Sequence record: MN850645.1
Direction: 5' to 3' (one strand)
Source of the DNA: Escherichia phage outra
Length of the DNA: 64,000 nt
In this document: one piece after another, positions 1-64,000 of the stretch
How the letters are laid out: each line of letters opens with the position of its first letter
How positions within the stretch are numbered: the first letter of the stretch is position 1
Translations under genes and position numbers: made by a program
The notes under the pieces: model-generated
The model's database searches: none
The model's input: the letters and a program-made list of their open reading frames with translations, nothing else
What the model was told of the DNA's origin: nothing

Positions 1-28
1 TCATCATCTGTAAGCATTTTCTTCCCCT

Positions 29-232
29 TTAGAATGGTAATCTTTGTATGTCACTTATCCCCACACCAAGAAGTCTAGCAATATCCTTATCTAAAAGCAA
101 CTCTTTTTGTTCTAAAATGTTAATCAGATCTCCTAATACTTCTTTAATGTCACGATCATTTTTAGCAACGTGACCACCTGCGGTATCAACTTTATCTTTA
201 AAAACAAAATAATGATCCATAATACCCTCCAT
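29..232 (-). CDS. hypothetical protein (67 aa; internal ATG at 220 has GGAGGG SD)
   Basis: track ORF co-oriented with neighbours; SD-like GGAGGG upstream of second ATG. Confidence 0.45.
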   Translation of the reverse strand: MEGIMDHYFVFKDKVDTAGGHVAKNDRDIKEVLGDLINILEQKELLLDKDIARLLGVGISDIQRLPF

Positions 233-258
233 ACAAATAAAGGAGGCTTTCGCCTCCT
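231..258 (-). terminator. rho-independent terminator
   Basis: perfect 7-bp GC stem AGGAGGC/GCCTCCT with 4-nt loop at 241-258 just 3' of ATPase stop, T-rich tail on minus strand. Confidence 0.55.
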
Positions 259-266
259 TTTATCAC

Positions 267-1427
267 TTAGTAAGAACGACCACCAAACACATACTCTGTG
301 TAGTTTTTACGTTCTTTGTTTTTAATAACAACTTCAATGTTGTTACCTTTATCATCGGTGAACATAAAGTGATAACCGTCACCGCCCATTGTACGGATGT
401 GTTTTTCATCATACGTCAGCAAGATACGGTCTACACCCCAGTAGTAGTCACCTTCTTCGTCTTTATCTTCTACGGTAACGACTCCTTCCATTTCAGGAAG
501 ATGCTCTTCTCCTAGCTTATGGTCTACAGCTACAACATAACGATTACCGCTAAACAAACCCTGTGCTGTCATACCGTCAATATCGGTATCTGCCGAAACA
601 TCTCCTGTACGATCTACACCGTTAACTTTCAGAAGTTTAACTTCTTTTGCAGCATAGCGGTGTTCAGTAATACTGATACCCATTAATGCAAGTGCATCAG
701 AGAATTTGTCATTAGGGTAACGGTTAAGTTCTTCTACTAATGACTGAACAATATCAAAGTTCAAGTCCACGGACAGATTATAAAGCGTTTCAAAATCTGG
801 TAAAAAGGCTTTGTTCTCCAGATTTTTAGCCAGATAATCATCCATAGTAGCTTTAGGTAGTTTCTTATAGCTAAAGCTGTAGAAAATACGGCTAGGGCGA
901 TTACGCAAAAATTCTGATACATAACCATCATTTTTAGTCAATACAAACAGCTTGTCATAGCCACCAACACCATCCAGCAGGGTAAGCAAACCATCCTGTG
1001 CATCTTTTTCAGCATACAGTTTATCAAATTCATCGATCATAATCATCACAGGTTGTGTGATTTTAGACATAAAATTGATAAAGCCTTCACCATTAAAAGC
1101 ACTACCGATAGAAATAGTAGGAATACCCATTTCACGAAGAGCAGAAGACAGCATTTTAGCTTGCAAAGTTTTACCGCTACCCTTCGTACCCTCAAGGAGA
1201 ACACCTGTGTTTTTACCTTTGCGGCTAAGGAACGTCTTGATAATACGTTCTGATTTATCATCAGTATCACCGTATGTTACTGAAGGGACTTCCATATCGT
1301 TTTTAGGATACAGGAAGAACTCGCCACTTTGAGTAACACCTACACCAAAAGTTCCTGCTGGAATTTCTTCAATATCTGTACCAGACTTCTGACGCAGGAA
1401 GATTTGATTGCCGAATACTGTAAACAT
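267..1427 (-). CDS. AAA+ family ATPase (paralogue 1)
   Basis: Walker A GTKGSGKT, Walker B IMIDEFDK, sensor/Arg region RPSR; SD AGAGGAG before ATG; paralogous to 15995-17122. Confidence 0.8.
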   Translation of the reverse strand: MFTVFGNQIFLRQKSGTDIEEIPAGTFGVGVTQSGEFFLYPKNDMEVPSVTYGDTDDKSERIIKTFLSRKGKNTGVLLEGTKGSGKTLQAKMLSSALREMGIPTISIGSAFNGEGFINFMSKITQPVMIMIDEFDKLYAEKDAQDGLLTLLDGVGGYDKLFVLTKNDGYVSEFLRNRPSRIFYSFSYKKLPKATMDDYLAKNLENKAFLPDFETLYNLSVDLNFDIVQSLVEELNRYPNDKFSDALALMGISITEHRYAAKEVKLLKVNGVDRTGDVSADTDIDGMTAQGLFSGNRYVVAVDHKLGEEHLPEMEGVVTVEDKDEEGDYYWGVDRILLTYDEKHIRTMGGDGYHFMFTDDKGNNIEVVIKNKERKNYTEYVFGGRSY

Positions 1428-1447
1428 AGTTTTCTCCTCTATTTAAT

Positions 1448-1918
1448 TTAGTCAGATTCCCAAATGTTGTCTTTCTTAACCCACATTCGTTGATTATCTG
1501 AACCTCTATAACGTTTCGTTGTTGGTTGAGTCATATCATACTTACCATCTATTACTATGTCAACCAGTTTTTTAATTTTCTCTGGAATTTCTTCAAAAAG
1601 ATATCCTGTATATAAGACAATATCTTTTTTGTTTCTAAAACAATCTCTTACCTTCTCAAGAACATACTCTACAGTGTCAATGTTCTCTTTGTCAAGAGGT
1701 TCACCACCTAAAACTGTTAATCCTTTAATGAAAGGTCGAGATAAATCTTTCAAGATAAGATCTAATGTTTCAGTAGTGAACTCTTGTCCGTAGTTATACG
1801 ACCAGGCTTTCTGGTTAAAGCAGCCACGGCAACCGTGGCTACAACCGCTCACCCACAAAGAGCATCTTACACCATCACCGTTGAGCATGTCAACAGGTTC
1901 ATATCCGGCGTAATTCAA
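1448..1918 (-). CDS. nrdG: anaerobic ribonucleotide reductase activating protein (radical SAM)
   Basis: CSHGCRGC radical-SAM cysteine motif, GGEP motif, 156 aa, directly downstream of nrdD. Confidence 0.85.
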   Translation of the reverse strand: MNYAGYEPVDMLNGDGVRCSLWVSGCSHGCRGCFNQKAWSYNYGQEFTTETLDLILKDLSRPFIKGLTVLGGEPLDKENIDTVEYVLEKVRDCFRNKKDIVLYTGYLFEEIPEKIKKLVDIVIDGKYDMTQPTTKRYRGSDNQRMWVKKDNIWESD

Positions 1919-3714
1919 AAATGTTTCTCCCTTTCTAATACCTCTTGCATTTTACCTTTATTATAAGGGCGAGAGTTAGGGGCAGACAGGTATCCTGACA
2001 CTCTTCTGATTACAGATATAGATTCTTCCTCATGATTGCCACAACTTGGACACTCGAAGCCTTTAGCTGTTGCCTTAAATTCACCATGAAAACCACATTT
2101 GAAACACTGATCTACAGGTTGGTTCACGCCAAAATAAGGAATTTTGTTGTAGGCATAATCTACAAGGGTTTCCAGTGCTTGCAAGTTATTTTTAAGGTTT
2201 GGTGTTTCTACATAGCCTATGTTCCCACCATTACTGATTTGTGCAAAACCTTCCTCATAATCCCACTTTTGGAACGGGGTAGTGTGCATCCACACAGGTT
2301 GATGGAAAGAGTTTGTCAAGTAGTCACGATCAATAGAACCAGGATAGCGATCATTTAATGCTTTGGCAAATTTATAACACAAGGATTCTGCTGGTGTTCC
2401 ATACAAACTAAAAGCTAAACCAGAACGTTCTTTAAATGTGCCACAGATATCCTTCATATATTGAAGGATGTTTTTACCCATTGCTTTTGGATTGGTGTTA
2501 CCTGGGTATAAAATCTCCATAGCTTCTGCTAAACCTACATAACCGATACTAATAGAGGCATAACCACCTTCGAATAGCTTACCAATCTCTTCATTAGCTT
2601 CTAGTCGAGCTAAAGCCCCTTCCATAAACAATGTAGGGTTTTGAGATGCTTTGGTATGTCTAATACGGTTAACACGTAGCATATGTGCCTTATACGCCAT
2701 CTCCATATGTTGTTCCAACAGTTCAGTAAATAAGATGCCCTTTTCACGGGACTCTGCTGCAATGATAGGTAAGTTTAAAGAAACTACGCCTAAGTTGAAA
2801 CGACCATCATATTTTTCACCTTGCTCTGTTGCATAGTATGACAAGAAGCTACGGCAACCCATGCTTGTGACGCGACCATCTGAAGATCCTGTAACTTCTT
2901 TGTTTAAAGGTACAGAGATAAAATCAGGATAAATGCGTTCAGCACAACACTCCATTGCCAGTTGCTTCAAATCATAATTTGGATCGCCAGCTTTCATGTT
3001 AACACCATCTTCCAAGAAGAAGATAACTTTAGGAAACACAGGAGTTACCCTATCTTTTCCCAATCCTTGTTTGTGCACCATTAGGTAGTTTTTAGTGATC
3101 ATTCTACCAAAAGCAGAGGTATCCAAACCTAAACTAATTGTTATAAAAGGTGACTGACCATTTACACTCATTAGAGTGTTCACCTGGTAGATTAAAGTTT
3201 GCATTGCATCATAGACCTGTTTATCTACCATACGCATAGCAATATCATAATCGCCAACATCGGCATATATTTTATTAAAACTTGCTTTAACGTATTGACT
3301 AAGCCCAGTATCAACATGTGCACAAGTTTGTCCACCATATTGGCTAGAAGCTACTGCTTGAATAATTTGAGTTAGGACAGTAGTCGCTACACCGATAGAT
3401 TTTGGTTTTTCAATATGTGCATTACCAATACGGAAACCGTTCTCAAGCATATCTTGGTAATTTACCAGGCAACAATTAGTTAAAGGTGAGAGTAAATAAT
3501 CTAAATCGTGAATGTGACCATACCCACTTTTATGCCATTCTGCCAGATCTTCCGGTAAAATATGGGTCATTGCCATGTGCTTGCTTAGGATACCTGCTAG
3601 TAAGTCTCGGTGAGTATTAACAATCATTGCAGGTTTGTTTGCATTTTCACGAGTAAATTCTTCGGATGTTTGTTCGAGGAATCCGATTACATCCTCATAT
3701 AGTTTTTGGGTCAT
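1915..3714 (-). CDS. nrdD: anaerobic ribonucleoside-triphosphate reductase (class III)
   Basis: C-terminal Zn ribbon CFKCG...CPSCG and glycyl-radical motif RVSGYLS; start moved to ATG 3714 with GGAGGA SD because track start 3744 lies inside a terminator hairpin. Confidence 0.85.
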   Translation of the reverse strand: MTQKLYEDVIGFLEQTSEEFTRENANKPAMIVNTHRDLLAGILSKHMAMTHILPEDLAEWHKSGYGHIHDLDYLLSPLTNCCLVNYQDMLENGFRIGNAHIEKPKSIGVATTVLTQIIQAVASSQYGGQTCAHVDTGLSQYVKASFNKIYADVGDYDIAMRMVDKQVYDAMQTLIYQVNTLMSVNGQSPFITISLGLDTSAFGRMITKNYLMVHKQGLGKDRVTPVFPKVIFFLEDGVNMKAGDPNYDLKQLAMECCAERIYPDFISVPLNKEVTGSSDGRVTSMGCRSFLSYYATEQGEKYDGRFNLGVVSLNLPIIAAESREKGILFTELLEQHMEMAYKAHMLRVNRIRHTKASQNPTLFMEGALARLEANEEIGKLFEGGYASISIGYVGLAEAMEILYPGNTNPKAMGKNILQYMKDICGTFKERSGLAFSLYGTPAESLCYKFAKALNDRYPGSIDRDYLTNSFHQPVWMHTTPFQKWDYEEGFAQISNGGNIGYVETPNLKNNLQALETLVDYAYNKIPYFGVNQPVDQCFKCGFHGEFKATAKGFECPSCGNHEEESISVIRRVSGYLSAPNSRPYNKGKMQEVLEREKHF

Positions 3715-3720
3715 TAATCC

Positions 3721-3754
3721 TCCGTGGAAAATAAAAGCCAGCATTAAGCTGGCT
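3721..3754 (-). terminator. rho-independent terminator
   Basis: stem AGCCAGC/GCTGGCT (3736-3754) followed on minus strand by TTTATTTTCC. Confidence 0.5.
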
Positions 3755-3803
3755 TTAGGGTGGATCTTTATTTTAAATCTTTTTCGTAAGATTGTCCTTG
3801 ATC

Positions 3804-4754
3804 TTAGTCAAGGTTTTTGGTAATACGTGTACAACCATCAGAAGTCAAACCGTCAACTTGAGTTTCCCAAGTGCCATGAATATTTCGGAACAATGTTGTT
3901 ACACCTTTTGGTTCATTAATAATGATTGCCATAACAAGTTTAGGATCGATAACAGACATAATCTTTTCCTCAATACCCTCTGTAATAACATTATTACGCA
4001 CAATATTAATTACATCTTCTTGTACAGAAAGGGTACTTACGTTCTTAAGAGTATATACCTGCTGCGTAGTGTAAATGATACGAACATAACTTACAGAACG
4101 AGTAGGCACAGGTTTACGCGGTCGGCGAAAACGTGGTTTTGGTGAAGATTCAGTCTTACTTTCATTTTTTGAATAATACTCCTCAAACAGTTTAGTAAAT
4201 GTTTTTACATCAACTACAAACCGATCTTTCCTATATGGAGAATTCTTATGTGCACCATTAATACCACTGTTTTCATCGAAGAAAGTAATGTTTTCTTCAG
4301 TTGAATATGTTAGATAATGGTCTGCATCTTTCCAATGTGGTTGTGGACAATGCGGATTACAAACGGAAAGCAGATAACTAATATCTTCTTCCGTTGCACT
4401 AGTATCCAGGAAACACGTATTGTGCACAGTCAGTTGTACTTTTGCAACCATATCCATTTCTTTATCCTCGTTGGCAAGATATTCAGTACGAATAATTTCC
4501 AGAAAACCTTCAGGTGTTACTTCCATAAATGTGTATTCAGGGTGAAGTTCCATATATTCAAATCCACAACCATCTAATTGCTGTAGGAAGTTAGGATAGA
4601 AGAACAAGTCATTAACACTATGAATCAGATCATTGATTTCTGCTTCAGATGTGTAACCAAAACTTTTGTGAATTGCTTCATTAAGAATATGCAGGATACC
4701 CATCTCTTCTGCTGCTTTTTTAACTTCCAGTTTATTAGCGTAAAATGCAATCAT
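3804..4754 (-). CDS. hypothetical protein (316 aa)
   Basis: long ORF in operon orientation, no recognisable motif. Confidence 0.6.
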   Translation of the reverse strand: MIAFYANKLEVKKAAEEMGILHILNEAIHKSFGYTSEAEINDLIHSVNDLFFYPNFLQQLDGCGFEYMELHPEYTFMEVTPEGFLEIIRTEYLANEDKEMDMVAKVQLTVHNTCFLDTSATEEDISYLLSVCNPHCPQPHWKDADHYLTYSTEENITFFDENSGINGAHKNSPYRKDRFVVDVKTFTKLFEEYYSKNESKTESSPKPRFRRPRKPVPTRSVSYVRIIYTTQQVYTLKNVSTLSVQEDVINIVRNNVITEGIEEKIMSVIDPKLVMAIIINEPKGVTTLFRNIHGTWETQVDGLTSDGCTRITKNLD

Positions 4755-4771
4755 TATGTTCTCCTTCTAAA

Positions 4772-5206
4772 TTAGTTTAAAATTTCTTTGGCAATGGTAG
4801 AAGCAAGTTTTCCATCATATTGATTAGGATACTCTGCTTTAAGGTGTTTCATCATATCTGGCATTTTCTTGCCTGTCAAGGCAAATTCTTCAGCAATCGC
4901 TCGAAGGTCATCTTCAGATAGCATTTCTGGCAAATATTTTTCCAGAGTGGTGATATCACGCATAGCTCGCTCACATTTGCTAATGGAAGCATTAACTTTC
5001 TTAAGTGAGTCTAGCTCCTCTTTAGCGTGTGCAATACCAATCTTAACAATGTTAATCATAATATCATCTTCTGATTTATTTAGATTTGCCTTTTGAGTAC
5101 GCGCAAGGTCAAACTCACCAATAATATTAGTTAACAAAGCAAAAGCACCCTTATCGGTTGTACGTGCTAAGATACGATCTGCTTTCATTTGTGTCACAAT
5201 AGACAT
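4772..5206 (-). CDS. GatB/YqeY-domain protein
   Basis: LEKYLPEMLSEDDLRAIAEE and ADGKLASTIAKEIL resemble YqeY signature blocks; 144 aa as in YqeY. Confidence 0.65.
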   Translation of the reverse strand: MSIVTQMKADRILARTTDKGAFALLTNIIGEFDLARTQKANLNKSEDDIMINIVKIGIAHAKEELDSLKKVNASISKCERAMRDITTLEKYLPEMLSEDDLRAIAEEFALTGKKMPDMMKHLKAEYPNQYDGKLASTIAKEILN

Positions 5207-5218
5207 TCTATTCTCCTC

Positions 5219-5791
5219 TTATTTGCTAATGCTTTGAGTCTTGTTTACAACACGGTTTATTGCCAGTGAAGCCCTAGGCTCTGCAATACCTGTTGCATAG
5301 ATATAAGGATGACCTTTTGGAGACTCCCTCATACCGAATGAACCTAATTCTAAACCATATTCATCCTCTACGTCAACCCCAATATTAGTGGGTACTAAAT
5401 ATGTTTTAACTCCATAATAAGTAGAGAAGAAACAGCGCATAGAGTTAGCATACTCTTCAATTGTAGCATCAGGGTAGAACTCAATCAACTCCAATTTCAA
5501 GAAAATATTAAAATGGGTATCATCTAAATTTTCTTCTGTGCGGTAACATGGTGTTAGTGCCATATACGGATTACCTACTGCAAATTCAAAACCATCCTTC
5601 TCCATTTGCAGGAAAGATTGTTCTGCACTAGCTACATAGTATTTACCGTTAGGATGCCCTAATGGGCGATCCTCTTTATTTTCTGGTAGTGTATACGCCA
5701 GTATATCAGCATCCACGAGATATGGAACTTCCAACATTTGTGCAAATCGACCATAGTAATCAATAGCTTGAGCTATTACTGCAACATTCAT
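5219..5791 (-). CDS. hypothetical protein (190 aa)
   Basis: ORF in operon orientation. Confidence 0.55.
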   Translation of the reverse strand: MNVAVIAQAIDYYGRFAQMLEVPYLVDADILAYTLPENKEDRPLGHPNGKYYVASAEQSFLQMEKDGFEFAVGNPYMALTPCYRTEENLDDTHFNIFLKLELIEFYPDATIEEYANSMRCFFSTYYGVKTYLVPTNIGVDVEDEYGLELGSFGMRESPKGHPYIYATGIAEPRASLAINRVVNKTQSISK

Positions 5792-6039
5792 GATCGACCT
5801 CCATTGCGGAATGCACGTTTAGTAATGTTTGACATAGTGATCAAATCTTGAAGCGTCATACCAGGAAAATGCTGTTCAAGAACACCTTCAACAGCGCCTA
5901 CAATATCTGATAACTCAATAAGTTGCATCAGCTTGCAATCTTGATCAATAGCATCTTGAAGTTCATAAAGCTCTTCTTGAATCTTAGCAACAGAACCATA
6001 TTCCTCTTTGCTAATCTCCTTCAAATGATACCCTGCCAC
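5788..6039 (-). CDS. small all-alpha protein, possibly MazG-like NTP pyrophosphohydrolase
   Basis: EELYELQDAI...LIELSDIVGAVEGVLE pattern loosely resembles MazG/HisE EExxE...ELxDv motif; 4-nt overlap with downstream gene. Confidence 0.35.
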   Translation of the reverse strand: MAGYHLKEISKEEYGSVAKIQEELYELQDAIDQDCKLMQLIELSDIVGAVEGVLEQHFPGMTLQDLITMSNITKRAFRNGGRS

Positions 6040-6051
6040 TTTAACCCCCCC

Positions 6052-7788
6052 TTAGTTTACCAGTTTATTTATATCTGGTAAAAGATTTATTTCACCTAAG
6101 AAATCACCTTCACCTTCCTCTAGCCAACTCTCATATGCTTGTGCATGATTATAGTTACCATCAAAAGAATCTGCAACAAATTTTTCTACAGTTTTTCGAG
6201 ATGTGCCAGCGCCAAATACACCAAGTTTAATACCATTGATCGGTAAAGTGGTACTTGTGGGTACTTTCTCTGTTGCAACACGGTTGATATCTATAATCTC
6301 CTGTACGGTTGTGTTCCATTGTAAGCATTTAACACAACGGGTATGCGCTACATACAGTAGGTTTCGCTCTGCCTCTTCCAGTCCTACCCATTCACCAGTC
6401 TTTTTATCATAGTTGGAAGGAAAATCATTAGCAACAATAACCTGATCCCACTCCAAACCTTTAGACTTGTGTGCTGTAGTCAGTGTGACTTTTGCTGTAG
6501 GAGAATTTCTATGCGTTCTAAGTGTATGTGCTATAGTGTTTGCCTTACCAGAAACTACGATGTTTAACAAGCGTTTAGCATCTGGATCAGCCTCTGCACA
6601 CTCAACAAATTCATCCCAGTCTGCGTAAGGTAATACAGTTTCATGTTTTACTTTCTCAATATCTCCTCTCCGAAGAGCATTAACACTATCTACCATAGAG
6701 ATAAAATCCCTGGTATCTACGTTAATAATAATTTCTTCCCCATCTGCAATACGATCCATTGCCTCCATAAGCAAGGTTAAATTCTTGCGAAAGATGATAG
6801 TGTAAGGTTTTGTATAGTCTACAACATCTGATTTGTAGCTACCTACTACAGTATCAAAACCTTTACCAACCAAAGGATGACGCAAAGGTTCTTTATCGCT
6901 TAAAATCATATTGGCAATGTTTGCCACTTTGGGGCCAAAACGGAAGCAAGCAGTTAATGGAAGCTCTGCCCCATATGTAGAGGTTTCCTTCATCATATTT
7001 TGGCTTCCACGGAACTGGTAGATGCTCTGATATTCGTCACCCACCACTACTACTTGTTTTGCAGATTTAGCATTTCGCAGAATAGACAAGAATGCAGGGT
7101 TAACATCCTGGAATTCATCACCAAAAATAATATCATAACCAAGATCAGCACCAGATAATTCAAACAATTTTACATAGGTGTCATGCGTCATCAAAGTATC
7201 TGTGTTAGGATCGATGCGCTCTCGCCACAATTGTTTTGCATACTTAACTACTTCTGTAATTAGTTTGTGTTCGTTAATACCTTTTCTTTTAATATCTGCA
7301 AGATGTACACTAGGAAAATGTTTACGGCTGATAAAAGGATCATCCGAAAATTCAAACTTACCTACGGTTTGCTTGATCATTAAACCGATCATAGCACGAG
7401 TTAAAAGTGTTTTCCCTCGTTTATCAATAAGATTATTAATCTTAAATTTCTTTGCTATCTCACTACCTGTACCTGCAACGTTAACATACTGTCCTTCTGG
7501 TCGTGACAGTTTTGCACGTAAACGATGATCCAGGAATTGATAGCAAATAGAATGCAATGTACGGCATTCTACATTTAGTGGCATCTTACGTCGTGCTTCT
7601 TCTGCCATGCTTTTATTGAAAGCTAAGTAAAGAATGCGATCTTCTGTACTGTTAGCCAGCAAATAAAGTGTTGACGTTTTGCCTGATCCAGATTTAGCTT
7701 GGATAGTTAAAAAGCGATGGTCTGGAAAAGCCTCCTTAATAGCTGTCTGCTCTTCTGTTGGAGTGAAGCTCAACTCTTTCTTAGCCAT
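6052..7788 (-). CDS. UvrD/Rep-like superfamily-1 DNA helicase
   Basis: Walker A AKSGSGKTST, motif II FGDEFQDVN, C-terminal VAHTR; start set to ATG 7788 with GAGAGG SD (track start 7827 is TTG). Confidence 0.8.
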   Translation of the reverse strand: MAKKELSFTPTEEQTAIKEAFPDHRFLTIQAKSGSGKTSTLYLLANSTEDRILYLAFNKSMAEEARRKMPLNVECRTLHSICYQFLDHRLRAKLSRPEGQYVNVAGTGSEIAKKFKINNLIDKRGKTLLTRAMIGLMIKQTVGKFEFSDDPFISRKHFPSVHLADIKRKGINEHKLITEVVKYAKQLWRERIDPNTDTLMTHDTYVKLFELSGADLGYDIIFGDEFQDVNPAFLSILRNAKSAKQVVVVGDEYQSIYQFRGSQNMMKETSTYGAELPLTACFRFGPKVANIANMILSDKEPLRHPLVGKGFDTVVGSYKSDVVDYTKPYTIIFRKNLTLLMEAMDRIADGEEIIINVDTRDFISMVDSVNALRRGDIEKVKHETVLPYADWDEFVECAEADPDAKRLLNIVVSGKANTIAHTLRTHRNSPTAKVTLTTAHKSKGLEWDQVIVANDFPSNYDKKTGEWVGLEEAERNLLYVAHTRCVKCLQWNTTVQEIIDINRVATEKVPTSTTLPINGIKLGVFGAGTSRKTVEKFVADSFDGNYNHAQAYESWLEEGEGDFLGEINLLPDINKLVN

Positions 7789-7789
7789 T

Positions 7790-8266
7790 TCAACCTCTCT
7801 TAATTTGTTTAACAAGCATAGGAACAAAATCTCGTTTTAAAATTTGTTCAATAATGTGATCAGGTAGCTGTTGGAAATTATAATTAAATGCTACTGTCTC
7901 ACCTTTAGGTGTTTCTACCCGCACATATAACATGTTACGAAGTTTATCCACTTGTGCTGTATATTCTAAACCATGTAATTGATGCATTGCAAACATCAAA
8001 TCATCAGTTTCAGTTTGGAATCTATCATTTGCTTGCATCAAGGACAAGGTAAAAGGTAGATTTTCCCTAAGAGCCACCTTCTTAGGAACTAGTGAAGGAA
8101 AATACTCACCAATAACTTCCTGTGTAAGCTGGATACACTCTTTTTCAAGTTGGTTTTGTTCCTTGAGTTCACAAACACTTTTTTGTAAAGTGTTAACCTC
8201 TTTTTGCAAAGCTGCTAGTTGAGCACTTAACTTTCTTTTTTGATTACGACCAAAACGTTTAGACAT
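7790..8266 (-). CDS. hypothetical protein, predicted coiled-coil N-terminus
   Basis: ORF in operon orientation. Confidence 0.5.
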   Translation of the reverse strand: MSKRFGRNQKRKLSAQLAALQKEVNTLQKSVCELKEQNQLEKECIQLTQEVIGEYFPSLVPKKVALRENLPFTLSLMQANDRFQTETDDLMFAMHQLHGLEYTAQVDKLRNMLYVRVETPKGETVAFNYNFQQLPDHIIEQILKRDFVPMLVKQIKRG

Positions 8267-8275
8267 ATTTCCCCC

Positions 8276-8791
8276 CTAGTAAAACCCTTTAACAATCTGT
8301 ATTAACTCGGCACAACGGTTGACCAACTTTTCCTCATACAATACACGTTGTGGCATATGTTGTATAATATACTCCATTTGCTCATGCCATGTCCACTTCT
8401 CTTTTTTGTCTGGGATAACATCACTAGCACGAGAATTATCTTTTAATGTTTGTATAATCCAATTGCTTGGAAAGTGCTCTCCACCTTTCTTAAATGGTTT
8501 ATAGTGGCCTAGAGTAAATTGAGAATCCCCTGTTAGAGCACCCAATTTATTTAGATGGATAATCAAACTACGAAACACGTAGTATTCATAGATGTTATCC
8601 ACCGTATAGCAAGCATAATATTTCAAGATGCCCTTATCTCGCGGATACTTACCAACATCCAGATTGCACCAGTTAACATTTTCTGGATCATAGTGGTGTT
8701 CCTTAAGCCATATTTCTCTTTCATCAAAGTCTGGATATATTACCGCCCTGCTTACAGAGTCAACAAGTGGAGATTGAGCATCAAAAAACAT
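8276..8791 (-). CDS. hypothetical protein (171 aa)
   Basis: ORF in operon orientation. Confidence 0.5.
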   Translation of the reverse strand: MFFDAQSPLVDSVSRAVIYPDFDEREIWLKEHHYDPENVNWCNLDVGKYPRDKGILKYYACYTVDNIYEYYVFRSLIIHLNKLGALTGDSQFTLGHYKPFKKGGEHFPSNWIIQTLKDNSRASDVIPDKKEKWTWHEQMEYIIQHMPQRVLYEEKLVNRCAELIQIVKGFY

Positions 8792-8812
8792 TATATTTTC
8801 CTTATTGGTTTG

Positions 8813-9178
8813 TTAAACGTTTTCTAAATCTTTTAAGGCATTACCCAACGTTAGAACAATAACATCGTTTGCTGCCTCTTCCCCATTGATATTGGTGAAA
8901 TTTGGTGTGACAAAAGTAACCATATAAAACTCGTCCACCTGGAAGACAGCAATAACACCATCCATCTTAACATCTTGACGAAAGGAAAAACCAATCATCT
9001 TCTCTTGCAAAGGCATATCCCCTTCCTTCATTACCGCCAGGGAGTTTTCAGGAATGTTATATTTATCTGATCCGATGTAGATGTACGTAATGTTATCTTT
9101 ATCGTGATGATACAGGGTTGCTTTTTCCATATCTAAACCTGACAGATCAAATACGTTAATTTCTTGTGTAGTCTTCAT
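8813..9178 (-). CDS. hypothetical protein
   Basis: start moved to ATG 9178 preceded by GGGAGGA SD. Confidence 0.45.
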   Translation of the reverse strand: MKTTQEINVFDLSGLDMEKATLYHHDKDNITYIYIGSDKYNIPENSLAVMKEGDMPLQEKMIGFSFRQDVKMDGVIAVFQVDEFYMVTFVTPNFTNINGEEAANDVIVLTLGNALKDLENV

Positions 9179-9542
9179 AAATATCCTCCCAAATCCAATA
9201 ATCATCTGTGTAAGTAGGATGCCTTTTATCCCACTCTGCTCTAGCCCAAGCAACCGCTGCTACCAACACATCACCATGACAAGGTTGAGGTGCGCAGAAG
9301 CAAACTAAGTCTTTCCCTTCTAATTCTAACAAATCCTCAAGAGTGATTTTACCACAACGAATTTGTTCCCACAACCACTCTTTATATCTTTGTATAGTTG
9401 ACCCTCGTGGTTCATCATCCTTTAACTTAAAAGGATTTGCAAACTTTGAGGCTTTTAACCCCATATGAGGCATAGCTCTGCCAATGTAAACTGCACCTTC
9501 AGGTATTACTTTACCTAAGTGGTAAAAATTTAATACTTTCAT
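9156..9542 (-). CDS. hypothetical Cys/His-containing protein (CFCAPQPCHGD)
   Basis: track start 9566 is TTG; ATG at 9542 overlaps upstream stop (TAATATG). Confidence 0.45.
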   Translation of the reverse strand: MKVLNFYHLGKVIPEGAVYIGRAMPHMGLKASKFANPFKLKDDEPRGSTIQRYKEWLWEQIRCGKITLEDLLELEGKDLVCFCAPQPCHGDVLVAAVAWARAEWDKRHPTYTDDYWIWEDIYEDYTRN

Positions 9543-9543
9543 A

Positions 9544-9894
9544 TTAACCCAAACACATCTGTGCAATCAAGCCCTGTATAAATTTATTAGCTTCTTTACT
9601 GTCGTAGTCAGTCTCTTCTGGATATCCATCTTCATCGTACACAACTGTACCTTCAATATACCCTGCCTCAATTAAGGCGCGGATCATATCAAATTGCCAG
9701 CATGAGTTACCAAATGGACGTTTACCATTAAAACACTCTTCTTCTCTCCATAACGTAGAGAGTAGTTGTCGGAAATATTCCCGTACAGTGACAGTACCAA
9801 GATCTGAATCCTCAAACATAACATCCAGGGCATCAGGATTGCTTTTCTCTACGTAAGGAATATATTTAACACCATTAATAGTTACATCAAGCAT
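9544..9894 (-). CDS. hypothetical protein (116 aa)
   Basis: ORF in operon orientation. Confidence 0.5.
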   Translation of the reverse strand: MLDVTINGVKYIPYVEKSNPDALDVMFEDSDLGTVTVREYFRQLLSTLWREEECFNGKRPFGNSCWQFDMIRALIEAGYIEGTVVYDEDGYPEETDYDSKEANKFIQGLIAQMCLG

Positions 9895-10257
9895 TTATTT
9901 CTCCTTATCATCATATTCTAGGAACATATCTGCACGATATGCTTTACGCTCTTCAAACTTAGCAGGATCTACAACAATAAGCAATACAAGGTTAACATCT
10001 AAATACTTTTTAACAAATAGAAATAAATCTTTTCCACAGTTAAAACCTACACCAGTATAGGCATCCCCATATTGATCTACTGATTTAATCTTCTTACTAA
10101 CCGTACATTCTATGCTATTCTTTTCTTCTTGGTATAAGGCTTTCCCACCCCAATATGTAAAGAATTTAGTACCGTCAGCACCAAGTTTAAAACCTTCTGT
10201 TGCATGTCCAGCAAATGAAAGTAAACATAACCAAGTAATCATCAGGTACTTTAGCAT
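9895..10257 (-). CDS. putative secreted protein with signal peptide
   Basis: MLKYLMITWLCLLSFAGHA N-terminal hydrophobic signal; GGGTGG SD before ATG 10257. Confidence 0.5.
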   Translation of the reverse strand: MLKYLMITWLCLLSFAGHATEGFKLGADGTKFFTYWGGKALYQEEKNSIECTVSKKIKSVDQYGDAYTGVGFNCGKDLFLFVKKYLDVNLVLLIVVDPAKFEERKAYRADMFLEYDDKEK

Positions 10258-10258
10258 T

Positions 10259-10741
10259 TTAACCACCCAATTGCAAATGTTTAGAAAGAACAATATCCCA
10301 CTGATCACCACAACCATTATCTATGCGGAACATAATGTACGTATCATCTTCTTCTACGACATATAATACCTCATAGGAATTACAACAGCCTTCCCAATTT
10401 TTAACAGCCTCTGGTGTATGATGTGTAAGGATTTCATTACCATCATATGACCAAAACAAAGGGGTAAGGTTTTCGAAGGTCAGTGAAGTAGGGTTTACTT
10501 CATCTTTAACTGCTTCCTCATATTCTTTATGCGTTTGTACTGCTTTAGTTAGTGTACTCATGTCTATCTCCTTTTCTCCTTCTTGACTATGGAGGATAGC
10601 GAACTCTCTAAACTCCACCTCACGCCATGTTTTCAGGTAGTGCTTTATAATTTGATCAACATCTACCTGTTCAACGTTACTTTTCAAGCAATAGTAGTCA
10701 TGGTCTTCACCCATTCTACCCCATATGCTATACATTGTCAT
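10259..10741 (-). CDS. hypothetical protein (160 aa)
   Basis: ORF in operon orientation. Confidence 0.5.
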   Translation of the reverse strand: MTMYSIWGRMGEDHDYYCLKSNVEQVDVDQIIKHYLKTWREVEFREFAILHSQEGEKEIDMSTLTKAVQTHKEYEEAVKDEVNPTSLTFENLTPLFWSYDGNEILTHHTPEAVKNWEGCCNSYEVLYVVEEDDTYIMFRIDNGCGDQWDIVLSKHLQLGG

Positions 10742-11009
10742 CTGATTGATCCTTCACATTGTTCTTGGCATACACAGGAATAACATCATGGTGATCTTTA
10801 TTACTTTCGTCTGTTAAAGCCCAAAACAACTTACCTGCCGGATGTTTAAAGATGTAAGCAATAGGTTCCTCTTCCTGTGCTTCTTTGCTACGGATGCCAT
10901 CCCGCCAGGCAAGCCAAGTGTAGATCATCATCTCTTGACGTTCTTCTTCATTAGGCCACAGATGGGGTAGAAAGTTTTTATCAAACCATTGCTTAAACTC
11001 TTCAGTCAT
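10728..11009 (-). CDS. hypothetical protein (93 aa)
   Basis: ORF in operon orientation. Confidence 0.5.
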   Translation of the reverse strand: MTEEFKQWFDKNFLPHLWPNEEERQEMMIYTWLAWRDGIRSKEAQEEEPIAYIFKHPAGKLFWALTDESNKDHHDVIPVYAKNNVKDQSDDNV

Positions 11010-11064
11010 AATCTACTCCTTAGCGTACAAAGTTAACTTCTGCTTCTTTCAGCTTTGACACTTC

Positions 11065-11184
11065 TACATAACCACCATGATCATCTTTAATCCATTCTTT
11101 TCCTTTTCGGATGATAACAGGGTAGGTAGAGTGAGTAAGTTTAGGTACAGATCTTTTTGTTTTAGTGATAGAAATGTTTTGCAT
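11065..11184 (-). CDS. hypothetical small protein (39 aa)
   Basis: ATG preceded by AAGGAG SD in otherwise empty 235-bp gap. Confidence 0.3.
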
Positions 11185-11244
11185 AGTAGTCTCCTTAGTA
11201 AATTTTACATAGAATCTAGATTATTTAGTAGGTAGAGTCAATAA

Positions 11245-11511
11245 CTAATTACTGTTAGATCTGTACTCTGTCTTCCATTCACAATGGTAAACTTCAACAG
11301 GTTCTAACTTCCAGTGTTCAGGAACTAGTTCAGGACAATATCTACAAAAGAGAAATAGATAGATAACTAAGACAGGTATTAAATAGTAAAATGGTATACG
11401 ATCATAACCATACTTACGAGATAACATGTAGACATATAGATAGGGTATAACAATTAATCCTATAACTATAAGTAAGAAGAGAAGTATAAACCTTAGTGTA
11501 GTAACATCCAT
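11245..11511 (-). CDS. hypothetical membrane protein (88 aa)
   Basis: strongly hydrophobic N-terminal half. Confidence 0.5.
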   Translation of the reverse strand: MDVTTLRFILLFLLIVIGLIVIPYLYVYMLSRKYGYDRIPFYYLIPVLVIYLFLFCRYCPELVPEHWKLEPVEVYHCEWKTEYRSNSN

Positions 11512-11589
11512 AGTATTCTCCTATACAGTAATATACTCTGTTCCTGCCCCTCCATGAGTGACAGGAACAATATCTATAGAGAATACTAA

Positions 11590-11650
11590 CTCGCTTCGCT
11601 CGTCACCTTTCAGGTTTAGGGTAGCATGTTTTTCTGAAAAAGTCAATACT
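11590..11650. repeat. conserved intergenic element copy A (CTCGCTTCGCTCG ... TTAGGGTAGCATGTTTTT)
   Basis: near-identical 18-bp core and upstream CTCGCTnnCGCTCG block also present at 40282-40340. Confidence 0.6.
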
Positions 11651-11675
11651 CTCCACAAAACTTTACAAAATACTT

Positions 11676-11948
11676 TTACATAGGTACAACAGAGTCTGTT
11701 TTGAAGTCGTACATATGATTTACACCTGTGATTTTTGACATAGAGATTGCACGTTTAGCACCTGCAATTACCTGGTCTGTCTTCTTAATCTCTTCACGGA
11801 ACTTACGTACAGTTAAAGAGAAGAAACGATGATCCATCCATTGACGATTCACACGATCACGCTTGAAGTGACGGAAATCTTCAATCTGCTTATTGCGCAA
11901 TCGGCGCAGTACATGCAATAGTTGATAGTAAGGGTGTTTATTTTTCAT
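11676..11948 (-). CDS. hypothetical basic protein (90 aa)
   Basis: ORF in operon orientation. Confidence 0.5.
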   Translation of the reverse strand: MKNKHPYYQLLHVLRRLRNKQIEDFRHFKRDRVNRQWMDHRFFSLTVRKFREEIKKTDQVIAGAKRAISMSKITGVNHMYDFKTDSVVPM

Positions 11949-11951
11949 AAA

Positions 11952-12380
11952 TTATTCTCCAAATCGAAAATCGTCAATATCATCAAACCATACACAATGG
12001 CGAGTCCTTTCTTTTTCTGTTGCAGACATTGTTTCAACAGCTTTAGGACTAAGCACAACAGGAGTGTAACGAATAGGTCGTTCATAATAGTAGCCATACT
12101 TTTCTGTATTAGCTGCCTCAAAGACTTTACGGCGTTCTTCAAGATCTTCTATGGTGAATCCTACCATATAGCCATCATATTTGCTACCCCATCCTTCCTC
12201 GCTTTCAACAATCGGGATATAAAAGCCGTTACGCGTCCCTAACGCTGGTTTTTCTTGAGCCTGAAGGCAAGCCTCCCATCCTGCTTTAAAGACGTTATAG
12301 AGCGATTTACGCACGTTATGAGTGCCGCTTTCGCTTGCTGGATAGAGTTCATTAAATTTATCTTGGATTTGTTGTGTCAT
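11952..12380 (-). CDS. hypothetical protein (142 aa)
   Basis: ORF in operon orientation. Confidence 0.5.
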   Translation of the reverse strand: MTQQIQDKFNELYPASESGTHNVRKSLYNVFKAGWEACLQAQEKPALGTRNGFYIPIVESEEGWGSKYDGYMVGFTIEDLEERRKVFEAANTEKYGYYYERPIRYTPVVLSPKAVETMSATEKERTRHCVWFDDIDDFRFGE

Positions 12381-12523
12381 ACTCGCCCCTTAGTGATTAT
12401 TTGACCAGCTAAACAAATAGCTTGTAGTACAATAAAGAAGTAGCCTAATTTTACACTACCCAATACCCAGAATGCAATGTTTGCAAACAAACAAAAAGCA
12501 ATATTAAGTCTAAAGAATAACAT
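12377..12523 (-). CDS. hypothetical small membrane protein (48 aa)
   Basis: hand-translated; ATG abuts upstream stop (TAAATG), stop overlaps next ATG. Confidence 0.35.
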   Translation of the reverse strand: MLFFRLNIAFCLFANIAFWVLGSVKLGYFFIVLQAICLAGQIITKGRV

Positions 12524-12724
12524 TTAATCCCCTTCATATTTAGGTAAAGGCATATATGCCACAATAGGAGGGTAATCAAAGTGAAAATGATGGTTCACCA
12601 CAATAATCTTACCAGACATACTTTTATGCACTTCACAATACCCTTTTTCACCATCTTCCATTACCACCACATACTCACCTAGTGGGATATCGTATGGATC
12701 TTCTACTTTTACCCATTCTGTCAT
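12524..12724 (-). CDS. hypothetical protein (66 aa)
   Basis: ORF in operon orientation. Confidence 0.45.
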   Translation of the reverse strand: MTEWVKVEDPYDIPLGEYVVVMEDGEKGYCEVHKSMSGKIIVVNHHFHFDYPPIVAYMPLPKYEGD

Positions 12725-12990
12725 TTTGGAAATACCTCTTGTCCATCTTCATGCATTTGTAGTAAAGTTTCACAGATTTCATACACATCTTGGTATGTTA
12801 CAACTGAGAGATCAGATTCTTGATCTTCGACAAGCATAGCACAAAGAGCTTTAATGTCAATACCTTTACAATGTTCCGTAGCTACACGGTACATTTCACC
12901 ATCCTCCCAAACAATTGGTTGCGGGAGCAAAACATCTGTACCATCTTCACAAGTTACAATGTAGTCTGCAATATTATCACGAATTTTCAT
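12721..12990 (-). CDS. hypothetical protein (89 aa)
   Basis: 4-nt overlaps with both neighbours. Confidence 0.5.
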   Translation of the reverse strand: MKIRDNIADYIVTCEDGTDVLLPQPIVWEDGEMYRVATEHCKGIDIKALCAMLVEDQESDLSVVTYQDVYEICETLLQMHEDGQEVFPK

Positions 12991-13244
12991 TGTACTACCC
13001 CCTTAAATCCAGATGTACTGCCAGTTTTAACTTTTGCTTTAAGAGGTTCCAACTCTACCATAGGTGTTGCTACTTGTATAGGATTTTCCTCAACCTCATA
13101 AATATAATATTCATAATAAGCATACTTACCAATAGAGTGCAGATACTTAATTGCATGTTCAGGTGAATCTGCTTCAACATACCCCAAATCTTTTGTAGTG
13201 CGGCCTTCACAGTCGCCTTCTGTAGTTACGTGATAAAGTGTCAT
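12987..13244 (-). CDS. hypothetical protein (85 aa)
   Basis: 4-nt overlaps with both neighbours. Confidence 0.5.
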   Translation of the reverse strand: MTLYHVTTEGDCEGRTTKDLGYVEADSPEHAIKYLHSIGKYAYYEYYIYEVEENPIQVATPMVELEPLKAKVKTGSTSGFKGVVQ

Positions 13245-13564
13245 AAAACCTCCTTCTTGTTGGCTGCTTCAATCATAGCGTTAAGAGTCTCCATACCACT
13301 GTCAACTGCTTGAGCAATCTCTTGGAACACCGTTTTCTTAAAGATGTATAAAGATCCTGCCTGTAAGCGTTGCACACAGCATAAGATGGTTTGGTGATCC
13401 ATAACAAAATCACCATAAGCACAATCAATTTTCCCTGTGATTGGGTTGTCTCGTGAGCGAGGATCGTATTCTAATGTGATATGCGTTACACCAGGTAAAG
13501 TAACAAACTGACAACGGATATTGACACGTGGTGCAATTGACACGCTAAACAGACTGTTTGACAT
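13241..13564 (-). CDS. hypothetical protein (107 aa)
   Basis: GAGGAGG SD before ATG. Confidence 0.5.
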   Translation of the reverse strand: MSNSLFSVSIAPRVNIRCQFVTLPGVTHITLEYDPRSRDNPITGKIDCAYGDFVMDHQTILCCVQRLQAGSLYIFKKTVFQEIAQAVDSGMETLNAMIEAANKKEVL

Positions 13565-13566
13565 TT

Positions 13567-13711
13567 AAACCTCCTCATAGTAAGGTAAAGCCTTGATCAG
13601 TTGTTCTGAAGTGCCATTTTGCACCCACGTAACACCATTGTCAACAGAAACATACCCTTTTTTGTCAATAAATTTACGCAGACAGCCAGTGAACTTATTT
13701 TTGTAGATCAT
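13567..13711 (-). CDS. hypothetical small protein (48 aa)
   Basis: hand-translated; AAGGA SD before ATG. Confidence 0.35.
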
Positions 13712-13875
13712 TTCTTCTTTCCTTTTTGATTACACCCCCCATCACTCCCTTGCCAAACTTCCGATCTGAATTCCATCTCAAACCACTCACCACCGCAAAA
13801 ACGGTTATGTTCAACACGTCTATCTTCCTTCATTGCTTCTTTAGCTTCGATAGAAGTTAGTTCGATGTTTTGCAT
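13708..13875 (-). CDS. hypothetical small protein (55 aa)
   Basis: start moved to ATG 13875 preceded by AAAGGAGAAA SD; first gene of minus block. Confidence 0.45.
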   Translation of the reverse strand: MQNIELTSIEAKEAMKEDRRVEHNRFCGGEWFEMEFRSEVWQGSDGGCNQKGKKK

Positions 13876-13993
13876 TTGTTTTTCTCCTTTCATTTGGTAT
13901 GCGCTAATCTTAACAAAATAAAAATGTATGTCAATACTTGATTTGAAATTAGTTTCTGGTACTCTGTGGGTATCGTAACAAAAGAGGTTAGAT

Positions 13994-14284
13994 ATGAACA
14001 TCACACTAGCAACTAAGAATATTACAGAAACTTTTGATGGTTTTGGCATTATTATTGCTGTTCATGGGCATAACGAAAAATGGTTAGCCTCTTTTGAAGA
14101 GGACAAAGAACGCAATGTACGTTTGAATGCACCAATCAAAGTTTTACACCAGGTAGGTGAGAATAAGAAACAATGGAGATCATACAAAGAGTGGAACATT
14201 ACGAACGAGTTAATACACAAACTTGACAAAGTGATAAACATGTTCGACAATGCACCAAGCAGTGCAAAACGTGTTTTACTATAA
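13994..14284 (+). CDS. hypothetical protein (96 aa)
   Basis: first gene of plus block after divergent intergenic region. Confidence 0.5.
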   Translation: MNITLATKNITETFDGFGIIIAVHGHNEKWLASFEEDKERNVRLNAPIKVLHQVGENKKQWRSYKEWNITNELIHKLDKVINMFDNAPSSAKRVLL

Positions 14285-14295
14285 AGGAGAGTGAT

Positions 14296-14649
14296 ATGAA
14301 AATTGTACACGATGAAATTCAATTTGAAGAGAGTGATCTTCTTGATCTGGATGTGACACTAAGTAAACTGATCTACAACGCACTTTCTGCATATCGTGCA
14401 AAAGTGATAGCCACAAACAATGTTAAAATTCCTAGCGGGTTACTTCGTCGGATGTACCCACACGCTAAAGGTGACTATCTACCTTATATGGAAGAACGAG
14501 CAGCAGAACACTGGTTAGAAATTCTTGAAAAAATGGAGTCCTCTTTTAAGGATTCAACTCCACCTGAAGAAGTTAATGAAAAACAACGGCAAGAGCGTTT
14601 AGAAGGTCGTATTTTGTTTGCTAAGTATTTCCATAATTTGTGGAGCTAA
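14296..14649 (+). CDS. hypothetical protein (117 aa)
   Basis: AAGGAG SD before ATG. Confidence 0.5.
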   Translation: MKIVHDEIQFEESDLLDLDVTLSKLIYNALSAYRAKVIATNNVKIPSGLLRRMYPHAKGDYLPYMEERAAEHWLEILEKMESSFKDSTPPEEVNEKQRQERLEGRILFAKYFHNLWS

Positions 14650-14747
14650 ACATATCTGGTAAAATCACTTATATGTTCTTAGTATACTTGTGTAAAGAAG
14701 TTATCTAACAGGTGTTGAGTGGACTATTAAATTAGGAGGGCTTTAAT

Positions 14748-15086
14748 ATGTTTAGTAAAGAAATGAGAGAAGTAATTGCCACTTTGGTAGTTGATCATGG
14801 TGTTGAAGTTGAGCGTCACGTTTGGAACGATGAACCTCCTTTCTTCGATTTGGCATCACGAGCTAAAAGTCATATGCACCTGCTGGAAGACGGTAATGAG
14901 TTTGTTCTCCGTATGCGTTATGATCGAGAGTTTCGAATTCCGCTTGACACTGAACCAGATGGTGTAGTAATGTGGTTGGCAGAACATTTCGCATACGATG
15001 CACTACATGGAAGAAGTTTTGGTAATGAGCGTTGGGATGCCATTTGTCGTAAGCATAATATTGAACCAGAGTACGGAGTTTTATAA
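14748..15086 (+). CDS. hypothetical protein (112 aa)
   Basis: AGGAGG SD before ATG. Confidence 0.5.
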   Translation: MFSKEMREVIATLVVDHGVEVERHVWNDEPPFFDLASRAKSHMHLLEDGNEFVLRMRYDREFRIPLDTEPDGVVMWLAEHFAYDALHGRSFGNERWDAICRKHNIEPEYGVL

Positions 15087-15337
15087 TGTTAAGTATCAAA
15101 CCTAAAATGATAACAGCAGATGAAGCAGACTTTATTTTCAAATGTGGACGTGTATGGAGAGAATTCACAAAAGGGAATGAAGTGGTTGTTGTTGTCGAAC
15201 ACAAGATATCTATCCAGGATCTGTTTGGACAATATGTTGATGTTATTAAATTAGGTATTGACAAGGGTTTAGTTGAGGTGTTAACATTAGATCAAGTTGA
15301 AGCAGAGCACCTCGATAAAGTGGTGGTTGAATTTTAA
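15086..15337 (+). CDS. hypothetical protein (83 aa)
   Basis: start overlaps upstream stop. Confidence 0.5.
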   Translation: MLSIKPKMITADEADFIFKCGRVWREFTKGNEVVVVVEHKISIQDLFGQYVDVIKLGIDKGLVEVLTLDQVEAEHLDKVVVEF

Positions 15338-15357
15338 AATACAGACGGGAGAAAGGT

Positions 15358-15531
15358 ATGAGTTTCTTTGTTACAGTATTTATGGCTATCTGGATTGTAG
15401 TCTCACTCGTTCTTTTCCTGGTGGGTTGTCTGGAAGAGATTAAGAAAGCGGTTATTTGCGGTTTCTTTGGCTTTATTATCTCTCCTGCCTGGATGTGGTT
15501 CTTCATTATGATTGGTTTCCTTAAAAGGTAA
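15358..15531 (+). CDS. hypothetical small membrane protein (57 aa)
   Basis: hand-translated; GGGAGAAAGG SD; hydrophobic. Confidence 0.4.
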   Translation: MSFFVTVFMAIWIVVSLVLFLVGCLEEIKKAVICGFFGFIISPAWMWFFIMIGFLKR

Positions 15532-15545
15532 GTGAGGAATAAAGA

Positions 15546-15983
15546 ATGAGTAAAACAAACGCAATCGCAGATAAAGCAACGGATGTACTTCTGAACATGG
15601 TTAACGTCACTATTCAAACAATGAGTGATGTTGTAGAGTTTGGAAAACAACAAATTCCAGAAGTAATCCATCAACTATTAGTGTGGAAAGCAGTATCCGC
15701 AGGTTTATGGCAACTTTTTAGTATTTGCTTTATGTTTATTACTTTTATTGCTGTGCGGAACCTCGTAAAAGCAATTAAAGATAAAGAATGCCTGTGGTCA
15801 CGAGATCGCTATGGTGAAGTATCTGCTTTACCTATTGTTGGCCTTGTTGTCTGTGCTTTCTTTTTCTTTTTAGGATTTGTTATTTTCTTTTCGAATTTTG
15901 ATTGGCTAAAAATCATTATTGCACCAAAAGTGTATCTGATTGAATTTGCTGCTGATTTAATTCGTTCATCTCAACAAAAATAA
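15546..15983 (+). CDS. hypothetical membrane protein (145 aa)
   Basis: two long hydrophobic segments. Confidence 0.5.
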   Translation: MSKTNAIADKATDVLLNMVNVTIQTMSDVVEFGKQQIPEVIHQLLVWKAVSAGLWQLFSICFMFITFIAVRNLVKAIKDKECLWSRDRYGEVSALPIVGLVVCAFFFFLGFVIFFSNFDWLKIIIAPKVYLIEFAADLIRSSQQK

Positions 15984-15994
15984 AAGGGGTTAAA

Positions 15995-17122
15995 ATGAAA
16001 TACACGATTTATGGTGATATTGTAAGTGTAAATAAAGATATGGGCGTGGAATCTAACTATCTTCCACCTGGATTCTATACTGTTAGTCGTGATCCCCTTG
16101 GCAATTATTTTTTAAGCCGTGGTAATCTGACAGGTGTACCTGATGTTCTGTATGGTGAAACAGAAAAACGAGCAAATCACGTTATCCGTACATTCCATCG
16201 CCGGAGTGCACAAGGTAAAAATACAGGATTGCTTCTGACAGGAACTAAGGGTAGTGGTAAAACTATGTTAGCCAAACTCATTAGTCGTGACCTTGTAGAA
16301 GAAGGTATTCCAACTATTATGGTTACTCAAGCCTACAGCGATGCTAATTTCATTGAACTTATTAGCAAGATCACCGACAAAGCAGTGATTATTTTTGACG
16401 AGTTTGATAAAGTGTATGAGAAGAAACAAGATCAAGAAGCACTTCTCACTTTGTTAGATGGTACTGGCAGTGGTAATAAACTGTTTATTCTAACTAAAAA
16501 CAGTGGCTTTATCTCTGAATTCTTTCTAAATCGTCCTAGTCGTGTGTTTTATAATTTTAATTATGATAAAATCTCACTAGAAACTATGATTGACTATTTA
16601 GATAAAAACCTGGATAACAAAGCACACTTTGATAATTTCCAAAGGCTTTGGGATGTAAGTTTAGAGTTGTCCTTTGATGTGATCCAAGGTATAGTAGAAG
16701 AACTTAATTTCTACCCTGATTTATCCTTTAAAGAATGCATCTCTATGATGGGCGTTTCTTTGGGTGGTGGTAATAAGTGGGATATCAGCAGCGTTGTTAT
16801 TAATGGGAAACTTCAGAAAGTTAGCTGGGTATCTAGTTGGCATAACTTCACACCTGCAATCTTTTTAGGTGGCTCGTGCACACTAGACGTGTACTTGTCA
16901 TCTCCAAGTGATGCAGACTCTAAAGAAGCCCTTGCTAATAGCTCTTACGTGGTTTTTGATGATGAAGGAGATGCTCGAATTCCATTGAATGCGACAAAAA
17001 TGAAAGCAGATCTTATTACAGGCGGTAAAATCGTTGTGTTTAGTGATGATCCAGAAGATTCTTTCCGTATTGTTCTGGAACCAACTATCACCAATGGTGC
17101 AACTTTGGCAAGCGTGTTTTAA
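15995..17122 (+). CDS. AAA+ family ATPase (paralogue 2)
   Basis: Walker A GTKGSGKT, Walker B IIFDEFDK, NRPSR; collinear similarity to 267-1427 product. Confidence 0.8.
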   Translation: MKYTIYGDIVSVNKDMGVESNYLPPGFYTVSRDPLGNYFLSRGNLTGVPDVLYGETEKRANHVIRTFHRRSAQGKNTGLLLTGTKGSGKTMLAKLISRDLVEEGIPTIMVTQAYSDANFIELISKITDKAVIIFDEFDKVYEKKQDQEALLTLLDGTGSGNKLFILTKNSGFISEFFLNRPSRVFYNFNYDKISLETMIDYLDKNLDNKAHFDNFQRLWDVSLELSFDVIQGIVEELNFYPDLSFKECISMMGVSLGGGNKWDISSVVINGKLQKVSWVSSWHNFTPAIFLGGSCTLDVYLSSPSDADSKEALANSSYVVFDDEGDARIPLNATKMKADLITGGKIVVFSDDPEDSFRIVLEPTITNGATLASVF

Positions 17123-17140
17123 GTAAGCCAGCAAATAAAA

Positions 17141-17164
17141 ACCCGCTCCGGCGGGTTTTCTTGT
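17141..17164 (+). terminator. rho-independent terminator
   Basis: ACCCGC-TCCG-GCGGGT stem-loop followed by TTTTCTTGT. Confidence 0.7.
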
Positions 17165-17196
17165 ATTGATGCCAGATTTAATAAGAGGAGTAATAG

Positions 17197-18369
17197 ATGA
17201 CAGCACCAAAATCATGGGAACAATATAAAGAAGAATTAACACCCCTTGCTAAAAATCGCAATATTCAAATCCTGGGTTATGTTGGTGAATGGAAAGGGAA
17301 CAAGACTAAACTTAAGCTATCTTGCCCTAAACATGGAGAGTGGAACACCACGAACATTAATGATTTTAAGAAGGGACGTGGTTGTCCTATCTGTTCTGGT
17401 AAGAAGCCGTTAACATGGGAAACAGAATTGCCGATCTTGGAAGAGATAGCACAGAAGAGGGGGTATCAGGTGTTAGGGTACGTGGGAGAATGGAAAGGGA
17501 ATAAAACAAAACTTGATTTGTTGTGTCATTGTGGTAATAAATGGGATACTACAAGTATTAACAATTTTAAACGTGGTAGCGGTTGTCCACAATGTAAGAG
17601 GGAGAGACAAACAATGTCCGACGATCAACATATTGCAGATTTCTTTTCTACAGGGGAATTTAAGGAAGGCACTATCTTCACCAATACAGGGAAACGTAAC
17701 AAGCGTGATGCAGTATGGATGGTTGAGTGTCCTGTTTGCTCCCATGATGAATATGTTCAAGCAGGTGTTTGTGATGGTAAATTTTACTCTGCAGGACATA
17801 ACCTTAAACAAGGGTATATTCCGTGTCGTTGTGGGAACTATCAGTATACAGAAGACCAGATCACCTATAGGGTAAAAAAGGAAGTAGAAGGGAAAGGGTA
17901 TGTCTGGGTAGATTGGATTACCAAACCCTCTTCTATAGGTAAGTTTAAATATCTTTGTCTTGTGCATGGTGAGCAGATAGGGAGTGCTCGTAATTTATTA
18001 AGCCTCGGTCAAGGTTGTCCACAGTGTGCTGGTCATAATCAACAGCAATTATATATTAATATTGTTAAAGATAATGATATTATAGTTGCTCTTAAGTTTG
18101 GTATATCTAAAGATAGCGATAGACGATTAAACGGTCAAAATAGCCGTAATCTGTTTTTTATGGGGCGTATTTGTTTATATGATTTTAGCACAGTGAAACA
18201 ATGTAGGGCTGCTGAAAGAGCTATAAAGAAAAAATTAAAAACTGGTATTTTAACGGCAAGAGAGTTGAAAGATGGTTATACAGAAACAGTAAGTGTTTCT
18301 GATTTGGAAAATCTTCAAAAAATTATTACACAATATGGTGGCAAATTAGTATACAGTAAGGAGATGTAA
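17197..18369 (+). CDS. Zn-ribbon-repeat protein with C-terminal T5orf172/GIY-YIG-like domain
   Basis: three repeats of about 40 aa each ending in CxxC (GCPICSG, GCPQCKR, GCPQCAG); C-terminal LYINIV...ALKFGISKDSDRRL resembles T5orf172/MUG113 motif; AAGAGGAG SD. Confidence 0.5.
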   Translation: MTAPKSWEQYKEELTPLAKNRNIQILGYVGEWKGNKTKLKLSCPKHGEWNTTNINDFKKGRGCPICSGKKPLTWETELPILEEIAQKRGYQVLGYVGEWKGNKTKLDLLCHCGNKWDTTSINNFKRGSGCPQCKRERQTMSDDQHIADFFSTGEFKEGTIFTNTGKRNKRDAVWMVECPVCSHDEYVQAGVCDGKFYSAGHNLKQGYIPCRCGNYQYTEDQITYRVKKEVEGKGYVWVDWITKPSSIGKFKYLCLVHGEQIGSARNLLSLGQGCPQCAGHNQQQLYINIVKDNDIIVALKFGISKDSDRRLNGQNSRNLFFMGRICLYDFSTVKQCRAAERAIKKKLKTGILTARELKDGYTETVSVSDLENLQKIITQYGGKLVYSKEM

Positions 18370-18921
18370 ATGCGGATTACTGATAAGTATGTGTTCTTCT
18401 TCTCGGCAAAAGATGAATTTAGCAACTGGTATCTATCATCTTTTATTGAACCTTTAGCTCCCAAGTATAATAATTCTATTACAAGTTCTGTTGAATTTAC
18501 TTGTGTGGAACAATATATGATGTGGAGAAAAGCATGTTTGTTTTATGATTACAACATTGCATCTTCTATTTTAACCGGAGATCTAAGATATACAGGAGAA
18601 AAAGAACAGGCATATTATAAGCGACTAGGTAGATTAGTTAAAGATTACGATGAAGCTACTTGGACTTCTTTACGGGAGAAGATTGTCAAGCGTGGTTTGT
18701 ATCTTAAATACACACAAAATGAAGATCTCAAAAATAAACTTATCGCTTACGCAGATAAGGAGTTCGTAGAGGCAAGCCCTTATGATTCTATTTATGGTAT
18801 CAAAATGGGAATGTGGGATCGTGATGTGGAAAATAAGGACTGTTGGAAAGGACAAAATCTTTTAGGAAAATGGCATACAGACCTTGCTGTTTATCTAAAA
18901 GCACAATCTGATATTTCCTGA
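18370..18921 (+). CDS. NADAR-family (YbiA-like, DUF1768) protein
   Basis: FFFS..DEFSNW, EQYMMWRKA and FVEASPYDSIYGIKMG blocks match the YbiA/NADAR pattern; ATG overlaps upstream stop (TAAATG). Confidence 0.65.
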   Translation: MRITDKYVFFFSAKDEFSNWYLSSFIEPLAPKYNNSITSSVEFTCVEQYMMWRKACLFYDYNIASSILTGDLRYTGEKEQAYYKRLGRLVKDYDEATWTSLREKIVKRGLYLKYTQNEDLKNKLIAYADKEFVEASPYDSIYGIKMGMWDRDVENKDCWKGQNLLGKWHTDLAVYLKAQSDIS

Positions 18922-19136
18922 TATTTTGAAAATTTTTATTTTTATAAAAAGGGGTGTGGGTTTCATGTACGGAAATCCACCCTCTGAATAATATATCCAG
19001 AGTAAATATTATTCTGTACTCTGTTAATAAAGTATTTAATTTGTTTGTTTGACTATGGTATCTGATCTTTAAAAGGCATACTATCTCTTAACTACTACTT
19101 ATAACAGAACAGTAAAATCATTTTTATAAAAAGGAC

Positions 19137-19340
19137 AAAATTATTTAAAGTTTTTACAGATTTTTGGGTACAAATTTTGAAAATGAAAAGTTCAAGTTTG
19201 GTCAAAATTATTTAAAGTTTTTGTACGTATTTCTATCCAGATTTTGAAAATGAAAACTTCAATTTTTTAAAAATTCCCCAGTTTATTTAAAGTTTTTTTG
19301 CCTTTTTCCGTAGAAAAATCAAAAATGAAAAGTTCAATTT
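19137..19340. repeat. three tandem imperfect direct repeats of about 67 bp
   Basis: each unit contains TTATTTAAAGTTTTT ... GAAAATGAAAAGTTCAA. Confidence 0.7.
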
Positions 19341-19363
19341 CGTGTTTTTATGGGTGTGCGTAT

Positions 19364-19472
19364 GATAATCATTTTCATTTGTAAATGAGAATCATTATCA
19401 TTTAAGTATGTAAGTGATAATCATTCTCAGTAAGAGAATGAGAATCATTAGCAAATGAGAATTTTCTCATTT
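19364..19472. promoter_or_regulatory. cluster of Fur-box-like palindromes (AATGAGAATCATTATCA etc.)
   Basis: 19384-19400 matches 14/15 of the E. coli Fur consensus core ATGATAATCATTATC; further GATAATCATTCTC-type palindromes at 19416-19472. Confidence 0.5.
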
Positions 19473-19734
19473 AGAGAATAACGCGCAGGGGCGGTGTTTG
19501 TCTCGCGCTCCCGTGTCCCCTCGCCATACAATAAGAATAGCATAACCAACAACAAAAGCAAGCGATTATTTTTATCTTTACATTTCTTTACAAATTTATT
19601 TTAGACGAGCTACCGGCGATCAACCTTCCAACCAGTAGTGCCCTGGTATGTTAGCCCCGCCTTTACGCCGTGGGGGTGGCGCTTCCTCTTCTGTATGTAA
19701 AACAGTATAAGCCCGATCCCTGGGCTTGTCAAGA

Positions 19735-20001
19735 TTATTTTTTGTTTTCTTGCCAGGATAGGACACCTAGCCAAAAATACATGTCGCCCCGCGCCCCTGG
19801 CGGGATCTTGCTTTCCCCGCCGCCACTGCAAGCCCATAGATAACCATTTGCGAACGTATCAAAATGATCTATTTCTTCCACCTTATGATCGCCCAGGTTG
19901 AGAACGGTTTCAACCTTTAAGCCCGTTGCGCTTGCTACCTGGTGCACCGTGCCGCCTTGCCAGCCTAATGAGTGCATGAGGTGTAAAGTAGTATTTGTCA
20001 T
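19735..20001 (-). CDS. hypothetical protein (88 aa), GC-rich, divergent from island
   Basis: ATG 20001 with AAGGG SD; possible minus-strand promoter TTGCTA-18-TATTAT at 20049-20078. Confidence 0.45.
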   Translation of the reverse strand: MTNTTLHLMHSLGWQGGTVHQVASATGLKVETVLNLGDHKVEEIDHFDTFANGYLWACSGGGESKIPPGARGDMYFWLGVLSWQENKK

Positions 20002-20112
20002 GGTATCGCCCTTTCTTTGATGTGCGCCCTGGTTGGCGCGGTAGAAAGATAATAGCCCCTTTCCTTTATAGATAGCAAGCAAAAAAGAAATGAAAAAAGA
20101 TTAAAAAAGGGG

Positions 20113-20141
20113 TTGACGTTCCTCACCTGGTAGCGTATTAT
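20113..20141 (+). promoter_or_regulatory. sigma70-like promoter
   Basis: -35 TTGACG 20113-18, 17-bp spacer, -10 TATTAT 20136-41. Confidence 0.55.
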
Positions 20142-20268
20142 TCATCTTGTCGAGGGGGGCGAGGCACAACGACAATAAACAAAAGGAGGGCGCAATGCAG
20201 GACGGGCAAAGGTGAGGATCTCCACAATCCACCGTCACAATAACATTACTTATAAAAGGTTGATAACG

Positions 20269-20364
20269 ATGATCAAGAAAGAAAACAGCTTGACGGTTGG
20301 AACGATTAACGCTATCATTCTAGCCGTTCCATTTTGGATTGTAGTAGCGGTTATTATCTTTTAA
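20269..20364 (+). CDS. hypothetical membrane peptide (31 aa)
   Basis: hand-translated; hydrophobic; weak SD. Confidence 0.25.
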   Translation: MIKKENSLTVGTINAIILAVPFWIVVAVIIF

Positions 20365-20372
20365 AAATATTC

Positions 20373-20428
20373 TTGACAACGTTTTTTAATCTGATAAGAT
20401 GTATCACATAGGGCGGCAATAGTGCCGC
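20373..20428 (+). promoter_or_regulatory. sigma70-like promoter plus type-B leader hairpin
   Basis: -35 TTGACA 20373-78, -10 TAAGAT 20395-400, hairpin GCGGCA-ATAG-TGCCGC 20413-28. Confidence 0.6.
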
Positions 20429-20452
20429 TCATAACAGAAGAGAGAAATAATC

Positions 20453-20725
20453 ATGGCATCATATAGCGCATCAATGATCGTAGCTGGCATCACTGGTAAA
20501 CCTATGCGCGGTGGCGGATCTTTCGCTAACATCAATATTGATGGGCGTTTATCCCTGGATGCAGCGATCACCGTGGCACGGGAAACATTTAAAAAAGAAT
20601 GTAATTTCAATAAACAAGATTATCTCGGCTTCGTTATTGAAAAAACCGCGCGCTTTGTGGATTATAAAAGCCCGAAAATGATCGACACTACACTAAAAGC
20701 GCAAGATGTAGCGTTTTTGCTTTAA
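20453..20725 (+). CDS. hypothetical protein (90 aa)
   Basis: ORF downstream of promoter/hairpin cassette; host-like codons. Confidence 0.55.
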   Translation: MASYSASMIVAGITGKPMRGGGSFANINIDGRLSLDAAITVARETFKKECNFNKQDYLGFVIEKTARFVDYKSPKMIDTTLKAQDVAFLL

Positions 20726-20728
20726 GGC

Positions 20729-20789
20729 TTGACACTTAAAAATAATTTTGTAATATATACCACATAAGGCGGGGAAATGGTTTCCCGCC
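20729..20789 (+). promoter_or_regulatory. sigma70-like promoter plus type-A leader hairpin
   Basis: -35 TTGACA 20729-34, -10 TAATAT 20751-56, hairpin GGCGGGGAAA-TGG-TTTCCCGCC 20768-89. Confidence 0.6.
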
Positions 20790-20811
20790 AAATCAAAGAA
20801 AGGGTAATGCA

Positions 20812-21174
20812 ATGAGCAAGCAAATCAATACTATCATGTTAAACCTGGTATCTTTCCGCGACGACGTGAAAAATCTTCCACGTGATGCAGTGGATGCACG
20901 GATCGAAAGCTATCGCTCACAGATCGCAACGCTACCGCTAAAACGTGATCAACATGCCGCTAATATGATGCTTAATGCTATGCTTAAAAAGATGATTCAA
21001 TGTGATCTTACCCTGGCTTATGAATATGCTGGCGATCTCTTTGTAACATATAGCAAGCCCGTACCAGGTATGAGCACAACCGAAGAATTGCATGCCTTAA
21101 ATCTGCGACAAGATGCATGGGATAACATGCGCCGTGTTATGGTATGGGTAGAAAGCGGTAAAATTTACGAATAA
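20812..21174 (+). CDS. hypothetical protein (120 aa)
   Basis: AAAGGG SD; downstream of cassette. Confidence 0.55.
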   Translation: MSKQINTIMLNLVSFRDDVKNLPRDAVDARIESYRSQIATLPLKRDQHAANMMLNAMLKKMIQCDLTLAYEYAGDLFVTYSKPVPGMSTTEELHALNLRQDAWDNMRRVMVWVESGKIYE

Positions 21175-21180
21175 AAACGG

Positions 21181-21234
21181 TTAACATTGCACTAAAACCT
21201 GATAAGCTATCTTAAAGCGGGAACTATTCCCGCT
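21181..21234 (+). promoter_or_regulatory. weak promoter-like sequence plus leader hairpin variant
   Basis: TTAACA-16-TAAGCT, hairpin AGCGGGAA-CTA-TTCCCGCT 21216-34. Confidence 0.35.
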
Positions 21235-21252
21235 TACATAGGATAAAACTTT

Positions 21253-21402
21253 ATGAAACAATATGTAATGAGTATTCACACCAAAAACGGCGCTACTGTT
21301 ACAACTCCGGCACGGTTTGCACTTGTAAACCGTTGCAAGAGACTAAAACGAGAGTTAAAAAATAACCGTGCAACGGGCTGCTTTAAACGCTGGGGAGGAT
21401 AA
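21253..21402 (+). CDS. hypothetical small protein (49 aa)
   Basis: hand-translated. Confidence 0.4.
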   Translation: MKQYVMSIHTKNGATVTTPARFALVNRCKRLKRELKNNRATGCFKRWGG

Positions 21403-21404
21403 TC

Positions 21405-21677
21405 TTGTTTTTTCTAAAAGTTTTTGATAATGTGATCGCTTTTGAACATGCTACAACGTTCAACCTGGCGAGATACGCTATCAGGTTTAAAGATAATGTT
21501 TATCCCCGTGCTGGTGGCGGTTACACTATCTTTAATCATCGTAACGCTCAATTAACAGATATAACGAATCCAGATCCTGGAGTGTATCGCATAGGCTGGC
21601 TACCGTCAAAAGACGCGGCAAGCATGTTTAAGGTGTGTAAACTACTAACAGAAGAGGCGAACGAACATGGGGCGTGA
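21405..21677 (+). CDS. hypothetical protein (90 aa), TTG start
   Basis: GGAGGA SD before TTG. Confidence 0.45.
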   Translation: MFFLKVFDNVIAFEHATTFNLARYAIRFKDNVYPRAGGGYTIFNHRNAQLTDITNPDPGVYRIGWLPSKDAASMFKVCKLLTEEANEHGA

Positions 21678-22221
21678 ATATGTGATCCAGTCATGGGTAA
21701 AGCATGACGCTAATGATCCGCGCATAATACCAGATGACATGATCGATCACATGGTAGGGTACAGCGGGGAGCAGATAGGGAATCGAGCGGCAAAGAGCAA
21801 CGGGCACACAAAGACGCGATCCGTTCGCCCTGGTTGGCTGGCAAATGGTAACGCTGACATTGCAAGCGCCGCAGATCCAAGCGATGACGCTAAAAATAAT
21901 CCCTTATATAGCATTGATCCGGCTTTTAAGGTGTTAGAAGAGTATCCCGCTAAATTAGCCGCACTAGATAAGGCATACGAAGAAAAGCGCATGGCATGGA
22001 CTGTATACAACACCGCTAAAATGGTGCTAGATGCAAAATTGATTAAAGCCCAGGAGAAGATCAATAAACTTGTTGCAGTAGCGCAAGAGGAAGACCAGGA
22101 CGACCAGGAGGAAGAGGAAGAAATCATGCCTACCCTGGAAGAGGAAGAGATCCAGCCATACATGCCGACGGAAGAGGAAAAAAGACAAGCCCTAAAAAAT
22201 TATGAAAATTGCATTGTGTAA
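21667..22221 (+). CDS. hypothetical protein with acidic C-terminal tail (184 aa)
   Basis: ORF; C-terminus QEEDQDDQEEEEE. Confidence 0.5.
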   Translation: MGREYVIQSWVKHDANDPRIIPDDMIDHMVGYSGEQIGNRAAKSNGHTKTRSVRPGWLANGNADIASAADPSDDAKNNPLYSIDPAFKVLEEYPAKLAALDKAYEEKRMAWTVYNTAKMVLDAKLIKAQEKINKLVAVAQEEDQDDQEEEEEIMPTLEEEEIQPYMPTEEEKRQALKNYENCIV

Positions 22222-22224
22222 GGC

Positions 22225-22280
22225 TTGACATATGCAAATAAGCCCCGTAATATGTACCACATAAAGCGGGGCAACGCCCC
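22225..22280 (+). promoter_or_regulatory. sigma70-like promoter plus short GC hairpin
   Basis: -35 TTGACA 22225-30, -10 TAATAT 22248-53, hairpin GGGGC-AAC-GCCCC 22268-80. Confidence 0.5.
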
Positions 22281-22302
22281 ATAAAGTGAAATAAAAAATC
22301 AC

Positions 22303-22330
22303 TTGACACCTGAAATCAGTAAGCTATAAT
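22303..22330 (+). promoter_or_regulatory. consensus sigma70 promoter
   Basis: -35 TTGACA 22303-08, 16-bp spacer, -10 TATAAT 22325-30. Confidence 0.65.
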
Positions 22331-22367
22331 GCTTATATAGATTGAAACATTACTAAGGAATAAAAGC

Positions 22368-22547
22368 ATGGCTATTATTGCAAAAACTGAGATCGTAGGT
22401 TTAGATTCTATCATCCTGGCATATGAGGAAGCTGTAGAAATGTATGTGGTTTCCTATGGTGATTATATCCGTGAATATAAATCTATTGATCTAGCTTTTG
22501 AATGCTATATTCGCCAGGTCAATAAAGCATATGATGATTATCGTTAA
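22368..22547 (+). CDS. hypothetical small protein (59 aa)
   Basis: hand-translated; AAGGA SD. Confidence 0.45.
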   Translation: MAIIAKTEIVGLDSIILAYEEAVEMYVVSYGDYIREYKSIDLAFECYIRQVNKAYDDYR

Positions 22548-22566
22548 AAGTTTTAGTCTTGTGCTA

Positions 22567-22595
22567 TTGACAACGAACGATAGTACAAGCATAAT
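22567..22595 (+). promoter_or_regulatory. sigma70-like promoter
   Basis: -35 TTGACA 22567-72, 17-bp spacer, -10 CATAAT 22590-95. Confidence 0.5.
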
Positions 22596-22642
22596 AACTT
22601 TTATCGGGAATACTCCTAACTAATCAAAAGAGATTAAAGACT

Positions 22643-23008
22643 ATGGCTAAAAATATCAATGTTTCTGCTTATGCTACCCTGGCTAACACTGCTAAAATTG
22701 AACTATCTAGCATTGAAGCGGTACATATTAGCGCCCGTCGCTGGTTTCAAAAGTCTTATGGTAACACTTATTTCTCTTTGATGGTTGACGTTGAGATCGG
22801 CGGTAAACTGATCGAAGTCGTTAACGTTCCGTTTCACTATGGCTACGGGGATCATTTTGATACCGTTGCCCTAGAAGAGTTTAGCAAGGTTATCAACCTG
22901 GAAGGTAAAGAGTTTTCAAATTATGCCTACCTTTCCCGTTTTTGCCGTGATAATGGGATCGCTGTATACAGTCATGCAAGCGATGTTAAACGTAAAAAAG
23001 ATTTATAA
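22643..23008 (+). CDS. hypothetical protein (121 aa)
   Basis: ORF downstream of promoter. Confidence 0.55.
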   Translation: MAKNINVSAYATLANTAKIELSSIEAVHISARRWFQKSYGNTYFSLMVDVEIGGKLIEVVNVPFHYGYGDHFDTVALEEFSKVINLEGKEFSNYAYLSRFCRDNGIAVYSHASDVKRKKDL

Positions 23009-23014
23009 AAAGCA

Positions 23015-23079
23015 TTGACAGCACGAATAAAAAGCGTAAAATGTTTCATATCAGGACGGGGAACGAAGTAACACCCCGT
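23015..23079 (+). promoter_or_regulatory. sigma70-like promoter plus hairpin (no ORF immediately downstream)
   Basis: -35 TTGACA 23015-20, -10 TAAAAT 23037-42, hairpin ACGGGG...CCCCGT 23056-79. Confidence 0.45.
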
Positions 23080-23128
23080 TAAGTAGCCCAGGAGTAAGGC
23101 ACACGAAAAACTCCCCTGATAAAATAGT

Positions 23129-23186
23129 TTGACAATGGTTTCTAATAACGTATAATACTTACATCGAGAGCGGGAACACTTCCCGC
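23129..23186 (+). promoter_or_regulatory. consensus sigma70 promoter plus leader hairpin
   Basis: -35 TTGACA 23129-34, -10 TATAAT 23151-56, hairpin GCGGGAA-CAC-TTCCCGC 23170-86. Confidence 0.65.
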
Positions 23187-23211
23187 CTCACTGAAAAAAG
23201 AGATTAACATC

Positions 23212-23451
23212 ATGGCTAAATCTAAAATGTTCTTAGGTCACAAAAACAAAACTCATTGGAATGTAAGCCTTTGGATCAACAACGATGAAGGTTTTTATAA
23301 TCTTGCGCGTGAATTTATCGCAGCTAACACCAATAAGAATGACGCAGCGCGTGATATGATGTTATTTCTTGAAAGTATGGATCAAGATAAAACGCCAGAC
23401 GGTTACAAGTTCAGTAAAACCGCGATCCGTGCCGCTATGGTTGGAATGTAA
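23212..23451 (+). CDS. hypothetical protein (79 aa)
   Basis: ORF downstream of cassette. Confidence 0.55.
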   Translation: MAKSKMFLGHKNKTHWNVSLWINNDEGFYNLAREFIAANTNKNDAARDMMLFLESMDQDKTPDGYKFSKTAIRAAMVGM

Positions 23452-23546
23452 AGGAGACATAAAAATGAAACATCGTTCGACCTATCTCACAAAACGTTTT
23501 AGCTTAGATCATAAATTGGGCTATTACGGAAGAAATAGAAAATAAT

Positions 23547-23606
23547 TTGACAACGTTTTAAATTAGTGTAAGATATATCACATAGGGCGGGAAATGGTTT
23601 CCCGCC
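23547..23606 (+). promoter_or_regulatory. sigma70-like promoter plus type-A leader hairpin
   Basis: -35 TTGACA 23547-52, -10 TAAGAT 23569-74, hairpin GGCGGGAAA-TGG-TTTCCCGCC 23586-606. Confidence 0.65.
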
Positions 23607-23628
23607 AAATCAAAGAAAGGTTATCATT

Positions 23629-23856
23629 ATGGCTATCATTATTGTTCGCGTATCCGGTACGGTTGGAAGCTCCCAGGTAGTAGCAGTTATCACCGAGAAG
23701 AAAGGGGATGATCTTCACTCTTCCTTGAATAGCTGGGCGGTAGCTAACTTCGGGCAATGGTCGAGCGTTGAGTACATCGAATCCTACCAGGTGCCAACGA
23801 TTAGCCTAACCGATCTAAATGTTGATCGCTTGTTGTGCCTGGATGGATTAAACTAA
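23629..23856 (+). CDS. hypothetical protein (75 aa)
   Basis: ORF downstream of cassette. Confidence 0.55.
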   Translation: MAIIIVRVSGTVGSSQVVAVITEKKGDDLHSSLNSWAVANFGQWSSVEYIESYQVPTISLTDLNVDRLLCLDGLN

Positions 23857-23864
23857 AAATAATC

Positions 23865-23920
23865 TTGACAAGATAACTAAAATCAGTAAAATGTAATGCA
23901 TAGGGCGGCAATAGTGCCGC
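23865..23920 (+). promoter_or_regulatory. sigma70-like promoter plus type-B leader hairpin
   Basis: -35 TTGACA 23865-70, -10 TAAAAT 23887-92, hairpin GCGGCA-ATAG-TGCCGC 23905-20. Confidence 0.6.
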
Positions 23921-23943
23921 TCCTAGTGAGAGAGATTATCAAA

Positions 23944-24156
23944 ATGGCTAATATCCGCACACTGTTAAAAAATGCAAAACAAGTTTTATTTTCTGATCAC
24001 GATCATTTTAATAAAGATATTACAGGCGTGAAGAATATCAAAGAGGTAAAAAGTGTTATGGGTATCTATTGCAATATGAAGCGAGTAGGCACATTTGGTG
24101 ATAAAGTATTATATCAGGCAGGTGACTACAATTTTACTTTGACAATTATCAACTAA
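23944..24156 (+). CDS. hypothetical protein (70 aa)
   Basis: start moved to ATG 23944 (track start 23896 lies inside promoter/hairpin). Confidence 0.5.
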   Translation: MANIRTLLKNAKQVLFSDHDHFNKDITGVKNIKEVKSVMGIYCNMKRVGTFGDKVLYQAGDYNFTLTIIN

Positions 24157-24167
24157 GGGATCACAAA

Positions 24168-24326
24168 ATGAAAACTTGCCAATGTGGTAAAAAGTCTATC
24201 TCTGGTTTAAAACGTGGCGTTGCTCTTTGTCAATATCACTATAACGCTCAAACGTGGGGTAAGCAGTGGGCGGATCAGGTGGAAGAGGCAAAGAAAGAAA
24301 ATATAAAAGTAGTTGCAAAGAAATAA
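24168..24326 (+). CDS. small Zn-ribbon-like protein (52 aa)
   Basis: hand-translated; CQCG...CQYH motif. Confidence 0.4.
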   Translation: MKTCQCGKKSISGLKRGVALCQYHYNAQTWGKQWADQVEEAKKENIKVVAKK

Positions 24327-24373
24327 AAATAGAGTAAACTGTATTCATCAAGGCGGTGGAATAGCTCACCGCC
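24313..24373 (+). promoter_or_regulatory. promoter-like sequence plus leader hairpin variant
   Basis: TTGCAA-16-TAAACT, hairpin GGCGGTG...CACCGCC 24352-73. Confidence 0.4.
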
Positions 24374-24397
24374 TAACAAAGAGAAGAGGAAAACATC

Positions 24398-24568
24398 ATG
24401 ATCACTTTCGCTACCCGTGAAGCCGCTCGCAACGTTGCACGTAAAGTTAATGCCGCCAACCTGGGCGCTACGCTTAAAGCCCCGGTAAAAGATGAATCAG
24501 GTAAATGGATCTTTCCTGGTCTGCGTCACGCTGATAAGCTGGGAACATTAACGTTAAAAAATAAATAA
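24398..24568 (+). CDS. hypothetical small protein (56 aa)
   Basis: hand-translated; GAGGA SD. Confidence 0.45.
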   Translation: MITFATREAARNVARKVNAANLGATLKAPVKDESGKWIFPGLRHADKLGTLTLKNK

Positions 24569-24575
24569 TATCCGC

Positions 24576-24634
24576 TTGACAGTAGCATGGTTTATAAGTA
24601 AAGTAACAACAACGGCGGGAAATGGTTTCCCGCC
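24576..24634 (+). promoter_or_regulatory. sigma70-like promoter plus type-A leader hairpin
   Basis: -35 TTGACA 24576-81, -10 TAAAGT 24599-604, hairpin GGCGGGAAA-TGG-TTTCCCGCC 24614-34. Confidence 0.55.
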
Positions 24635-24654
24635 ATCAATAAAGAGATAAGATT

Positions 24655-25014
24655 ATGAAATCAGTAAAAGCAATCAAAACTTACATTGTATCGGCTATTT
24701 CTTTTGAAGGTACTACAACCGAAAAAGAAAAAATCACCGAACTGATGCGCCGTTTTAATTCTGAATACTGGTATCCCGATAATCAAAAACGTTACAATTA
24801 TAACGTGATCAAGGCGATAGCCTCATGGTTACAAGGTTTACCGTCAGACATTAACATTGCCTTTGATTATAACGAGATTGATCATTTATTAATTGAATGG
24901 AAGTACATAAAAGAAACAAGCAAAGAAACAACCGTTACCCGTGAGCGGGAAAATTATTGGTTATATATTGCAAGCATGATCGTAATCCTGGCAAAACAGC
25001 ATAACGTGGCGTAA
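24655..25014 (+). CDS. hypothetical protein (119 aa)
   Basis: ORF downstream of cassette. Confidence 0.55.
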   Translation: MKSVKAIKTYIVSAISFEGTTTEKEKITELMRRFNSEYWYPDNQKRYNYNVIKAIASWLQGLPSDINIAFDYNEIDHLLIEWKYIKETSKETTVTRERENYWLYIASMIVILAKQHNVA

Positions 25015-25029
25015 TTAAGAGGAAGAAAC

Positions 25030-25167
25030 ATGAACGCATCACAGCAGATCGAAAAATTCAACCGCAGCAAGGCGCGTAAAGATTGGAACGAAGAGATCAC
25101 CAAAAAAGGCGACAAGCGGAACAAAACAAAAAGAGATCGCAGCACAAAAAGATACTGGAACGAATAA
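25030..25167 (+). CDS. hypothetical small basic protein (45 aa)
   Basis: hand-translated; GAGGA SD; Lys/Arg-rich. Confidence 0.4.
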   Translation: MNASQQIEKFNRSKARKDWNEEITKKGDKRNKTKRDRSTKRYWNE

Positions 25168-25174
25168 CAAAAAA

Positions 25175-25196
25175 GGGCGCAATAAGCGCCCTTTTA
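25175..25196 (+). terminator. rho-independent terminator
   Basis: GGGCGC-AATAA-GCGCCC stem-loop followed by TTTT. Confidence 0.65.
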
Positions 25197-25286
25197 GCTT
25201 ATATAGGGGCTTGTTACCCATAGGCAATGGTAACGCCAGGGCAAGCCTATAAATCAACGTTAGACGGCTTTACAGGAGCTTTAAAA

Positions 25287-25469
25287 ATGAGATTAGAAGA
25301 AATAAGCAAGGCACTAGACCAGGAGCAAAGGTTATGCGCCCGATATCGTGATCAATATGGCTTCATAACTAGCGGCGTGATCCTGGGGATGGAAGGCAAT
25401 AAGATTTTTATTGACACGTTGAAAAACGTTGTATATAGTGACAATATAATCTCAATAAAACATATATGA
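25287..25469 (+). CDS. hypothetical small protein (60 aa)
   Basis: start moved to ATG 25287 with AGGAG SD. Confidence 0.4.
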   Translation: MRLEEISKALDQEQRLCARYRDQYGFITSGVILGMEGNKIFIDTLKNVVYSDNIISIKHI

Positions 25470-25477
25470 GGCAAGAA

Positions 25478-25879
25478 ATGAAAAACTTATTGATCGCTGG
25501 TTTAATCTCTTTTGGCATGGTTGGAACATCTAGCGCGGCGATATCCTCCACAGTAGCAGAATTAAGCGCCGTTGATGCAATGGAAAACGTCATGCTTATT
25601 AATAATGCGATCCCCGATGAAATCATGGAGGATTCACACATGATCGCTTATGGTGCTGTTACACAACTAACGGCAAAAATAGATAAATCTATTGTTAATG
25701 GCTTAAATGAAGATGTACCATGTGAAATTATTACCAGTGTGCTGACTACTCAAAATTTTACGCCGTGGTTAAAAAGTATTCAAAAAGTACACAGTACAGC
25801 CGCAGATCGTAGCAATGAAAAACTAGTGTCAGCACTTGCAACGTATACCCTAGCAAAATGCACTGAGATAAAAGATTGA
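25478..25879 (+). CDS. putative secreted/periplasmic protein
   Basis: MKNLLIAGLISFGMVGTSSA signal-peptide-like N-terminus; GAGG SD. Confidence 0.5.
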   Translation: MKNLLIAGLISFGMVGTSSAAISSTVAELSAVDAMENVMLINNAIPDEIMEDSHMIAYGAVTQLTAKIDKSIVNGLNEDVPCEIITSVLTTQNFTPWLKSIQKVHSTAADRSNEKLVSALATYTLAKCTEIKD

Positions 25880-25904
25880 CAACATAGAAAGCACGTTATA
25901 AGAT
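25876..25904 (+). promoter_or_regulatory. sigma70-like promoter
   Basis: -35 TTGACA 25876-81, 17-bp spacer, -10 TAAGAT 25899-904. Confidence 0.5.
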
Positions 25905-25926
25905 ACACACAACAAAGGAGAACTAC

Positions 25927-26229
25927 ATGAACGGCATAGCTAAAACGTTTTTTCTTTTTTCTGGTGTAAATGATCCATCAATAAAAGTCGATAGTGTAAA
26001 AGAAAAAAATACTATCACCGCTAAATTGTTTCAAGATGAAACAAATAACGTGCTAATCATTAATCTTAAAGAAGTAACGAAAGGTTATTATACTATTGCT
26101 TACCATGCGATCTATCATGCTGGTACTGGTGAGGAAGTGCAAACAAGCAACAACGAAAGCGCGGCGCTACCTGGTGATCTGGTGCTGGGCGTTATCAGTT
26201 TAATTGTCAATGATTTTTTTAAGGAGTAA
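25927..26229 (+). CDS. hypothetical protein (100 aa)
   Basis: AAAGGAG SD. Confidence 0.55.
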   Translation: MNGIAKTFFLFSGVNDPSIKVDSVKEKNTITAKLFQDETNNVLIINLKEVTKGYYTIAYHAIYHAGTGEEVQTSNNESAALPGDLVLGVISLIVNDFFKE

Positions 26230-26233
26230 AACC

Positions 26234-26329
26234 ATGCCCTATTTACATTTATTTTTCGGTATCTTATTAACAGGATCTTTTTTCTTCTGTATGCTTGTTT
26301 CTATTGTAAACCACGTTTTAAGACATTAA
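26234..26329 (+). CDS. hypothetical membrane peptide (31 aa)
   Basis: hand-translated; AAGGAG SD; hydrophobic. Confidence 0.35.
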   Translation: MPYLHLFFGILLTGSFFFCMLVSIVNHVLRH

Positions 26330-26338
26330 GGAAACAGC

Positions 26339-26458
26339 ATGAAAATTATTCCCGTACAATATAGCGTAATAAATCCAGCATATGAGGAAGGAAGGAAAAC
26401 AAGCATGGCTTTATGTTGTATTGCTACTATAGCCATGTTGTTATACATTGTGTTTTAA
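26339..26458 (+). CDS. hypothetical membrane peptide (39 aa)
   Basis: hand-translated; AAGGAA SD; hydrophobic C-terminus. Confidence 0.35.
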   Translation: MKIIPVQYSVINPAYEEGRKTSMALCCIATIAMLLYIVF

Positions 26459-26487
26459 TAGGTTTTATAGTTGTACGCTTTAAAGGC

Positions 26488-26516
26488 TTGACAATTTTTT
26501 GTTATGCTTTAAACTA
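26488..26516 (+). promoter_or_regulatory. promoter-like sequence (good -35, weak -10)
   Basis: -35 TTGACA 26488-93; -10 candidate weak. Confidence 0.3.
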
Positions 26517-26558
26517 TATCTTGAAAACGGCAAAGGCCGCAAACAAAAGGGTAAAATT

Positions 26559-26882
26559 ATGAAATCTGTGATCGGTGTTTATTTGGATAACTCTGATTTT
26601 TTCTATCATCGCGCGCGTTTACTTGATGCTATTGAAATGATAGAATCAGGCTTTAAAGAGTATCGCCTTGCACATGATGACCTGGAAGCATTACAGGGCA
26701 ATAGTGTTTTTACATTGCAAGCGAAAGCACTATGCAAAAGCCGGATCGAGATTGCAAGTAAAAAGATAGAGCGCGGCATGTCCTGGTTGCGCACCGCAGA
26801 AATCAACATGGGGCAATGGTACGGCGAAAACTTAGAAAATAAACATGCTTTTGTCAATGTAGAAAATATTGAAGATTATTGA
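26559..26882 (+). CDS. hypothetical protein (107 aa)
   Basis: start moved to ATG 26559. Confidence 0.5.
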   Translation: MKSVIGVYLDNSDFFYHRARLLDAIEMIESGFKEYRLAHDDLEALQGNSVFTLQAKALCKSRIEIASKKIERGMSWLRTAEINMGQWYGENLENKHAFVNVENIEDY

Positions 26883-26944
26883 TTGACAGCACACCGAACG
26901 GGGAGTATATTGTATCTCATAGAGCGGGGAAATGGTTTCCCCGC
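26883..26944 (+). promoter_or_regulatory. sigma70-like promoter plus type-A leader hairpin
   Basis: -35 TTGACA 26883-88, -10 TATATT 26906-11, hairpin GCGGGGAAA-TGG-TTTCCCCGC 26924-44. Confidence 0.6.
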
Positions 26945-26964
26945 CTTAAAAGAAGAGATAAGCT

Positions 26965-27249
26965 ATGAAGATCACAAAAGCACTTTCCAACTATGCAGCA
27001 CGTCGCGGCTTATGTTTAACCGTTGAAAACCTGGGGAAAGAAGATTTTTTGTGCTTTTGGGAGCTTGAGAATGATAATGAGTGGATCTTCTCTTATTCTA
27101 TCTGCGAAGATCAAAACGGTTGTTTATTAGCCTGGCGCGGTAATATCTATCTACCGGAAGAAATCAAAGAAGAATTACCAGGCACGATCATGACTGAGAA
27201 ACAGCTTAAGGAAGTGATCAATTTTGTAGGGCAAAACATTAAAAAATAA
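26965..27249 (+). CDS. hypothetical protein (94 aa)
   Basis: ORF downstream of cassette. Confidence 0.55.
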   Translation: MKITKALSNYAARRGLCLTVENLGKEDFLCFWELENDNEWIFSYSICEDQNGCLLAWRGNIYLPEEIKEELPGTIMTEKQLKEVINFVGQNIKK

Positions 27250-27250
27250 T

Positions 27251-27307
27251 TTGACACTAGGCAAACAACGTAGTAAAGTTTATCACATAGGGCGGCAATA
27301 GTGCCGC
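27251..27307 (+). promoter_or_regulatory. sigma70-like promoter plus type-B leader hairpin
   Basis: -35 TTGACA 27251-56, -10 TAAAGT 27274-79, hairpin GCGGCA-ATAG-TGCCGC 27292-307; leader nearly identical to 20401-20452. Confidence 0.6.
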
Positions 27308-27330
27308 TCATAACAGAAGAGAAACAAATC

Positions 27331-27501
27331 ATGATCCCAACTATGTTTTATGTATCGCGCAAAGGTCACAATATTTTTTGGTCTGAAGATTTAAATGAAG
27401 CCATGACGTTTGCCCGTGATCGTGTCGCTATCGGTGGCGTTAACATTACCGTAACCGATGAAAATGGCATTGAATACTATAACGGCGACGATGAAGAGTA
27501 A
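27331..27501 (+). CDS. hypothetical small protein (56 aa)
   Basis: start moved to ATG 27331 (track start inside hairpin). Confidence 0.5.
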   Translation: MIPTMFYVSRKGHNIFWSEDLNEAMTFARDRVAIGGVNITVTDENGIEYYNGDDEE

Positions 27502-27508
27502 TTAATGA

Positions 27509-27529
27509 GGCGGGGGAATATTCCCCGCC
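27509..27529 (+). promoter_or_regulatory. intercistronic leader-type hairpin
   Basis: GGCGGGGGAA-TA-TTCCCCGCC between two ORFs without a recognisable promoter. Confidence 0.45.
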
Positions 27530-27548
27530 GTCAATAAAGAGGTAAATC

Positions 27549-27818
27549 ATGAAAATATCATTGGACGTTGCAATCAAGGCCATCGAATCCGGTTACACCC
27601 TGGTAAAAGATGATAAGGCTAAAATAGTGCATCATGTTAACAAGGAAACAGGCGAAAGCATGATCACATATAAAGCCGCCTACTTTCTCCAATCAGTAGC
27701 AGATCCGCGCGTACAACGCCAGGTTACGGCGGCTATTGCTAAAAAAGTATGTGCTTTACAGGGTACAAGTTTTAACGAGATCGCCCCGTGTTTTGACTGG
27801 TCGAGCTTGAAAAAATAG
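27549..27818 (+). CDS. hypothetical protein (89 aa)
   Basis: GAGG SD. Confidence 0.55.
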   Translation: MKISLDVAIKAIESGYTLVKDDKAKIVHHVNKETGESMITYKAAYFLQSVADPRVQRQVTAAIAKKVCALQGTSFNEIAPCFDWSSLKK

Positions 27819-27819
27819 T

Positions 27820-27847
27820 TTGACAATATGCGGTTATCTGGTAAAGT
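27820..27847 (+). promoter_or_regulatory. sigma70-like promoter (degenerate hairpin follows)
   Basis: -35 TTGACA 27820-25, -10 TAAAGT 27842-47. Confidence 0.5.
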
Positions 27848-27899
27848 GTACGACATAGGGCGGGGCAATAAGGCAACGCCCACTAATGAGGGTAAAATC

Positions 27900-28004
27900 A
27901 TGTTAGAGAAAATTTTCACGGTTGTAGTAGTGGGCCTGGCGTTATCGGTTGGAGTGATTGCAACTATGGCTAACATGATCCTATCTTCCCACGGTATTGG
28001 ATAA
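27900..28004 (+). CDS. hypothetical membrane peptide (34 aa)
   Basis: hand-translated; GAGGG SD; hydrophobic. Confidence 0.35.
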   Translation: MLEKIFTVVVVGLALSVGVIATMANMILSSHGIG

Positions 28005-28014
28005 GGTGAATCAA

Positions 28015-28230
28015 ATGATCACGAATAAGACAGGTAAAACAGAATTTTTACGCGGCTTGCAAATTGGTAAACCTGAAATATGGCATTGCACTAAATCCGC
28101 GCATAATGAGATGAAAGACTTTACCGCCACGTTACAACGTGTTAAAATATCTATTACGCAGAAAAAAGCCTTATTAGTAGTAGAAAACGAGATACCGCAA
28201 ACCATTATTATTGTCGAGCGTACAGCATGA
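28015..28230 (+). CDS. hypothetical protein (71 aa)
   Basis: start moved to ATG 28015 with AAGGTG SD. Confidence 0.45.
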   Translation: MITNKTGKTEFLRGLQIGKPEIWHCTKSAHNEMKDFTATLQRVKISITQKKALLVVENEIPQTIIIVERTA

Positions 28231-28613
28231 AAACTGAAATCATTATTGAAATCATCAACGGTTATAAAGAAGCCTTTATTTTTGCTGAATCAGCCAGGGA
28301 TCATGAAGGTAATTTTGTAAACGACATGACTGACTATGATTTTTCAGATCAAGCCCATCAGCGGATCATTCATGACGTAGCGGCTTATTGTGATGCCAAT
28401 GATGCTGCTATCTCTGAGGCAATGAGCGACGGCGCAACAGCAAACCAGATCGGGAATGACTTACATTTCACCCGTAACGGTCACGGCGTAGGCTTTTGGG
28501 ATCGCCCTGAAATATACACTACTAACACCGCCAACCGCCTAACAAATGCAGCTAAATTAATGCCATCGGTGCATGCTTACATTGGTGAAGATAATTTGAT
28601 TTATATTGAATAA
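28227..28613 (+). CDS. hypothetical protein (128 aa)
   Basis: 4-nt overlap with upstream gene. Confidence 0.55.
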   Translation: MKTEIIIEIINGYKEAFIFAESARDHEGNFVNDMTDYDFSDQAHQRIIHDVAAYCDANDAAISEAMSDGATANQIGNDLHFTRNGHGVGFWDRPEIYTTNTANRLTNAAKLMPSVHAYIGEDNLIYIE

Positions 28614-28619
28614 AAAGTA

Positions 28620-28678
28620 TTGACACCGATCCCCGATATGTTATTATTTACCACGTAGGCGGGAAATGGTTTCCCGCC
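28620..28678 (+). promoter_or_regulatory. sigma70-like promoter plus type-A leader hairpin
   Basis: -35 TTGACA 28620-25, -10 TATTAT 28642-47, hairpin GGCGGGAAA-TGG-TTTCCCGCC 28658-78. Confidence 0.65.
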
Positions 28679-28702
28679 AGGTAATCAAAAAAGGTAAATA
28701 CT

Positions 28703-29092
28703 ATGCGCAACCTGGTTTCTGTTTCTAACGTTGAAAAATTTCAATCCTTGCAGGGTATCGTTAACAACGTAGCGCCTTTTCTAGTCAATGGCTTGATTGC
28801 AAAGATGAAAAATAAACATCATGCAGCATGGTCTGCTTACTGCTTTGATAATGATGAAAAAGCGGCTGAAATGATGTTAAATATGCTGTTAGATAGTGTA
28901 GAATCATCTTTACCGGAAAACATCGCAGAAGAGATCACCTATCGTTATAATATGGCGATCACCTATCAGGAGGTTGCGCAATTCAATATGATGGACGATG
29001 ACGAACAACAGGATCAGGAAATGTTTTGGGAATATGCAGATCGTCAATCGGCTTTTGATGAAAAGTTAGCGATGTATTATAACGAATATTAA
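28703..29092 (+). CDS. hypothetical acidic protein (129 aa)
   Basis: AAAGG SD; downstream of cassette. Confidence 0.55.
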   Translation: MRNLVSVSNVEKFQSLQGIVNNVAPFLVNGLIAKMKNKHHAAWSAYCFDNDEKAAEMMLNMLLDSVESSLPENIAEEITYRYNMAITYQEVAQFNMMDDDEQQDQEMFWEYADRQSAFDEKLAMYYNEY

Positions 29093-29108
29093 TACACGGT
29101 AAAAGAAA

Positions 29109-29133
29109 GGGGCGCACTAAGCGCCCTTTTTTG
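29109..29133 (+). terminator. rho-independent terminator
   Basis: GGGGCGC-ACTA-AGCGCCC stem-loop followed by TTTTTTG. Confidence 0.7.
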
Positions 29134-29477
29134 TATTCTTTTTCACGATGGAAGTAACACGTAAAGAATAAACGTAAGAGGTGGCGTAAAACAGCCTAAA
29201 ACCGATTATAACCGCTTAAACAAGGTAGTAATGACTAATCACCTTGCCAGGATGAAAAAGCTGTTATAAAGCTATCTAGAGCGTTTAAAGCACATAGGAA
29301 ATAATTTGCTTTTTATCTTGCCTTTTATCCTGCTTTTGATTATTATTATGGAACGGGCGGCACCTGGGGACAGGGGAAGATAATCACCGGAAGATCCCGC
29401 TATATATTAATAGCTAATACCTATCAAACAACAAAACATCAAAGGAATAAACTATCAAATCTTTACAATCCTACCTA

Positions 29478-29537
29478 TTGACACAGGATCACCCTTATAC
29501 TAATATGTATCCCGTAGGGCGGGAAATGGTTTCCCGC
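29478..29537 (+). promoter_or_regulatory. sigma70-like promoter plus type-A leader hairpin
   Basis: -35 TTGACA 29478-83, 17-bp spacer, -10 TAATAT 29501-06, hairpin GCGGGAAA-TGG-TTTCCCGC 29519-37. Confidence 0.65.
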
Positions 29538-29556
29538 TTGATATAGGAATCATACC

Positions 29557-29790
29557 ATGATCGAACAAATTAAAAGCACTACACCAAATGTTAACGGCAA
29601 TGTTTCACACTTTATCGGTGATAATGAAAGGGGCACACCATACGCCGCCGTAACCGTGCAACCTAACGGGGATTATTGGTTTACCGTGTACGGATCATAC
29701 TCTTTCGGACGCCCGGCACATGATAAGATCTTGCAAGCGGTTAAACCTGCGGGGAAGAATATCACAGTAGAAAAATTCTATGAAAAATAA
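29557..29790 (+). CDS. hypothetical protein (77 aa)
   Basis: ORF downstream of cassette. Confidence 0.55.
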   Translation: MIEQIKSTTPNVNGNVSHFIGDNERGTPYAAVTVQPNGDYWFTVYGSYSFGRPAHDKILQAVKPAGKNITVEKFYEK

Positions 29791-29865
29791 CTTGCTTTAT
29801 AGCCTCTGTTAATTTATAGTTATCGTGTAGGGCAAACAATTTTAAACGGTAAACGAGGAATCACC

Positions 29866-30249
29866 ATGAGCAATATCATCAACCTGGCAGCGACTGTAAA
29901 CGGTAAAGATTTTAACGGCGCTGTAGATCATGATCCTATGTGGTGCTTATCAGTGTTTAAAGGTGACTTGGTTGAAGTTAGAACAACCGAAGGTTATAGC
30001 GACGATTATAAATGCGAGATTCATTTACACAACTGGTACACGGGTAAAACTTATGCGCTGAATCATGCGTTTATCGGCAAGGTTGAATATAGGGAAATGA
30101 TCGACGAAGAAACGGGGCAAGATTTTAGCGATTATGTTTATATTCGTTCCGAGACATTAGCCGAACGTTTGATCGAGAAAATGAAAGCAAAAAATAAAAT
30201 TAATTTAGCTCATTGGATTGATATAACAAACGATCCTGCTTATCAGTAA
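29866..30249 (+). CDS. hypothetical protein (127 aa)
   Basis: GAGGAA SD. Confidence 0.55.
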   Translation: MSNIINLAATVNGKDFNGAVDHDPMWCLSVFKGDLVEVRTTEGYSDDYKCEIHLHNWYTGKTYALNHAFIGKVEYREMIDEETGQDFSDYVYIRSETLAERLIEKMKAKNKINLAHWIDITNDPAYQ

Positions 30250-30263
30250 ATAACATTTCAAAC

Positions 30264-30292
30264 AAGGGCGCTTATTGCGCCCTTTCTTTTTA
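30264..30292 (+). terminator. rho-independent terminator (end of island)
   Basis: AGGGCGC-TTATT-GCGCCCT stem-loop followed by TTCTTTTT. Confidence 0.7.
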
Positions 30293-30496
30293 CCTAAATA
30301 AAGATGATAGCTTTTACCTATCAAAAACGTTCACCGAAAAAAGTGAATAGATCGCGGTATCGAGCTAATCAGGGAGCAGATGAACAACCATACCATGAAG
30401 ATCATAAGGCGCTTACAACGGCTTTTAGACCGCTTATTTTTAATTTCTTCATGCAACTATCTGGCAAAAACAGCCTTTTTCTTGTCTTTCCTCTTA

Positions 30497-30570
30497 AATG
30501 ATAATCATTCTTATTTATAGCTGATTATTTATGCAATAAACTGCATAATGCAATAATGATAATCATTCTT
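30497..30570. promoter_or_regulatory. two Fur-box-like sites (AAATGATAATCATTCTTA; AATAATGATAATCATTCTT)
   Basis: GATAATCATT core shared with Fur consensus. Confidence 0.45.
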
Positions 30571-31424
30571 AACTTATGACCATCTAACCTATAAAATAAT
30601 AAGCTATCTAACTAAATTAAAACTAATTATCTCACCTTTATTTATAACTTACTGTTACTATCTCATTGATAACCTTATATTAAACAACAATAACTAATAT
30701 AAATCATTACTAAGCTAAATATAATCTATCTAACCTTTAAAACTATAACTATAATCTATCGAATTGTTGCACAAAGTAACTATTAAATTGTTAGTAACAT
30801 TGCTAAATAATTAATATCCTATCTATTTATGATCTAATCTTTACCTTCCTATTTATTACCTAAATAACCATTTCATATAGTAATTATTTCATACAATAAC
30901 TATAACAAGAAACATAATTCGCAAGCGTATCATTAGCAGCCTATGCCGGACACATAGGCGGCTAATAATAACGCAACTACACACCCCACATAATAACCAT
31001 CACCGATAGTTATTATTTGTGCTTATGTAGCTTGCAACAATTGCAAGCGCAACAATATACTAAGGTATATTGTATCCCTTACATTGTTGCGGTGCGTTAT
31101 TATTAGCTAATGTTTAGAACATTGGCTATAATATAAGCTGCATATAATAAGCTATTCAATAATAAACATCGTGAATAATGACATTGATGATCATAATGCG
31201 CCACCCTCCAGGGGGCGCTATGTGAACACAAAGAAATCTTTCTTATCAAGAAAATATTATCACTATTGCGCAAAATTATTTACATCTGAATAGATGATTT
31301 TTCATACTATTATTGTTATTTGTTGAGCATAGTTATAGCCTATTTGTTGAGCCTACTTTCTTAAAAGCGCAATAAATCAGAATTATCTTGATTTTTAGTG
31401 CGTTTTATAGTATAGAAAATATGC

Positions 31425-31443
31425 AAATGATAATCATTATCAG
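31425..31443. promoter_or_regulatory. near-consensus Fur box (AATGATAATCATTATC)
   Basis: 16 contiguous bases identical to positions 4-19 of E. coli Fur consensus GATAATGATAATCATTATC. Confidence 0.55.
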
Positions 31444-31607
31444 CTATCTTCCACGGGTAGCACTATTTCACGCCAGATCATTTCATTTGGCAAGGTGTAT
31501 ATAGATGTTTAGACTTGCCAAGTTATTGATTTACTTAGAATTTATCTATTTTGTTGTGAGTAGTACCTTTCTTGCTTAGAAAATAATCAAAAGTCTTATA
31601 AGTCATT

Positions 31608-31640
31608 GAATGATAATACAAATGATAATTATTCTCATTG
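31608..31640. promoter_or_regulatory. Fur-box-like tandem site (TGAATGATAATACAAATGATAATTATTCTCATTG)
   Basis: repeated GATAAT hexamers and palindromic half-sites. Confidence 0.4.
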
Positions 31641-31998
31641 ATATTTGAGGGGGACGGTCGGCAGAAATCGGGGGGTGCTGAAAATCGCGTTAAGCACCTC
31701 TCGCAAGCGAGCAGTATTTTGCGGCAAGTTATTGATATTATTGGCTTTACGCTTATGAAAAGGGGGTGTGTCGAAATAAAGCGGGTATACCGGAAAATTT
31801 TTGTGGCATAGATATTTATTTGTCTATATTATGTACAAAGGGGTGTGTTAAAAATATTAGGTATATATAGAATAATTGATAGGGAAATCCTATACTAATC
31901 CCTCCATTAATGATGTTTCTATGTTACTGTTCTTGTAATAGATGAAAAGACGCTGTATGATGTGTGGCATGAAACGTAAACTTATAAAGGAGTCTGAT

Positions 31999-32376
31999 AT
32001 GTGTGTTCCTCTTAGCAGTCCACTGCTGTTAGAATTTTATAAAGCATGGATGCAAGATCATTCCTCAATGCATCGTGAGAATGTTGGTTTGTGTATTTGC
32101 CTTATGGATTATCTGGCAACCACTATGTCAAAGAAAAAACCTACGCGAGAAGATATAGAACATTTCAAGATGGTTCGTAGTAAAACGCTGGAAGAGATGA
32201 AATTGCAATTCACGTGTGCTGGGCTATCCTCCTTCCTGCCCTTTAATGATGATCTTCTGTGTTATGAAGATGAAGGTAAGAAACATTCTTGCCATACTAA
32301 CCCAGAGAGATTGCAGTGGGTGAAAGATCGTATTGCCGATTCGTGTTTGGTGTTAGGGGGTGACAATGAAAAGTAA
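31999..32376 (+). CDS. paralogue-family protein A1 (Cys/His-rich, 125 aa)
   Basis: AAGGAG SD before ATG 31999; shares S..LL.FY..W, GLC.CL.DY, QFTCAGL..LPFN, CHTN..RLQWV..RI.D with three downstream paralogues. Confidence 0.6.
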   Translation: MCVPLSSPLLLEFYKAWMQDHSSMHRENVGLCICLMDYLATTMSKKKPTREDIEHFKMVRSKTLEEMKLQFTCAGLSSFLPFNDDLLCYEDEGKKHSCHTNPERLQWVKDRIADSCLVLGGDNEK

Positions 32377-32734
32377 TATTCCGTTGAGTAGTGCAGCTTT
32401 AATACGATTCTATAAAGCATGGATTGCCAACCATCCGGCAATGAATCGCACAACGAGTGGCTTGTGTGGTTGTCTGGTAGATTATGTAGATGATTTTGTT
32501 GGTGAGGTAACTAGAGAAGAAGATAAAAGATGGCGTGATCGTTTGTTGGATAGTTTGAAATACGAAATGAGGAAACAATTTACATGTGCAGGACTGGACT
32601 ACAATCTTCCGTTCAATGCAGATTGCATGGATTACCTTTCAGAATGTATAGACTTGGCGTGTCATACCAACACGTTACGTCTTCAATGGGTGAAAAACAG
32701 AATCGAAGATGCAAATAATGCTTGCATTGAATAG
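32360..32734 (+). CDS. paralogue-family protein A2 (124 aa)
   Basis: same conserved blocks as A1. Confidence 0.6.
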   Translation: MTMKSNIPLSSAALIRFYKAWIANHPAMNRTTSGLCGCLVDYVDDFVGEVTREEDKRWRDRLLDSLKYEMRKQFTCAGLDYNLPFNADCMDYLSECIDLACHTNTLRLQWVKNRIEDANNACIE

Positions 32735-32804
32735 AAATGCCTGTACACTGTGTTCCATAAGATATGCAATATCGCGCATAACAAACTACTAATGAGAGGT
32801 GTAA

Positions 32805-33263
32805 ATGAAAACTGTATCTTTGTATCTTGCTAACACGGAGCGTGTACATAATCTTGTAAAAGAATGTGGTGTGAGTGTTCAATTTAACACAGGAAAGCCT
32901 TCTGTGGTGATAGGCAGTGAGATGTGTGTTATTGATTTCATCAATGAATATTTTCGTGGGAAGCCTATTGCTCGTCACTTCATCCGAGAAATGCGAGATG
33001 TACAACAGGATTATGAATTCTACCCAGAAATTTGTGAACGCTATGAAACTATTCTTAGTTCTGTAGAAGATCCAGATACCAGTGAAACAGGTGCTTCCCA
33101 CTTACTGTGGATGTTGAATGAAATTCAGGATGGGTGTAATGGTATGTCTGAAACCAAACGCCATCGTTGGCTAGGTTATATTCAGGGTGTTATGGTTATG
33201 AAAAACCTTATTACAGTGAATGACGAACGTAATGCTACACGCCCCGTCTTTAATGGAGCATAA
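32805..33263 (+). CDS. hypothetical protein (152 aa)
   Basis: GAGAGG SD. Confidence 0.55.
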   Translation: MKTVSLYLANTERVHNLVKECGVSVQFNTGKPSVVIGSEMCVIDFINEYFRGKPIARHFIREMRDVQQDYEFYPEICERYETILSSVEDPDTSETGASHLLWMLNEIQDGCNGMSETKRHRWLGYIQGVMVMKNLITVNDERNATRPVFNGA

Positions 33264-33264
33264 C

Positions 33265-33480
33265 ATGAAAAGGATTCAGGTGTGTATTGAAAATAATTGT
33301 GGTTATCTGGGGTTGACACACGTTGCTTTCCCTCTTATATTAGATGCTGATATCGCTTACAGCGGAGTTGCTTATGTGTCATTCAAGACAATGAGCCAAG
33401 TACCTGGCTGGAAGTGGGAAGTAGTTGATGTTGTTGAAGGAGAAGATTATGTTTTCCTTCCACACGAATATACTGTTTAA
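33265..33480 (+). CDS. hypothetical protein (71 aa)
   Basis: start moved to ATG 33265. Confidence 0.45.
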   Translation: MKRIQVCIENNCGYLGLTHVAFPLILDADIAYSGVAYVSFKTMSQVPGWKWEVVDVVEGEDYVFLPHEYTV

Positions 33481-33495
33481 AGAGAGGAAAAGAAG

Positions 33496-33672
33496 ATGGA
33501 TAAACAAACTACTGTGTACTTAGTAACAAAGAATACCCCAGGCTGGAGCCAATGCAGCACTGTCCCTTACAAGATCTGTGCAACATTAGAACTAGCACAA
33601 CGTGCAGAAGCAGAAGTGAATGCCATGCAATACAGCTATGGTGAAATCATTCCTTTTACTCTTGAACAATAA
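33496..33672 (+). CDS. hypothetical small protein (58 aa)
   Basis: hand-translated; GAGAGGAAAAG SD. Confidence 0.4.
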   Translation: MDKQTTVYLVTKNTPGWSQCSTVPYKICATLELAQRAEAEVNAMQYSYGEIIPFTLEQ

Positions 33673-33683
33673 GGAGTTGTGTA

Positions 33684-34136
33684 ATGTTTGAAATTGGTAA
33701 AGTGTATCGTTTTAAAAACCCATCTTATATCCGTAAGTTTGCTAACATGTCTGAGTGCAATAGCAGGATTGCTTCTTTTTTAGGTGATTCCTATTTTCGT
33801 GTATTAGATGTGGATGATTGGTATGGTGTCACTGCTTTGCAATCCTTAGCAGGAGAACAAGAAATTATCGCTCAAAATGAAGGAGACTTTCTTCAGTGTT
33901 ACACGTTGCTTGCAAAAAGTGAGTTTGAGTATTTTGTAGAAGTCTTAGAGGAAGCACCAAAAAGTAAACACGAAGAGAAATACCTGCTTGTAGTGGATGG
34001 AGTTCCGATCATGGAAACCATCTCCCGTGAGGAAGTTGAAAAAGAGGCGAAACGTTACAAGCTGGATCGTACACAGAGTGTAGTTGAAGTCTATTCTCTT
34101 GTTGGTGTTGCAGATATTAGTGTGAACATCGTATAA
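33684..34136 (+). CDS. hypothetical protein (150 aa)
   Basis: AAGGAG SD. Confidence 0.55.
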   Translation: MFEIGKVYRFKNPSYIRKFANMSECNSRIASFLGDSYFRVLDVDDWYGVTALQSLAGEQEIIAQNEGDFLQCYTLLAKSEFEYFVEVLEEAPKSKHEEKYLLVVDGVPIMETISREEVEKEAKRYKLDRTQSVVEVYSLVGVADISVNIV

Positions 34137-34139
34137 TAT

Positions 34140-34352
34140 ATGTGTAATGACAGATACATTCTTCGTGTATCTGATAAGTCTCCTATGTTTGACTGGCGGG
34201 GCTGGTGGCTACTAGCTCCGATGCAAGGTCTGACAGACGTGGAAAAGGAGGCTTATGTGTATACAAAAGAAGAGATAGAAGATAGTCTTTATTTGACAGA
34301 TAACATTAAGAATGGTATCTTTGAGTGTAAATTGAAAGGAGAGGAAGAATGA
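34140..34352 (+). CDS. hypothetical protein (70 aa)
   Basis: ORF in operon. Confidence 0.45.
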   Translation: MCNDRYILRVSDKSPMFDWRGWWLLAPMQGLTDVEKEAYVYTKEEIEDSLYLTDNIKNGIFECKLKGEEE

Positions 34353-34648
34353 CTGTTACAGAAAAACTGCGTTGTATTGCAAAGCAAAGTGGAGAAGGTT
34401 TATGGTTTCCTATTGAGGAAATTATTCAGGACTGTTATGATCAGGCTAAGACTGGCAAATATTCCAAAGCATTTAAACCATCTGTTTTCGGTTTGGATGA
34501 CTATCCAAAAAATGAACAAGCAAAGAAACGACAAGTTGATTTGATTGATCTTGCTATGGAAGCACTACGAGAGCATGGACTTAGTAAGGTGTATGCTTTA
34601 AACACCAAAGAGGGCTTTGTAGATTCAGTGATCGTAGACTGGTATTAA
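34349..34648 (+). CDS. hypothetical protein (99 aa)
   Basis: 4-nt overlap; GGAGAGGAAG SD. Confidence 0.5.
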   Translation: MTVTEKLRCIAKQSGEGLWFPIEEIIQDCYDQAKTGKYSKAFKPSVFGLDDYPKNEQAKKRQVDLIDLAMEALREHGLSKVYALNTKEGFVDSVIVDWY

Positions 34649-34657
34649 GGAGAAGTC

Positions 34658-35026
34658 ATGCAAGAGAATACTAAAGTGTGTAGCATGAAAAGCAGCCCCT
34701 ATTTGCTACAATTTTATGCGTGGTGGTTAGAACAAGAAGATACAAACTTTAGCAAAAAGCATTATGGTCTTTGCACGTGTCTTGTAGACTTCTTATACAA
34801 TATTGCTTGGATAAAAGATGTTGAGAATGTAGCAAACCTCCAATCCTCTGTACGAGAGGAAATGAAGGAACAATTTAAGAAAGCGGGTTTGAACCATTTA
34901 CATCCGTTTAATACGGATTTCTCGCACTACTTTACGGAAACAGAGTTAGGCATTGCACACCTTAATAAAGAACGTGTACAATGGGTGATTGATCGTATTC
35001 GTGATATGGAGGAATACAATGGTTAA
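34658..35026 (+). CDS. paralogue-family protein A3 (122 aa)
   Basis: YLLQFYAWW, GLCTCLVDF, HPFN, RVQWVIDRIRD blocks. Confidence 0.6.
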   Translation: MQENTKVCSMKSSPYLLQFYAWWLEQEDTNFSKKHYGLCTCLVDFLYNIAWIKDVENVANLQSSVREEMKEQFKKAGLNHLHPFNTDFSHYFTETELGIAHLNKERVQWVIDRIRDMEEYNG

Positions 35027-35237
35027 GTTTAAAACTTTCTGTGCAATCACTGTTTGTCTTATTCTTGCATACGTGTTATTCTCTGGTATCGTTCGTTTAG
35101 GTGAGTATATGGCAAGAGAAGCTCGTGAAAGTGCAGCTAAAAAAGAACAGTGTATTGTGTTCAAGCATCAAAGAGATGCTGAAAAGTTTCTCGCACTTGA
35201 TTGCAATCGTTATGTATCTTATCAAATGTATGAGTAA
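35019..35237 (+). CDS. small membrane-anchored protein (72 aa), paralogue of 39728-39952
   Basis: start moved to ATG 35019 with GGAGGA SD; shares KE.CI..KH...AE.FL...CN.Y motif. Confidence 0.5.
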   Translation: MVKFKTFCAITVCLILAYVLFSGIVRLGEYMAREARESAAKKEQCIVFKHQRDAEKFLALDCNRYVSYQMYE

Positions 35238-35246
35238 GGAGGGTTT

Positions 35247-35471
35247 ATGGTAAAACGTCTGGAATGGGATGCGTGTACTGCTCACGCTTGTCACTGTGAT
35301 ATTGTTGAAGATCCTAATGGAGAAATGGTGTATTATGAAGATTACGAAGCATTGCATAATGCTGTGATCGCTTTACTGGATGATATTAGCTCACGCTATC
35401 CAGGACAACAGTTTACGTGTCCACATATTCAACTGTTAGCCAAACTTACGGAGTATCCAAGTGTTCCATAA
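35247..35471 (+). CDS. hypothetical Cys/His protein (74 aa), shares CDIV.DP.G motif with 40604-40876
   Basis: AAGGAGGG SD. Confidence 0.5.
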   Translation: MVKRLEWDACTAHACHCDIVEDPNGEMVYYEDYEALHNAVIALLDDISSRYPGQQFTCPHIQLLAKLTEYPSVP

Positions 35472-35472
35472 T

Positions 35473-35640
35473 ATGGGTGTCCCTGAACAACTCCTCTTTA
35501 TTGTAGGACTAGTAGGCTTATTGGCGGCTGGCGCTAAAGCCGCTTCTCACACGCATCACATAATGTTAAGATTTCTATTCCTGCTCCCTTCTATCCTCGT
35601 GTTATTAGTCATACTGATCGATAATATTTTGCACAATTAA
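35473..35640 (+). CDS. hypothetical membrane protein (55 aa)
   Basis: hand-translated; no SD (TAATATG coupling). Confidence 0.3.
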   Translation: MGVPEQLLFIVGLVGLLAAGAKAASHTHHIMLRFLFLLPSILVLLVILIDNILHN

Positions 35641-35649
35641 GGAGAGGTT

Positions 35650-36234
35650 ATGAGTAAAATTATACCAAGCAGTTATGAATTATTGCAGTTTTATGTCTAT
35701 TATATAGACTGGGTTACTAGATCGAATGTTAAAGACAATGCGATGTTTAGTAAAAACATCTGTTTAACAGAAAGTATCTTCCGTTACTGGCACACAGGCA
35801 GAAAGTGTACACACAGTGAAGCTATGCGCATTGTAGGAGAATATCTGGAGCAATTGCAAAAAGCAGAGTTACCTGTCCTTCACCCATTCAACGAATCTAA
35901 AGAAGAATTAGAACAAGAGTGTAGAGAAGGTAAGTGCCATTTGAATGAAAAACGTATCGAATGGGTGAGGCAACGTTTAGCCGATACAGGAAAGCCTCCT
36001 AGTGACTCTGACTATACGTGGTATGATGTAGAGGGTTTAGTTCAAGGTTTTGAGGCTTGTGCTATAGATAATACCAACTTTGCCAAAGTTTTATGCGAGG
36101 CTTATGATCTGGCAGATAAAATCCGAAATCAAGGATGGAAACAAGAGCATAAAGAATCATATGAACGTCTTGACAAGATTTTCAAACAGATCTATTCTAA
36201 CCACAAAGAGATGTTCCAAATGGAGGATGTGTAA
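35650..36234 (+). CDS. paralogue-family protein A4 with C-terminal extension (194 aa)
   Basis: ELLQFYVYY, HPFN, CHLNEKRIEWVRQRLAD blocks; AAGGAGAGG SD. Confidence 0.6.
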   Translation: MSKIIPSSYELLQFYVYYIDWVTRSNVKDNAMFSKNICLTESIFRYWHTGRKCTHSEAMRIVGEYLEQLQKAELPVLHPFNESKEELEQECREGKCHLNEKRIEWVRQRLADTGKPPSDSDYTWYDVEGLVQGFEACAIDNTNFAKVLCEAYDLADKIRNQGWKQEHKESYERLDKIFKQIYSNHKEMFQMEDV

Positions 36235-36917
36235 TGAAAGAGATTATGTTTGAAGGTCATCGTTACGAAGTTCCAGACAATGCAAATTTCATGGCTCGTG
36301 ATATCACTGGAGATGTGTTCTGGTTTGAAGATGAACCTGTGTTTTCGAACAAACACTGGTTTTCACAACAATCTTCTTCGGAAAATATGACTTTTGGTTA
36401 TGTAGAACCTAAAGTACGTTGCAAAGCAGCTTCTTCTTTGGTAAAAATTTCCCAAGATGACCAAGAAAATACTCAAGATGTTGTTAGTGCGCTACTGAAG
36501 TACATTGCAGAACTTGAGAAGAAAATTAAAGAAGCAGAAACTAAGGTGGAAGCACGATCAGCAATCATCGAAGCTATGTCTGAACGTATTTTAGAACTAG
36601 AAGATTTGTGTGGAGAGGCTTATCAAGTGGTTGGTGCACTGGCTTGTGAAGCACAAATGTTTGAAACTTCAGAACAAGTTTCACATATGTTAGATAATTT
36701 GAGTGAATGTAAAATGATTCATGATGATGTGTTACCATTTTGTTGCAATGTTAACAAAACAGAGCAAACACAAGATTCAGAAACAGTTTATGTTCCGCTA
36801 ATGTGTGTTCCAGATCATCTAAAAGGTGTATTCTCTTGTAAATGGTCGCTGTTGAGCGTTACTAATTGTGGTGAAAACTATTCTGCTAACATTGAATTGC
36901 TAAAACACGTTAAATAA
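36234..36917 (+). CDS. hypothetical protein (227 aa)
   Basis: ATG overlaps upstream stop. Confidence 0.55.
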   Translation: MKEIMFEGHRYEVPDNANFMARDITGDVFWFEDEPVFSNKHWFSQQSSSENMTFGYVEPKVRCKAASSLVKISQDDQENTQDVVSALLKYIAELEKKIKEAETKVEARSAIIEAMSERILELEDLCGEAYQVVGALACEAQMFETSEQVSHMLDNLSECKMIHDDVLPFCCNVNKTEQTQDSETVYVPLMCVPDHLKGVFSCKWSLLSVTNCGENYSANIELLKHVK

Positions 36918-36927
36918 GGAGAGTAAG

Positions 36928-37332
36928 ATGTGGTCTGTTAAAATCAAATATAATGCACAGTATTATGGTGGACAACCTTATGAAGTTGTTATTTGTGACT
37001 GTATCTCTAAAGAAGTTGCACAGCTTTGTGGCACTGGTGTTAGTGAAGCTATGAACAAAATGCATAACTCGACTGTGCGTTACCTGGATCAAGATATTCC
37101 AGAAGATGTAAATGATTATGGTTACGAAATTATTTACAGTGAAGGTAAGAAGCTCTCTATTGAAGATGCACTTAAAGCACTACCTGCTATGTGCAATCCA
37201 ACACCAGAAGCAGTTAAAAAGATTTTACCAGAATCCAACCCCGATGAATATGCTGCTATGGTTGCTTCAGACATGTGGAATCTCTGTCGAGAAACTATGA
37301 TTAAAAATCTGGTGGAAATGGCGCATGAGTAA
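36928..37332 (+). CDS. hypothetical protein (134 aa)
   Basis: AAGGAGAG SD. Confidence 0.55.
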   Translation: MWSVKIKYNAQYYGGQPYEVVICDCISKEVAQLCGTGVSEAMNKMHNSTVRYLDQDIPEDVNDYGYEIIYSEGKKLSIEDALKALPAMCNPTPEAVKKILPESNPDEYAAMVASDMWNLCRETMIKNLVEMAHE

Positions 37333-37543
37333 AACGCACTTTATACATCCATTTGATCCAAAGAACAAGGCGGTTATACACCGCCGTTGGACTGAAACGC
37401 GCATTACAAAATGTCCTGTGCCAGCAGCAGAGGAATATAACAAAACATATAAAGCAGAATTTGTGGAGTACACCTTTGTGAATAACAAAGGGAAAGAGGT
37501 TTATGTTCCAGAATACTGCCTTTGGATAAAATGGGAGGAATAA
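37325..37543 (+). CDS. hypothetical protein (72 aa)
   Basis: overlapping start. Confidence 0.45.
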   Translation: MSKTHFIHPFDPKNKAVIHRRWTETRITKCPVPAAEEYNKTYKAEFVEYTFVNNKGKEVYVPEYCLWIKWEE

Positions 37544-37710
37544 TGCAAACATTTTTTATCGACAAGTTCAATAAAAATATGAACACGTGGATGGCAACAT
37601 TCACTATGCAATTTGCATCGTTTAAAGAAGCTCAAGAATGGTGCGATCAACACAAGGATTTTGATTTTTACTATCAAATCAATCCGAATCTCTCTCCAGA
37701 GGAGAAATAA
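37543..37710 (+). CDS. hypothetical small protein (55 aa)
   Basis: start moved to ATG 37543 with GGAGGA SD. Confidence 0.45.
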   Translation: MQTFFIDKFNKNMNTWMATFTMQFASFKEAQEWCDQHKDFDFYYQINPNLSPEEK

Positions 37711-37711
37711 T

Positions 37712-38056
37712 ATGTTGGCTGATATTGAAATCCTTATGTACCGACAAGGTATGATCAAAATGTGGCTAGATTCTTTTAGCAACATATACTGCACAGTGCG
37801 ATCAGCAGAGGAGCGTAAAACGCTTATTTTATCTGCTATTGTTGATAAACAACGTTTCTTCAAAGAAGTTTTGCAAACAGGCTTCTCCGATGCAGGAGTA
37901 GAAATTGCAACTCTTAGTCTTGGGGTGCTGTCTTACTTGGAATCCGTTGTTTTATATGTCTTCTCTTTAGAAGAACACTTGCAATTTGAAGCATTAAAAC
38001 TTATCTTAGATGCTGCAATTGACATAGAACAAAATCGAATTGATTCTTTTGAATAA
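37712..38056 (+). CDS. hypothetical protein (114 aa)
   Basis: start moved to ATG 37712 with AGAGGAG SD. Confidence 0.5.
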   Translation: MLADIEILMYRQGMIKMWLDSFSNIYCTVRSAEERKTLILSAIVDKQRFFKEVLQTGFSDAGVEIATLSLGVLSYLESVVLYVFSLEEHLQFEALKLILDAAIDIEQNRIDSFE

Positions 38057-38072
38057 AAATAAGGAGGAAACT

Positions 38073-38531
38073 ATGCAAGAGGTTAAACATTATCCACATG
38101 GTCGTAGTTTTGTAGCTGTATGGCATGTTCCTGCTCGTAATGAACTATTTTGTGCATCTTTTCATTACAAAGATGGACAATATTTCACCTATGACGAGAC
38201 AATGGATGATTTTATCCCAGAGTGCGATCACGGGTATACACCAATGTTCTTTAAACGTATGAAAGCTCGTTTCTTCGTTACAGATGTTGATGGTGAACCT
38301 ACTTGGCATATCGAAGAAGATTGGCAAGATTCTGTAGATATTAAAGAAGCCCCAGAATGGGCTACATTACTGGTACACGTCAAAACCCCTACTCTTGACG
38401 TTATGGCGTGGGTTAATCATGATGATACCCATTACCAATACATAAATGGTAGCACAGAGATTTCTGGTGAGATTATTGGTCGTTGGAAGCCTACGAATCA
38501 GGTTGCCATTGTCGGGTATAAGACAGTATAA
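38073..38531 (+). CDS. hypothetical protein (152 aa)
   Basis: start moved to ATG 38073 with AAGGAGGA SD. Confidence 0.55.
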   Translation: MQEVKHYPHGRSFVAVWHVPARNELFCASFHYKDGQYFTYDETMDDFIPECDHGYTPMFFKRMKARFFVTDVDGEPTWHIEEDWQDSVDIKEAPEWATLLVHVKTPTLDVMAWVNHDDTHYQYINGSTEISGEIIGRWKPTNQVAIVGYKTV

Positions 38532-38532
38532 T

Positions 38533-38727
38533 ATGAAAAATAGTGTAGACTGGGATGATTTATCCGATTTTGAAAAATGGTTCTTAGGTAGTGGTTGTTA
38601 TGCAGATGGGGATCTCGAAAGAGATCCTTCTGGAAATTACACTATGCCATTAACCCAAGGTTTTTATGAGTGCTGGTGCGCAGCACAAAACAACGTACTG
38701 AATAAGGAGACAACACAATGCAATTAA
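38533..38727 (+). CDS. hypothetical small protein (64 aa)
   Basis: start moved to ATG 38533. Confidence 0.4.
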   Translation: MKNSVDWDDLSDFEKWFLGSGCYADGDLERDPSGNYTMPLTQGFYECWCAAQNNVLNKETTQCN

Positions 38728-38957
38728 ACATCGGACAACCAATTTTTGATGCAGATACTGGTCAATATGCAGTGATTGTTGCTCGTATGAGCGGTGATGA
38801 CCTTATTGTTTCAGAACTACTCGGATCAGATCCGCAACTGCGCGTAGTATGTGACCTATATCTTCGAGACGAAAGTGATCGCATTGCACTGAAAGAAGAT
38901 GGTATGCTCTACTACACCTGGACTAGAGATCCTGGGGTAACGGAGGTAGAGGTATAA
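38718..38957 (+). CDS. hypothetical protein (79 aa)
   Basis: AAGGAGA SD. Confidence 0.5.
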   Translation: MQLNIGQPIFDADTGQYAVIVARMSGDDLIVSELLGSDPQLRVVCDLYLRDESDRIALKEDGMLYYTWTRDPGVTEVEV

Positions 38958-39256
38958 TGGTAAGGAATAGGGGTTTACATAAAAGAAGACACCTTACTTA
39001 CTGGCATCGTAAAGTACATGAACCTGTATCAAAGAAAGAATGGCAATATCTGCCTTATGGGAAGGAGCGAAGAAAGTATTTGTTAGCTCATTTAAGGGTA
39101 CATGGTTCTCTTCCTGTTAACAGTAAGTGGCAATTGCAAACAGCTTATGACGAAGATATGAAATATCTGTTAAAGAGAGGCATTATTTGCCTTGTTAAGA
39201 TAGGACGATGGAAATCTCGTCAATCTTATATCGTACTTAAACAGGAGAAACGATGA
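38957..39256 (+). CDS. hypothetical basic protein (99 aa)
   Basis: GGAGGTAGAGG SD. Confidence 0.5.
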   Translation: MVRNRGLHKRRHLTYWHRKVHEPVSKKEWQYLPYGKERRKYLLAHLRVHGSLPVNSKWQLQTAYDEDMKYLLKRGIICLVKIGRWKSRQSYIVLKQEKR

Positions 39257-39504
39257 ATATCAAAGATGTTGTAGCATACGTAGAAGATGAAGTTAAAAAC
39301 CATACAAGTTTACTGAAAGTAATGGTTGTGGTTAAAGATGGTATTGGACAAGTAAACGTACAACATGTCTTATCTGACACTGTATATAATGTGTTTGAAT
39401 GTAAAGAAACACCTCATGGAGTACGTGTGGTTTATATTGATAACAATTTCAAAGAATGTGTGAGACATACCTTAGAAAATGAACTAAGGATCACAATCTT
39501 ATGA
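39253..39504 (+). CDS. hypothetical protein (83 aa)
   Basis: 4-nt overlap. Confidence 0.5.
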   Translation: MNIKDVVAYVEDEVKNHTSLLKVMVVVKDGIGQVNVQHVLSDTVYNVFECKETPHGVRVVYIDNNFKECVRHTLENELRITIL

Positions 39505-39674
39505 GTTATTATGTTGTACCTTATGCCAATAAGTGGAGAGTAAGAGAAACTTGTTTTCTATTCTCCTGGTGGGCTACGTTCGGAGATGGTTGTGGAAATG
39601 ATACAGGAAAGCCTGTAGAGTACGACACAAAAGAAGAATGTGAACAGTGGATAAAATTAACACAAAGATGTTGA
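39501..39674 (+). CDS. hypothetical small Cys-containing protein (57 aa)
   Basis: hand-translated; ATGA overlap. Confidence 0.35.
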   Translation: MSYYVVPYANKWRVRETCFLFSWWATFGDGCGNDTGKPVEYDTKEECEQWIKLTQRC

Positions 39675-39727
39675 CACGATCTTAACTTCTTGTTAGTATC
39701 AATGTGTACTAACGATAAGGAGGGTTT

Positions 39728-39952
39728 ATGAAGTCTGTAAACAAGTTGCAACAATTTTTGTTATCAACAGCAATCTTTTTGCTTTTGTTAATTGGTATTC
39801 TGTATGGTGCATCTAACTTATACAATCTACATAATGATGTAGAACAGAATAAAGAGAAGTGCATCATTCTAAAACACAAGAAACAAGCAGAAGATTTCTT
39901 AAAGAATAAGTGTTACAACTACATTGATTATGAGGAGACAAACAATGATTAA
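39728..39952 (+). CDS. small membrane-anchored protein (74 aa), paralogue of 35019-35237
   Basis: AAGGAGGG SD; hydrophobic N-terminus; shared C-terminal motif. Confidence 0.55.
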   Translation: MKSVNKLQQFLLSTAIFLLLLIGILYGASNLYNLHNDVEQNKEKCIILKHKKQAEDFLKNKCYNYIDYEETNND

Positions 39953-40187
39953 AGAATTAGGTATGCGAGTATACAGTGAGTGGACTCCAAGCAATGGCCC
40001 AGGAGTTGTTGCAGCTAAATGTATCAATGGTCGTATTGAGTACCTGGAAGGGTATGAAGATAATGAAGAGTTAGTAGATTATGCTAAATCTTTTATTGAA
40101 GATGATACAGACTTTATTGTATTATATGATACAGGAGAGTTAGAGTATGGATATGATGGAGATGGGGATATCTTTGAACTTCAATAA
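39945..40187 (+). CDS. hypothetical acidic protein (80 aa)
   Basis: start moved to ATG 39945 with GAGGAG SD. Confidence 0.45.
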   Translation: MIKELGMRVYSEWTPSNGPGVVAAKCINGRIEYLEGYEDNEELVDYAKSFIEDDTDFIVLYDTGELEYGYDGDGDIFELQ

Positions 40188-40281
40188 GAGTAGTAAGTAA
40201 GGTATAAAGAGTATATAGTTAGTTATAGAGTTAGTAACATTACATATACTCTTTCCATGTATAACATGGAATATTCTCTAC

Positions 40282-40340
40282 CTCGCTATCGCTCGGTATA
40301 TAAGATTAGGGTAGCATGTTTTTTACGAAAAGTAAAACTG
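40282..40340. repeat. conserved intergenic element copy B (CTCGCTATCGCTCGG ... TTAGGGTAGCATGTTTTTT)
   Basis: 18-bp core identical to 11616-11633. Confidence 0.6.
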
Positions 40341-40394
40341 TTTATACCGATTGATAGCAGGTTTTTAATAGATTCTATCTATGAGGAGTAGAAA

Positions 40395-40613
40395 GTGTAC
40401 AAATTATATAAAGGAAAAGATAAGTTTACGGGTAATACATCTGGTTTCTATGTAACACCACGTGGCGTTGCTGTATTTGACTGGATTCCTGGTACTCCAG
40501 ATCGTGAAATGATCTCTCTTGTAAAACTGTCGGAACAAGAGTACACTTACGGTGACATTACAACATTCTATTCTCGTGCAGAAAATCCAAAACTGATTGC
40601 GGAGTGGGAATAA
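40395..40613 (+). CDS. hypothetical protein (72 aa), GTG start
   Basis: GAGGAG SD 6 nt before GTG. Confidence 0.5.
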   Translation: MYKLYKGKDKFTGNTSGFYVTPRGVAVFDWIPGTPDREMISLVKLSEQEYTYGDITTFYSRAENPKLIAEWE

Positions 40614-40876
40614 TGGTTACACGATATGATTTAGAGGTGTACAGCCAAGGTGCTGCTGGTCAATGTGATATTGTACCAGATCCAGAAGGAGACTATGTTC
40701 TTCTTGCTGATTACAATAAGCTAGAAGAAAGGCTTCGGGCTGTGTATGCTAAAGAGAACAAAACAATCTGTCCTTATTGCAGTGGAATGGGTTGGGTGGT
40801 TGCAGATGTTGGACAAATGTATGAATGTGTACCTTGTAAAACCACAGGCTTTATTGAAAAGGATACTGACAAATGA
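40604..40876 (+). CDS. small Zn-ribbon protein (90 aa)
   Basis: CPYCSG...CVPCK pair of CxxC motifs; N-terminus shares CDIVPDPEG motif with 35247-35471. Confidence 0.5.
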   Translation: MGIMVTRYDLEVYSQGAAGQCDIVPDPEGDYVLLADYNKLEERLRAVYAKENKTICPYCSGMGWVVADVGQMYECVPCKTTGFIEKDTDK

Positions 40877-41121
40877 CTGTAGCAGATAAAATGAGAGAAC
40901 TGGCAGAAAACGCAGAACTTAACAAAGCAAAAGAGAGTTTACAAAGCATCTACGCGTATATTGAAAGAGCAGCTAAAGATGGAGACAGAGAAGCTGCTAT
41001 ATACACGCTTTATCCAACTTTCGTAAAAGTTAGCTTGGATGCTGAAGGTTTTTCAACTTTTATTGATACAGAAACATCTCATTACGATGAAAACTTTACT
41101 CGAATAGTTATTCGATGGTAA
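40873..41121 (+). CDS. hypothetical protein (82 aa)
   Basis: 4-nt overlap. Confidence 0.5.
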   Translation: MTVADKMRELAENAELNKAKESLQSIYAYIERAAKDGDREAAIYTLYPTFVKVSLDAEGFSTFIDTETSHYDENFTRIVIRW

Positions 41122-41226
41122 ATTTCTGATATTTATGCGCCCTGGCTACCTGGGCGTAATAAATTCAGCTTATATTTGATCCGCGCCTTCGGCGCTTAGG
41201 CAAAGCCACGCCACATAGGAGAGTTT

Positions 41227-41637
41227 ATGTTCAAATGGTTAAAAGGGTTTCTAACATCTTTGGCAGAACCTAAGCAAGATGTTATTAAAAGCTCTATCAC
41301 AGGAAAACCGCTTGTTATAGTTACAGGCGGCTTTGGTCATGGGTTTTCTCTTAAACAAACAGATATAGGTTTACAGGGATGCTTGATTAGCTTTAGAATC
41401 ACTCAATTAGGAGATAATAGACAAACAATCTTAGACCTTTTCAATGGGGAATTTGATGATTATTTATCTAAGAGTGGTAAAGAACGTCTGATCGAACATA
41501 TAAAACACCGCTATGAGCATGGTGGTTACTACTTAGATACAAAACGTAATGCACAAGGTGATCTTGACATAGTTCGTATAGCGTGGGATAATGAATTTAA
41601 AACTAAACTTGGTAAACTTCTGGAGGAGTTATGGTAA
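41227..41637 (+). CDS. hypothetical protein (136 aa)
   Basis: AGGAGAG SD. Confidence 0.55.
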   Translation: MFKWLKGFLTSLAEPKQDVIKSSITGKPLVIVTGGFGHGFSLKQTDIGLQGCLISFRITQLGDNRQTILDLFNGEFDDYLSKSGKERLIEHIKHRYEHGGYYLDTKRNAQGDLDIVRIAWDNEFKTKLGKLLEELW

Positions 41638-41813
41638 ATATTAAAACAGGTGATATTGTACGTCTTGCCAGTGAAGAAATGTTAATGACTGTAATGGTAT
41701 CTACCTATGATACTTGCGAAGTGGTATGGTTTGATGTTAATGAACAACTACAGAAAGCTACATTTGATAAACGTATGCTTCGTAAAGTTGAAGAAGTGAA
41801 GGAGGAAGAATAA
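41631..41813 (+). CDS. hypothetical protein (60 aa)
   Basis: overlapping start. Confidence 0.45.
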   Translation: MVNIKTGDIVRLASEEMLMTVMVSTYDTCEVVWFDVNEQLQKATFDKRMLRKVEEVKEEE

Positions 41814-41814
41814 T

Positions 41815-42027
41815 ATGACAATGTTGCTTCGTATGTTTGTGTTTCTTATGTTCTGGATTATCGTTGGTAACGGTATTGTATTTTTGATTTTTCCTGAAGT
41901 AATGACAGGTAATGAAAATAAGGCAGTGCCTTACATTATGCTTATCGGTTACGGTATTGGTACACTTGGATTACTGTTTGCTGACTGGTTAGTCAATACC
42001 TTGTTCTCTAAGTACAGGAACAACTAA
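41815..42027 (+). CDS. hypothetical membrane protein (70 aa)
   Basis: two hydrophobic helices; GGAGGAAG SD. Confidence 0.5.
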   Translation: MTMLLRMFVFLMFWIIVGNGIVFLIFPEVMTGNENKAVPYIMLIGYGIGTLGLLFADWLVNTLFSKYRNN

Positions 42028-42028
42028 T

Positions 42029-42301
42029 ATGTCGGAAAAATTACCTAATGTTTTCTTTTGTTTTGTAGATTGTGTTACACAAGAAATTATAGTTGACGAA
42101 GAAGGTATGTTTACTTATTTTGCATCTGAAGAAGAGGCAAAACTATCAGCTATGAAATGTATAAGCCAATTGTCAGTACCTGCTGTCAACAGGTTCGGTA
42201 TTGCACAGGTGTATAAAACAGTAACAGAGTTTACACCAGATCGAAAACTAACTTTTCTTAACGTTCACTTTGTTTGTAAGTTTAGTGAACTACGACATTA
42301 A
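42029..42301 (+). CDS. hypothetical protein (90 aa)
   Basis: ORF in operon. Confidence 0.5.
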   Translation: MSEKLPNVFFCFVDCVTQEIIVDEEGMFTYFASEEEAKLSAMKCISQLSVPAVNRFGIAQVYKTVTEFTPDRKLTFLNVHFVCKFSELRH

Positions 42302-42314
42302 AGCAGGAGTAAAA

Positions 42315-42914
42315 ATGAAAGAATATTGGAGTGGTGAGAAGGGCTTACTAAAGCCAGGAATGCTTTTGCGAGTAAAGAACATGTTGATCACACAAGATTA
42401 CATAATGCCTAATCCTGGAGCATTAGTAGAATTCCTTACTGCGCGAGATCAACCTGGGGTTGGTGAAATGTGGATTGTAACGTGGATATCTCTCGATAGT
42501 AAATTGCGCGTTGCTCCTATTGACCCAAAACACCTAGAATCTCCTTACGCCAGTATTGATCCTCGGATCATAGATTTGGCTAGAGTTTATAAGGCTAGGA
42601 CTGGTGTAGAATTAGATGTAGAAATTTTAAATCAATGTATTGACTTCTTACCTGAAAAAGTGCATAATGCACAACAAGAAGATAGCAGTTTAGAAGTTAT
42701 TCTTCTGAATGATGGGATGTTCTCTGGTTTGGCATCTGTAGATTTTCCAATAACATTAAGATTGTTACCTGGAGAATACGTACTGGATGAAGATACTATT
42801 GCTATATCCTCTAAAATTTTAGAACTCATTCCAGGTGCAAGGTGTGTTGGTGATACATCTTCCTTGCTGTTTACTCTGAATGAAGAAGCCATTATAGTTA
42901 AAAAGGAGAAGTAA
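42315..42914 (+). CDS. hypothetical protein (199 aa)
   Basis: start moved to ATG 42315 with AGGAG SD. Confidence 0.55.
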   Translation: MKEYWSGEKGLLKPGMLLRVKNMLITQDYIMPNPGALVEFLTARDQPGVGEMWIVTWISLDSKLRVAPIDPKHLESPYASIDPRIIDLARVYKARTGVELDVEILNQCIDFLPEKVHNAQQEDSSLEVILLNDGMFSGLASVDFPITLRLLPGEYVLDEDTIAISSKILELIPGARCVGDTSSLLFTLNEEAIIVKKEK

Positions 42915-43019
42915 ATGATGACGTTTATTGTTGGTGTTGTTGTTGGTTATTTTGGTCACAAGTACCAAGATGTTATCATCGCTAAAGTTGACGAAGTAAT
43001 CGAAAAATTTAAACACTAA
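42915..43019 (+). CDS. hypothetical membrane peptide (34 aa)
   Basis: hand-translated; AAGGAGAAG SD. Confidence 0.35.
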   Translation: MMTFIVGVVVGYFGHKYQDVIIAKVDEVIEKFKH

Positions 43020-43070
43020 TTTTCTAAAAGGCTGTACTATTGTGCAGCCTATCTTTCAAAGGAGAGTAAA

Positions 43071-43244
43071 ATGTTCAAAGATACCAATTATAAATGTGTA
43101 CATTGTGGTAAATCTTTTGGTGATCACCAAGCTAAAACATTCAATTGTCCACGAAAAGGGCGAGGTAGCTTTAAAGGTTTTAATCCATCCCACGTTTATT
43201 CTCCCAACTACGAGAAACCAGAAGAAGAAAAATTTGTAATCTGA
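43071..43244 (+). CDS. small Zn-ribbon-like protein (57 aa)
   Basis: hand-translated; AAAGGAGAG SD; CVHCGK...NCPRKG. Confidence 0.45.
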   Translation: MFKDTNYKCVHCGKSFGDHQAKTFNCPRKGRGSFKGFNPSHVYSPNYEKPEEEKFVI

Positions 43245-43253
43245 GGAGGCAAT

Positions 43254-43541
43254 ATGGAACTAGTGCAAGAAGTTTATGAAAAACTGAAAGAAGAGAATCT
43301 TGATTGGCCTGAACATGCTCTTATTGTCGTCAAAGATACTAATGGTGAAATAAAATTCTCAAGTGTAAGTGAAGATGATGTTGTCTTAAGTCCTACAGGA
43401 TATTATATGAGAGGTGTTACGTGTCTATTCAACACCAAAGTGTATCCTGAAATTAAACTTAGTTACGGTGAACCTGATCATCCAGAAATCGTTACACGTA
43501 ATGAATATGAAAATTATTATTTTGCTCGTGAAAGCAAATAA
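43254..43541 (+). CDS. hypothetical protein (95 aa)
   Basis: GAGGAGG SD. Confidence 0.55.
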   Translation: MELVQEVYEKLKEENLDWPEHALIVVKDTNGEIKFSSVSEDDVVLSPTGYYMRGVTCLFNTKVYPEIKLSYGEPDHPEIVTRNEYENYYFARESK

Positions 43542-43549
43542 GGAAAACT

Positions 43550-43873
43550 ATGCAAAAAATAAACACTGGTTCTCGTCCTAAACAGAAGCAAACAAAAGCA
43601 AGGGTATCTTATGTTGACAACTCTTGTTATAATTTCAAAAATGTTAAAGAAGTTATCATTGATGAAAAAGAAGGTTTGATTCACATTTCATCTGAACGTT
43701 TGAAAGGTAGTGTTACTCTTCGTGAGAATGTATCTATACCTATGAAAGTTGTGGCTACACTCTGTGTTGATAAACCAGATGTTGTTAACTACTATGTGTT
43801 CCGTGATAGTTGTATTTCATTACATAATAAGATTTTTAAATCTTCGCACGTTAAAACAAAACACATTGTATAA
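43550..43873 (+). CDS. hypothetical protein (107 aa)
   Basis: AAGGAAA SD. Confidence 0.55.
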   Translation: MQKINTGSRPKQKQTKARVSYVDNSCYNFKNVKEVIIDEKEGLIHISSERLKGSVTLRENVSIPMKVVATLCVDKPDVVNYYVFRDSCISLHNKIFKSSHVKTKHIV

Positions 43874-43880
43874 CACATAA

Positions 43881-43904
43881 ACCCGCTTCGGCGGGTTTTC
43901 TTGT
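43881..43904 (+). terminator. rho-independent terminator
   Basis: ACCCGC-TTCG-GCGGGT stem-loop followed by TTTTCTTGT. Confidence 0.7.
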
Positions 43905-43958
43905 ATGTGTGTTCTTTATTTGTTATAAGTATTCTTAGCATAAACAATAGGAGGTATT

Positions 43959-44180
43959 ATGTCTGTAGTTGTAGAAGGTAGTATTGGTTTCTTAGTAGAT
44001 AACCCTCACCCTTTCGTGGTTAAGGTTCATATTCAAGAAAAGGTAAGCAACAATACGTGGTTGTGCTTGTTAGATAGTAAGATACACTCTTATACAGAGG
44101 TTTATCTTCACACTTGGCAAATTGGTACGATAACAGCAGAGGATGAATTGATAATTGAATTATATGAACGAGATCTATAG
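43959..44180 (+). CDS. hypothetical protein (73 aa)
   Basis: AGGAGG SD. Confidence 0.5.
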   Translation: MSVVVEGSIGFLVDNPHPFVVKVHIQEKVSNNTWLCLLDSKIHSYTEVYLHTWQIGTITAEDELIIELYERDL

Positions 44181-44261
44181 ATGACTTTACTAGAGAGTAT
44201 CGTAGTGTTAATCATCTTTATCATTGTTGTCATAGGATATTTTACAGAAGACTAAAATAAA

Positions 44262-44292
44262 GCCCCTAGAAGCGATTCTAGGGGCTTTTGTT
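44262..44292. terminator. bidirectional rho-independent terminator at strand switch
   Basis: 8-bp stem GCCCCTAG/CTAGGGGC with T-runs on both sides; lies between convergent gene blocks. Confidence 0.6.
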
Positions 44293-44355
44293 TGCATTAG
44301 ATAGGGAAACGTATTACTAAAATAAAAAGTGCGTTAGAATGCGTTACAGGAGGTT

Positions 44356-44613
44356 TTAAGAATGCATAAAATCTTCTTCAGGGCAGGTTGAGAGATAAGA
44401 GATGCACGTTGGGACAACAACAACATTATCTTTAAGGTTTGCAACCAAGCCTTTTGTAATTCCAGCCACTGCCCCGTTAATATCTGCTTGACGGATACCA
44501 AAACCTTGTTGTGCGGATAGATAACAAAATCCCTCACCTTTCTGTTGATTATTATTGAAGTAATAAACGTAGTGCATCATAAAATGGTCTTTAACGATTT
44601 GTTCTGTGGTCAT
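44356..44613 (-). CDS. hypothetical protein (85 aa)
   Basis: GGAGAA SD. Confidence 0.5.
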   Translation of the reverse strand: MTTEQIVKDHFMMHYVYYFNNNQQKGEGFCYLSAQQGFGIRQADINGAVAGITKGLVANLKDNVVVVPTCISYLSTCPEEDFMHS

Positions 44614-44621
44614 AATATTCT

Positions 44622-44647
44622 CCTATAAGAAAAGGGGCTTTCGCCCC
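44622..44647 (-). terminator. rho-independent terminator
   Basis: GGGGC-TTTC-GCCCC stem-loop 3' of Sir2-like gene. Confidence 0.5.
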
Positions 44648-44657
44648 CTTGGTCAAG

Positions 44658-45470
44658 TTACTTAGTCAAATGATCTTCTATCATTTTTATGAAAGCAGGA
44701 TTGCTAAAAGCCTCTGCTGCCTTTTCTCTATAAACAAAGACTCCTCTATCTTCGTAAAGAAGAGTTTCTTCGTAATTAATTCCTGGGTTAACAACAATCA
44801 TTTTTGTACCCATATTAAGTGCAGGAAATAATTCCCAATTAAAATTGATAACTTGGTTTGAACATCCTACTACAACAACCAAATCTTGCATGGTCAGAGT
44901 ATCAAACAAGTAAGCCATATCTGCATACAAAGGTGCAGCCTCGCCAAAAAATACAACATTAGGCTTCACCCAGTTATAATCATCTATGTTTATACTATTG
45001 TAACCAATGTCTACCAGTGTTTTGTAATCTCCAGGATGCATACGGTAAACTACTTCAGGAAGATACCCGTGCACGTGAATAACAGAATCCCTGTCCACAC
45101 CTGCTCGCTCTAGTAGATCATCAACGTTTGTTGTCAAGTTTACTACTTGGTTAGGATATTCCTTAAACCACTTTGCTATTTGAATATGTGCAGCATTAGG
45201 TTGTACATCTTTAAGCTCAACACGTCTTTTGTTATAAAATTCGTGTGTTTTGGCATACAAATCCATACCGTTCTCGTCTACACCACCGACCACTGGAAGA
45301 TCTGGAGATGTTCTAACACGATAACCTGCTTGGAAAGCTCCAATATCGCAGACCTCTTCTAAATCATATTCTTCCCATAAGGCACGACCACTATCTGTGT
45401 CTGTTCGGAATGTTCGAATCCCACTGTCTGCACTTAAACCTGCGCCACTAACAAAAATTACTCTTCGCAT
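44658..45470 (-). CDS. Sir2-family (sirtuin-like) NAD-dependent protein
   Basis: N-terminal GAGLSADSGIRTFR, NAAH...TTNVDDLLERAG...IHVHG, VVFFGE blocks match sirtuin motifs; no CxxC...CxxC Zn ribbon seen. Confidence 0.7.
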   Translation of the reverse strand: MRRVIFVSGAGLSADSGIRTFRTDTDSGRALWEEYDLEEVCDIGAFQAGYRVRTSPDLPVVGGVDENGMDLYAKTHEFYNKRRVELKDVQPNAAHIQIAKWFKEYPNQVVNLTTNVDDLLERAGVDRDSVIHVHGYLPEVVYRMHPGDYKTLVDIGYNSINIDDYNWVKPNVVFFGEAAPLYADMAYLFDTLTMQDLVVVVGCSNQVINFNWELFPALNMGTKMIVVNPGINYEETLLYEDRGVFVYREKAAEAFSNPAFIKMIEDHLTK

Positions 45471-46012
45471 TCAATATCCTCTTCGTAATCATCATCCCAA
45501 GAAGATGCGTCGTAACGCTCTTCCTCTTCGAAATCCCAATTAATTTCTACTCCAAAATCTAAAAACAATTTAACAATGTTTTCTGTAGAATAGTATTTAT
45601 CATAAGCGTTAGCTAGTTCCCAATACTTGTCACTCAATTTTTTATAAATAGGATCATTATAGTCATAATCTACTTTATAACCATAGTCATACATCTCTTG
45701 TTCAGCTTTAAGCATAGCTTCTGGTGTAAGAAGATTAGGGAACGGACGATTTCTTTCTTTTAACTTAGAAGCGATCCAGTTTGCAACATTCGCCACTTCA
45801 CCATCTCGATTATCACCTAAACAACTTGCATAATCTCCATCTTGGTAAGTGCCTAAATCCCCACTAACTTCATGTACAATACTTGAATACGATCCACACG
45901 TTTCACAATCTGAAAAAGTGTCTACTGTTGTAATATCAATAGATAAAACTGGTAAAGCCATAGCTTCTTTCACACAAGCCTCCTCATATAATAACATATC
46001 ATCAAAACCCAT
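45458..46012 (-). CDS. hypothetical acidic protein (about 184 aa; start uncertain)
   Basis: track start 46027 is TTG; ATG 46012 has GGAGGA SD. Confidence 0.45.
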   Translation of the reverse strand: MGFDDMLLYEEACVKEAMALPVLSIDITTVDTFSDCETCGSYSSIVHEVSGDLGTYQDGDYASCLGDNRDGEVANVANWIASKLKERNRPFPNLLTPEAMLKAEQEMYDYGYKVDYDYNDPIYKKLSDKYWELANAYDKYYSTENIVKLFLDFGVEINWDFEEEERYDASSWDDDYEEDIECEE

Positions 46013-46020
46013 ATATCCTC

Positions 46021-46049
46021 CACACAAATAAAGCCCCTGATTGGGGCTT
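46021..46049 (-). terminator. rho-independent terminator or attenuator
   Basis: AAGCCCC-TGATT-GGGGCTT stem-loop plus T-rich tail on minus strand. Confidence 0.5.
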
Positions 46050-46066
46050 TGGTTAAGTTTTACGGA

Positions 46067-46675
46067 TTATACCAGACTTTTAAGGTACTTGTCAAGGGCT
46101 TCTTGATCACCTTGACAAACATAGCAACGGAAATCTTGAGCCGAGGGTTCTTTGTCCTCGTCCCAATCCCAATAAACAGTACCTTTATAACGTGAACCTG
46201 GGAACTCGAAATATGCTGTATGAGTGATATGATGTGGGCCACCCCAAAACTGTATAAAAGTAAATTGAGGATATGCTGCTTTAACTGTATTTTCAAACCA
46301 AGTTTTACGATCTAATGCTTCGTTTATAAAATAAGCATGGCGTTCCATTTCATCCCAGTTTTTCCAAACGCATTTTTCATCCAGAGAAAAAACAAAATCT
46401 TCACTGTTGAATTCATCTGTATCTTCCAAAATATCATAATCATGTGCACTAGGTATCCACCATCCAGCTTCTAATAGTGCTTTCACGGGTACAAAACCTT
46501 TTTCAGCATATTGATCAAATTCTTTTACTCTACGTACAGTGCAGTATTCATCTTCACCACCAATGTCCAGCAGACAAGCACCTTTGCGTCTTGCTGCAAG
46601 ACCATGTGTATCAAAAACTACAACACTACCTTCACCATCTTCACGATCTACTTGATATGCAACTTTTTGAGTCAT
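46067..46675 (-). CDS. hypothetical protein (202 aa)
   Basis: ORF in operon orientation. Confidence 0.55.
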   Translation of the reverse strand: MTQKVAYQVDREDGEGSVVVFDTHGLAARRKGACLLDIGGEDEYCTVRRVKEFDQYAEKGFVPVKALLEAGWWIPSAHDYDILEDTDEFNSEDFVFSLDEKCVWKNWDEMERHAYFINEALDRKTWFENTVKAAYPQFTFIQFWGGPHHITHTAYFEFPGSRYKGTVYWDWDEDKEPSAQDFRCYVCQGDQEALDKYLKSLV

Positions 46676-46676
46676 A

Positions 46677-46799
46677 TTACCCCCAATGTATATGGGAAAT
46701 TAACCAAAAGATAAATTCCCAAAAACACCAACCAAGAAAAGTTAATGGAATTATAAAAGCTATCAGAGCAGTCTTCCAGCCTTTCCACAATGTTTCCAT
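46677..46799 (-). CDS. hypothetical membrane peptide (40 aa)
   Basis: hand-translated; GGAGGAAT SD; Trp-rich hydrophobic. Confidence 0.35.
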   Translation of the reverse strand: METLWKGWKTALIAFIIPLTFLGWCFWEFIFWLISHIHWG

Positions 46800-47788
46800 T
46801 ATTCCTCCATACATTTAAGAATATGTGCAATGACAGGTATAGTCCAACCGTTGCCTAACATCTTATATGCTTGTGTGTTACTACTCACTTTAAAGTAATC
46901 ATCTGGAACACCTTGTAAGCGGCAACACTCTTTAACCGTTAACTTTCTATAATGTACGCCTTCACTCAATTTTTCAAAGGCATCTAGATATCTTCCAGGT
47001 GGAATGTAGGCTAATAGTACGTCTTTCGGCACAGTCGTGAGGCAACGAGTTTTTTCACTGTCCTGAACTTCCAAACAATGTACCAAACGATCAGTTTTAG
47101 ATGTACTACGTTTGCCATTTTCATTAATTCTACGCCCATATATTGCTGCCGGATAAAAAACCAGTTGTCTGCGACTCTTTTCAAAATACTGTTCTATATT
47201 ACCACCTTTGGCATAATTTGCATCTATGCAATAAGCCTTATCTCTGTCTACGATACTATCATCTTCAATGATATCTTGCAACACTTCATTGGTAATATCC
47301 CAAGGTTTTATTTCCCAATTGCACCAGTATAAACGTTGTCTATTCTGTGCCGTGAAATCTGCGGAGTTAATGAACACGGGATCAACACCTAAGTAACTTG
47401 TGATCACGTTTTCCCACTCCACCTTCATCTTAACGTTCTCAAGCATGAACTTAACATTAGGGTTAAACTTTTTAATATGTTCAAGAATTTCAACATATTC
47501 AAAGAACAGTTTAGATCGCGGATCTTGAAAGTTCAAACCCTTACCAGAAGAAGAGAAGCCTTGGCACGGGCTACCACCTAACAAAAGATCAATTTCTCCC
47601 CACGGGATATCCCATTCTCTCCATTTTGTAACATCACCTAACTGAATAATATCTGGAAAATTTGCTTGGCTTTCGGCTATGGCAAATTTGTCTAATTCTG
47701 AAGCATAATATGTATCTACTTCAATACCTGCACTTTTTAGCGCAAGCATTCCTCCTGACATACCATCAAAAAGACTTAAAACTTTCAT
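46799..47788 (-). CDS. DNA (cytosine-5)-methyltransferase
   Basis: motif I LFDGMSGG, motif IV GGSPCQGFS, ENV motif. Confidence 0.85.
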   Translation of the reverse strand: MKVLSLFDGMSGGMLALKSAGIEVDTYYASELDKFAIAESQANFPDIIQLGDVTKWREWDIPWGEIDLLLGGSPCQGFSSSGKGLNFQDPRSKLFFEYVEILEHIKKFNPNVKFMLENVKMKVEWENVITSYLGVDPVFINSADFTAQNRQRLYWCNWEIKPWDITNEVLQDIIEDDSIVDRDKAYCIDANYAKGGNIEQYFEKSRRQLVFYPAAIYGRRINENGKRSTSKTDRLVHCLEVQDSEKTRCLTTVPKDVLLAYIPPGRYLDAFEKLSEGVHYRKLTVKECCRLQGVPDDYFKVSSNTQAYKMLGNGWTIPVIAHILKCMEE

Positions 47789-47790
47789 TA

Positions 47791-48201
47791 TTACTTCTTC
47801 TCCTTAACACTAGCTGGTAATTCTGCCTTGAGGCAGAAGTTTAAACGGTAAGCCTCATTCTCATTTAAAAGTACAGATTCACACGATAACCAGAACAAGA
47901 GATCCTCAATACCAGGGCTGTTAAGCCAACAGTGCAGAAGAGAATGTTGTTCTATATCAATGTAATTTAGTAACAAGGCTTGTAAGGCGTAACTAGTTCC
48001 CGTCGTTTTTGCTTTTTCAAGGATGATATCGTGTTTACTAACAACTTTCTTCTTAAGACCAAACCATTTATTAACAACAACAGTCTCCTCTTGTAGTTGT
48101 TTTCTTATTTTCTCACATTCTTTAACTACAATCTGCATCTTATCCACTGCCGATTGAAGTTGTTCTTTTGTTGGGTTTACAAAATAATCACTATAATACA
48201 T
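47791..48201 (-). CDS. hypothetical protein (136 aa)
   Basis: ORF in operon orientation. Confidence 0.5.
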   Translation of the reverse strand: MYYSDYFVNPTKEQLQSAVDKMQIVVKECEKIRKQLQEETVVVNKWFGLKKKVVSKHDIILEKAKTTGTSYALQALLLNYIDIEQHSLLHCWLNSPGIEDLLFWLSCESVLLNENEAYRLNFCLKAELPASVKEKK

Positions 48202-48253
48202 GCTAATCTCCTCTTCTGTTTTTCTGTAGTTTATTCGAAAAAACTGGTGTTGT

Positions 48254-48279
48254 CAACAAAAAACCCGCCGAAGCGGGTT
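48254..48279 (-). terminator. rho-independent terminator
   Basis: AACCCGC-CGAA-GCGGGTT stem-loop, TTTTGTTG tail on minus strand. Confidence 0.65.
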
Positions 48280-48283
48280 TATA

Positions 48284-48541
48284 TTATTCTACAGGAACTT
48301 CTTCACCAAGAGAAACTTCTAAACGGAATGCTTTACTTTCAATACACTCACTACCTTTTAGAAAATCAAATTGCACTATAGACTGACTTAATAGAATAGA
48401 TAGGATCACATCGCAATCTTCACTAGGGGCTAGATGTTTGTATTCTTCCTTCAAGGTAACATCATAAAAACATAAATCCCCTACTCCTAGTTCATCCCAT
48501 CCTTCCCACGCATCTACAAAGTTAAACTCTAAACCTTTCAT
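48284..48541 (-). CDS. hypothetical acidic protein (85 aa)
   Basis: ORF in operon orientation. Confidence 0.5.
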   Translation of the reverse strand: MKGLEFNFVDAWEGWDELGVGDLCFYDVTLKEEYKHLAPSEDCDVILSILLSQSIVQFDFLKGSECIESKAFRLEVSLGEEVPVE

Positions 48542-49062
48542 ACAACCTCCTCGTAGTTGTTATTGTGTTTTACTGTCTCAACATACAATAAAGATTCCAT
48601 CTGTAATACATTACCAGAAATAATAAACCCATAAGCCATTTCAGATGTGTCTATATCATATGCCCCGTCTTCCGGTTTAGCAAAGTGTAAAACTATTTCA
48701 TCCGGGTTTTCTTCATCCCATATTTTAGAAATTTTCCGAACCAGAATGTTAGCTAAGATAGTTGACATTCGGGATAAAGCTGTATCCTCATATCTTTTAA
48801 AACCTAGCCAATAGAGATTAAGAATTTCTACTTCTTCTTGTGTTAAGTTTTTGTCTAAAGTAATCAGATCTGTAGAGCACGGCGTTTTTGTTGAACCCAC
48901 TGTTACAAAACCTGGAGTGTTATGAAAAACAATCTTAACTTTATCACGTATAAAGTTTAAACCTTGTGCCTCAACTATATATTGTATTGTAGGTACAATA
49001 TCGTTTGTTACATCAATAAAACTATCTTTAATGACGCTTATATTATTTCTGGACAAGACCAT
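48538..49062 (-). CDS. hypothetical protein (174 aa)
   Basis: 4-nt overlap. Confidence 0.5.
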   Translation of the reverse strand: MVLSRNNISVIKDSFIDVTNDIVPTIQYIVEAQGLNFIRDKVKIVFHNTPGFVTVGSTKTPCSTDLITLDKNLTQEEVEILNLYWLGFKRYEDTALSRMSTILANILVRKISKIWDEENPDEIVLHFAKPEDGAYDIDTSEMAYGFIISGNVLQMESLLYVETVKHNNNYEEVV

Positions 49063-49621
49063 TCTCCTCTAAGATAGGCTTAATAAATTCGAAAATTTGT
49101 TTTTTACTTTTACCTCGAATATTAAAACAAGGAACATTAAACTTTTTAGCCAACATCCAAGCTGTTCTTGTACCACCTAAAGGATCTCCATTTTTATCTG
49201 TATTTGCACAAGCTAAAAGAAAACAAGATGGTTTTGGATTCTCAAGATCTCTTCCAAGAACTTGGTGGATATTTCTTTGATGTAATTTTTTAGCACCTTG
49301 AGATAATCTGTCCCAAGCTGGATGCAATTCTTTTGCATATTGCAAGGTTAAAGCATAGTTTACACTATCTGGTCTATCAAGAACAATAACCTCTCCCTCT
49401 ATCTCATTACCTTTAAACGAGAGCCAAGGAATGTATATTTCTTTCTTTGTATTGTTCCCACTATCATATACCCCGCATTCAAATGCGGAATCTGCACCTC
49501 CTGCTTTACCAGATCGCAAAATGAACCATGTAGATAACCATTTTGCAACAGATACCATAGTATCCCACTCTTCGTCTGTAATATCTCTGCTACCAACACC
49601 TGTGTAGAATAAATCGCTCAT
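49043..49621 (-). CDS. DprA/Smf-like (SLOG Rossmann-fold) protein
   Basis: YTGVGSRDITDEE ... SGKAGGADSAFECG resembles DprA GxGSR / GGAxGxD blocks; start moved to ATG 49621 with AAGGAGAAAACC SD. Confidence 0.4.
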   Translation of the reverse strand: MSDLFYTGVGSRDITDEEWDTMVSVAKWLSTWFILRSGKAGGADSAFECGVYDSGNNTKKEIYIPWLSFKGNEIEGEVIVLDRPDSVNYALTLQYAKELHPAWDRLSQGAKKLHQRNIHQVLGRDLENPKPSCFLLACANTDKNGDPLGGTRTAWMLAKKFNVPCFNIRGKSKKQIFEFIKPILEENGLVQK

Positions 49622-49631
49622 GGTTTTCTCC

Positions 49632-49952
49632 TTAACAAGTAATATTGGGAGTAACAATAGGATTAACAATTGGAGTAATAGGGTACGTAAACCAAGGGCT
49701 TCCAATTTCCCAAGGATAATAAGGTCTACGAGGATCATATGGAGGAGTTACTTCAGGCTTTTTCCAAATCTCCGCTAGTTGTTTCTTCCATTTATCCCTT
49801 GCTGTCTCATTATCTTCATCCAACTGTTCATCATTATCTTTTATTTCTGGTTTTGGAAATAAAAGCTCTTTGACTAACTCAACATCTTCCGTCTCAATAG
49901 TAGTTTCTTTCGTAAGTTCTCCTACTGTTTCTTTAATTGTGATTTTATACAT
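49632..49952 (-). CDS. hypothetical Pro-rich protein (106 aa)
   Basis: ORF in operon orientation. Confidence 0.45.
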   Translation of the reverse strand: MYKITIKETVGELTKETTIETEDVELVKELLFPKPEIKDNDEQLDEDNETARDKWKKQLAEIWKKPEVTPPYDPRRPYYPWEIGSPWFTYPITPIVNPIVTPNITC

Positions 49953-50698
49953 TAGTCCTCCTCTAAAGTAGAATAAAATTGTAACGTATTTGAATCATCA
50001 AAATATGCAAAGGTTAAATTACCATTGAAGCAAGATCCTGTGTCCATATATACCCTATTACTGCTAATTACAGGTTTAGGAACATAAGAATGCCCGTGAA
50101 ATACATAATCTACTCCTGAGACTCTAGGAAGAAGAATCCCTTCAAGTGCGCAATCTATCATATCACGATCCCACATTAAAGATTCTGTGAATCGAGAAAC
50201 TTGCTCTTTATTCATATTCAAACAAAATGGCAAAACTTCTGTCACTGGTAAATGTTCCAAAACTGAAGGATACCCACCGTGAATAAAGCCTAGTTTCATA
50301 TTACGATAATTGACAACAAGTACAACAGGTAAATCTTCTAGCATCAAAGCAAGAGCAGTTGCACCCTCTTCTCCACACTCGTCTAGAACTGTATGGCCTC
50401 CGTTCTGAAACCAACATTCGTAATATCGTCTATCACCTTCTAGCAACCCTTTAATCATCATATCTTCATGATTTCCACGAATACCATAACGATTTAGCTT
50501 TCTGGTGAATTCAACAACACAACGAAAATTCTGCTTGCCGCGATCTGTAAGATCTCCTAAAGATACAACAACATCTTGATCTCGGATACCTAAAGTATTA
50601 ACACCTTTCTGGTACAAATCAAAGCAACCATGTAAATCACCAATAATAAACAGGTCTTGATCATCTTTTACACTAATTTCTTGATATACTAGCATCAA
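49952..50698 (-). CDS. Ser/Thr protein phosphatase (calcineurin-like metallophosphoesterase)
   Basis: GDLHG, GDLTDRG, GNHE motifs. Confidence 0.85.
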   Translation of the reverse strand: MMLVYQEISVKDDQDLFIIGDLHGCFDLYQKGVNTLGIRDQDVVVSLGDLTDRGKQNFRCVVEFTRKLNRYGIRGNHEDMMIKGLLEGDRRYYECWFQNGGHTVLDECGEEGATALALMLEDLPVVLVVNYRNMKLGFIHGGYPSVLEHLPVTEVLPFCLNMNKEQVSRFTESLMWDRDMIDCALEGILLPRVSGVDYVFHGHSYVPKPVISSNRVYMDTGSCFNGNLTFAYFDDSNTLQFYSTLEED

Positions 50699-51021
50699 CT
50701 CTCCTCAAAATCCATAAGTATAAAGATATTAACTTTACCTTCTATATTATGTTCTACAACAAGATCTGCAAATTCTTTGTAGGCTTTTTCTTCTATTTGT
50801 TCAATGTGAGACGCTACATCTTTGTATATAGCGTCACCATCTACTTTAACAAGGAGGAATAGAGATCTCACTTCAATCTCTTTATTTTTACGGGGTAGAA
50901 AATCGACGGCTTCTTGTATACGCCAGCCGAGATACCCTGGAGTCCTTTGAATATCCTCCAAATGACTTTCTAAGATTTCCCTTCCTTTGTCTATTAAAGC
51001 CTGTTCTGTCGTTATTTTCAT
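50695..51021 (-). CDS. hypothetical protein (108 aa)
   Basis: 4-nt overlap. Confidence 0.5.
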   Translation of the reverse strand: MKITTEQALIDKGREILESHLEDIQRTPGYLGWRIQEAVDFLPRKNKEIEVRSLFLLVKVDGDAIYKDVASHIEQIEEKAYKEFADLVVEHNIEGKVNIFILMDFEES

Positions 51022-51031
51022 CCCCTTCTCC

Positions 51032-51604
51032 TTAATGTGTTAATGAAACTGCATAACTAAACACAGGTTCAGATATTACATCGGCTACAGTAATAAAAAC
51101 GTCTTCGTCTTGAGTTGTTTCTACACGACATACAGTTACACCATTCACCACGAATTCAACGCAATGTGGAATATCTTCACAAACGAAGGTAGTGTAAGTA
51201 ACACCCAAAGCATCATACAAAGATTTAACAGTGTTTGCAAGTGTCGCAGTTTCTTCTTTTTCTGAGACAATGAATGCTGTAACAATAAGATTGTTTGCAT
51301 AGTTTAGACTGTCCTCTATAGCCAATGATTTACAAGGTAGTAATGCAAAATATTTACCTGGTTTAATCAGACCTGCTTCCCATTGATTCAAAATTGCCTG
51401 GGATGGTTTAGTAATATAAAACAGATTTTCACTTGGGTTATCAATATTACTTCTGGCGATACAACGTGAAGGATTATTAATATCAAATACATGATCAAAA
51501 TCTACACAAACAGGTAAACTGAAAGGTGTGAATTTTTTATCTAATAATCCTATGGCTGATAATATGTTTGCTGTGCTTATCTTCCCGTTAAAAGCTAAAC
51601 GCAT
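51032..51604 (-). CDS. hypothetical protein (190 aa)
   Basis: ORF in operon orientation. Confidence 0.5.
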   Translation of the reverse strand: MRLAFNGKISTANILSAIGLLDKKFTPFSLPVCVDFDHVFDINNPSRCIARSNIDNPSENLFYITKPSQAILNQWEAGLIKPGKYFALLPCKSLAIEDSLNYANNLIVTAFIVSEKEETATLANTVKSLYDALGVTYTTFVCEDIPHCVEFVVNGVTVCRVETTQDEDVFITVADVISEPVFSYAVSLTH

Positions 51605-51615
51605 ATTTAACTCCT

Positions 51616-51819
51616 TTAACTAGCAACCGTAACTTCCGAACTTTCTTCTTTCGTGCTGTCTACGATATGCCTGGTGGCAATATACGAGACTTGCCAGTTA
51701 CCATCTGGTGTAGTCTCAATAAGTACCCTATCTACTTCGAGAAAATGCAAAAATTCAACCATCGCTCGCTTCGATAGGAATTGTTTTTTAACAGTCTCCT
51801 CAAAAGATTGAACTGCCAT
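51616..51819 (-). CDS. hypothetical protein (67 aa)
   Basis: ORF in operon orientation. Confidence 0.45.
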   Translation of the reverse strand: MAVQSFEETVKKQFLSKRAMVEFLHFLEVDRVLIETTPDGNWQVSYIATRHIVDSTKEESSEVTVAS

Positions 51820-51828
51820 GTTTCCTCC

Positions 51829-52491
51829 TTATTTAATATTCAATTTTGCACAAAGACGTTGTACCGCTTTGGCATCGAACAAACTCCCACGAATAGTTCT
51901 CTTTCCTGATTCATTCAGATGCTTTGCAATCGTCATATATGGCGTTTTACAAGCTCTGTATGCAACTAAAGAATCTTTTAAAGAAAGCGCAAACTCTCTT
52001 GAGCGTTTTGCTTCTTCCGTTTTCGTATAATCTGTTCTTTTGTATTTAGGGTTTGCTGCACCAAGAAGCGTTCCCTTCGCTTTTGCTACCTTAAGGCTCT
52101 TCTTAACACGATCAGATATTGCACGAGCCTCTTCTTCTGCCAGAACTGCTAAAATATTTATTATCATATTTTCAGCGGAGGGCATAGTTGCTATTCGTAC
52201 ATTAATCATCTCTAACAAGGTTGCAACAGAAGCTGTGTTACGTCCCAGACGGTCAACCTTAGCAACAACAAGTGTAGCACCTGTTTCCTTGCAAAGATTA
52301 ACAGCTTTTACAAGCTCTCTACGTTGCTTCCAATCACCTTTACCAGAATAAAACTCTGCAAAGCTACCTACAATAGTATAATTTTCTTGTGAATCCAGGA
52401 AGCGTTGGATATCTGCTTCCTGTGATTCTATACCATACTGGTTGCCTTGTTGTTTCTTCTTAGAAAGTCGATGATACAGTACAAACTTCAT
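51829..52491 (-). CDS. serine recombinase (resolvase/invertase family)
   Basis: N-terminal YHRLSKKKQ (catalytic Ser), VDRLGRN motif, C-terminal HTH-like region; 220 aa. Confidence 0.75.
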   Translation of the reverse strand: MKFVLYHRLSKKKQQGNQYGIESQEADIQRFLDSQENYTIVGSFAEFYSGKGDWKQRRELVKAVNLCKETGATLVVAKVDRLGRNTASVATLLEMINVRIATMPSAENMIINILAVLAEEEARAISDRVKKSLKVAKAKGTLLGAANPKYKRTDYTKTEEAKRSREFALSLKDSLVAYRACKTPYMTIAKHLNESGKRTIRGSLFDAKAVQRLCAKLNIK

Positions 52492-52548
52492 AATACCCTC
52501 CTGTTCTGTTGCAGGAAGTATGCACTACCTTAATGTTAAAGTCAACAG

Positions 52549-52752
52549 TTAAGTAGTGGTAATATCATCTTCTTGAATATCAGGGTCAACTTCTGCAAAG
52601 ATAGCCTCTACAGGAATTTCTTCACCTGCTATTCTAGAAAGAAGCACTGAACCAATAGCTTTTGCGTGTTCTTCGGATTCCGCATAAACATTAGTTCCTG
52701 TGTCTTTTTTCTTAGTTTCGTTAAAATATACCAGATAGTAATTGTATGCCAT
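52549..52752 (-). CDS. hypothetical acidic protein (67 aa)
   Basis: ORF in operon orientation. Confidence 0.45.
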   Translation of the reverse strand: MAYNYYLVYFNETKKKDTGTNVYAESEEHAKAIGSVLLSRIAGEEIPVEAIFAEVDPDIQEDDITTT

Positions 52753-53003
52753 TATTCATCCCAATCGTTGTTGCGAGCACTTTCAAGAACCTTGACAACT
52801 TCTGCGTACTCTACAGCTAAACCAGCACACACTTCAGCTTGTTTTGCAATTGCTTGCTTAAAGAACATAGCGATTGCAACACTCTGTGTTGTGTGAATGT
52901 TATCTGCTTTAGTTGATACATGAAGATCAAAATCTTCTTCATCAAAGGTGAGTTCCATAGTAACAATAAATTTCTCGGTCATAAAAATGCTCCTCTTAAA
53001 CAA
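52752..53003 (-). CDS. hypothetical protein (83 aa)
   Basis: ORF in operon orientation. Confidence 0.45.
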   Translation of the reverse strand: MFKRSIFMTEKFIVTMELTFDEEDFDLHVSTKADNIHTTQSVAIAMFFKQAIAKQAEVCAGLAVEYAEVVKVLESARNNDWDE

Positions 53004-53505
53004 AATAGAAAGGTTGAGTTAAACCCAGCCTGTTTTTTGGGTCGTAGACGTACCAAGCATATGCTGTCTTATCAGTACCACCTGCAACAAAAGATGGTCG
53101 TTCAGAAAGAACAATCAAATTTGTTGGTGGATTCTGTTTATGGAATTCCCTTCGTTTAATAGACTCTAGGAACCCAAGACGCAACAAGTATATGCAAACG
53201 TCTGCTTCTTTTAAGCTCTTTTGCAAGAACTCAAGTGCAAGTCTGAATGGTGGATTTGTGATTATAATATCCGGCTTAGTATGCCATTCGTGGTTAAAAT
53301 AATCCTTCCCTTCTTCTAACTCACAATATTCTGATCCTTCTGGAAAATGTTGATAAATTGCAGCAGCAGCGCCTTTACACGGTTCTGCAAAAATAAAACC
53401 TTCTTCTTTAAGGTTATTAAAATCTATTACACTAAATAATGCATTTATACATTTTTGTGGAGTAGGATAGTAATCAGTCGGTGGACGATCATACTTATTT
53501 GCCAC
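52996..53505 (-). CDS. small amino-methyltransferase-like protein (putative phage Dam-type N6-adenine MTase)
   Basis: FAEPCKGAAAA (SAM-binding-like) and IITNPPF (NPPF catalytic motif); 169 aa. Confidence 0.5.
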   Translation of the reverse strand: MANKYDRPPTDYYPTPQKCINALFSVIDFNNLKEEGFIFAEPCKGAAAAIYQHFPEGSEYCELEEGKDYFNHEWHTKPDIIITNPPFRLALEFLQKSLKEADVCIYLLRLGFLESIKRREFHKQNPPTNLIVLSERPSFVAGGTDKTAYAWYVYDPKNRLGLTQPFYFV

Positions 53506-53923
53506 TACTTAAAATCTCCTCTTTTGTGATTTCAGGGTCTTCTTCAAAAACCATAATATCTCTTAAGAACGTTAATTCTTCCATAGATACTGGTATTGTA
53601 TCTTCTTCTGTTTTTCGTTTACATAAATCGTCAAGAAAGTTTTTAAAGTTTTCTGACAAATCGTAAAATTTCAACAGTTGATAATCACAGGAGGAGATCC
53701 TACCCAGTTCTAACATTCTTTCTAAGATATTTTCTGTGTTGCCATACAGCACACGAACTTCTCCGAAAGGGTTGACTGAATATTGTGAAGTTCTGAACCA
53801 TCCCTTTTTAGATACAGTGTAACGCTGTTCTGCTAAACTTTCAATAAAATTTTTAGCTCTTTTACAGTTTTGTTCTAAAGAGTAGTAGGCTTTTTCTACA
53901 AAGGTTACAGGTACTGGTAACAT
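53495..53923 (-). CDS. hypothetical protein (142 aa)
   Basis: AGGAGGAG SD. Confidence 0.5.
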   Translation of the reverse strand: MLPVPVTFVEKAYYSLEQNCKRAKNFIESLAEQRYTVSKKGWFRTSQYSVNPFGEVRVLYGNTENILERMLELGRISSCDYQLLKFYDLSENFKNFLDDLCKRKTEEDTIPVSMEELTFLRDIMVFEEDPEITKEEILSSGK

Positions 53924-53964
53924 ATCTCCTCCTAATAACCCCCTTGCGGGGGGTTTATACTAGA

Positions 53965-54618
53965 TTAATTATCAGAGGACACTTTATCAAGTTTTTCAGA
54001 GACTGTCAATACTTTTTCTTGTGATTCTTTCATTTCTGCTAAAATACTTTCAGCTTCATCACTATCAGGATCACCAGTCAACAGCATACTAATTAGTTGC
54101 TCCTTGCTGAAGTTCAGAATATCTTCCGCTGTTAACTCCAGTTGTTCTTCGATCTCTTCGATAAAAGTTTCACCGCCTGAAAAAGCATCTCGCAGTTTTG
54201 CAACTTCCATCGCTTCTTCTGGGGTTGCCCCAGCGTCTAAAGCTGCTAAAGCAAAATCTGCCCCACTACCAACAGCATAATAATCTTCAGTTAAAGGATA
54301 TGCTCGCGTTGGATTGTTACCCTCGTGCATATAAATTTTACCATCTGGGTGAACAACTAATGCCACAAACTCTTCATCTTCTTTATCAGGATCTGACTGG
54401 ATCACCAAACCTGGGATTGTCTCTTGTGCTGCTTGGCATTGTAAGTTTTGTTCGAACCAAGAAAAGAAAGTCAGGATAGAAGACAGACGTCCTGCACCAC
54501 CAACAAGGTAATCCCCAATTTTACGCACTTTCTTGAAATTTAAAGTGTCTACACGACTACCTACTGTTACTTTACCGTCAGACAGAATTTTGTTACGTGT
54601 TGCAATAATTGTTGTCAT
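53965..54618 (-). CDS. HslV-like proteasome-family Ntn hydrolase
   Basis: N-terminal MTTII (Thr directly after Met), KKVRK, GGAG, YYAVGSGADFALAALDAG blocks align with HslV; extra acidic C-terminal tail of about 50 aa. Confidence 0.6.
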   Translation of the reverse strand: MTTIIATRNKILSDGKVTVGSRVDTLNFKKVRKIGDYLVGGAGRLSSILTFFSWFEQNLQCQAAQETIPGLVIQSDPDKEDEEFVALVVHPDGKIYMHEGNNPTRAYPLTEDYYAVGSGADFALAALDAGATPEEAMEVAKLRDAFSGGETFIEEIEEQLELTAEDILNFSKEQLISMLLTGDPDSDEAESILAEMKESQEKVLTVSEKLDKVSSDN

Positions 54619-55109
54619 TGTACTTCCTCCTGTAGTGTTTTAAGGACTGCTTTACCACCGCTTACATATTTACGGAGGTAATCAATAGCTCTTAGTGTTT
54701 CTTTATCCACAAGAATTTTATTAGTTCTTGTTAGTGGATGATTTAGTAAATCACTGCAATTTCTTACTAACATAGATTTCTTGTGAAAGATACTGCTAAG
54801 AAAAAGAAGTTTAGAATCTTCTTCATCAATCAGGAGTAATTCTGAATTAGACCCAGCTATATTTATTATACACTCAAACAAGCCTTCTTGACTATCAGAT
54901 AATTCCTGGTAATATTTAGTTAGCCAATCCTCGCCTTTTAACCAACTAAAAAACATCTGAACTTTTTGCAAAGTTGTCATGTTCTCTAAACGAAGAGATA
55001 TCTCTTTTTCAATCTTGTCAATATAAATCTGTCTAAACTCATTCGGCTTAACTAAGCCAGCTTGATAGCATTCATCAATACCATTGCGATCAATCTCAAT
55101 TAGCGTCAT
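54615..55109 (-). CDS. hypothetical protein (164 aa)
   Basis: 4-nt overlap with HslV-like gene. Confidence 0.5.
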   Translation of the reverse strand: MTLIEIDRNGIDECYQAGLVKPNEFRQIYIDKIEKEISLRLENMTTLQKVQMFFSWLKGEDWLTKYYQELSDSQEGLFECIINIAGSNSELLLIDEEDSKLLFLSSIFHKKSMLVRNCSDLLNHPLTRTNKILVDKETLRAIDYLRKYVSGGKAVLKTLQEEVQ

Positions 55110-55145
55110 TTAACCTCCATAACAGGCATCCTTGCCTTGTAATTA

Positions 55146-55898
55146 TTAATATACTTCCGTGATGAACTGAGACAAACGGGAACGTTGGTTATCAGCAGTT
55201 GTCATTTCAACATAACCAATAAAATCCACAATAGCTTCCCTTTCTCCTTCTTCATTAATAGGAACAACACGATCTAACAAATCACCTAACCCGTTAGCTC
55301 TTCGTTTAATTGCATATGTTTGATTAATATCACCCATAATGACAATACGTGTATTAAGACCTGCTCGCTCAAGGAGAAGTTTTACTGTATTTGGTGACAT
55401 AAGTTGAACTTCATCAATAAGAATAATGCTGTTATCCCACGTAGCACCTAGTGCATAGTTTGGAATATTAAGTTCAATTTTGCCACTTGCAATATCGTTT
55501 TCCAATTTATTTGCAGTCATAAACTGTTGGAAAATTCTTTTAGTTGATTCGTAGTGTGCTGCTAGTTTATCAGTCTTATCTCCAGATAAGAAACCAATTT
55601 GATCATCACCTACTTCTGTCGGGTTTTTAAGGAAAATCAACTTTCTGAAATCACCAGCTTTAAGCATTTGCAATGCTTTCCATAGTGCTGTTGTCGTTTT
55701 TCCTGTTCCTGCTGGGGCGTTAACAATGGTTAAATCATTCCAAACCATGCTTCTTACAATAGCTTCTTGATTCCCAACAGGGGTAAATTCATCAAGACGG
55801 TAATCATCATTTCCTACTGCTTTAGCCGCATAACGACTGGCACGTTTGTCATCATTGGCTGCTGATTGACGACGAGCCTTTGCGGTTTTATTTCCCAT
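55146..55898 (-). CDS. phoH: PhoH-family ATPase
   Basis: Walker A NAPAGTGKTT, Walker B ILIDEVQ, IVIMGDINQ; AAGGAG SD. Confidence 0.85.
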   Translation of the reverse strand: MGNKTAKARRQSAANDDKRASRYAAKAVGNDDYRLDEFTPVGNQEAIVRSMVWNDLTIVNAPAGTGKTTTALWKALQMLKAGDFRKLIFLKNPTEVGDDQIGFLSGDKTDKLAAHYESTKRIFQQFMTANKLENDIASGKIELNIPNYALGATWDNSIILIDEVQLMSPNTVKLLLERAGLNTRIVIMGDINQTYAIKRRANGLGDLLDRVVPINEEGEREAIVDFIGYVEMTTADNQRSRLSQFITEVY

Positions 55899-55915
55899 GT
55901 TTGCACTCCTTATAA

Positions 55916-55934
55916 AAGGGGCTTTCGCCCCTTT
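55916..55934 (-). terminator. rho-independent terminator or attenuator
   Basis: AAGGGGC-TTTC-GCCCCTT stem-loop between lysozyme and phoH. Confidence 0.45.
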
Positions 55935-55936
55935 GT

Positions 55937-56437
55937 TTAGTTATAAGCGTCTAATGTTCCAGTTTTAAGCACCTGAATTACACGCTCTGCGCGATTAGGC
56001 GTTTGGCGATACCATTTACTTTTACGTAAATTTATAGAGGCTTGAGTATAATATGAATTACTCACTAAAGTCAAGCTATTTTTGAAAGATTCTGCACCTT
56101 TCAACCCCATTTGAAATACCATATTAATAATAGCCATTTTACGATTAGGACTTACTTTATCGTAAATAGGAGATAATATGGTACTTGAATGGATTTGTTG
56201 TATCGCTTTCTTTACATCACTTTCAAAGATTCTTCTAGCTTCCGCTTCAGTAATAACTCCATTGGTTTTTCTACCTACTAAGTTATCAAGAATGCGTATA
56301 GCTTCTGCTTTATCTTTGAGTTTTGTCAGAAGGTGTCCAATACCAACTGTCCAATACCCTTCGGTATCAGGATATACAGTTAGCTTTAGTCCTTCATCAA
56401 AACGTAACATATCAAACACATCAACTACTTTAGCCAT
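55937..56437 (-). CDS. T4-type lysozyme (GH24 endolysin)
   Basis: MLRFDEGLKLTVYPDTEGYWTVGIGHLL matches the T4 lysozyme catalytic region (Glu, Asp, Thr); 166 aa. Confidence 0.9.
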   Translation of the reverse strand: MAKVVDVFDMLRFDEGLKLTVYPDTEGYWTVGIGHLLTKLKDKAEAIRILDNLVGRKTNGVITEAEARRIFESDVKKAIQQIHSSTILSPIYDKVSPNRKMAIINMVFQMGLKGAESFKNSLTLVSNSYYTQASINLRKSKWYRQTPNRAERVIQVLKTGTLDAYN

Positions 56438-56449
56438 GTTTTCCTTATA

Positions 56450-56593
56450 TTAGTCGCCCTCCCCATGATCTAGCTCTTGAAACAGTAGGTGTTCAGGAGA
56501 CATTTCACGTTTAGGCTTCGTCTTTTTAGTTTGGGACTTAAGCTCTGTTGCCAAAGCACGAGAAAAGATCTTACGTTTCTGTTTACCTTTCAT
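56450..56593 (-). CDS. hypothetical small basic protein (47 aa)
   Basis: hand-translated; GGAG SD. Confidence 0.3.
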   Translation of the reverse strand: MKGKQKRKIFSRALATELKSQTKKTKPKREMSPEHLLFQELDHGEGD

Positions 56594-56597
56594 ATTG

Positions 56598-56864
56598 TTA
56601 CTCCGCAATCTGAGCCATGAATTCACGTAGTTCAGAAAAACCTCCTACGTGGGTTAGCTGTTCACCATCTTCCACAAAAATTTGAGGAAATGTGCGTGGT
56701 AGAACACCTGTTTTCTCTAAAACCAGATTCTGAATCTGATCTAAAGAATAGTCTTCATCTAAGGTAAGGTATTTAAAATCCTGTTCACGCTGTTCTAGTA
56801 GAATCTTAGCGTTAGTGCAGAAAGGACAATTTGGTTTACCGTAGATAATAAAATTCATTTTCAC
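56598..56864 (-). CDS. glutaredoxin (T4 NrdC-like)
   Basis: YGKPNCPFC active-site CxxC, 88 aa, thioredoxin-fold length. Confidence 0.8.
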   Translation of the reverse strand: MKMNFIIYGKPNCPFCTNAKILLEQREQDFKYLTLDEDYSLDQIQNLVLEKTGVLPRTFPQIFVEDGEQLTHVGGFSELREFMAQIAE

Positions 56865-57691
56865 TCCTTGTTTAAAAGTATAGTTAAAGTTTTTACAATA
56901 CCGCTATCAACACTTCGCGGATTTAAAGTAGGATCTGTTTTTAAATAAGATGTTGCTGGTCTGACTGCTTTGGAATTATAGGTTGAAGCAGATACAGGAT
57001 TAACTGTAACAGACAAATCTATAACAAGAAATATCTTTCGTGCAAAATCATACCAAGAAATATAATCTGCACCTGCATAGTGTACAATTTTACTATTTAC
57101 ACCATCTTTTACAAGTTTAAAAATTGTTTCTGCAAGATCAGGTGCATAAGTAGGACATGATAAATGATCACATACTACATTAAATTCTTTTTGACCACCG
57201 TTGTAGCGTTCCAACATAGTTTTCAAAAAGTTATGTCCAAATTCACTATAAACAGAAGCTGTTCTGATAATAAGTGCTGTAGGACAAACTGCTTGTACTA
57301 AAGTTTCACCTAATTGTTTACTGTAACCGTAGGTGTTCAAGGGGTTTGTTTTACTCTCTTCTGTGCCAGCAACATGCCCATCAAAAACATAGTCTGTTGA
57401 AATATGTACAAACTGTATCAGTAAATCATTACATGCTTTGGCAATGTTTGTTGCACCGTATGCATTAACATTTATACAGGTGTTAACATCTTCTTCAGCT
57501 TTATCTACTGCCGTGTAAGCCGCACAATTCACAACAACATCAGGCACGTGCTGTACAAGACTATTCATAACATCTTTAAAGTTGGTAATGTCTATATCAC
57601 TTGCTTCAATCAAAATAACATCTTCGGGCGCAACTTTTGCCAAAGACTGTCCTAATTGACCTTTTGAACCAAAGATTAAAAATTTTGTCAA
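56861..57691 (-). CDS. rmlD: dTDP-4-dehydrorhamnose reductase
   Basis: N-terminal Rossmann FGSKGQLG, 276 aa, operon context after rmlC. Confidence 0.75.
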   Translation of the reverse strand: MTKFLIFGSKGQLGQSLAKVAPEDVILIEASDIDITNFKDVMNSLVQHVPDVVVNCAAYTAVDKAEEDVNTCINVNAYGATNIAKACNDLLIQFVHISTDYVFDGHVAGTEESKTNPLNTYGYSKQLGETLVQAVCPTALIIRTASVYSEFGHNFLKTMLERYNGGQKEFNVVCDHLSCPTYAPDLAETIFKLVKDGVNSKIVHYAGADYISWYDFARKIFLVIDLSVTVNPVSASTYNSKAVRPATSYLKTDPTLNPRSVDSGIVKTLTILLNKE

Positions 57692-58242
57692 AATATCATC
57701 TCCTTTAGTGTTTTGGCTTGCTGATCTTTTTGTGACAAGATAGGTTTAAAATTAATATCATTAAAGATTAAATCAAAACCCCAATCTACATTGATATCTG
57801 GATCATTCCACGCAAGACTACACTCGGAAGTCGGATCGTAATATTCTGTACATTTATATTCAAAATCAGCAATGTCGCTAATCACAACAAAACCATGAGC
57901 GAAACCAGGAGGAATCCAAAATTGTGTTTTATTCTTTTCAGATAAAAGAACACCTACCCATTCTCCAAATGTTGGACTACCAACCCTAATATCTACAGCA
58001 ACATCATAAACTTCACCACGAACACAACGTACTAACTTCCCTTGTGGGTTTTTCTTTTGAAAATGAAGCCCACGTAGAACTCCTCGAATAGAACGTGAGT
58101 GGTTATCCTGGACAAAGTTTTGTTTACCTATGTATTGATCATATAAAGCCTGATTAAAACTTTCTAAGAAAAAGCCACGTTCATCTCCGTAAACGTCAGG
58201 TTGAATGATCAACAAATCTTCGATTTTTGTTGCTTGAATCAT
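57688..58242 (-). CDS. rmlC: dTDP-4-dehydrorhamnose 3,5-epimerase
   Basis: 184 aa cupin-like, RGLHFQ motif, operon context. Confidence 0.75.
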   Translation of the reverse strand: MIQATKIEDLLIIQPDVYGDERGFFLESFNQALYDQYIGKQNFVQDNHSRSIRGVLRGLHFQKKNPQGKLVRCVRGEVYDVAVDIRVGSPTFGEWVGVLLSEKNKTQFWIPPGFAHGFVVISDIADFEYKCTEYYDPTSECSLAWNDPDINVDWGFDLIFNDINFKPILSQKDQQAKTLKEMIF

Positions 58243-58254
58243 TTAATCTCCCCT

Positions 58255-59124
58255 TTATTTTAATTTAAGTAAATACTTGCCGTAGTCTGTTTTACTTAAA
58301 ACCTCTCCAGAACTTTTTACGGAATCTAAAGTAATCCATTCATTTTTAAAAGCAATCTCTTCTAGGCATGCAACCTTCATACCTTGTTGCTTTTCTATTG
58401 CATGAACAAATTGAGATGCTTCCATAAGACTTTCATGTGTTCCTGTATCCAACCAAGTGAAACCTCTTCCTAGCTTACAGACACGTAAAGCCTTTTCTTT
58501 CCAGTACATCTCATTTATATCTGTGATCTCTAACTCCCCTCTAGCAGAAGGCTTAACGCTTTTAGCTTTCTGTATAACAGAATTATCGTAAAAGTACAAG
58601 CCTGTAATTGCATAGTTGCTTTTTGGTGCTTTTGGTTTTTCTTCAATACTTACCACTGTACCTTCAGAATCAAACTCAACAACACCAAACCTTTCAGGAT
58701 CATTTACGTGATACCCAAAAATATTAGCTCCACCATTCTTTTCAATATGTTCTCTAGCAGAATCTAAAATGCTACCAAAACTCTGACCAAAGAATAAATT
58801 ATCACCTAGAACAAGTGCTACAGAATCTTCACCAATAAAGCTCTCACCAATAATAAACGCTTCTGCTAAACCTTTTGGGCTGTCCTGTATTGCATACTGT
58901 AGGGAAACACCAAAAGAAGAACCATCACCTAAAAGATTTACAAAATTAATTTGATCTTCTGGTGTTGTAATTATTAGTATTTCCCTAATTCCAGAAAGCA
59001 TTAGGACAGAGAGTGGATAATAAATCATAGGTTTATCATAAATTGGTAATAGTTGTTTACTAACCCCTTTAGTAACTGGGTAAAGTCTTGTTCCACTACC
59101 ACCTGCTAAGATAATACCTTTCAT
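58255..59124 (-). CDS. rmlA: glucose-1-phosphate thymidylyltransferase
   Basis: [18 protein letters not shown] nucleotidyltransferase signature, 289 aa. Confidence 0.85.
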
Positions 59125-59132
59125 ACTCCTCC

Positions 59133-60122
59133 TTAAACTTTATTTTCCCACCACTCTTTGTTATCTACATACCAATCAATGGTTGAATAAAGTTTTTCTT
59201 CAAATGTGCCTTTAGCTTTCCACCCTAATTCCTTTTCAATCTTATAAGGATTCACTTCATATCTTAAATCATGCCCAGGCCTATCTGTAACCATCTCAAT
59301 GAGGCTACAAGCATCTGTTTCAGATGGATATACCGCATCCATATAATCGCAAATCATATAGATTACATCAATATTAGTTCTAGGGTTTCTGCTCCCAATA
59401 TTATATGTCTCTCCAGATTTGCCTTTAGTTACTACTAGGTGTAATGCTTCTGCGTGATCGTCAACGTATAACCAATCTCTTACTTGAAGACCATTGCCAT
59501 AAACAGGGATTGGTTTATTCATTAAGATATTTGTTATCGTCTTAGGTATTAGTTTTTCTGGATGATGATATGCTCCAAAATTATTTGAACAATTTGTTAT
59601 AACTGTCGGAATACCATAAGTACGATGCCACGCTCTTACCAAATGATCGCTTGCAGCTTTAGATGCAGCATATGGACTACTTGGTTTATAAGGATTCTGT
59701 TCTGTAAACGGATAATCCCCTTCTTCCATATCACCATACACTTCATCTGTTGAAATATGATGGAACATTTTAAGATTTGATTTATCTCCCATTAAACGAA
59801 CAGCTTCTAGAAGATTAAATGTCCCAACAATATTTGAATTTATAAAAACACTCGGTGATGCTATTGAATTATCTACGTGACTTTCTGCTGCAAGATGCAT
59901 TATATAATCTGGATTAACATCTGCCACAATCTTAGCAGTTAACTGTGCATTTGTCAAGTCAACACGACAAAACTTTACATTAGGTGTTTCTGATAAATTT
60001 CTAGGGTCTGAAGCGTAACCCCATTTATCTATAACGTAAATATCATTCTTAGTATTTTTAGCTAGGAAACGAACTACCGCACTTCCAATAAAGCCTAAAC
60101 CACCTGTTACTAAGTATTTCAT
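59133..60122 (-). CDS. rmlB: dTDP-glucose 4,6-dehydratase
   Basis: TGGLGFIGS Rossmann motif, YAASK (YxxxK) catalytic motif, 329 aa. Confidence 0.8.
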
Positions 60123-60316
60123 TTAGTCTCCTTCCAATTATTCCCTTCAGTAAAAATAATACCTTCATAAAACAACCATCTGGAACCTTTTTCAACAGGA
60201 ACAGGAAGCTCTTCTTCAGTAAAGTTATAAACCTCTCTAGCATCTTCTAAAAGTGATGCAAATGTTTTTGGACTTACTGTTACGCGAGGAGCATTGATCA
60301 GTTGATCTAGCATCAT
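60119..60316 (-). CDS. hypothetical protein (65 aa)
   Basis: start moved to ATG 60316 with AAGGAGGA SD. Confidence 0.4.
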   Translation of the reverse strand: MMLDQLINAPRVTVSPKTFASLLEDAREVYNFTEEELPVPVEKGSRWLFYEGIIFTEGNNWKETK

Positions 60317-60329
60317 TCTACTATCCTCC

Positions 60330-60656
60330 TTACCAAACGTGTTGAGAAATAATAGTTTCCGTTTCAATGTTATATTTTTCAAGAAGTTGTGCATAGGCTT
60401 CTTTTGCATTTTTATTTAGTTGCTCAAGATCTACAGCTACACTTCCTTCGCCACCTTCTAAATAAATGCCATATATGCAATAAGATTCATCAGCGTCATA
60501 GAAAGGAGAGATACGACTTAAATCAAGACCTTCTTGTAAGAACCAGTTAAAATCTCCATCAAATTCTTCTTCAATTCTAGGATCTTCTCCTACAGCTTCT
60601 TCCCATTTATTAAAAGGTGCGCCCTGTAACATACGCCATTCAATATTAGTTCCCAT
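60330..60656 (-). CDS. hypothetical acidic protein (108 aa)
   Basis: ORF in operon orientation. Confidence 0.5.
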   Translation of the reverse strand: MGTNIEWRMLQGAPFNKWEEAVGEDPRIEEEFDGDFNWFLQEGLDLSRISPFYDADESYCIYGIYLEGGEGSVAVDLEQLNKNAKEAYAQLLEKYNIETETIISQHVW

Positions 60657-60792
60657 TATCTTCCTCTTCTTCTTTTTCTTTAGTATGAACGAAACCTAGA
60701 CCGTTACAATTCCAACAAGGAATAAATTGTTCCATACTAACAATAAAATTCCCAGTACCCCCGCAGATAGGACAAATACTCACACCATCCAT
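60646..60792 (-). CDS. small Zn-ribbon protein (48 aa)
   Basis: hand-translated; CPICGG...CWNCNG. Confidence 0.35.
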   Translation of the reverse strand: MDGVSICPICGGTGNFIVSMEQFIPCWNCNGLGFVHTKEKEEEEDNGN

Positions 60793-60794
60793 TA

Positions 60795-61001
60795 TTAAAG
60801 CTCCTCAATCTTTTCTAACATCTGTTTTAACTCATTCTCTGTTAACAGAATTTCTGTGATACCATCGTAAGTTTCTACCATCAGAGTAAAACATTTTTCC
60901 CCATCCGAACACACAAAAGCACCACCTTCCTCTTCTGTTAAGTCAGAATTAATATCTACATCAACAAAATCAATCATCTTTTTCTCCTTTGATAATTTCA
61001 A
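60795..61001 (-). CDS. hypothetical acidic protein (68 aa)
   Basis: ORF in operon orientation. Confidence 0.45.
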   Translation of the reverse strand: MKLSKEKKMIDFVDVDINSDLTEEEGGAFVCSDGEKCFTLMVETYDGITEILLTENELKQMLEKIEEL

Positions 61002-61188
61002 ACTTGGCTACACCATTAACTATAATATGACCGCAAGACATAACTCCTAGCCAATGATCACCATTCTTTTTTAAACGTTTGCCGTAAACATCACAGAAAC
61101 CATTCTGTAATTCGGAAGCCTCGTAAGAGGCTCCCTTTTCGAAAACGTCTTTGAAGTCAGAAATTAATCCAACACAAAGTAGTTTCAT
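60970..61188 (-). CDS. hypothetical protein (72 aa)
   Basis: ORF in operon orientation. Confidence 0.45.
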   Translation of the reverse strand: MKLLCVGLISDFKDVFEKGASYEASELQNGFCDVYGKRLKKNGDHWLGVMSCGHIIVNGVAKFEIIKGEKDD

Positions 61189-62273
61189 TAAAAGTCTAAC
61201 TCCTCGTCATCACTTACATCTTTATTTGCTGAATTCAGTTTGTAAGCTGTAATTTGGATCTCCTGTGCTGCTGCTTGAATTTGATCTGGATTTAACCAAA
61301 CATCCATCCAAGGCAGTGGACTTTTCTTCGGTGCACGGAATTTGTGTTTCATTTTCAGTCTGCGATAGATAGGTGCAGCATTGAAGTAAACCCAAAGTTT
61401 GAACAACTCTGCGTTACCACCAACGATAACCCTTCCTTCACTAAACAGATAGTCACACCAATCTTCCTCTTGTCCAACTACCGTATCGAGAATTTCTGTC
61501 AGAACGTCGATATTGTCTTCGTATACTTTTCTCCAGACAGGATCTTTCAGCAGTGCATCAATAATAGCATAATCCATTTTAACGTGCAATAGTTCATCCA
61601 ACATAATTTTTTGAATGAGTTTAGCTGCACCTACAAACAATTGCTGCTCTGCTAAGGCAAATGTTGCAGCAAAAGAGGAGATGAACTGAATACCTTCCAG
61701 ACCGATAAGTGCAATCATTCCTTTCAGGATCAGTAGACGAAGGTTATCATCCTTCTCAATCAGACCTAGAGCATATTTATGTCCTGCCTCTGCCAGATCA
61801 CTCATTATCTCTTCAACTATACCCATCCTCTGGAAGATTCTTTCATTCTCCATGATCTGATCGATAACTTCATTTGGATTAGGGATACACTGACGAATAA
61901 TTTCAGAATATGTCAAAGCGTGTAAAACTTCCATTTCTGATTGCTTCATCATCATTGCACATGCTTCGTTGTTACTTAAAAATGGTGCAAACAAAGTGAT
62001 GATTGATTTAGCAAGTGAATCATTTTCCCATTGGAAAGATAGGTTTTTGATCATAACATCATAGTTGCTTTTAGAACAAGCTACGAAATCTTTTCGTGTC
62101 TGATCTAAGTTTACTTCGTTTTCATCCCAATCTTGCTGTTTTTGTAGTTTGTACAGACGATGCATTTCTGGGTATGTTACATTAATAGAATCAAAAATAC
62201 CTAACTGTTCGCCCAAAAATACAGGGTAGAAACCTTCTTTGTAAGTGTCGTTGTATAAATTAATTGCTGCCAT
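61188..62273 (-). CDS. nrdB: ribonucleotide reductase small (beta) subunit, class I
   Basis: di-iron ligand blocks EVLH and LEGIQFISSFAATFALAE...LDELLH, acidic C-terminal tail. Confidence 0.85.
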   Translation of the reverse strand: MAAINLYNDTYKEGFYPVFLGEQLGIFDSINVTYPEMHRLYKLQKQQDWDENEVNLDQTRKDFVACSKSNYDVMIKNLSFQWENDSLAKSIITLFAPFLSNNEACAMMMKQSEMEVLHALTYSEIIRQCIPNPNEVIDQIMENERIFQRMGIVEEIMSDLAEAGHKYALGLIEKDDNLRLLILKGMIALIGLEGIQFISSFAATFALAEQQLFVGAAKLIQKIMLDELLHVKMDYAIIDALLKDPVWRKVYEDNIDVLTEILDTVVGQEEDWCDYLFSEGRVIVGGNAELFKLWVYFNAAPIYRRLKMKHKFRAPKKSPLPWMDVWLNPDQIQAAAQEIQITAYKLNSANKDVSDDEELDF

Positions 62274-62595
62274 TTAAATCCTCCACAATATCACACATTG
62301 CTTTTATTGTATCAATGTGTTCTTTCTCCATACCATGCTCTATGTAAGCCTTCTCTAATGCGTTCCATACACTCTTTGTGAGTAGTACAGTAACTTCTCC
62401 CTCATATCTTGCCCTGGTTAAAGCATACCAGGTAGCTATGGGATCATTGGAAGCCCATATTTCAACACTGGAAAATTGAAAACCTGCAATATAATGACAA
62501 CACCAATCGAATGTAAAATCTTTACTATCTACCAGTGTATAATTGCCCCAACGCCTTTGTGGTGTTGCCCCAGGTAATACAACTAATGTAGGCAT
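62260..62595 (-). CDS. hypothetical protein (111 aa) between nrdA and nrdB
   Basis: start moved to ATG 62595 with AAGGAGGAAT SD. Confidence 0.45.
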   Translation of the reverse strand: MPTLVVLPGATPQRRWGNYTLVDSKDFTFDWCCHYIAGFQFSSVEIWASNDPIATWYALTRARYEGEVTVLLTKSVWNALEKAYIEHGMEKEHIDTIKAMCDIVEDLNGSN

Positions 62596-62636
62596 ATTCC
62601 TCCTTAAGAAATGGGGGACAAAGCCCCCTAGCTTCA

Positions 62637-64000
62637 TTACATCTTACAAGCCTCACAACCGGATTCTTCATCCTCTTGAGCGAGTGAGGTTGCTGATTTT
62701 GTTCGACTATTTAGATAGTACAAAGATTTACCACCAAGTTTTGCAAACTGAAGAATATATTGCATTTCTGATTTAATGGATAAACGACCACCTTCCATCT
62801 TAGAATAGTCAATCCACTTGTCACATGATGCACCTTGATCTAAGAATTTAGTCAACAGTCCATATGCTTCAGCCATATCTTTATCTGGCGTATCCCAAGC
62901 CGATTGGTAAATATCTTTTAGTTTATCGTAATCTGGCACAATAAACAGAACATTACCTTTTTGGCTTTGTTTATAAACTATAGTATCACGTACAGGATAC
63001 ACAGAGTTAGTCGTATTACTTACAAGACTACTGGACTCATTCGGAGCAATAGCTGCTAATACACTATTTCGGATACCGCCTTGTGCAATGATATCTTGTC
63101 GTAAACCTTCCCAATCCATTTTAAGTTTAAAATTGCCAATATCATCTACAGCTTTAGCGTAGGTGTCAATAGGCAACCATCCTTCAGGCCATTTGGTTTT
63201 ATGCATCCATTCTGCATTACCTTTCTCTTTTGCCAAACGAAGAGAAGCTCTTGCTAACCAATAATAATGTCTTTCTGCTAATTCGTGAATTAGTTTTTTG
63301 CCGTAAGGATCTGAATAAGTAACAAAATTACTTGCCAGATAATGTGCAAGGTTTGTAATACCTACACCGATAGACCTACGTGCTTTAGCAGTGATTTCGT
63401 TATGTTTAAACGGATACTGCATTGTTTCAATCACATTATCAATAGTTAGAACGGTATAATATGCAACATCTTCATATTCTTCTGGTGTAACACGACCAGC
63501 TACAATAGAAGACAGGAAGCATAATGCCAATTCTTGATCTTCTGTATTCTCACCTGTGAAAAGATCAGTCATATTGTGAAATGCTTTCGTAGGTAAGAAA
63601 ATTTCTTGGCACAAGTTTGACTGGTAAATAACATCCTTAAACGGAGTATGCTTATTAGCATTATCCGCAAAGAACATATAAATACGTCCTGTTTCTGCTC
63701 TTTGTGTAATAATTTCTGCCAGAAGATCTCTTGCTTTTACAAACTTCTTCTTAATTCGTTTGCGACTAACTTTTTCATATACTTCTTCAAACTCTTCCTC
63801 GCTTTTATAAAGCGCCTCATAGAGTTCTGGTGCTTCGTCATAACTGACTAGCATCCAATCTTTACCTTTTGCTGCACGTCGCAGGAAAGCATTGTTTACT
63901 ACAATAGAGTAATCAAGTTTATCTACTCGTTTTTCACTAACAGTAGTTGGGTTTTTCAAACGTACCAGATCTTCAAAATCAGGTTCTAATATTGTAAACG
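62637..64000 (-). CDS. nrdA: ribonucleotide reductase large (alpha) subunit, class I; 3' portion only, 5' end beyond window
   Basis: active-site SNLCQEI block and C-terminal ESGCEACKM tail; catalytic block lies only about 100 aa into the track ORF, so the N-terminal half must be outside the window. Confidence 0.85.
   Translation of the reverse strand, partial: FTILEPDFEDLVRLKNPTTVSEKRVDKLDYSIVVNNAFLRRAAKGKDWMLVSYDEAPELYEALYKSEEEFEEVYEKVSRKRIKKKFVKARDLLAEIITQRAETGRIYMFFADNANKHTPFKDVIYQSNLCQEIFLPTKAFHNMTDLFTGENTEDQELALCFLSSIVAGRVTPEEYEDVAYYTVLTIDNVIETMQYPFKHNEITAKARRSIGVGITNLAHYLASNFVTYSDPYGKKLIHELAERHYYWLARASLRLAKEKGNAEWMHKTKWPEGWLPIDTYAKAVDDIGNFKLKMDWEGLRQDIIAQGGIRNSVLAAIAPNESSSLVSNTTNSVYPVRDTIVYKQSQKGNVLFIVPDYDKLKDIYQSAWDTPDKDMAEAYGLLTKFLDQGASCDKWIDYSKMEGGRLSIKSEMQYILQFAKLGGKSLYYLNSRTKSATSLAQEDEESGCEACKM

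Follow-up and report, generated by a model that had tools for sequence, protein, structure and literature searches.

The 64-kb stretch of DNA analysed here (hereafter, the window) encodes the gp047 protein of phage phi92, which sequence comparison and structural modelling place, as a free-standing protein of one domain, in an extensive branch of the SLOG (Smf/DprA-LOG) Rossmannoid superfamily that is specific to viruses, with DprA proteins as its closest cellular relatives. The comparative evidence points to gp047 as a putative counter-defence protein that processes or binds nucleotides or ADP-ribose derivatives, a reading to which we assign a probability of roughly 45%. This is probably the reading to be favoured, with a mediator function on ssDNA and RecA as its main rival. 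The first-pass annotation of the locus had envisaged binding of ssDNA or of nucleotide signals, including defence second messengers; this range is still right, and the weight within it now shifts toward nucleotide/ADP-ribose handling. The protein, its fold assignment and the NAD/ADP-ribose hypothesis are already in the literature, and no novelty lies in the sequence finding as such. The gene had been annotated before, and its viral family already described; gp047 is of interest as a very widespread and strongly conserved candidate counter-defence protein.

The gp047 gene and its operon

Translation of the minus strand from 49621 to 49046 yields a protein of 192 amino acids (MSDLFYTGVGSRDITDEEW...LRSGKAGGADSAFECG...), followed by a TAA stop codon at 49045-49043. 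The peptides on which the first-pass annotation was based are genuinely encoded on the minus strand of this interval, with YTGVGSRDITDEE corresponding to residues 6-18 (49568-49606) and SGKAGGADSAFECG to residues 37-50 (49472-49513). The orientation of the gene and the existing annotation of phi92 gp047 had both been missed. In a mechanically generated list of open reading frames, the frame is stretched to an ATG at 49738. The true start is the ATG at 49621, given the AGGAG Shine-Dalgarno sequence 6 nt upstream, the end of the preceding gene at 49632 and the agreement with the phi92 annotation. In tblastn searches, the protein shared 99.5% identity with its counterparts in Escherichia phage phi92 (gp047, YP_009012378) and in many Justusliebigvirus isolates, and on the basis of these matches the window is assigned to a phi92-like myovirus. 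The product was originally annotated in phi92 as a 'potential DNA processing protein like fold', and its RefSeq label is 'DprA-like DNA recombination-mediator protein'.

In both phi92 and the window, gp047 lies within a long same-strand early/middle operon, in which a phosphatase gene precedes it and a methyltransferase gene follows (Table 1). Other members of this operon encode DNA polymerase, thymidine kinase, deoxyribonucleotidase, NrdAB and thioredoxin, as well as dTDP-rhamnose biosynthesis enzymes, PhoH, an HslV-like peptidase, DNA methyltransferases and an invertase. The Sir2-family gene, located further downstream in this operon, shows an NAD-related context for gp047. Searches of the window with custom HMMs, and then with Pfam, also identified stand-alone genes for a NADAR and a DUF4326 protein. 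The phage thus encodes as separate genes domains that are fused in other viruses, and their products may be regarded as candidate functional partners of gp047.

Table 1. Location of gp047, its sequence motifs and associated genes in the window.
Feature	Coordinates	Strand	Evidence or conservation
phi92 gp047 CDS (192-aa DprA-clade SLOG protein), stop codon included	49043..49621	-	translation; 99.5% identity to YP_009012378; PHROG 768; AF2 model
Shine-Dalgarno AGGAG, 6 nt 5' of the gp047 ATG at 49621	49628..49632	-	direct reading of the sequence; identical RBS annotated in phi92
G10-S11-R12, loop after strand 1 (DprA 'G-S/T/A-R')	49586..49594	-	G10 99.6%, S11 95%, R12 99%
R36-S-G-x-A-x-G-A-D44, end of strand 2/start of helix 2 (DprA 'SGxAxGxD')	49490..49516	-	R36, G38, A40, G42, D44 at least 99%
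L113-H-x-R116-N117-x-x-Q120, helix 108-122 (DprA 'F/L/Y-x-x-R-N/D')	49262..49285	-	R116, N117, Q120 100%; H114 98%; L113 95%
G149-G150-T151-R-T153-A154, loop/helix start (equivalent of DprA 'SGS..T' and LOG 'GGxGT')	49160..49177	-	G149, G150, T151 at least 99.6%; A154 98%
NinI-like phosphatase, before gp047 in the operon	49952-50698	same as gp047	
C5-methyltransferase, after gp047 in the operon	46799-47788	same as gp047	
Sir2-family (NAD-dependent) protein, 3.6 kb downstream of gp047	44658..45470	-	PF02146 E 2.5e-22; PHROG 2162 E 5e-105
Stand-alone NADAR protein, not adjacent to gp047	18370..18921	+	PF08719 E 2.3e-36, 126 bits
Stand-alone DUF4326 (T4 NrdA.1-like) protein, not adjacent to gp047	9156..9566	-	PF14216 E 1.8e-21, 77 bits

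Fold, family and putative ligand pocket

The AlphaFold2 model of gp047, built on a 58-sequence alignment (pLDDT 97.1, pTM 0.92), consists of one compact domain, a Rossmannoid alpha/beta sandwich of three layers, in agreement with SLOG structures already solved. A Foldseek search of this model against the PDB, which had been proposed as a check, ranked H. pylori DprA at the top (E 5.7e-6), followed by a MoCo carrier protein, S. pneumoniae DprA, ShosA, LOG enzymes and the SLOG domain of ThsA; all the top matches were SLOG-superfamily structures. The DprA/Smf-like Rossmann fold proposed by the first-pass annotation was hence borne out by both analyses, neither of which departed from a SLOG/DprA fold. 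[quoted passage not shown] Among viral models, TM scores were about 0.8 for members of the same family and about 0.45 for YspA/DUF2493-type viral SLOGs and a Marseillevirus Rossmann protein. With this TM score and no PF10686 match among the 58 homologues, gp047 falls outside the YspA/YAcAr group (DUF2493, PF10686).

Profile comparisons placed the family closest to DprA. The DprA domain (PF02481) was weakly matched by 47 of the 58 homologues (best E 3.6e-6) and LDcluster4 by 10, and no Pfam match to LOG (PF03641), YpsA or YAcAr (PF10686) was obtained for any of them. The PF02481 scores listed for relatives range from 16 to 21 bits, against a gathering threshold of 29.6 bits. The five best PDB matches of the family profile were all DprA proteins, aligned over GSR...SGxAxGxD, and hhalign against five DprA domains returned a probability of 75% for this N-terminal segment. 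Local hhalign alignments with either E. coli Smf alone or the five DprA domains were significant for the first ~45 residues only, and global alignment placed LHxRN on DprA FxRRN and GGTRTA on SGSxxT, a half of the alignment that is not significant alone (probability 16%). A possible equivalence between gp047 H100 (in HPAW) and HpDprA Y108 was dropped when global hhalign gave no support for it.

Several features set gp047 apart from solved DprA/Smf proteins (PF02481; H. pylori 4LJK/4LJR/5MLL, R. palustris 3MAJ). The phage protein is about 190 amino acids long and lacks both the N-terminal SAM and the C-terminal DML1 winged-helix accessory domains, its strands 3 and 4 are joined by an insert with a different order of secondary-structure elements, and its family adds invariant residues to the DprA motifs while scoring below the Pfam threshold. 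DprA proteins occur in competence and recombination contexts, whereas members of the gp047 family are fused to NADAR or DUF4326 domains. Since single-domain DprAs exist (PMC3950713), the missing SAM and DML1 domains are not disqualifying by themselves. We file gp047 under a virus-specific DprA-clade SLOG family (PHROG 768), and not as a bona fide DprA. Isoelectric points (6.8 for gp047, a median of 8.25 for its family and 5.8 to 9.1 for DprA domains) do not discriminate between functional hypotheses.

The match of gp047 to PHROG 768 ('DprA-like') spans nearly its full length (E 2.1e-59; protein residues 2-186, profile positions 2-184 of 191). Homologues were identified by tblastn in 1235 of 50,697 phage records, mainly from large phages of Pseudomonas, Klebsiella, Escherichia, Aeromonas, Vibrio and Acinetobacter. 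A search with the 58-homologue profile against 1.84 billion proteins returned 6010 cluster representatives with E<=1e-3, 2025 of them with E<=1e-30. These E-values and the high-confidence fold rule out a chance motif or a spurious ORF. Direct scans of the gp047 sequence against Pfam (even at E<=10), NCBIfam and PADLOC gave no match, and NSA2, returned as a PDB relative by a single-sequence search, was discarded as a chance match (E 0.8). A literature search turned up no experiments on either gp047 or PHROG 768, and the family is not mentioned in the papers examined on RyDEP, NARP3, immune balancing, HIDEN-SEQ and NADAR specificity.

Conservation was assessed on 256 diverse domain instances of the family and outlined 17 positions conserved in at least 98% of them (G10, R12, R36, G38, A40, G42, D44, H114, R116, N117, Q120, G123, G149, G150, T151, A154 and N167). 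The GxGSR / GGAxGxD signature reported by the first-pass annotation proved to be a genuine family trait, with G10, R12, S37, G38, G42 and D44 present in at least 97% of the instances. In both hmmsearch and hhalign, G10-S11-R12 was aligned with the DprA 'G-S/T/A-R' motif (HpDprA G50-R52), and the RSGxAxGAD segment with DprA SGLARGID, R36 being specific to the phage family. The DprA 'F/L/Y-x-x-R-N/D' motif (HpDprA F140-N144) corresponds to L113-H-Q-R116-N117, in a helix to which the phage family adds H114 and Q120. The polar residues that are invariant in the gp047 family and absent from DprA (R36, H114, Q120, T151 and N167) look, from their conservation pattern, like those of an enzyme or of a site for a specific ligand. 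The C-terminal helix of the family is poorly conserved.

Rossmannoid proteins bind their ligands at the C-terminal ends of strands and at helix starts, the locations in which the secondary structure of the AlphaFold2 model places the conserved residues. From the model, we infer a pocket at the C-terminal ends of the strands that would be built from the GSR loop, the RSGxAxGAD segment, the LHxRNxxQ helix, the GGT loop and N167. Wang et al. described 'G-S/T/A-R' and 'F/L/Y-x-x-R-N/D' as the signatures of ssDNA-binding DprA domains (PMC3950713). In H. pylori DprA, the gating Arg52 sits in the former motif, and R52, F140, R143 and N144 contribute to a single-base pocket (PMC3950713).

Association with NADAR and DUF4326 domains

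Domain fusions with NADAR or DUF4326, the association reported for viral SLOGs in NAD/ADP-ribose networks, were detected in eight relatives of gp047. These encompass NADAR-SLOG fusions (P0140 and P0209), DUF4326-SLOG or SLOG-DUF4326 fusions (P0210, P0221, P0233 and P0064) and two 1.5-kaa polyvalent proteins (P0121 and P0122) that combine two gp047-type SLOGs with YAcAr and LDcluster4 SLOGs and a C-terminal NADAR. The phage domains phrog_2072 and phrog_9995 were also found fused to members of the family. A FVFGSN..G.HG.GAA motif had suggested that phrog_2072 might be Macro-like, but its PDB profile search was empty and PHROGs returned only a weak 'phosphatase' match; among the relatives examined, these searches did not demonstrate a Macro fusion. 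Phage NADAR (T4 30.3/AdfN) and Macro (tk.4/AdfM) proteins are proven anti-DarT enzymes, which reverse DarT-mediated ADP-ribosylation of DNA.

In Pseudomonas phage PaoP5, the homologue is co-operonic with genes annotated as ribose-phosphate pyrophosphokinase, nicotinamide phosphoribosyltransferase and phosphatase, and in the T4-like phage KP179 it lies directly 3' of an RNA ligase gene. No conserved operon was detected around the homologues in three metagenomic contigs, where the neighbours are mostly anonymous small ORFs. One NADAR gene, about 6 kb away, and one metallophosphatase gene were observed in these three neighbourhoods.

The associations of the gp047 family are those that Iyer, Burroughs, Anantharaman and Aravind (2022) catalogued for viral SLOGs, which are fused to or co-occur with Macro, NADAR and DUF4326 domains, the latter being a clade of rhodanese-phosphatases (PMC9503650). 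These authors predicted ADP-ribose derivatives as the targets of viral SLOGs, which in their proposal would sense cADPR-type signals or break them down through an attack on the 1'-ribosyl-adenine bond (PMC9503650). Like gp047, their set includes stand-alone phage SLOGs, enriched in larger phage genomes. Most of the viral SLOGs that they describe belong to a 'YpsA-like' clade, whereas DprA is the nearest measurable family for gp047, which was compared with their set through its published description.

A second point of comparison is ORF83, a phage protein annotated as 'Smf/DprA' that is reported to inhibit the type III Avs system (Avs3) and that stems from Gao et al. 2022, as relayed in the EVADES preprint (10.1101/2025.06.06.658234). 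The preprint also reports DUF4326-fused relatives in amoeba viruses and considers AMP phosphoribohydrolase activity possible. As portrayed there, ORF83 resembles gp047 in being a small stand-alone phage SLOG whose pocket contains an R-N pair and, further along the chain, a Thr, and in having DUF4326-fused relatives. In this comparison with the published description of ORF83, the R-to-T spacing is 23 residues versus 35 in gp047, which suggests that ORF83 probably represents another (sister) subfamily. The ThsA type of SLOG, fused to a SIR2 or TM effector and activated by cADPR isomers, offers a contrast: gp047 is not effector-fused as the ThsA sensor of 3'cADPR is (PDB 7UXS), and it does not conform to this type.

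Functional readings and significance

The nucleotide/ADP-ribose reading is supported by the enzyme-like invariance of the pocket, the fusions with NADAR, DUF4326 and other SLOGs, the presence of NADAR, DUF4326 and Sir2 genes in the window and the NAD-salvage neighbours in PaoP5, and it follows the 2022 prediction of Iyer et al. Under this reading, gp047 would be made from the early/middle nucleotide-metabolism operon, and its pocket would hold one nucleotide unit (base plus ribose-phosphate). The likeliest candidate for the ligand is an adenine nucleotide from the NAD+/ADP-ribose family, whether free or attached to nucleic acid. Beside the NADAR, DUF4326 and Sir2-type proteins, gp047 could counter NAD/ADP-ribose-based host immunity through glycosidic-bond cleavage or through sequestration of the molecule, and it would probably not operate as a classical RecA-loading recombination mediator. 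Counting against this reading are the ssDNA-binding DprA proteins being the nearest sequence relatives, with both ssDNA-binding signatures intact, the lack of conservation at the position of the LOG catalytic Glu, the distance of 4-40 kb that separates the NADAR, DUF4326 and Sir2 genes from gp047 in the window, and the three metagenomic contigs without a conserved operon. A hybrid scheme, attractive but in our estimate unlikely, would have the DprA-type pocket recognise an ADP-ribosylated base on ssDNA or the ADP-ribose adduct itself and, together with NADAR, DUF4326 (T4 NrdA.1-like) and Macro enzymes, strip DarT-type DNA ADP-ribosylation inflicted by the host; in an alternative version, gp047 would destroy ADP-ribose-derived immune signals.

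The conservation of the DprA motifs also fits the database label, a minimal DprA-type recombination mediator. Such a protein would use its GSR / LxxRN pocket to hold phage ssDNA and would assist the loading of host RecA, or of a recombinase of the phage, in recombination-dependent replication or repair; this function is a serious rival, although we likewise consider it rather unlikely. Both ssDNA-binding signatures of Wang et al. are invariant in the gp047 family (PMC3950713), with HpDprA R52, F140, R143, N144 and G164 corresponding to gp047 R12, L113, R116, N117 and G150. In addition, ShosA, a divergent DprA-like protein, binds ssDNA through the same two arginines, as well as RecA, and gp047 lies among genes for DNA and nucleotide metabolism. 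Yet gp047 is a single domain without SAM or DML1, scores under the PF02481 threshold and belongs to a family in which the C-terminal helix, the site of dimerisation and RecA contacts in DprA, is variable. The recurrent fusion partners are NADAR, DUF4326 and other SLOGs, with no recombination domains among them, and the T4-like phages that carry the family already have UvsX and UvsY. The related ORF83, moreover, lacks the DprA residues for dimerisation or RecA binding and obtained a low AF3 score with RecA (EVADES, 10.1101/2025.06.06.658234).

Two further functions can be derived from other members of the superfamily. A LOG-like nucleotide phosphoribohydrolase with a simple (d)NMP such as AMP as its substrate, for nucleotide-pool remodelling or for the removal of a mononucleotide danger signal, would suit an operon shared with thymidine kinase, deoxyribonucleotidase, NrdAB and thioredoxin. 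LOG enzymes carry an 'MHxRK' motif that the LHxRN helix of gp047 resembles. The EVADES authors, who proposed this activity for ORF83, equate LOG R115/K116 with ORF83 R89/N90 in their alignment. For gp047, such an activity appears somewhat more doubtful than recombination mediation: residue 156, which a manual motif alignment places in register with the catalytic Glu of LOG/PpnN PGGxGTxxE, is variable (M/V/K/N/E), so that a LOG-type hydrolytic mechanism is unsupported; PF03641 is unmatched in all 58 members; and the NADAR and DUF4326 fusions suggest ADP-ribose chemistry instead of plain NMPs. The likeness to ShosA, the antitoxin of the ShosTA system (PDB 8ZVA/9VZO), raises the prospect of orphan antitoxin mimicry, in which a phage-borne version of this protein would neutralise ShosTA in the way that NADAR and Macro proteins mimic DarTG antitoxins. 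Both proteins present a divergent DprA-like fold, the arginines essential for antitoxin activity (R139 and R234) correspond to the invariant R12 and R116 of gp047, and the NADAR domains fused to the family are proven orphan-antitoxin counter-defences. ShosA, however, is a host-encoded protein of about 320 amino acids, located beside a PRTase toxin, and forms an obligate dimer. It depends on the dimer interface, on a SAM domain and on binding to RecA, and gp047 shows no sign of any of these. The gp047 family is also far more widely spread than known ShosTA systems, and we deem antitoxin mimicry highly improbable.

The nucleotide/ADP-ribose reading bears on a large family, found in 1235 phage genomes and comprising about 6000 sequence clusters, in which the pocket is conserved like the active site of an enzyme. 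This family is repeatedly fused to domains proven to undo host ADP-ribosylation defences, and its database label is still that of a recombination mediator, assigned without experiment; identification of the ligand or substrate would correct this propagated annotation. If the hybrid or signal-destroying reading is true, gp047 would stand for a new class of phage counter-defence, enzymatic or adaptor in nature, with representatives in more than 1,200 sequenced phages. Identification of the ligand or substrate could also add a new counter-defence activity of relevance to therapeutic phages of the phi92-, PAK_P1- and T4-like groups.

Gene neighbourhood of gp047

The gene for gp047, the DprA-clade SLOG protein, lies in an operon that is closed by a Sir2-family gene and also includes genes for a methyltransferase and a metallophosphatase (see table). 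The counterpart of phi92 gp046, for which PHROG assigns no function, starts 20 nt within the 3' end of gp047 (overlap 49043-49062), and this overlap suggests that the two genes are translationally coupled. Further away, four successive ORFs correspond by size and order to phi92 gp064-gp067 (dTDP-rhamnose biosynthesis) and, on this match, constitute a complete nucleotide-sugar pathway carried by the phage.

Features of the window and the PaoP5 locus
Feature	Position	Strand	Details
Stand-alone DUF4326 protein	9156-9566	-	Pfam E 1.8e-21
Two genes ahead of NADAR	15995-17122, 17197-18369	+	
Stand-alone NADAR protein	18370-18921	+	Pfam E 2.3e-36
Phage Sir2-family protein	44658-45470	-	Pfam E 2.5e-22, PHROG 2162
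C5-cytosine DNA methyltransferase	46799-47788	-	three genes downstream of gp047
phi92 gp046 counterpart	48538-49062		next gene downstream of gp047; PHROG 8569
NinI-like Ser/Thr metallophosphatase	49952-50698	-	two genes upstream of gp047
190-aa ORF	51032-51604	-	PHROG 4806
Four successive ORFs	56861-60122	-	276, 184, 289 and 329 aa
PaoP5 locus L003	NC_029083.1 5121-9683		contains SLOG homologue PaoP5_014

Doubtful labels and records

The 190-aa ORF matches a PHROG labelled 'histidyl tRNA synthetase'; this label is probably misleading, since the ORF has no match in Pfam and its length is far below that of a synthetase. Homologues of the window DUF4326 protein, a domain assigned to the rhodanese-phosphatase superfamily by Iyer et al. 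2022 (PMC9503650), occur in 939 phage records, frequently labelled 'NrdA.1-like' or, wrongly, 'ribonucleotide reductase NrdA-like'. The records MG065639.1, MG065689.1 and MG065650.1 (matches H43, H130, H132 and H134) appear in GenBank as 'Campylobacter phage A150 / A110a / B15'. They include proteins with 98-99% identity to counterparts in phi92-like E. coli phages, and the Campylobacter host assignment looks doubtful.

Fused domains and putative NAD+-related partners

Two phage domains, phrog_2072, which bears an FVFGSN..G.HG.GAA motif, and phrog_9995, are repeatedly fused to gp047-type SLOG; neither has a match in Pfam or among PDB sequences. The fused domain occupies the C-terminal ~130 aa in the relatives P0191, P0193 and P0246, and the N-terminal ~125 aa in P0208 and P0228.

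The window NADAR protein is a candidate AdfN-type DNA de-ADP-ribosylase, and the two genes upstream encode an AAA/STAND-like ATPase and a product that combines CapR-homology, treble-clef and T5orf172 domains. In Pseudomonas phage PaoP5, the operon-mates of the SLOG homologue are annotated as ribose-phosphate pyrophosphokinase, nicotinamide phosphoribosyltransferase and phosphatase, and look like an NAD+-reconstitution (NARP1-type) module.

Follow-up and report, generated by a model that had tools for sequence, protein, structure and literature searches.

The closest described counterparts of the locus considered here are found in bacteriophage phi92, the records of which already name two of the genes concerned: gp053 as a 'DNA invertase' and gp056 as a 'DNA methyltransferase'. 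A literature search found no experimental study of the recombinase gene; what has been published is speculation, with one paper merely asserting a concatemer-resolving role. The 'DNA invertase' label on gp053 and its orthologues is an annotation transfer.

The window analysed here, a stretch of 64,000 nucleotides from Escherichia phage outra (MN850645.1), belongs to Justusliebigvirus and is approximately 99% identical to phi92, ESCO8, and Paula. A sequence-only reading had drawn attention to a 220-aa resolvase/invertase-type serine recombinase and, three ORFs away, a 169-aa methyltransferase-like protein, and had proposed that the former drives a Gin/Cin-type tail-fibre switch or belongs to an inserted mobile cassette. 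The comparisons reported below favor an intact small serine recombinase that has long resided in these phages as a single gene, carries its own promoter, is insulated from its surroundings, and acts in the manner of a resolvase. Taken as a whole, this explanation has about an even chance of being correct. The features of the locus are collected in Table 1.

Table 1. Features of the recombinase locus, with positions in the window
Feature	Position	Strand	Basis
Downstream small ORF, 67 aa (phi92 gp052)	51616..51819	(-)	Synteny
Small serine recombinase, 220 aa (orthologue of phi92 gp053)	51829..52491	(-)	Pfam, PDB, family alignment, AF2, Foldseek
Predicted RNA hairpin	52497..52518	(-)	RNA fold, duplex energy
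Predicted sigma-70-like promoter, TTGACT-17 nt-CATACT	52517..52545	(-)	Promoter scan and comparison; 57-nt gap upstream of recombinase
Upstream small ORF, 67 aa (phi92 gp054), ending TTT-stop	52549..52752	(-)	Synteny
Small ORF between upstream 67-aa ORF and methyltransferase gene	52752-53003
Minimal amino-methyltransferase-like protein, 169 aa (phi92 gp056)	52996..53505	(-)	phrog_799, AF2, Foldseek

Architecture of the recombinase

The N-terminus of the recombinase ORF reads MKFVLYHRLSKKK, with the YHRLS and VDRLGRN motifs at residues 6–10 and 79–85, respectively. Residues 4–141 match the Pfam Resolvase family (PF00239) with an E-value of 8.4e-22 and a score of 78.3 bits, the cut-off being 23.3, which places the protein in this family, and the serine recombinase signature is present throughout: the Y-x-R-x-S nucleophile, the D-R-x-x-R cluster, and the E-helix residues. 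In an alignment of 33 family sequences reaching down to 31% identity, Q24, D80, R81, R84, E121, and R128 are invariant, while Y6, R8, and S10 are kept in at least 90% of the sequences. The initial assignment, which had named the Ser of YHRLS and the DRLGRN motif, is thus borne out; the active site is intact, and the conservation of its residues indicates that the gene is not a pseudogene.

The AF2 model (pLDDT 87.6) displays a long E-helix at residues 108–138. Sequence searches of the PDB returned the Sin, Tn3, and gamma-delta resolvases, and the top full-length Foldseek match of the model was Bxb1. The protein also aligns to positions 10–225 of the NCBIfam CcrB model, that is, the N-terminal part comprising approximately 225 of 542 positions, and to profile positions 88–307 of 651 in phrog_95, annotated as 'integrase'. 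Residues 140–220 gave no Pfam match even at E<=5, and HTH_7 was not found there. Relatives with 33–39% identity to the window protein, however, match PF07508 at positions 4–51 of 102 above the gathering score, and the C-terminal motif IAxxLNxxGxxTxxG corresponds to the start of the Recombinase domain of large serine recombinases. Accordingly, the protein begins with its catalytic domain, continues through an E-helix, and ends in a C-terminal domain of four helices that is related to the initial half of the 'Recombinase' domain. At 220 aa, the protein differs from large serine recombinases, which combine a full Recombinase domain, a zinc ribbon, and a coiled coil in at least approximately 400 residues; with its catalytic domain at the N-terminus, it also lacks the N-terminal MerR-like helix-turn-helix of IS607-type enzymes. 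Judging from these alignments and models, the ORF is intact, represents a distinct architectural subtype of small serine recombinase, and probably encodes an active enzyme.

Position and residency of the gene

The recombinase gene occupies the same place in all 55 Justusliebigvirus records, and its synteny extends to FKP3, whose copy is 78% identical, and to metagenomic relatives (88–50% identity). Homologues of the upstream 67-aa ORF lie directly upstream of the recombinase in five relatives (L012, L013, L014, L015, and L004), and those of the downstream 67-aa ORF lie downstream of it in the same set except L014; FKP3, L027, L028, L030, L031, and L032 likewise have a 67-aa ORF in the position matching the upstream one. 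Because this order of small ORF, recombinase, and small ORF is common to most relatives, the recombinase has long resided, as a single gene, in Stephanstirmvirinae and in large virulent phages related to them.

Phapecoctavirus copies, which are approximately 57% identical and also carry the promoter, are located at a different genomic place. In phAPEC8, gp179 (the homologue of the upstream ORF) directly adjoins gp180 (the homologue of the downstream ORF) with no recombinase between them, and the recombinase copy resides 15–16 kb away on the other strand. Conversely, the window has no recombinase after its homologue of phAPEC8 gp263, so that the two empty sites are reciprocal. Relative to Phapecoctavirus, the window locus therefore holds an insertion of exactly the promoter and the recombinase ORF; this comparison with a relative lacking the segment, which the sequence-only reading had called for, shows that this unit alone is missing. 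The idea of an inserted mobile cassette survives to the extent of this insertion and the copy elsewhere in Phapecoctavirus. It does not hold for the other relatives, in which the gene is an old resident, nor for the methyltransferase-like gene, which is part of no cassette.

The search for the recombinase gave 226 phage matches in total, and no Vequintavirinae record was found among the 60 of the 226 that were listed. In PVP-SE1, a member of this sister subfamily, a homologue of the methyltransferase-like gene is present, and no recombinase was found within 3.5 kb of it. The copy in Schickermooser contains several frameshifts, which suggests that the gene can be lost.

Predicted promoter and leader of the recombinase gene

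Scanning the region for promoters yielded 26 sites versus 24.1 in shuffled sequence, i.e., no excess; support for the predicted recombinase promoter comes from comparison. A TTGACA or TTGACT -35 element followed 16–18 nt downstream by a -10 hexamer was present upstream of the recombinase in 15 of the 15 lineages inspected (the window and 14 others, the promoters of the latter being identified by eye).

The leader RNA is predicted to fold into a hairpin (centroid -13.5 kcal/mol) in which an anti-Shine-Dalgarno sequence, CUUCCUG (52518–52512), pairs with CAGGAGG (52503–52497), which contains the ribosome-binding site of the recombinase. The CUUCCUG element overlaps the 3' end of the -10 box. RNAalifold predicted no structure from the alignment of the 5' leaders, as the hairpin arms are not aligned in register; duplex energies of individual sequences were thus compared with shuffles instead. 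In the window, the duplex energy was -11.2 kcal/mol, compared with an average of -6.5 for shuffles (p=0.03). Seven other lineages have an equivalent pair flanked by other bases, and the flanks covary; overall, the duplex beats its shuffles in 8 of the 15 lineages, and the remaining 7 have no such feature. Located next to the -10 box, the anti-Shine-Dalgarno sequence could block the translation of read-through transcripts in those eight lineages, as far as predicted pairing can tell. Transposase genes of the IS10 type are known to hide the ribosome-binding site of read-through transcripts in a comparable way.

The methyltransferase-like gene

Two small ORFs separate the recombinase from the methyltransferase-like gene, which is thus the third ORF upstream. 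Its product carries NPPF at residues 84–87 and matches phrog_799 (E=1.7e-56). In the family alignment, N84-P85-P86 is invariant, at least 90% of sequences have F87, and E41-P42-C43-x-G45 is conserved. The AF2 model (pLDDT 90.7) retrieved CamA, M.TaqI, M.BseCI, the EcoKI M subunit, and KsgA with a Foldseek probability of 1.0; its hits span type I M subunits and the KsgA/Erm group. The predicted structure is a class I Rossmann fold with a motif IV of the (D/N)PP(Y/F) type after the SAM-binding motif, in agreement with the initial description of the gene. Searches of Pfam, NCBIfam, and PDB sequences returned no match, curated methyltransferase families included, and the protein consists of the catalytic core alone, without a target-recognition domain.

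A single cassette comprising the methyltransferase-like gene and the recombinase was considered and rejected: homologues of the former occur in 550 phage records, Vequintavirinae among them, versus 226 for the latter, and in Phapecoctavirus the two genes are approximately 16 kb apart on opposite strands. The methyltransferase-like gene is independent of the recombinase, with no functional link between them.

Function of the recombinase

In the preferred reading, the recombinase gene has a host-type sigma-70 promoter that would drive its transcription, and in many lineages the anti-Shine-Dalgarno hairpin would block its translation from read-through transcripts, so that only a little enzyme would be made, at an early stage of infection and without dependence on the surrounding operon. 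The enzyme may then act on phage DNA as a resolvase, cyclising or resolving replicating or incoming genomes at some site; this component, taken by itself, is tentative and rather doubtful. It matches the presumed role of the closest non-phage relatives, which reside on small plasmids. Full-length homologues (approximately 35% identity) are the lone recombinases of 6.4-kb and 7.3-kb non-mobilizable plasmids, and that of the 7.3-kb Phaeobacter plasmid adjoins genes for ParA, an RHH protein, and Rep.

Against a resolvase stands the lack of a res-like array of subsites beside the gene and of a second copy of the gene-proximal DNA in the genome. The 57-nt gap upstream is filled by the promoter and the ribosome-binding site, and no repeated half-sites were seen there, though diverged subsites could escape such inspection. 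Between the window and FKP3, nothing in the upstream DNA is conserved beyond the promoter elements. BLAST of the flanks against the window and phi92 returned only matches of 10–16 nt and one of 23 nt at 91%, all with E>0.01. In addition, headful packaging needs concatemers, so a late-acting resolvase would be harmful. The case of PVP-SE1, the Schickermooser frameshifts, and the seven lineages without the anti-Shine-Dalgarno pairing also weigh against the preferred reading as a whole.

Arrays of Fur-box-like palindromes, of which there are 12 versus 0.36 expected by chance and which bracket an 11-kb early block, were also considered as recombination sites. They were rejected because T5-like phages and Vequintavirinae, which have no recombinase among the matches listed, possess similar arrays.

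The gene may alternatively be a selfish or relic mobile gene, a unit of promoter and recombinase that persists and at times changes place, perhaps by its own action, without benefit to the phage. The reciprocal empty sites, the exact extent of the relocated unit, the likeness of its ribosome-binding site occlusion to that of IS10-type transposase genes, and the frameshifted Schickermooser copy all speak for this account. However, practically every Justusliebigvirus and Phapecoctavirus record retains the gene, its catalytic residues stay conserved down to 31% identity, the whole phage group shows evidence of one relocation only, each genome has a single copy, and neither terminal repeats nor common end sequences were found at the borders of the unit. 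On balance, we regard such an origin as unlikely.

An early enzyme that rearranges the DNA of the host, a prophage, a satellite, or a co-infecting phage, as a means of takeover or counter-defence, is a less probable option still. A host-type promoter implies expression straight after injection, and searches of the phage DNA revealed no cognate site. In PMC12529663 and bioRxiv 10.1101/2025.03.28.646004, host Pin-type serine recombinases are described as inverting prophage DNA and thereby affecting phage adsorption, which makes such DNA a conceivable target of a phage recombinase. However, the DNA-binding domain is unlike that of Pin or Gin, making pix or gix sites unlikely targets, and a blastn search with the gene and its flanks for prophage or host copies had no match among 5,426 complete E. 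coli genomes.

It is similarly improbable that the promoter-carrying, insulated gene is no housekeeping resolvase at all, being instead a minimal autonomous 'recombinase-only' element that hops within virulent phages or an early weapon against host, prophage, or competitor DNA, with a 0.87-kb inversion described below as a possible rare product at cryptic sites.

Two functions are very improbable, namely a catalytically silent DNA-binding regulator, despite short palindromes that overlap the promoter in several lineages and the frequent repression of their own promoters by small serine recombinases, and an integrase that would serve a cryptic lysogenic or carrier state: the catalytic residues show strict conservation, the 220-aa protein has no integrase domains such as the zinc ribbon and coiled coil, and no integrated copy is present in the 5,426 E. 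coli genomes.

The proposed inversion switch

A Gin/Cin/Hin-type invertase that flips a phage segment, for instance alternative tail-fibre ends, for host-range switching scarcely fits the data. The case for it consists of the name given by GenBank annotators, a weak similarity of the catalytic domain to Cin of P1 (32% over the 114 residues 44–157, E=1e-4), and one inversion polymorphism among relatives, at window positions 13774–14644 (0.87 kb).

Gin, Cin, Hin, and Pin lie next to an invertible segment with inverted crossover sites of approximately 26 bp, and no such arrangement accompanies the recombinase. The sequence-only reading had detected no target repeats by eye and had advised a search for gix- or hix-like sites; computation agrees with the eye. 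Within 8 kb on each side of the gene (16 kb searched), only chance-level pairs with 70–86% complementarity were obtained, and across the 64-kb window and the structural module of phi92 (30–120 kb), only terminator and promoter palindromes were detected, with nothing above chance. The tail-fibre and tailspike genes of phi92 are all on one strand, 55–70 kb from the recombinase, and have no oppositely oriented alternative exons. No orientation variants were seen around the gene: a 4.2-kb query was collinear in 55 of 55 records and a 22-kb query in at least 50 of the 55, while the whole genomes of alia, A150, and phi92 are collinear apart from the one inversion. Together with a C-terminal domain that is not the HTH_7 of Hin and Gin, these results contradict the proposed tail-fibre switch.

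The segment at 13774–14644 was rejected as a switch in its own right. It is 38 kb from the recombinase, its breakpoints have no inverted repeats, and its junctions are unlike the DNA adjoining the recombinase, including that upstream. Identity is 90–93% between the two orientations versus 97–99.8% within each, a pattern more in line with old haplotypes than with a switch. The recombinase is not tied to invertible DNA.

Implications

Screening pipelines for phage therapy treat the presence of any recombinase as a possible hint of lysogeny, and phages resembling phi92 and phAPEC8 are common therapy candidates. Recognition that this enzyme is neither an integrase nor a host-range inversion switch will thus aid safety decisions and the correction of a 'DNA invertase' label that has spread from record to record. 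An intact serine recombinase long kept by strictly virulent phages, with a predicted early promoter and insulation, also poses a small unsolved problem; its substrate, once found, would reveal the role of site-specific recombination in the lytic cycle.

Comparison with known recombinase systems

The window recombinase has its serine recombinase catalytic domain in common with Gin (Mu), Cin (P1), Hin, and Pin. Unlike these, it has no invertible segment, crossover inverted repeats, or Hin-type helix-turn-helix, and its gene lies within a virulent phage's operon. The resolvases of Tn3 and gamma-delta, Sin, the beta-type enzymes, and recombinases that resolve plasmid multimers are of the same size class, share the catalytic domain and E-helix, and include the best PDB sequence matches; the window protein differs in its C-terminal domain, which is related to PF07508 rather than HTH_7, and no res-like array was detected upstream. 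Its likeness to Bxb1, phiC31, and CcrB consists of the Bxb1 structure match, the CcrB alignment, and the motif that starts the Recombinase domain, whereas the rest of that domain, the zinc ribbon, and the coiled coil are absent from its 220 aa, and neither evidence of attP or attB nor a prophage form was found in the 5,426 E. coli genomes.

For the methyltransferase-like gene, the nearest systems are M.TaqI and CamA, which are gamma-class N6-adenine DNA methyltransferases, and the rRNA adenine methyltransferases KsgA/Erm, with all of which it shares the Rossmann fold and a SAM-binding region that precedes an invariant NPP(F); it differs from them in having neither a target-recognition domain nor a match to a Pfam or NCBIfam model. 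The closest system of all is gp053 of phi92 (YP_009012384.1): with a 99.5% identical protein encoded at the same genomic position, it is the same gene as the window recombinase, and it and the orthologues in Justusliebigvirus and Phapecoctavirus share its structure without difference.

Phage identity and gene context

The 220-aa serine recombinase and the 169-aa methyltransferase-like protein picked out in the sequence-only reading are real and were correctly recognized, but they had been annotated before, their orthologues being listed in the phi92 RefSeq record as gp053 'DNA invertase' and gp056 'DNA methyltransferase'. The two genes were described as three ORFs apart; indeed, two small ORFs intervene. 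A 4.2-kb query around them matched 55 phage records over its full length at 95-99.3% identity, with Escherichia phages Paula, phi92, and ESCO32 as the top matches, and ESCO8 is 99.5% identical to the first 22 kb of the window. On these matches, the window can be assigned to Justusliebigvirus (Stephanstirmvirinae), a group of ~146-kb virulent myoviruses. Four UNVERIFIED records labelled as Campylobacter jejuni phages (A150, A145, C3, and A110a; GenBank MG065639, MG065645, MG065656, and MG065689) are 98.6% identical to the window coliphage across the region and collinear genome-wide; their host label is probably wrong. Host-like auxiliary genes of the block encode an HslV/proteasome-like peptidase with an acidic C-terminal extension, PhoH, Sir2-like and DprA-like proteins, and dTDP-rhamnose pathway enzymes.

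Features of the window and the evidence that defines them
Feature	Coordinates	Strand	Evidence or detail
Serine recombinase, 220 aa	51829-52491	(-)	YHRLS, residues 6-10; VDRLGRN, residues 79-85
Methyltransferase-like protein, 169 aa	52996-53505	(-)	NPPF, residues 84-87
HslV/proteasome-like peptidase, 217 aa	53965-54618	(-)	Pfam Proteasome, E=1.6e-5; phrog_1040
Inverted segment	13774-14644		Genome comparison; flanks 13568-13737 and 14839-15500
Fur-box-like clusters	19361-19449, 30497-30567, 31426-31438, 31621-31633		Near-consensus AATGATAATCATT

Architecture of the two proteins

Classification of the larger protein as a resolvase/invertase-type serine recombinase stands: both motifs are in place, Pfam Resolvase matches at E=8.4e-22, and the sequence aligns with the Sin, Tn3, and gamma-delta resolvases in the PDB. 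A database search gave 83 relatives of 200-290 aa; in a 33-sequence alignment drawn from these, with identity down to 31%, Q24, D80, R81, R84, E121, and R128 are invariant, and at least 90% of sequences have Y6, R8, and S10. The active site is therefore under purifying selection.

In the confident AlphaFold2 model (pLDDT 87.6), the catalytic alpha/beta domain is followed by a long E-helix over residues 108-138 and then by a C-terminal domain of four helices. Over its full length, the model matches the large serine recombinase Bxb1 best among PDB structures; the other good matches are confined to the catalytic domain. The best NCBIfam match is to the N-terminal 225 positions of CcrB, and the PHROGs matches are to both 'DNA invertase' and 'integrase' families. 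A Pfam search with the window recombinase itself gave no match in the C-terminal stretch (residues ~175-220); the corresponding stretch of three family members, 33-39% identical in end-to-end alignment, matches positions 4-51 of 102 of PF07508 'Recombinase' above the gathering score. Taken together, the Bxb1, CcrB, 'integrase', and PF07508 matches indicate that the DNA-binding domain is of a truncated large-serine-recombinase type, in contrast to the HTH_7 domain of Hin, Gin, and the resolvases.

Searches of Pfam, NCBIfam, and PDB sequences with the 169-aa protein returned no match. It belongs to phrog_799, and its homologues (among the 120 of 216 listed) are mostly 150-203 aa, with a few shorter fragments. 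A 32-sequence alignment shows N84-P85-P86, E41-P42-C43, and R136-P137 to be invariant, and the AlphaFold2 model (pLDDT 90.7) matches with probability 1.0 both N6-adenine DNA methyltransferases (CamA, M.TaqI, M.BseCI, and type I M subunits) and rRNA adenine methyltransferases (KsgA, Dim1, and Erm). The invariant NPP and these matches confirm the methyltransferase-like assignment made from the NPPF motif; the protein is a bare catalytic core without a target-recognition domain.

No support for an inversion switch

A Gin/Cin-type inversion switch, one of two roles first proposed for the recombinase, is not supported, none of the defining features looked for having been found. No target repeats had been visible by eye, and the top inverted repeats within 16 kb around the gene (21-31 nt, 70-86% complementarity) are indeed at chance level; seeded searches of the whole window returned only promoter families, terminator hairpins, and Fur-box-like palindromes. 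The phi92 tail-fibre/tailspike genes (gp141-gp153) all share a single strand and lie 55-70 kb away from gp053. None of them has a partial copy in the opposite orientation, and inverted repeats in that region are terminator palindromes only, besides chance-level pairs (76-88% complementary). When a 22-kb stretch centred on the recombinase served as query, at least 50 of the 55 Justusliebigvirus records matched it collinearly and at a single place. A whole-genome BLAST comparison with alia, A150, and phi92 (30-120 kb) showed complete collinearity.

Phi92, alia, and A150 carry a 0.87-kb segment, at window positions 13774-14644, in the opposite orientation; Phapecoctavirus 536P1 has it the same way round as the window. 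The segment contains the homologues of two phi92 genes, gp216 and gp214, together with the 5' end of a third, gp217. In phi92, the inversion joins into this one gene, gp217, two ORFs that stand apart and diverge in the window (13708-14049(-) and 14748-15086(+)). Of the 55 Justusliebigvirus records, 23 share the junction of the window type, as does Phapecoctavirus; the opposite orientation was checked directly in three genomes only. No inverted repeats were found at the breakpoints (the best match, 11/12 nt, lies off the junctions), the junctions show no similarity to recombinase-adjacent DNA, and the two forms are 90-93% identical to each other versus 97-99.8% within one form, all of which argues against a programmed switch. 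The forms look like two old haplotypes swapped by homologous recombination; the inversion is a lead and lends the switch no support. Beside it, 14744-15100 is mosaic (88% identical to 536P1, 88.5% to phi92, and only 72-74% to alia and A150), implying allele exchange among co-circulating phages.

Mobile cassette or long-term resident

The second proposed role, membership of an inserted mobile cassette, is only partly supported. A cassette of both genes is ruled out: the phage records with a tblastn match to the methyltransferase number 550, Vequintavirinae (PVP-SE1, rV5-like) among them, versus 226 for the recombinase; the neighbours of the PVP-SE1 methyltransferase homologue are PhoH and ClpP, and no recombinase lies closer to it than 3.5 kb; and in phAPEC8 the two genes lie ~16 kb apart on opposite strands.

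The phAPEC8 comparison does uphold relocation of the recombinase gene. Both genomes share a block of PhoH, HslV-like, methyltransferase (gp177), gp178, gp179, gp180, gp181, phosphatase, and DprA-like genes. In phAPEC8, gp179 and gp180 are adjacent, with a terminator-like hairpin alone between them; in the window, the recombinase and its 57-nt leader lie exactly between their homologues. The phAPEC8 copy, 57% identical, follows gp263 in the plus-strand early block, and the window's gp263 homologue (37325-37543) has another gene directly after it. The two genomes have reciprocal empty sites, the relocated unit being promoter plus ORF only.

In a wider sample the window-type arrangement is the common one. 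The recombinase usually sits between homologues of gp054 (64-67 aa, with a TTT-stop end) and gp052; this holds for FKP3, with 78% identity, for metagenomic relatives in the 88-60% range, and as far out as 50% identity. One relative (L014) has a different gene downstream. Three relatives at 82-88% identity are missing ORFs between the methyltransferase and the recombinase: two (L027, L028) keep a gp054-like ORF alone, and a Logan contig (SRR33452765, 1-1063) has the methyltransferase directly upstream. The small ORFs surrounding the recombinase turn over fast. The recombinase itself is a long-standing resident whose single clear relocation is that in Phapecoctavirus. In Schickermooser (Phapecoctavirus; NC_048196.1, 1395-1660), the first ~250 nt of the gene contain at least four frameshifts and the remainder is intact, reflecting either decay or sequencing error; a decaying pseudogene would mean that the recombinase is dispensable.

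Candidate reactions

Repeat searches (16 kb and whole window) and BLAST of the flanks gave no cognate site. A search of 5,426 complete E. coli genomes gave no match to the gene, which speaks against a role as an integrase or in a prophage. The nearest relatives outside phages (~35% identity, full length) are each the only recombinase on a small non-mobilizable plasmid; on a 7.3-kb Phaeobacter plasmid the gene adjoins ParA, an RHH protein, and Rep. A lone recombinase beside ParA/Rep is the classic setting for multimer resolution. In the sole literature mention found, the Phapecoctavirus homologue is asserted to maintain concatemers as single genomes. On these grounds, the tentatively favoured role is an early-infection reaction of the resolvase or cyclisation type, with phage DNA as substrate. 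A selfish relocating gene is less probable, and recombination directed at the host or a competitor is unlikely. Very little probability is given to an invertase, or to a regulator or integrase, and the rest is assigned to no reading.

Other repeats in the window

Fur-box matches number 12 versus 0.36 expected by chance, including GCAAATGATAATCATTATCAGC at 31422-31443. Their clusters occupy low-GC non-coding zones either side of an ~11-kb early gene block, at positions conserved in alia, A150, and 536P1. T5-like and Vequintavirinae phages carry comparable arrays; a possible role of the boxes is to render early genes iron-/Fur-responsive or to titrate Fur. Between small plus-strand genes at 20394-29555, approximately nine repeats of GTAAGATATATCACATAGGGCGG followed by a GC-rich hairpin (GGCGGGAAATGGTTTCCCGCC) look like a phage promoter-plus-stem-loop element; the corresponding phAPEC8 block has annotated 'PHIRE' promoters. 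Just upstream of the first Fur-box cluster are three tandem AT-rich repeats of 67-75 nt (19120-19340). Several related GenBank records begin or end in the interval 18.6-21.8 kb of the window, so a landmark of replication or packaging may lie close by.

A predicted private promoter and probable translational insulation

Every recombinase copy inspected has a TTGACA/TTGACT -35 element with a -10 hexamer 16-18 nt downstream. This predicted promoter lies 30-70 nt upstream of the start codon, and is present even where its position is inside the end of the preceding ORF. Since a consensus scan found sites in the region to be no more numerous than in shuffled sequence, its support is recurrence across lineages.

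Directly after the -10 box in the window, CUUCCUG (52518-52512) pairs with the Shine-Dalgarno (SD) region CAGGAGG (52503-52497). The anti-SD/SD pairing recurs with other flanking bases, as CUCCUCA / UGAGGAG, CUCCUCUU / AAGAGGAG, AUCUCCUCU / AGAGGAGAU, and, in a Vibrio phage, AUCUCCUUA / UAAGGAGAU. In 8 of 15 lineages the duplex is stronger than in shuffles of matched composition (p<=0.004 for four of them, p=0.03-0.10 for the other four); the remaining seven, including Phapecoctavirus, lack the feature. Outside this test, a second Vibrio phage, VPMCC14, has an anti-SD (AUCCCUUGUG) in the promoter spacer that pairs with CACAAGGGAU, and its fold is significant (z=-3.8). Because the anti-SD overlaps the -10 box or the predicted start site, transcripts from the gene's own promoter would lack it; in read-through transcripts from the upstream operon, it would occlude the ribosome-binding site. 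This layout would probably insulate translation of the recombinase from read-through.

The analysis contributes a domain assignment for the recombinase, the finding of reciprocal empty sites, a predicted private promoter common to all copies inspected, and a probable translational insulation; the kind of system is already known, and the recombinase is one member of it. In IS10, 'fold-back inhibition' shields the transposase from outside transcription, a design that the anti-SD of the recombinase appears to mirror.

Follow-up and report, generated by a model that had tools for sequence, protein, structure and literature searches.

A complete dTDP-L-rhamnose pathway in a phi92-like coliphage, a probable donor supply for the phage's own glycosyltransferases

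Introduction

In the known phage DNA-glycosylation systems a ThyA-family enzyme makes a hydroxylated pyrimidine and the DNA is restriction-resistant; examples are the glucosylated 5-hydroxymethylcytosine of T-even phages and the arabinosylated 5-hydroxycytosine of RB69. Giant viruses encode an L-rhamnose nucleotide pathway of their own and use the UDP-rhamnose route, not the dTDP route. Glycosylation of mycobacteriophage virions is cited in the literature, at least as a concept.

The gene cluster treated here, rml, is shared by phi92, phAPEC8, the BASEL phages Bas60-62 and the isolates of Olsen 2020, all Stephanstirmvirinae, and we see no substantive difference between these and our sequence. 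It is annotated in the GenBank records of phi92-like relatives. The cluster was discussed, together with a DNA-glycosylation hypothesis, by Olsen 2020, and phi92-like phages were credited with a "putative dTDP glycosylation machinery" by Maffei 2021 (PMC8594841). Both the cluster and the DNA-glycosylation idea are thus already known. No experimental test of the function of the cluster was found in the literature searched. Throughout the subfamily of broad-host-range coliphages that carries it, the cluster is conserved and under selection; these phages serve in phage-therapy and biocontrol work and are represented in the BASEL reference collection. In the present work we name likely partner enzymes, the glycosyltransferases (GTs), report a naturally occurring minimal form of the system that has rmlC, rmlD and GTs, assign the neighbouring glutaredoxin to the nrdAB module and recognise rml as an insertion.

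Results

The window, i.e., the whole stretch of 64,000 nucleotides that was analysed, is 98-99% identical in DNA to many phi92-like phages (Justusliebigvirus) in GenBank and maps to positions 59,232-123,160 of the EmilieFrey (Bas61) genome. Judged by this identity, it is another isolate of a known Stephanstirmvirinae genome type. The genome is that of a lytic phi92-like myovirus, in agreement with the initial annotation, which had spoken of a virulent phage. Five co-directional minus-strand ORFs, rmlB, rmlA, rmlC, rmlD and the glutaredoxin gene (grx), were read at 56598-60122, which matches exactly the coordinates and the single minus-strand arrangement given in that annotation. They are listed below with two upstream neighbours and the basis of each assignment.

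56598-56858, minus strand: glutaredoxin, 86 aa, CPFC active site (PF00462; ATG and AAGGAG Shine-Dalgarno)
56861-57691, minus strand: rmlD, dTDP-4-dehydrorhamnose reductase, 276 aa, TTG start (TIGR01214 and 1vl0 alignment)
57688-58242, minus strand: rmlC, dTDP-4-dehydrorhamnose 3,5-epimerase, 184 aa (TIGR01221 and 1dzr alignment)
58255-59124, minus strand: rmlA, glucose-1-phosphate thymidylyltransferase, 289 aa (TIGR01207 and 1iim alignment)
59133-60122, minus strand: rmlB, dTDP-glucose 4,6-dehydratase, 329 aa (TIGR01181 and 1g1a alignment)
60119-60316, minus strand: 65-aa ORF of unknown function, immediately upstream of rmlB (sequence reading; bas61_0215 in EmilieFrey)
61188-62273, minus strand: nrdB, class I ribonucleotide reductase beta subunit (annotated in EmilieFrey, phAPEC8 and KP13-26)

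The ATG of rmlB and the stop of the 65-aa ORF overlap as ATGA; the rmlC stop and the TTG start of rmlD overlap in a similar way as TTGA, the TTG being preceded by an AAGGAG Shine-Dalgarno. No minus-strand terminator was found between 55800 and 62400, and a scan for promoters and terminators gave no signal above that of shuffled sequence. The rml operon and its neighbours probably share one transcript and translational coupling. For the glutaredoxin the ATG at 56858 is the most likely start, over a GTG at 56864, because an AAGGAG Shine-Dalgarno precedes it, directly after the rmlD stop; the EmilieFrey annotation has the same start. The upstream boundary of the rml insertion is nrdB, whose amino-acid identity between genera is 84-88%. 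Truncation of nrdA at the window edge was considered and rejected, as the reading frame simply continues beyond the window.

The identity of the enzymes was judged by NCBIfam equivalog cutoffs together with full-length alignment to solved enzymes of the same name. All four proteins scored above their cutoffs, with E-values from 1e-75 to 1e-142, which excludes a chance match. RmlB reached 443.3 bits with TIGR01181 (cutoff 365.1) and aligned over residues 1-327 with RmlB of S. enterica, 1g1a (6e-117); the extended-SDR motif GxxGxxG, TDE and YxxxK are conserved, and PYAASKAAS aligns with 1g1a. RmlA reached 471.5 bits with TIGR01207, the short form (cutoff 360.65), aligned over residues 2-288 with S. 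enterica RmlA, 1iim (8e-125), and has kept the nucleotide-binding motif GGSGTRL (signature GGxGTRL). For RmlC the sole NCBIfam match was TIGR01221 (259.7 bits, cutoff 155.75); in the alignment with 1dzr (9e-64) the catalytic His in RGLHFQ and the Lys in QGKLVRC of the cupin active site are conserved. RmlD exceeded the cutoff of TIGR01214 by a modest margin (254.3 against 224.05 bits), failed the enterobacterial-type model NF007440 (139.6 against 308) and matched 1vl0 (2e-44) with STDYVFDG and YxxxK conserved. On these matches the four genes are predicted to make up the complete RmlA-D route to dTDP-L-rhamnose, as the initial annotation had proposed, and the different NDP-sugar pathway that it had considered does not apply, all four enzymes matching rhamnose-route equivalogs. 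Values of dN/dS against EmilieFrey were 0.05-0.21 (36 synonymous and 12 non-synonymous changes), and the rml enzymes are under purifying selection.

Bacterial rfb/rml operons, like those of S. enterica and E. coli (rfbBDAC), contain the same four enzyme families with the same catalytic residues and chemistry. The phage cluster differs from them in residing in a lytic phage, in its gene order, B-A-C-D and not the rfbB-D-A-C of the E. coli host, and in its DNA, for which the best match among 5,426 E. coli genomes has about 67% identity. The order B-A-C-D-grx is the same in phAPEC8. Unlike bacterial O-antigen clusters, phage rml lies between nrdB and grx and has no adjacent GT, flippase or polymerase gene. 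Phage RmlD is nearer to the Firmicute-type solved enzymes 1vl0 and 3sc6 than to Salmonella RmlD, 1kbz. The GC3 of the rml genes is 0.20-0.24, the same as in the neighbouring endolysin and phoH genes. A recent capture from the host was rejected on the grounds of low identity, different gene order and ameliorated GC3.

The glutaredoxin scored 45.4 bits with PF00462 (gathering cutoff 22.9), and its CPFC (CxxC) active site could be read directly; none of the NCBIfam Grx equivalog cutoffs (GrxA, Grx3, NrdH) was reached. In the rV5-like phage RudolfGeigy, grx follows directly after nrdA-nrdB, with no rml genes in the nrdAB-grx region. Since rV5-like relatives have nrdA-nrdB-grx without rml, the rml operon appears as an insertion, old and compositionally ameliorated, between nrdB and the glutaredoxin gene of a nucleotide-metabolism operon. 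By the same gene order the glutaredoxin is assigned to the nrdAB (ribonucleotide-reductase) module and not to the rhamnose pathway. Its place next to rml, pointed out in the initial annotation, is incidental: grx is the reductase partner, contiguous with nrdAB in the rml-less rV5-like phages.

No GT had been seen in the window, and this was borne out. A tblastn search with the four GTs of relatives found none there, Pfam scans of two sets of window ORFs, one of 10 larger uncharacterised ORFs and one of eight, gave no GT domain, and the EmilieFrey annotation has no GT across the equivalent span. However, close relatives hold four GT genes outside the matching span, 11.5-14.7 kb beyond the left edge of the window. 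In EmilieFrey they are located at 44.5-47.7 kb, beside primase/helicase and PolA. From the 98-99% identical relatives we infer the same module in the source genome, and hence that a partner for rml exists in this genome type. Two members of the set are GT-B paralogs of GT4 type, the third is a GT2-like GT-A enzyme carrying a DXD motif, and the fourth is a small GT. All four are predicted to be soluble, with a maximum 19-residue hydropathy of at most 1.21 and no segment of transmembrane (TM) grade. Sequence-only PDB searches with the GTs gave nothing useful, and fold searches gave GT folds, which are generic and point to no donor or acceptor. The rml genes and the GTs are non-adjacent, with about 70 kb between them in the linear record of EmilieFrey.

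Across phages the distribution of the GTs, as seen by tblastn, matches that of rmlC. Records with RmlC numbered 105 for Escherichia, 8 for Klebsiella and 5 for a mislabelled "Campylobacter", against 106, 10 and 5 for GT0046 and 105, 9 and 5 for GT0049; the comparison is based on counts by organism label and on sampled rows. A ThyX-like gene, common with rV5-like phages including RudolfGeigy, occurs in 284 Escherichia-phage records, most of which are therefore without RmlC and these GTs. The co-occurrence of rml and GTs is largely inside one subfamily and could be explained by shared ancestry with no functional link. Homologs of the GTs were also located beside RmlB-like 4,6-dehydratases or related sugar SDR enzymes in independent phage lineages (L004, L015, the Streptomyces phage KimJongPhill and L018), often with head or packaging genes close by. 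In addition, small phages repeatedly have members of each of the three GT families beside terminase, portal or capsid genes, sometimes together with a methyltransferase. A Burkholderia GT-B homolog adjoins an invasin-like adhesin. "Acinetobacter phage MD-2021a" was rejected as a further, independent case of a phage that combines rml with GTs, since the record is a bacterial contig.

A natural reduced variant of the Stephanstirmvirinae cluster is found in a Klebsiella-phage clade. Phage KP13-26 has kept rmlC (77%) and rmlD (61%), while rmlB and rmlA are absent anywhere in KP13-26 and the 65-aa ORF is missing from the locus along with them. It also keeps genes similar to GT0047 (66%), GT0049 (74%) and GT0048 (35%). 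As only rmlC, rmlD and GTs are retained, the last two steps are the conserved core of the pathway.

Discussion

A dedicated deoxysugar supply, as the initial annotation suggested, is the natural reading of a complete RmlA-D set. RmlA would form dTDP-glucose from glucose-1-phosphate and dTTP, RmlB would dehydrate it to dTDP-4-keto-6-deoxy-D-glucose, RmlC would epimerise C3 and C5, and RmlD would reduce C4 to give dTDP-L-rhamnose. The 4-keto intermediate is formed in all Enterobacterales hosts on the way to enterobacterial common antigen (ECA), but in many of them RmlC and RmlD are missing. Many E. coli genomes, O157:H7 included, match the cluster only via one thymidylyltransferase gene. Phage rml would provide a rhamnose donor independent of host serotype, consumed by the soluble phage GTs encoded outside the window, and these may assemble a glycan with rhamnose on an acceptor in the cytoplasm. 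On balance we favour a host-independent dTDP-L-rhamnose supply for the phage's own GTs with an acceptor other than DNA. E. coli K-12 probably has dTDP-rhamnose of its own making, and this would mask the phenotypes of phage knock-outs unless the host pathway is removed as well.

As for the acceptor, the structural proteins of the virion are our leading guess, and a tentative one. We lean towards them because three GT families recur beside terminase, portal and capsid genes in small phages. It is conceivable that these phages would present the first rhamnose-glycosylated virion among coliphages; if so, it would affect how therapeutic phages are recognised by the immune system, how stable they are and how they interact with receptors. 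The glycosylated capsids and tails of mycobacteriophages and the glycans of chloroviruses and mimiviruses likewise involve virus-encoded GTs. In contrast to those viruses, the GTs of phi92-like phages adjoin replication and not structural genes. A location in the replication module fits a role on DNA as well as one on the virion.

Precursors of the host envelope come second after virion proteins, and we regard them as an unlikely acceptor. The GTs would here modify lipid-linked precursors of LPS core, O-antigen, capsule or ECA and mask the phage's own receptors, leading, with the same low likelihood, to superinfection exclusion or to fewer progeny lost on cell debris. Rhamnose is natural in many enterobacterial O-antigens, and dTDP-4-keto-6-deoxyglucose is an intermediate of ECA synthesis as well. 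Among the best GT-B fold matches are enzymes with undecaprenyl or other lipid-linked acceptors (PglA-type, PglH, PimA/PimB, WaaG). Infection by EmilieFrey requires ECA (wecB) and LPS core (waaC, waaG) (PMC8594841), and Klein 2011 is cited for rhamnose as a natural component of a K-12 core glycoform. However, the predicted solubility of the four GTs speaks against envelope remodelling, as do their homologs in small phages, which are placed in head and packaging operons and not with membrane proteins. Unlike the GtrABC-type seroconverting O-antigen systems, the phi92-like GTs have no TM-grade segment, and no flippase, GtrA/B/C-like or Wzx/Wzy-like genes are annotated in the EmilieFrey genome. 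Moreover, the precedents for phage-driven modification of surface glycans are, to our knowledge, mainly temperate phages. Rhamnose on the host surface, if true, would amount to receptor editing by a lytic phage.

Rhamnosylation of DNA, in which the GTs would put rhamnose on a modified base and thereby evade nucleases (Olsen 2020), we consider improbable. Besides being present in the literature, it gains from the position of rml inside a nucleotide-metabolism operon and from GT modules beside primase/helicase and PolA in several lineages. As in the T-even glucosyl-5hmC and the RB69/DLP3/HY126 arabinosyl-5hoC systems, NDP-sugar synthesis and several GTs are phage-encoded among DNA-metabolism genes, and GT-B fold matches include T4 AGT, BGT and the DNA arabinosyltransferase of HY126. 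The donor is a dTDP-6-deoxyhexose instead of the UDP-glucose or UDP-arabinose of those systems. However, Maffei 2021 (PMC8594841) calls phi92-like phages "exceptionally susceptible" to restriction of types I, II and III, and no ThyA-family hydroxylase or hydroxymethylase was found. The published sensitivity and the lack of a base-hydroxylating enzyme among the genes scanned or annotated disfavour the DNA-glycosylation use listed in the initial annotation. The sole thymidylate-synthase-like gene is ThyX-type (PF02511, 36.9 bits). It occurs in 1,034 phage records, rV5-like, ICP1, PB1-like and N4-like phages among them, many without rml or GTs, and is therefore uncoupled from both. As a hidden base modifier this divergent ThyX was rejected, being below the TIGR02170 cutoff and having no PDB match. 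Likewise, a TET/JBP enzyme near the Dcm-like C5 methyltransferase was rejected: no such domain was present in the ORFs scanned around it, and none is annotated in EmilieFrey.

GT0048 has a weak match to a PHROG of beta-glucosyl-HMC-alpha-glucosyltransferases (E 5e-5) and one to Pfam TAGT (PF20691), the latter 23.3 bits against a gathering cutoff of 27.5 and covering residues 16-75 only. Its fold is generic GT2-like, and among its 141 profile relatives 63 match Glyco_transf_7C, 46 Glycos_transf_2 and only 20, weakly, TAGT. With the score below cutoff and few relatives in that family, GT0048 was rejected as a TAGT. Rhamnosylated phage DNA was not found in the literature searched. What would be left is L-rhamnose, alone or in an oligosaccharide, attached by Stephanstirmvirinae to an unconventional DNA acceptor in a sparse or sequence-specific manner, and this we likewise hold to be improbable. 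If true, rhamnosylated DNA would be seen for the first time, as a novel type of DNA modification reached by a glycosylation route not known before; when sparse, it would leave classical restriction enzymes unblocked and might counter another defence.

The least probable reading, and a very doubtful one, is pure metabolic diversion, in which removal of dTTP or dTDP-4-keto-6-deoxyglucose, or feedback inhibition by dTDP-rhamnose, would suffice and no rhamnosylated product be needed: the rmlC/rmlD-only variant of KP13-26 must draw on the host 4-keto pool and phi92-like phages use ECA as receptor (PMC8594841), but Justusliebigvirus and Phapecoctavirus carry rmlA and rmlB, which replenish the intermediate that such a drain would deplete, and the phage invests in dTTP supply (ThyX, thymidine kinase, two ribonucleotide reductases), so that wasting dTTP makes little sense. 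The diversion of dTTP pools offered in the initial annotation does not agree with the co-occurrence of GTs; the tight co-distribution of rml with three or four GTs, kept where rmlA and rmlB have been lost, points to use of the product.

Identity and age of the rml cluster

Five tightly packed ORFs were found on the minus strand of the window at 56598-60122. Four of them were assigned to Rml enzymes by NCBIfam equivalog scores and by full-length alignments to solved namesakes.

Rml enzymes encoded at 56598-60122, minus strand, with NCBIfam equivalog scores (cutoffs in brackets) and alignments to solved enzymes
RmlB, dTDP-glucose 4,6-dehydratase: 443.3 bits (365.1); 1g1a, 6e-117
RmlA, glucose-1-phosphate thymidylyltransferase: 471.5 bits (360.65); 1iim, 8e-125
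RmlC, dTDP-4-dehydrorhamnose 3,5-epimerase: 259.7 bits (155.75); 1dzr, 9e-64
RmlD, dTDP-4-dehydrorhamnose reductase: 254.3 bits (224.05); 1vl0, 2e-44

Pfam results were consistent with these assignments and placed a glutaredoxin domain in the fifth ORF (grx), and in the alignments the nucleotide-binding and catalytic motifs of the Rml enzymes were kept. The scores, alignments and motifs thus confirm the initial annotation, in which rmlB, rmlA, rmlC and rmlD were all present, and exclude a different NDP-sugar pathway.

The observation is real and its enzyme-level reading correct, but it was known and annotated before. More than 50 Justusliebigvirus phages in GenBank, among them phi92, EmilieFrey/Bas61, alia, and VEcB, share the 4.1-kb cluster region at 98-99% identity, and the four enzymes are already annotated in most of their records. 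The cluster and its main interpretation are also in the literature (Olsen et al.; Maffei et al. 2021), the latter referring, for phi92-like phages, to a "putative dTDP glycosylation machinery" (PMC8594841); no experimental test of its function was found in the literature searched. Added here are the link to a specific glycosyltransferase (GT) module beyond the window, the reassignment of grx to the reductase module, a natural variant with rmlC and rmlD only, the observation that the GT families recur elsewhere among phages, next to 6-deoxyhexose enzymes and to head genes, and a reasoned downgrade of DNA glycosylation. The finding would gain importance only if the phage DNA or the virion proved to carry the rhamnose.

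Compared with EmilieFrey, the rml genes differ by 36 synonymous and 12 non-synonymous changes, with dN/dS of 0.05-0.21 for the four genes, while proteins of the more distant Phapecoctavirus phAPEC8 are 54-72% identical and synonymous sites are saturated. GC3 of the rml genes (0.20-0.24) is the same as in the adjoining endolysin and phoH genes. The closest match to the cluster in 5,426 complete E. coli genomes reached about 67% DNA identity, and the host operon has the order rfbB-D-A-C, unlike rmlB-A-C-D in the phage. The cluster has thus long resided in this phage lineage and been maintained there.

Four records labelled "Campylobacter phage" (MG065639, MG065645, MG065656, and MG065689) match this E. 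coli phage at 98.5% identity across the cluster, and their host label is therefore probably wrong. Another record, CAKLQF020000003.1 ("Acinetobacter phage MD-2021a" contig 3), was rejected as a bacterial chromosome fragment with glnE, ilvE, and aspS.

Operon layout and the glutaredoxin gene

The start codon of rmlB overlaps the preceding stop codon in ATGA, and rmlC and rmlD overlap in TTGA, upstream of which lies an AAGGAG Shine-Dalgarno sequence. The likely ATG of grx is at 56858, after the rmlD stop, with an AAGGAG of its own. No intrinsic-terminator-like sites were found on the minus strand at 55800-62400, and the five genes probably share a single long transcript with the upstream reductase genes and the downstream endolysin and phoH genes. 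In the rV5-like phage RudolfGeigy, which has no rml genes, nrdA-nrdB-glutaredoxin is uninterrupted, whereas the window and phAPEC8 have the order nrdA, nrdB, a few small ORFs, rmlB-A-C-D, and grx. The rml genes have therefore been inserted into a ribonucleotide-reductase module that is conserved. Adjacency of the pathway to a glutaredoxin was correctly noted but is incidental, and grx is most simply the redox partner of ribonucleotide reductase and a bystander to the rml genes.

A glycosyltransferase module beyond the window

The initial annotation saw no GT in the window, and this holds: tblastn found no homologs of the four EmilieFrey GTs there, and no GT domain was found in the window ORFs scanned against Pfam. 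The search outside the window was run on this relative, whose positions 59,232-123,160 are collinear with the window. Four GT genes, annotated by the BASEL authors as putative disaccharide synthases and glycosyltransferases, lie at EmilieFrey 44,552-47,728, i.e., 11.5-14.7 kb past the left edge of the window, adjoining primase/helicase and DNA polymerase. In a tblastn survey of 50,697 phage records, counted by organism label, the taxa matched by RmlC and by two of these GTs (GT0046 and GT0049) were nearly identical.

Phage records matched by RmlC, GT0046, and GT0049, respectively
Escherichia: 105, 106, 105
Klebsiella: 8, 10, 9
Mislabelled "Campylobacter": 5, 5, 5

A ThyX-like gene that EmilieFrey shares with rV5-like phages was found in 284 Escherichia-phage records.

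A reduced form of the system was found in Klebsiella phage KP13-26 (OP617743.1) of the same subfamily, the one genome in which it was verified. Its 144-kb genome has rmlA and rmlB nowhere, but rmlC (77%), rmlD (61%), and grx are kept at the same locus (43398-44806 of the record), together with a GT-B (66% to GT0047), the small GT (74%), and a divergent GT-A (35%), the last displaced to the early region (25011-25643). Fewer Escherichia records matched RmlA than RmlC (87 against 105), and the ten organism labels most frequent among RmlA matches do not include Klebsiella phages, which suggests that the variant is not unique to KP13-26. All Enterobacterales produce dTDP-4-keto-6-deoxyglucose for enterobacterial common antigen (ECA) via RffH and RffG. 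Each of the 5,426 E. coli genomes matches the cluster at least through a thymidylyltransferase gene; the median number of matching places per genome is one, and some genomes, O157:H7 for example, match only at this gene. Because this intermediate is universal and a host may match at the thymidylyltransferase only, RmlC and RmlD are the steps on which a broad-host-range phage cannot count, and the minimal set of KP13-26 fits this. RmlA and RmlB would increase flux. E. coli K-12 probably produces dTDP-rhamnose itself.

Other phages, too, have homologs of the GTs adjoining RmlB-like 4,6-dehydratases or related enzymes of sugar metabolism. In a 135-kb phage contig the order is small GT, SDR, GT-A, GT-B, primase, and PolA; a second phage record (L015) is arranged similarly; and in Streptomyces phage KimJongPhill a GT-B is grouped with an RmlB-like SDR and a methyltransferase. 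A 41-kb phage contig (ENA ERZ23498390 scaffold_1508, 10001-17873) carries a GT-B, a GT2, two further genes, a second GT-B, and an RmlD-like SDR, and its elaborate sugar cluster also includes a radical-SAM/SPASM enzyme and a DegT aminotransferase. The distribution of the GTs, the reduced variant and these neighborhoods in independent lineages point to the rml genes and the GT module belonging together.

Possible acceptors of rhamnose

Virion proteins are the leading candidate for the acceptor, though we hold this reading tentatively and at less than even probability. Giant viruses provide a precedent for a virus-encoded L-rhamnose pathway serving virion glycans. Each of the three GT families has homologs in small phages immediately next to genes for terminase, portal, protease, or capsid, in two cases adjoining a methyltransferase, a neighborhood like that of the mycobacteriophage virion-glycosylation loci. 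In contrast to these homologs beside head and packaging genes, the GTs here are located in a replication module.

Editing of host receptors by rhamnose on envelope glycans is conceivable, since Bas61 infection requires ECA and LPS core (Maffei et al. 2021, PMC8594841), but it appears unlikely: the GTs are predicted to be soluble, and the genome of the relative has neither an annotated flippase nor an annotated Gtr-like partner.

DNA is an improbable acceptor. According to recent work on arabinosyl-5-hydroxycytosine, known systems of DNA glycosylation have a scheme in common: a ThyA-family enzyme gives a hydroxyl-bearing pyrimidine nucleotide, the phage supplies an NDP-sugar, and GTs act on DNA, which becomes highly restriction-resistant. 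The first and the last of these elements fail here. The sole thymidylate-synthase-like gene is of ThyX type and occurs in over 1,000 phage records, whether or not these have rml. The ORFs scanned around a Dcm-like methyltransferase yielded no TET/JBP domain, and phi92-like phages proved "exceptionally susceptible" to restriction systems of types I, II, and III (Maffei et al. 2021, PMC8594841). Weak matches of the GT-A to the TET-associated glycosyltransferase family (TAGT) and to T-even GTs did not hold up on closer testing. The earlier suggestion of phage DNA glycosylation is downgraded on these grounds.

Metabolic diversion with no rhamnosylated product is very improbable, because RmlA and RmlB would replenish the pool that such a drain depletes and the GTs co-occur with rml.

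The EmilieFrey "thymidylate synthase" (bas61_0225, 24839-25810, outside the window) is a very divergent ThyX-like protein of 323 aa, and its TIGR02170 score, 35.5 bits, is below the cutoff (87.9). It had no PDB sequence match, yet 1,034 records of phages from many host genera have it conserved. The Dcm-like C5-cytosine DNA methyltransferase (46799-47788, minus strand, 150 bits) has no TET/JBP-type oxygenase among its neighbors. Dam-like methyltransferases also occur in relatives, yet these phages are restriction-sensitive.

Other features of the window

17197-18369, plus: 390-aa ORF with three CapR-homology domains and a T5orf172 domain
18370-18921, plus: NADAR-domain protein, 126 bits
44658-45470, minus: Sir2-family protein
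51829-52491, minus: serine recombinase with Resolvase N-terminal domain, 78 bits

By its domains the 390-aa ORF looks like a homing endonuclease, and since it sits exactly at a break in the EmilieFrey alignment (17235-17483), a mobile insertion or replacement is suggested. Relatives encode, outside the window, a macrodomain protein, a phosphoribosyltransferase, a PRPP synthetase, and NAMPT. With the NADAR and Sir2 proteins these seem to make up an NAD/ADP-ribose toolkit, whose probable purpose is counter-defence. The serine recombinase is found in a phage regarded as strictly lytic.

Three more short stretches, at 13255-13566, 27556-27874, and 35192-35236, did not align with EmilieFrey; apart from these breaks the window is collinear with it and 97-98% identical. 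All three are in small-ORF regions, the first in the minus-strand block just before the strand switch at about 14 kb, the other two in the plus-strand block. GC skew changes sign at about 14 and 44 kb, at the switches between minus and plus gene blocks, and a low-GC stretch (0.32) is found at 30-32 kb.
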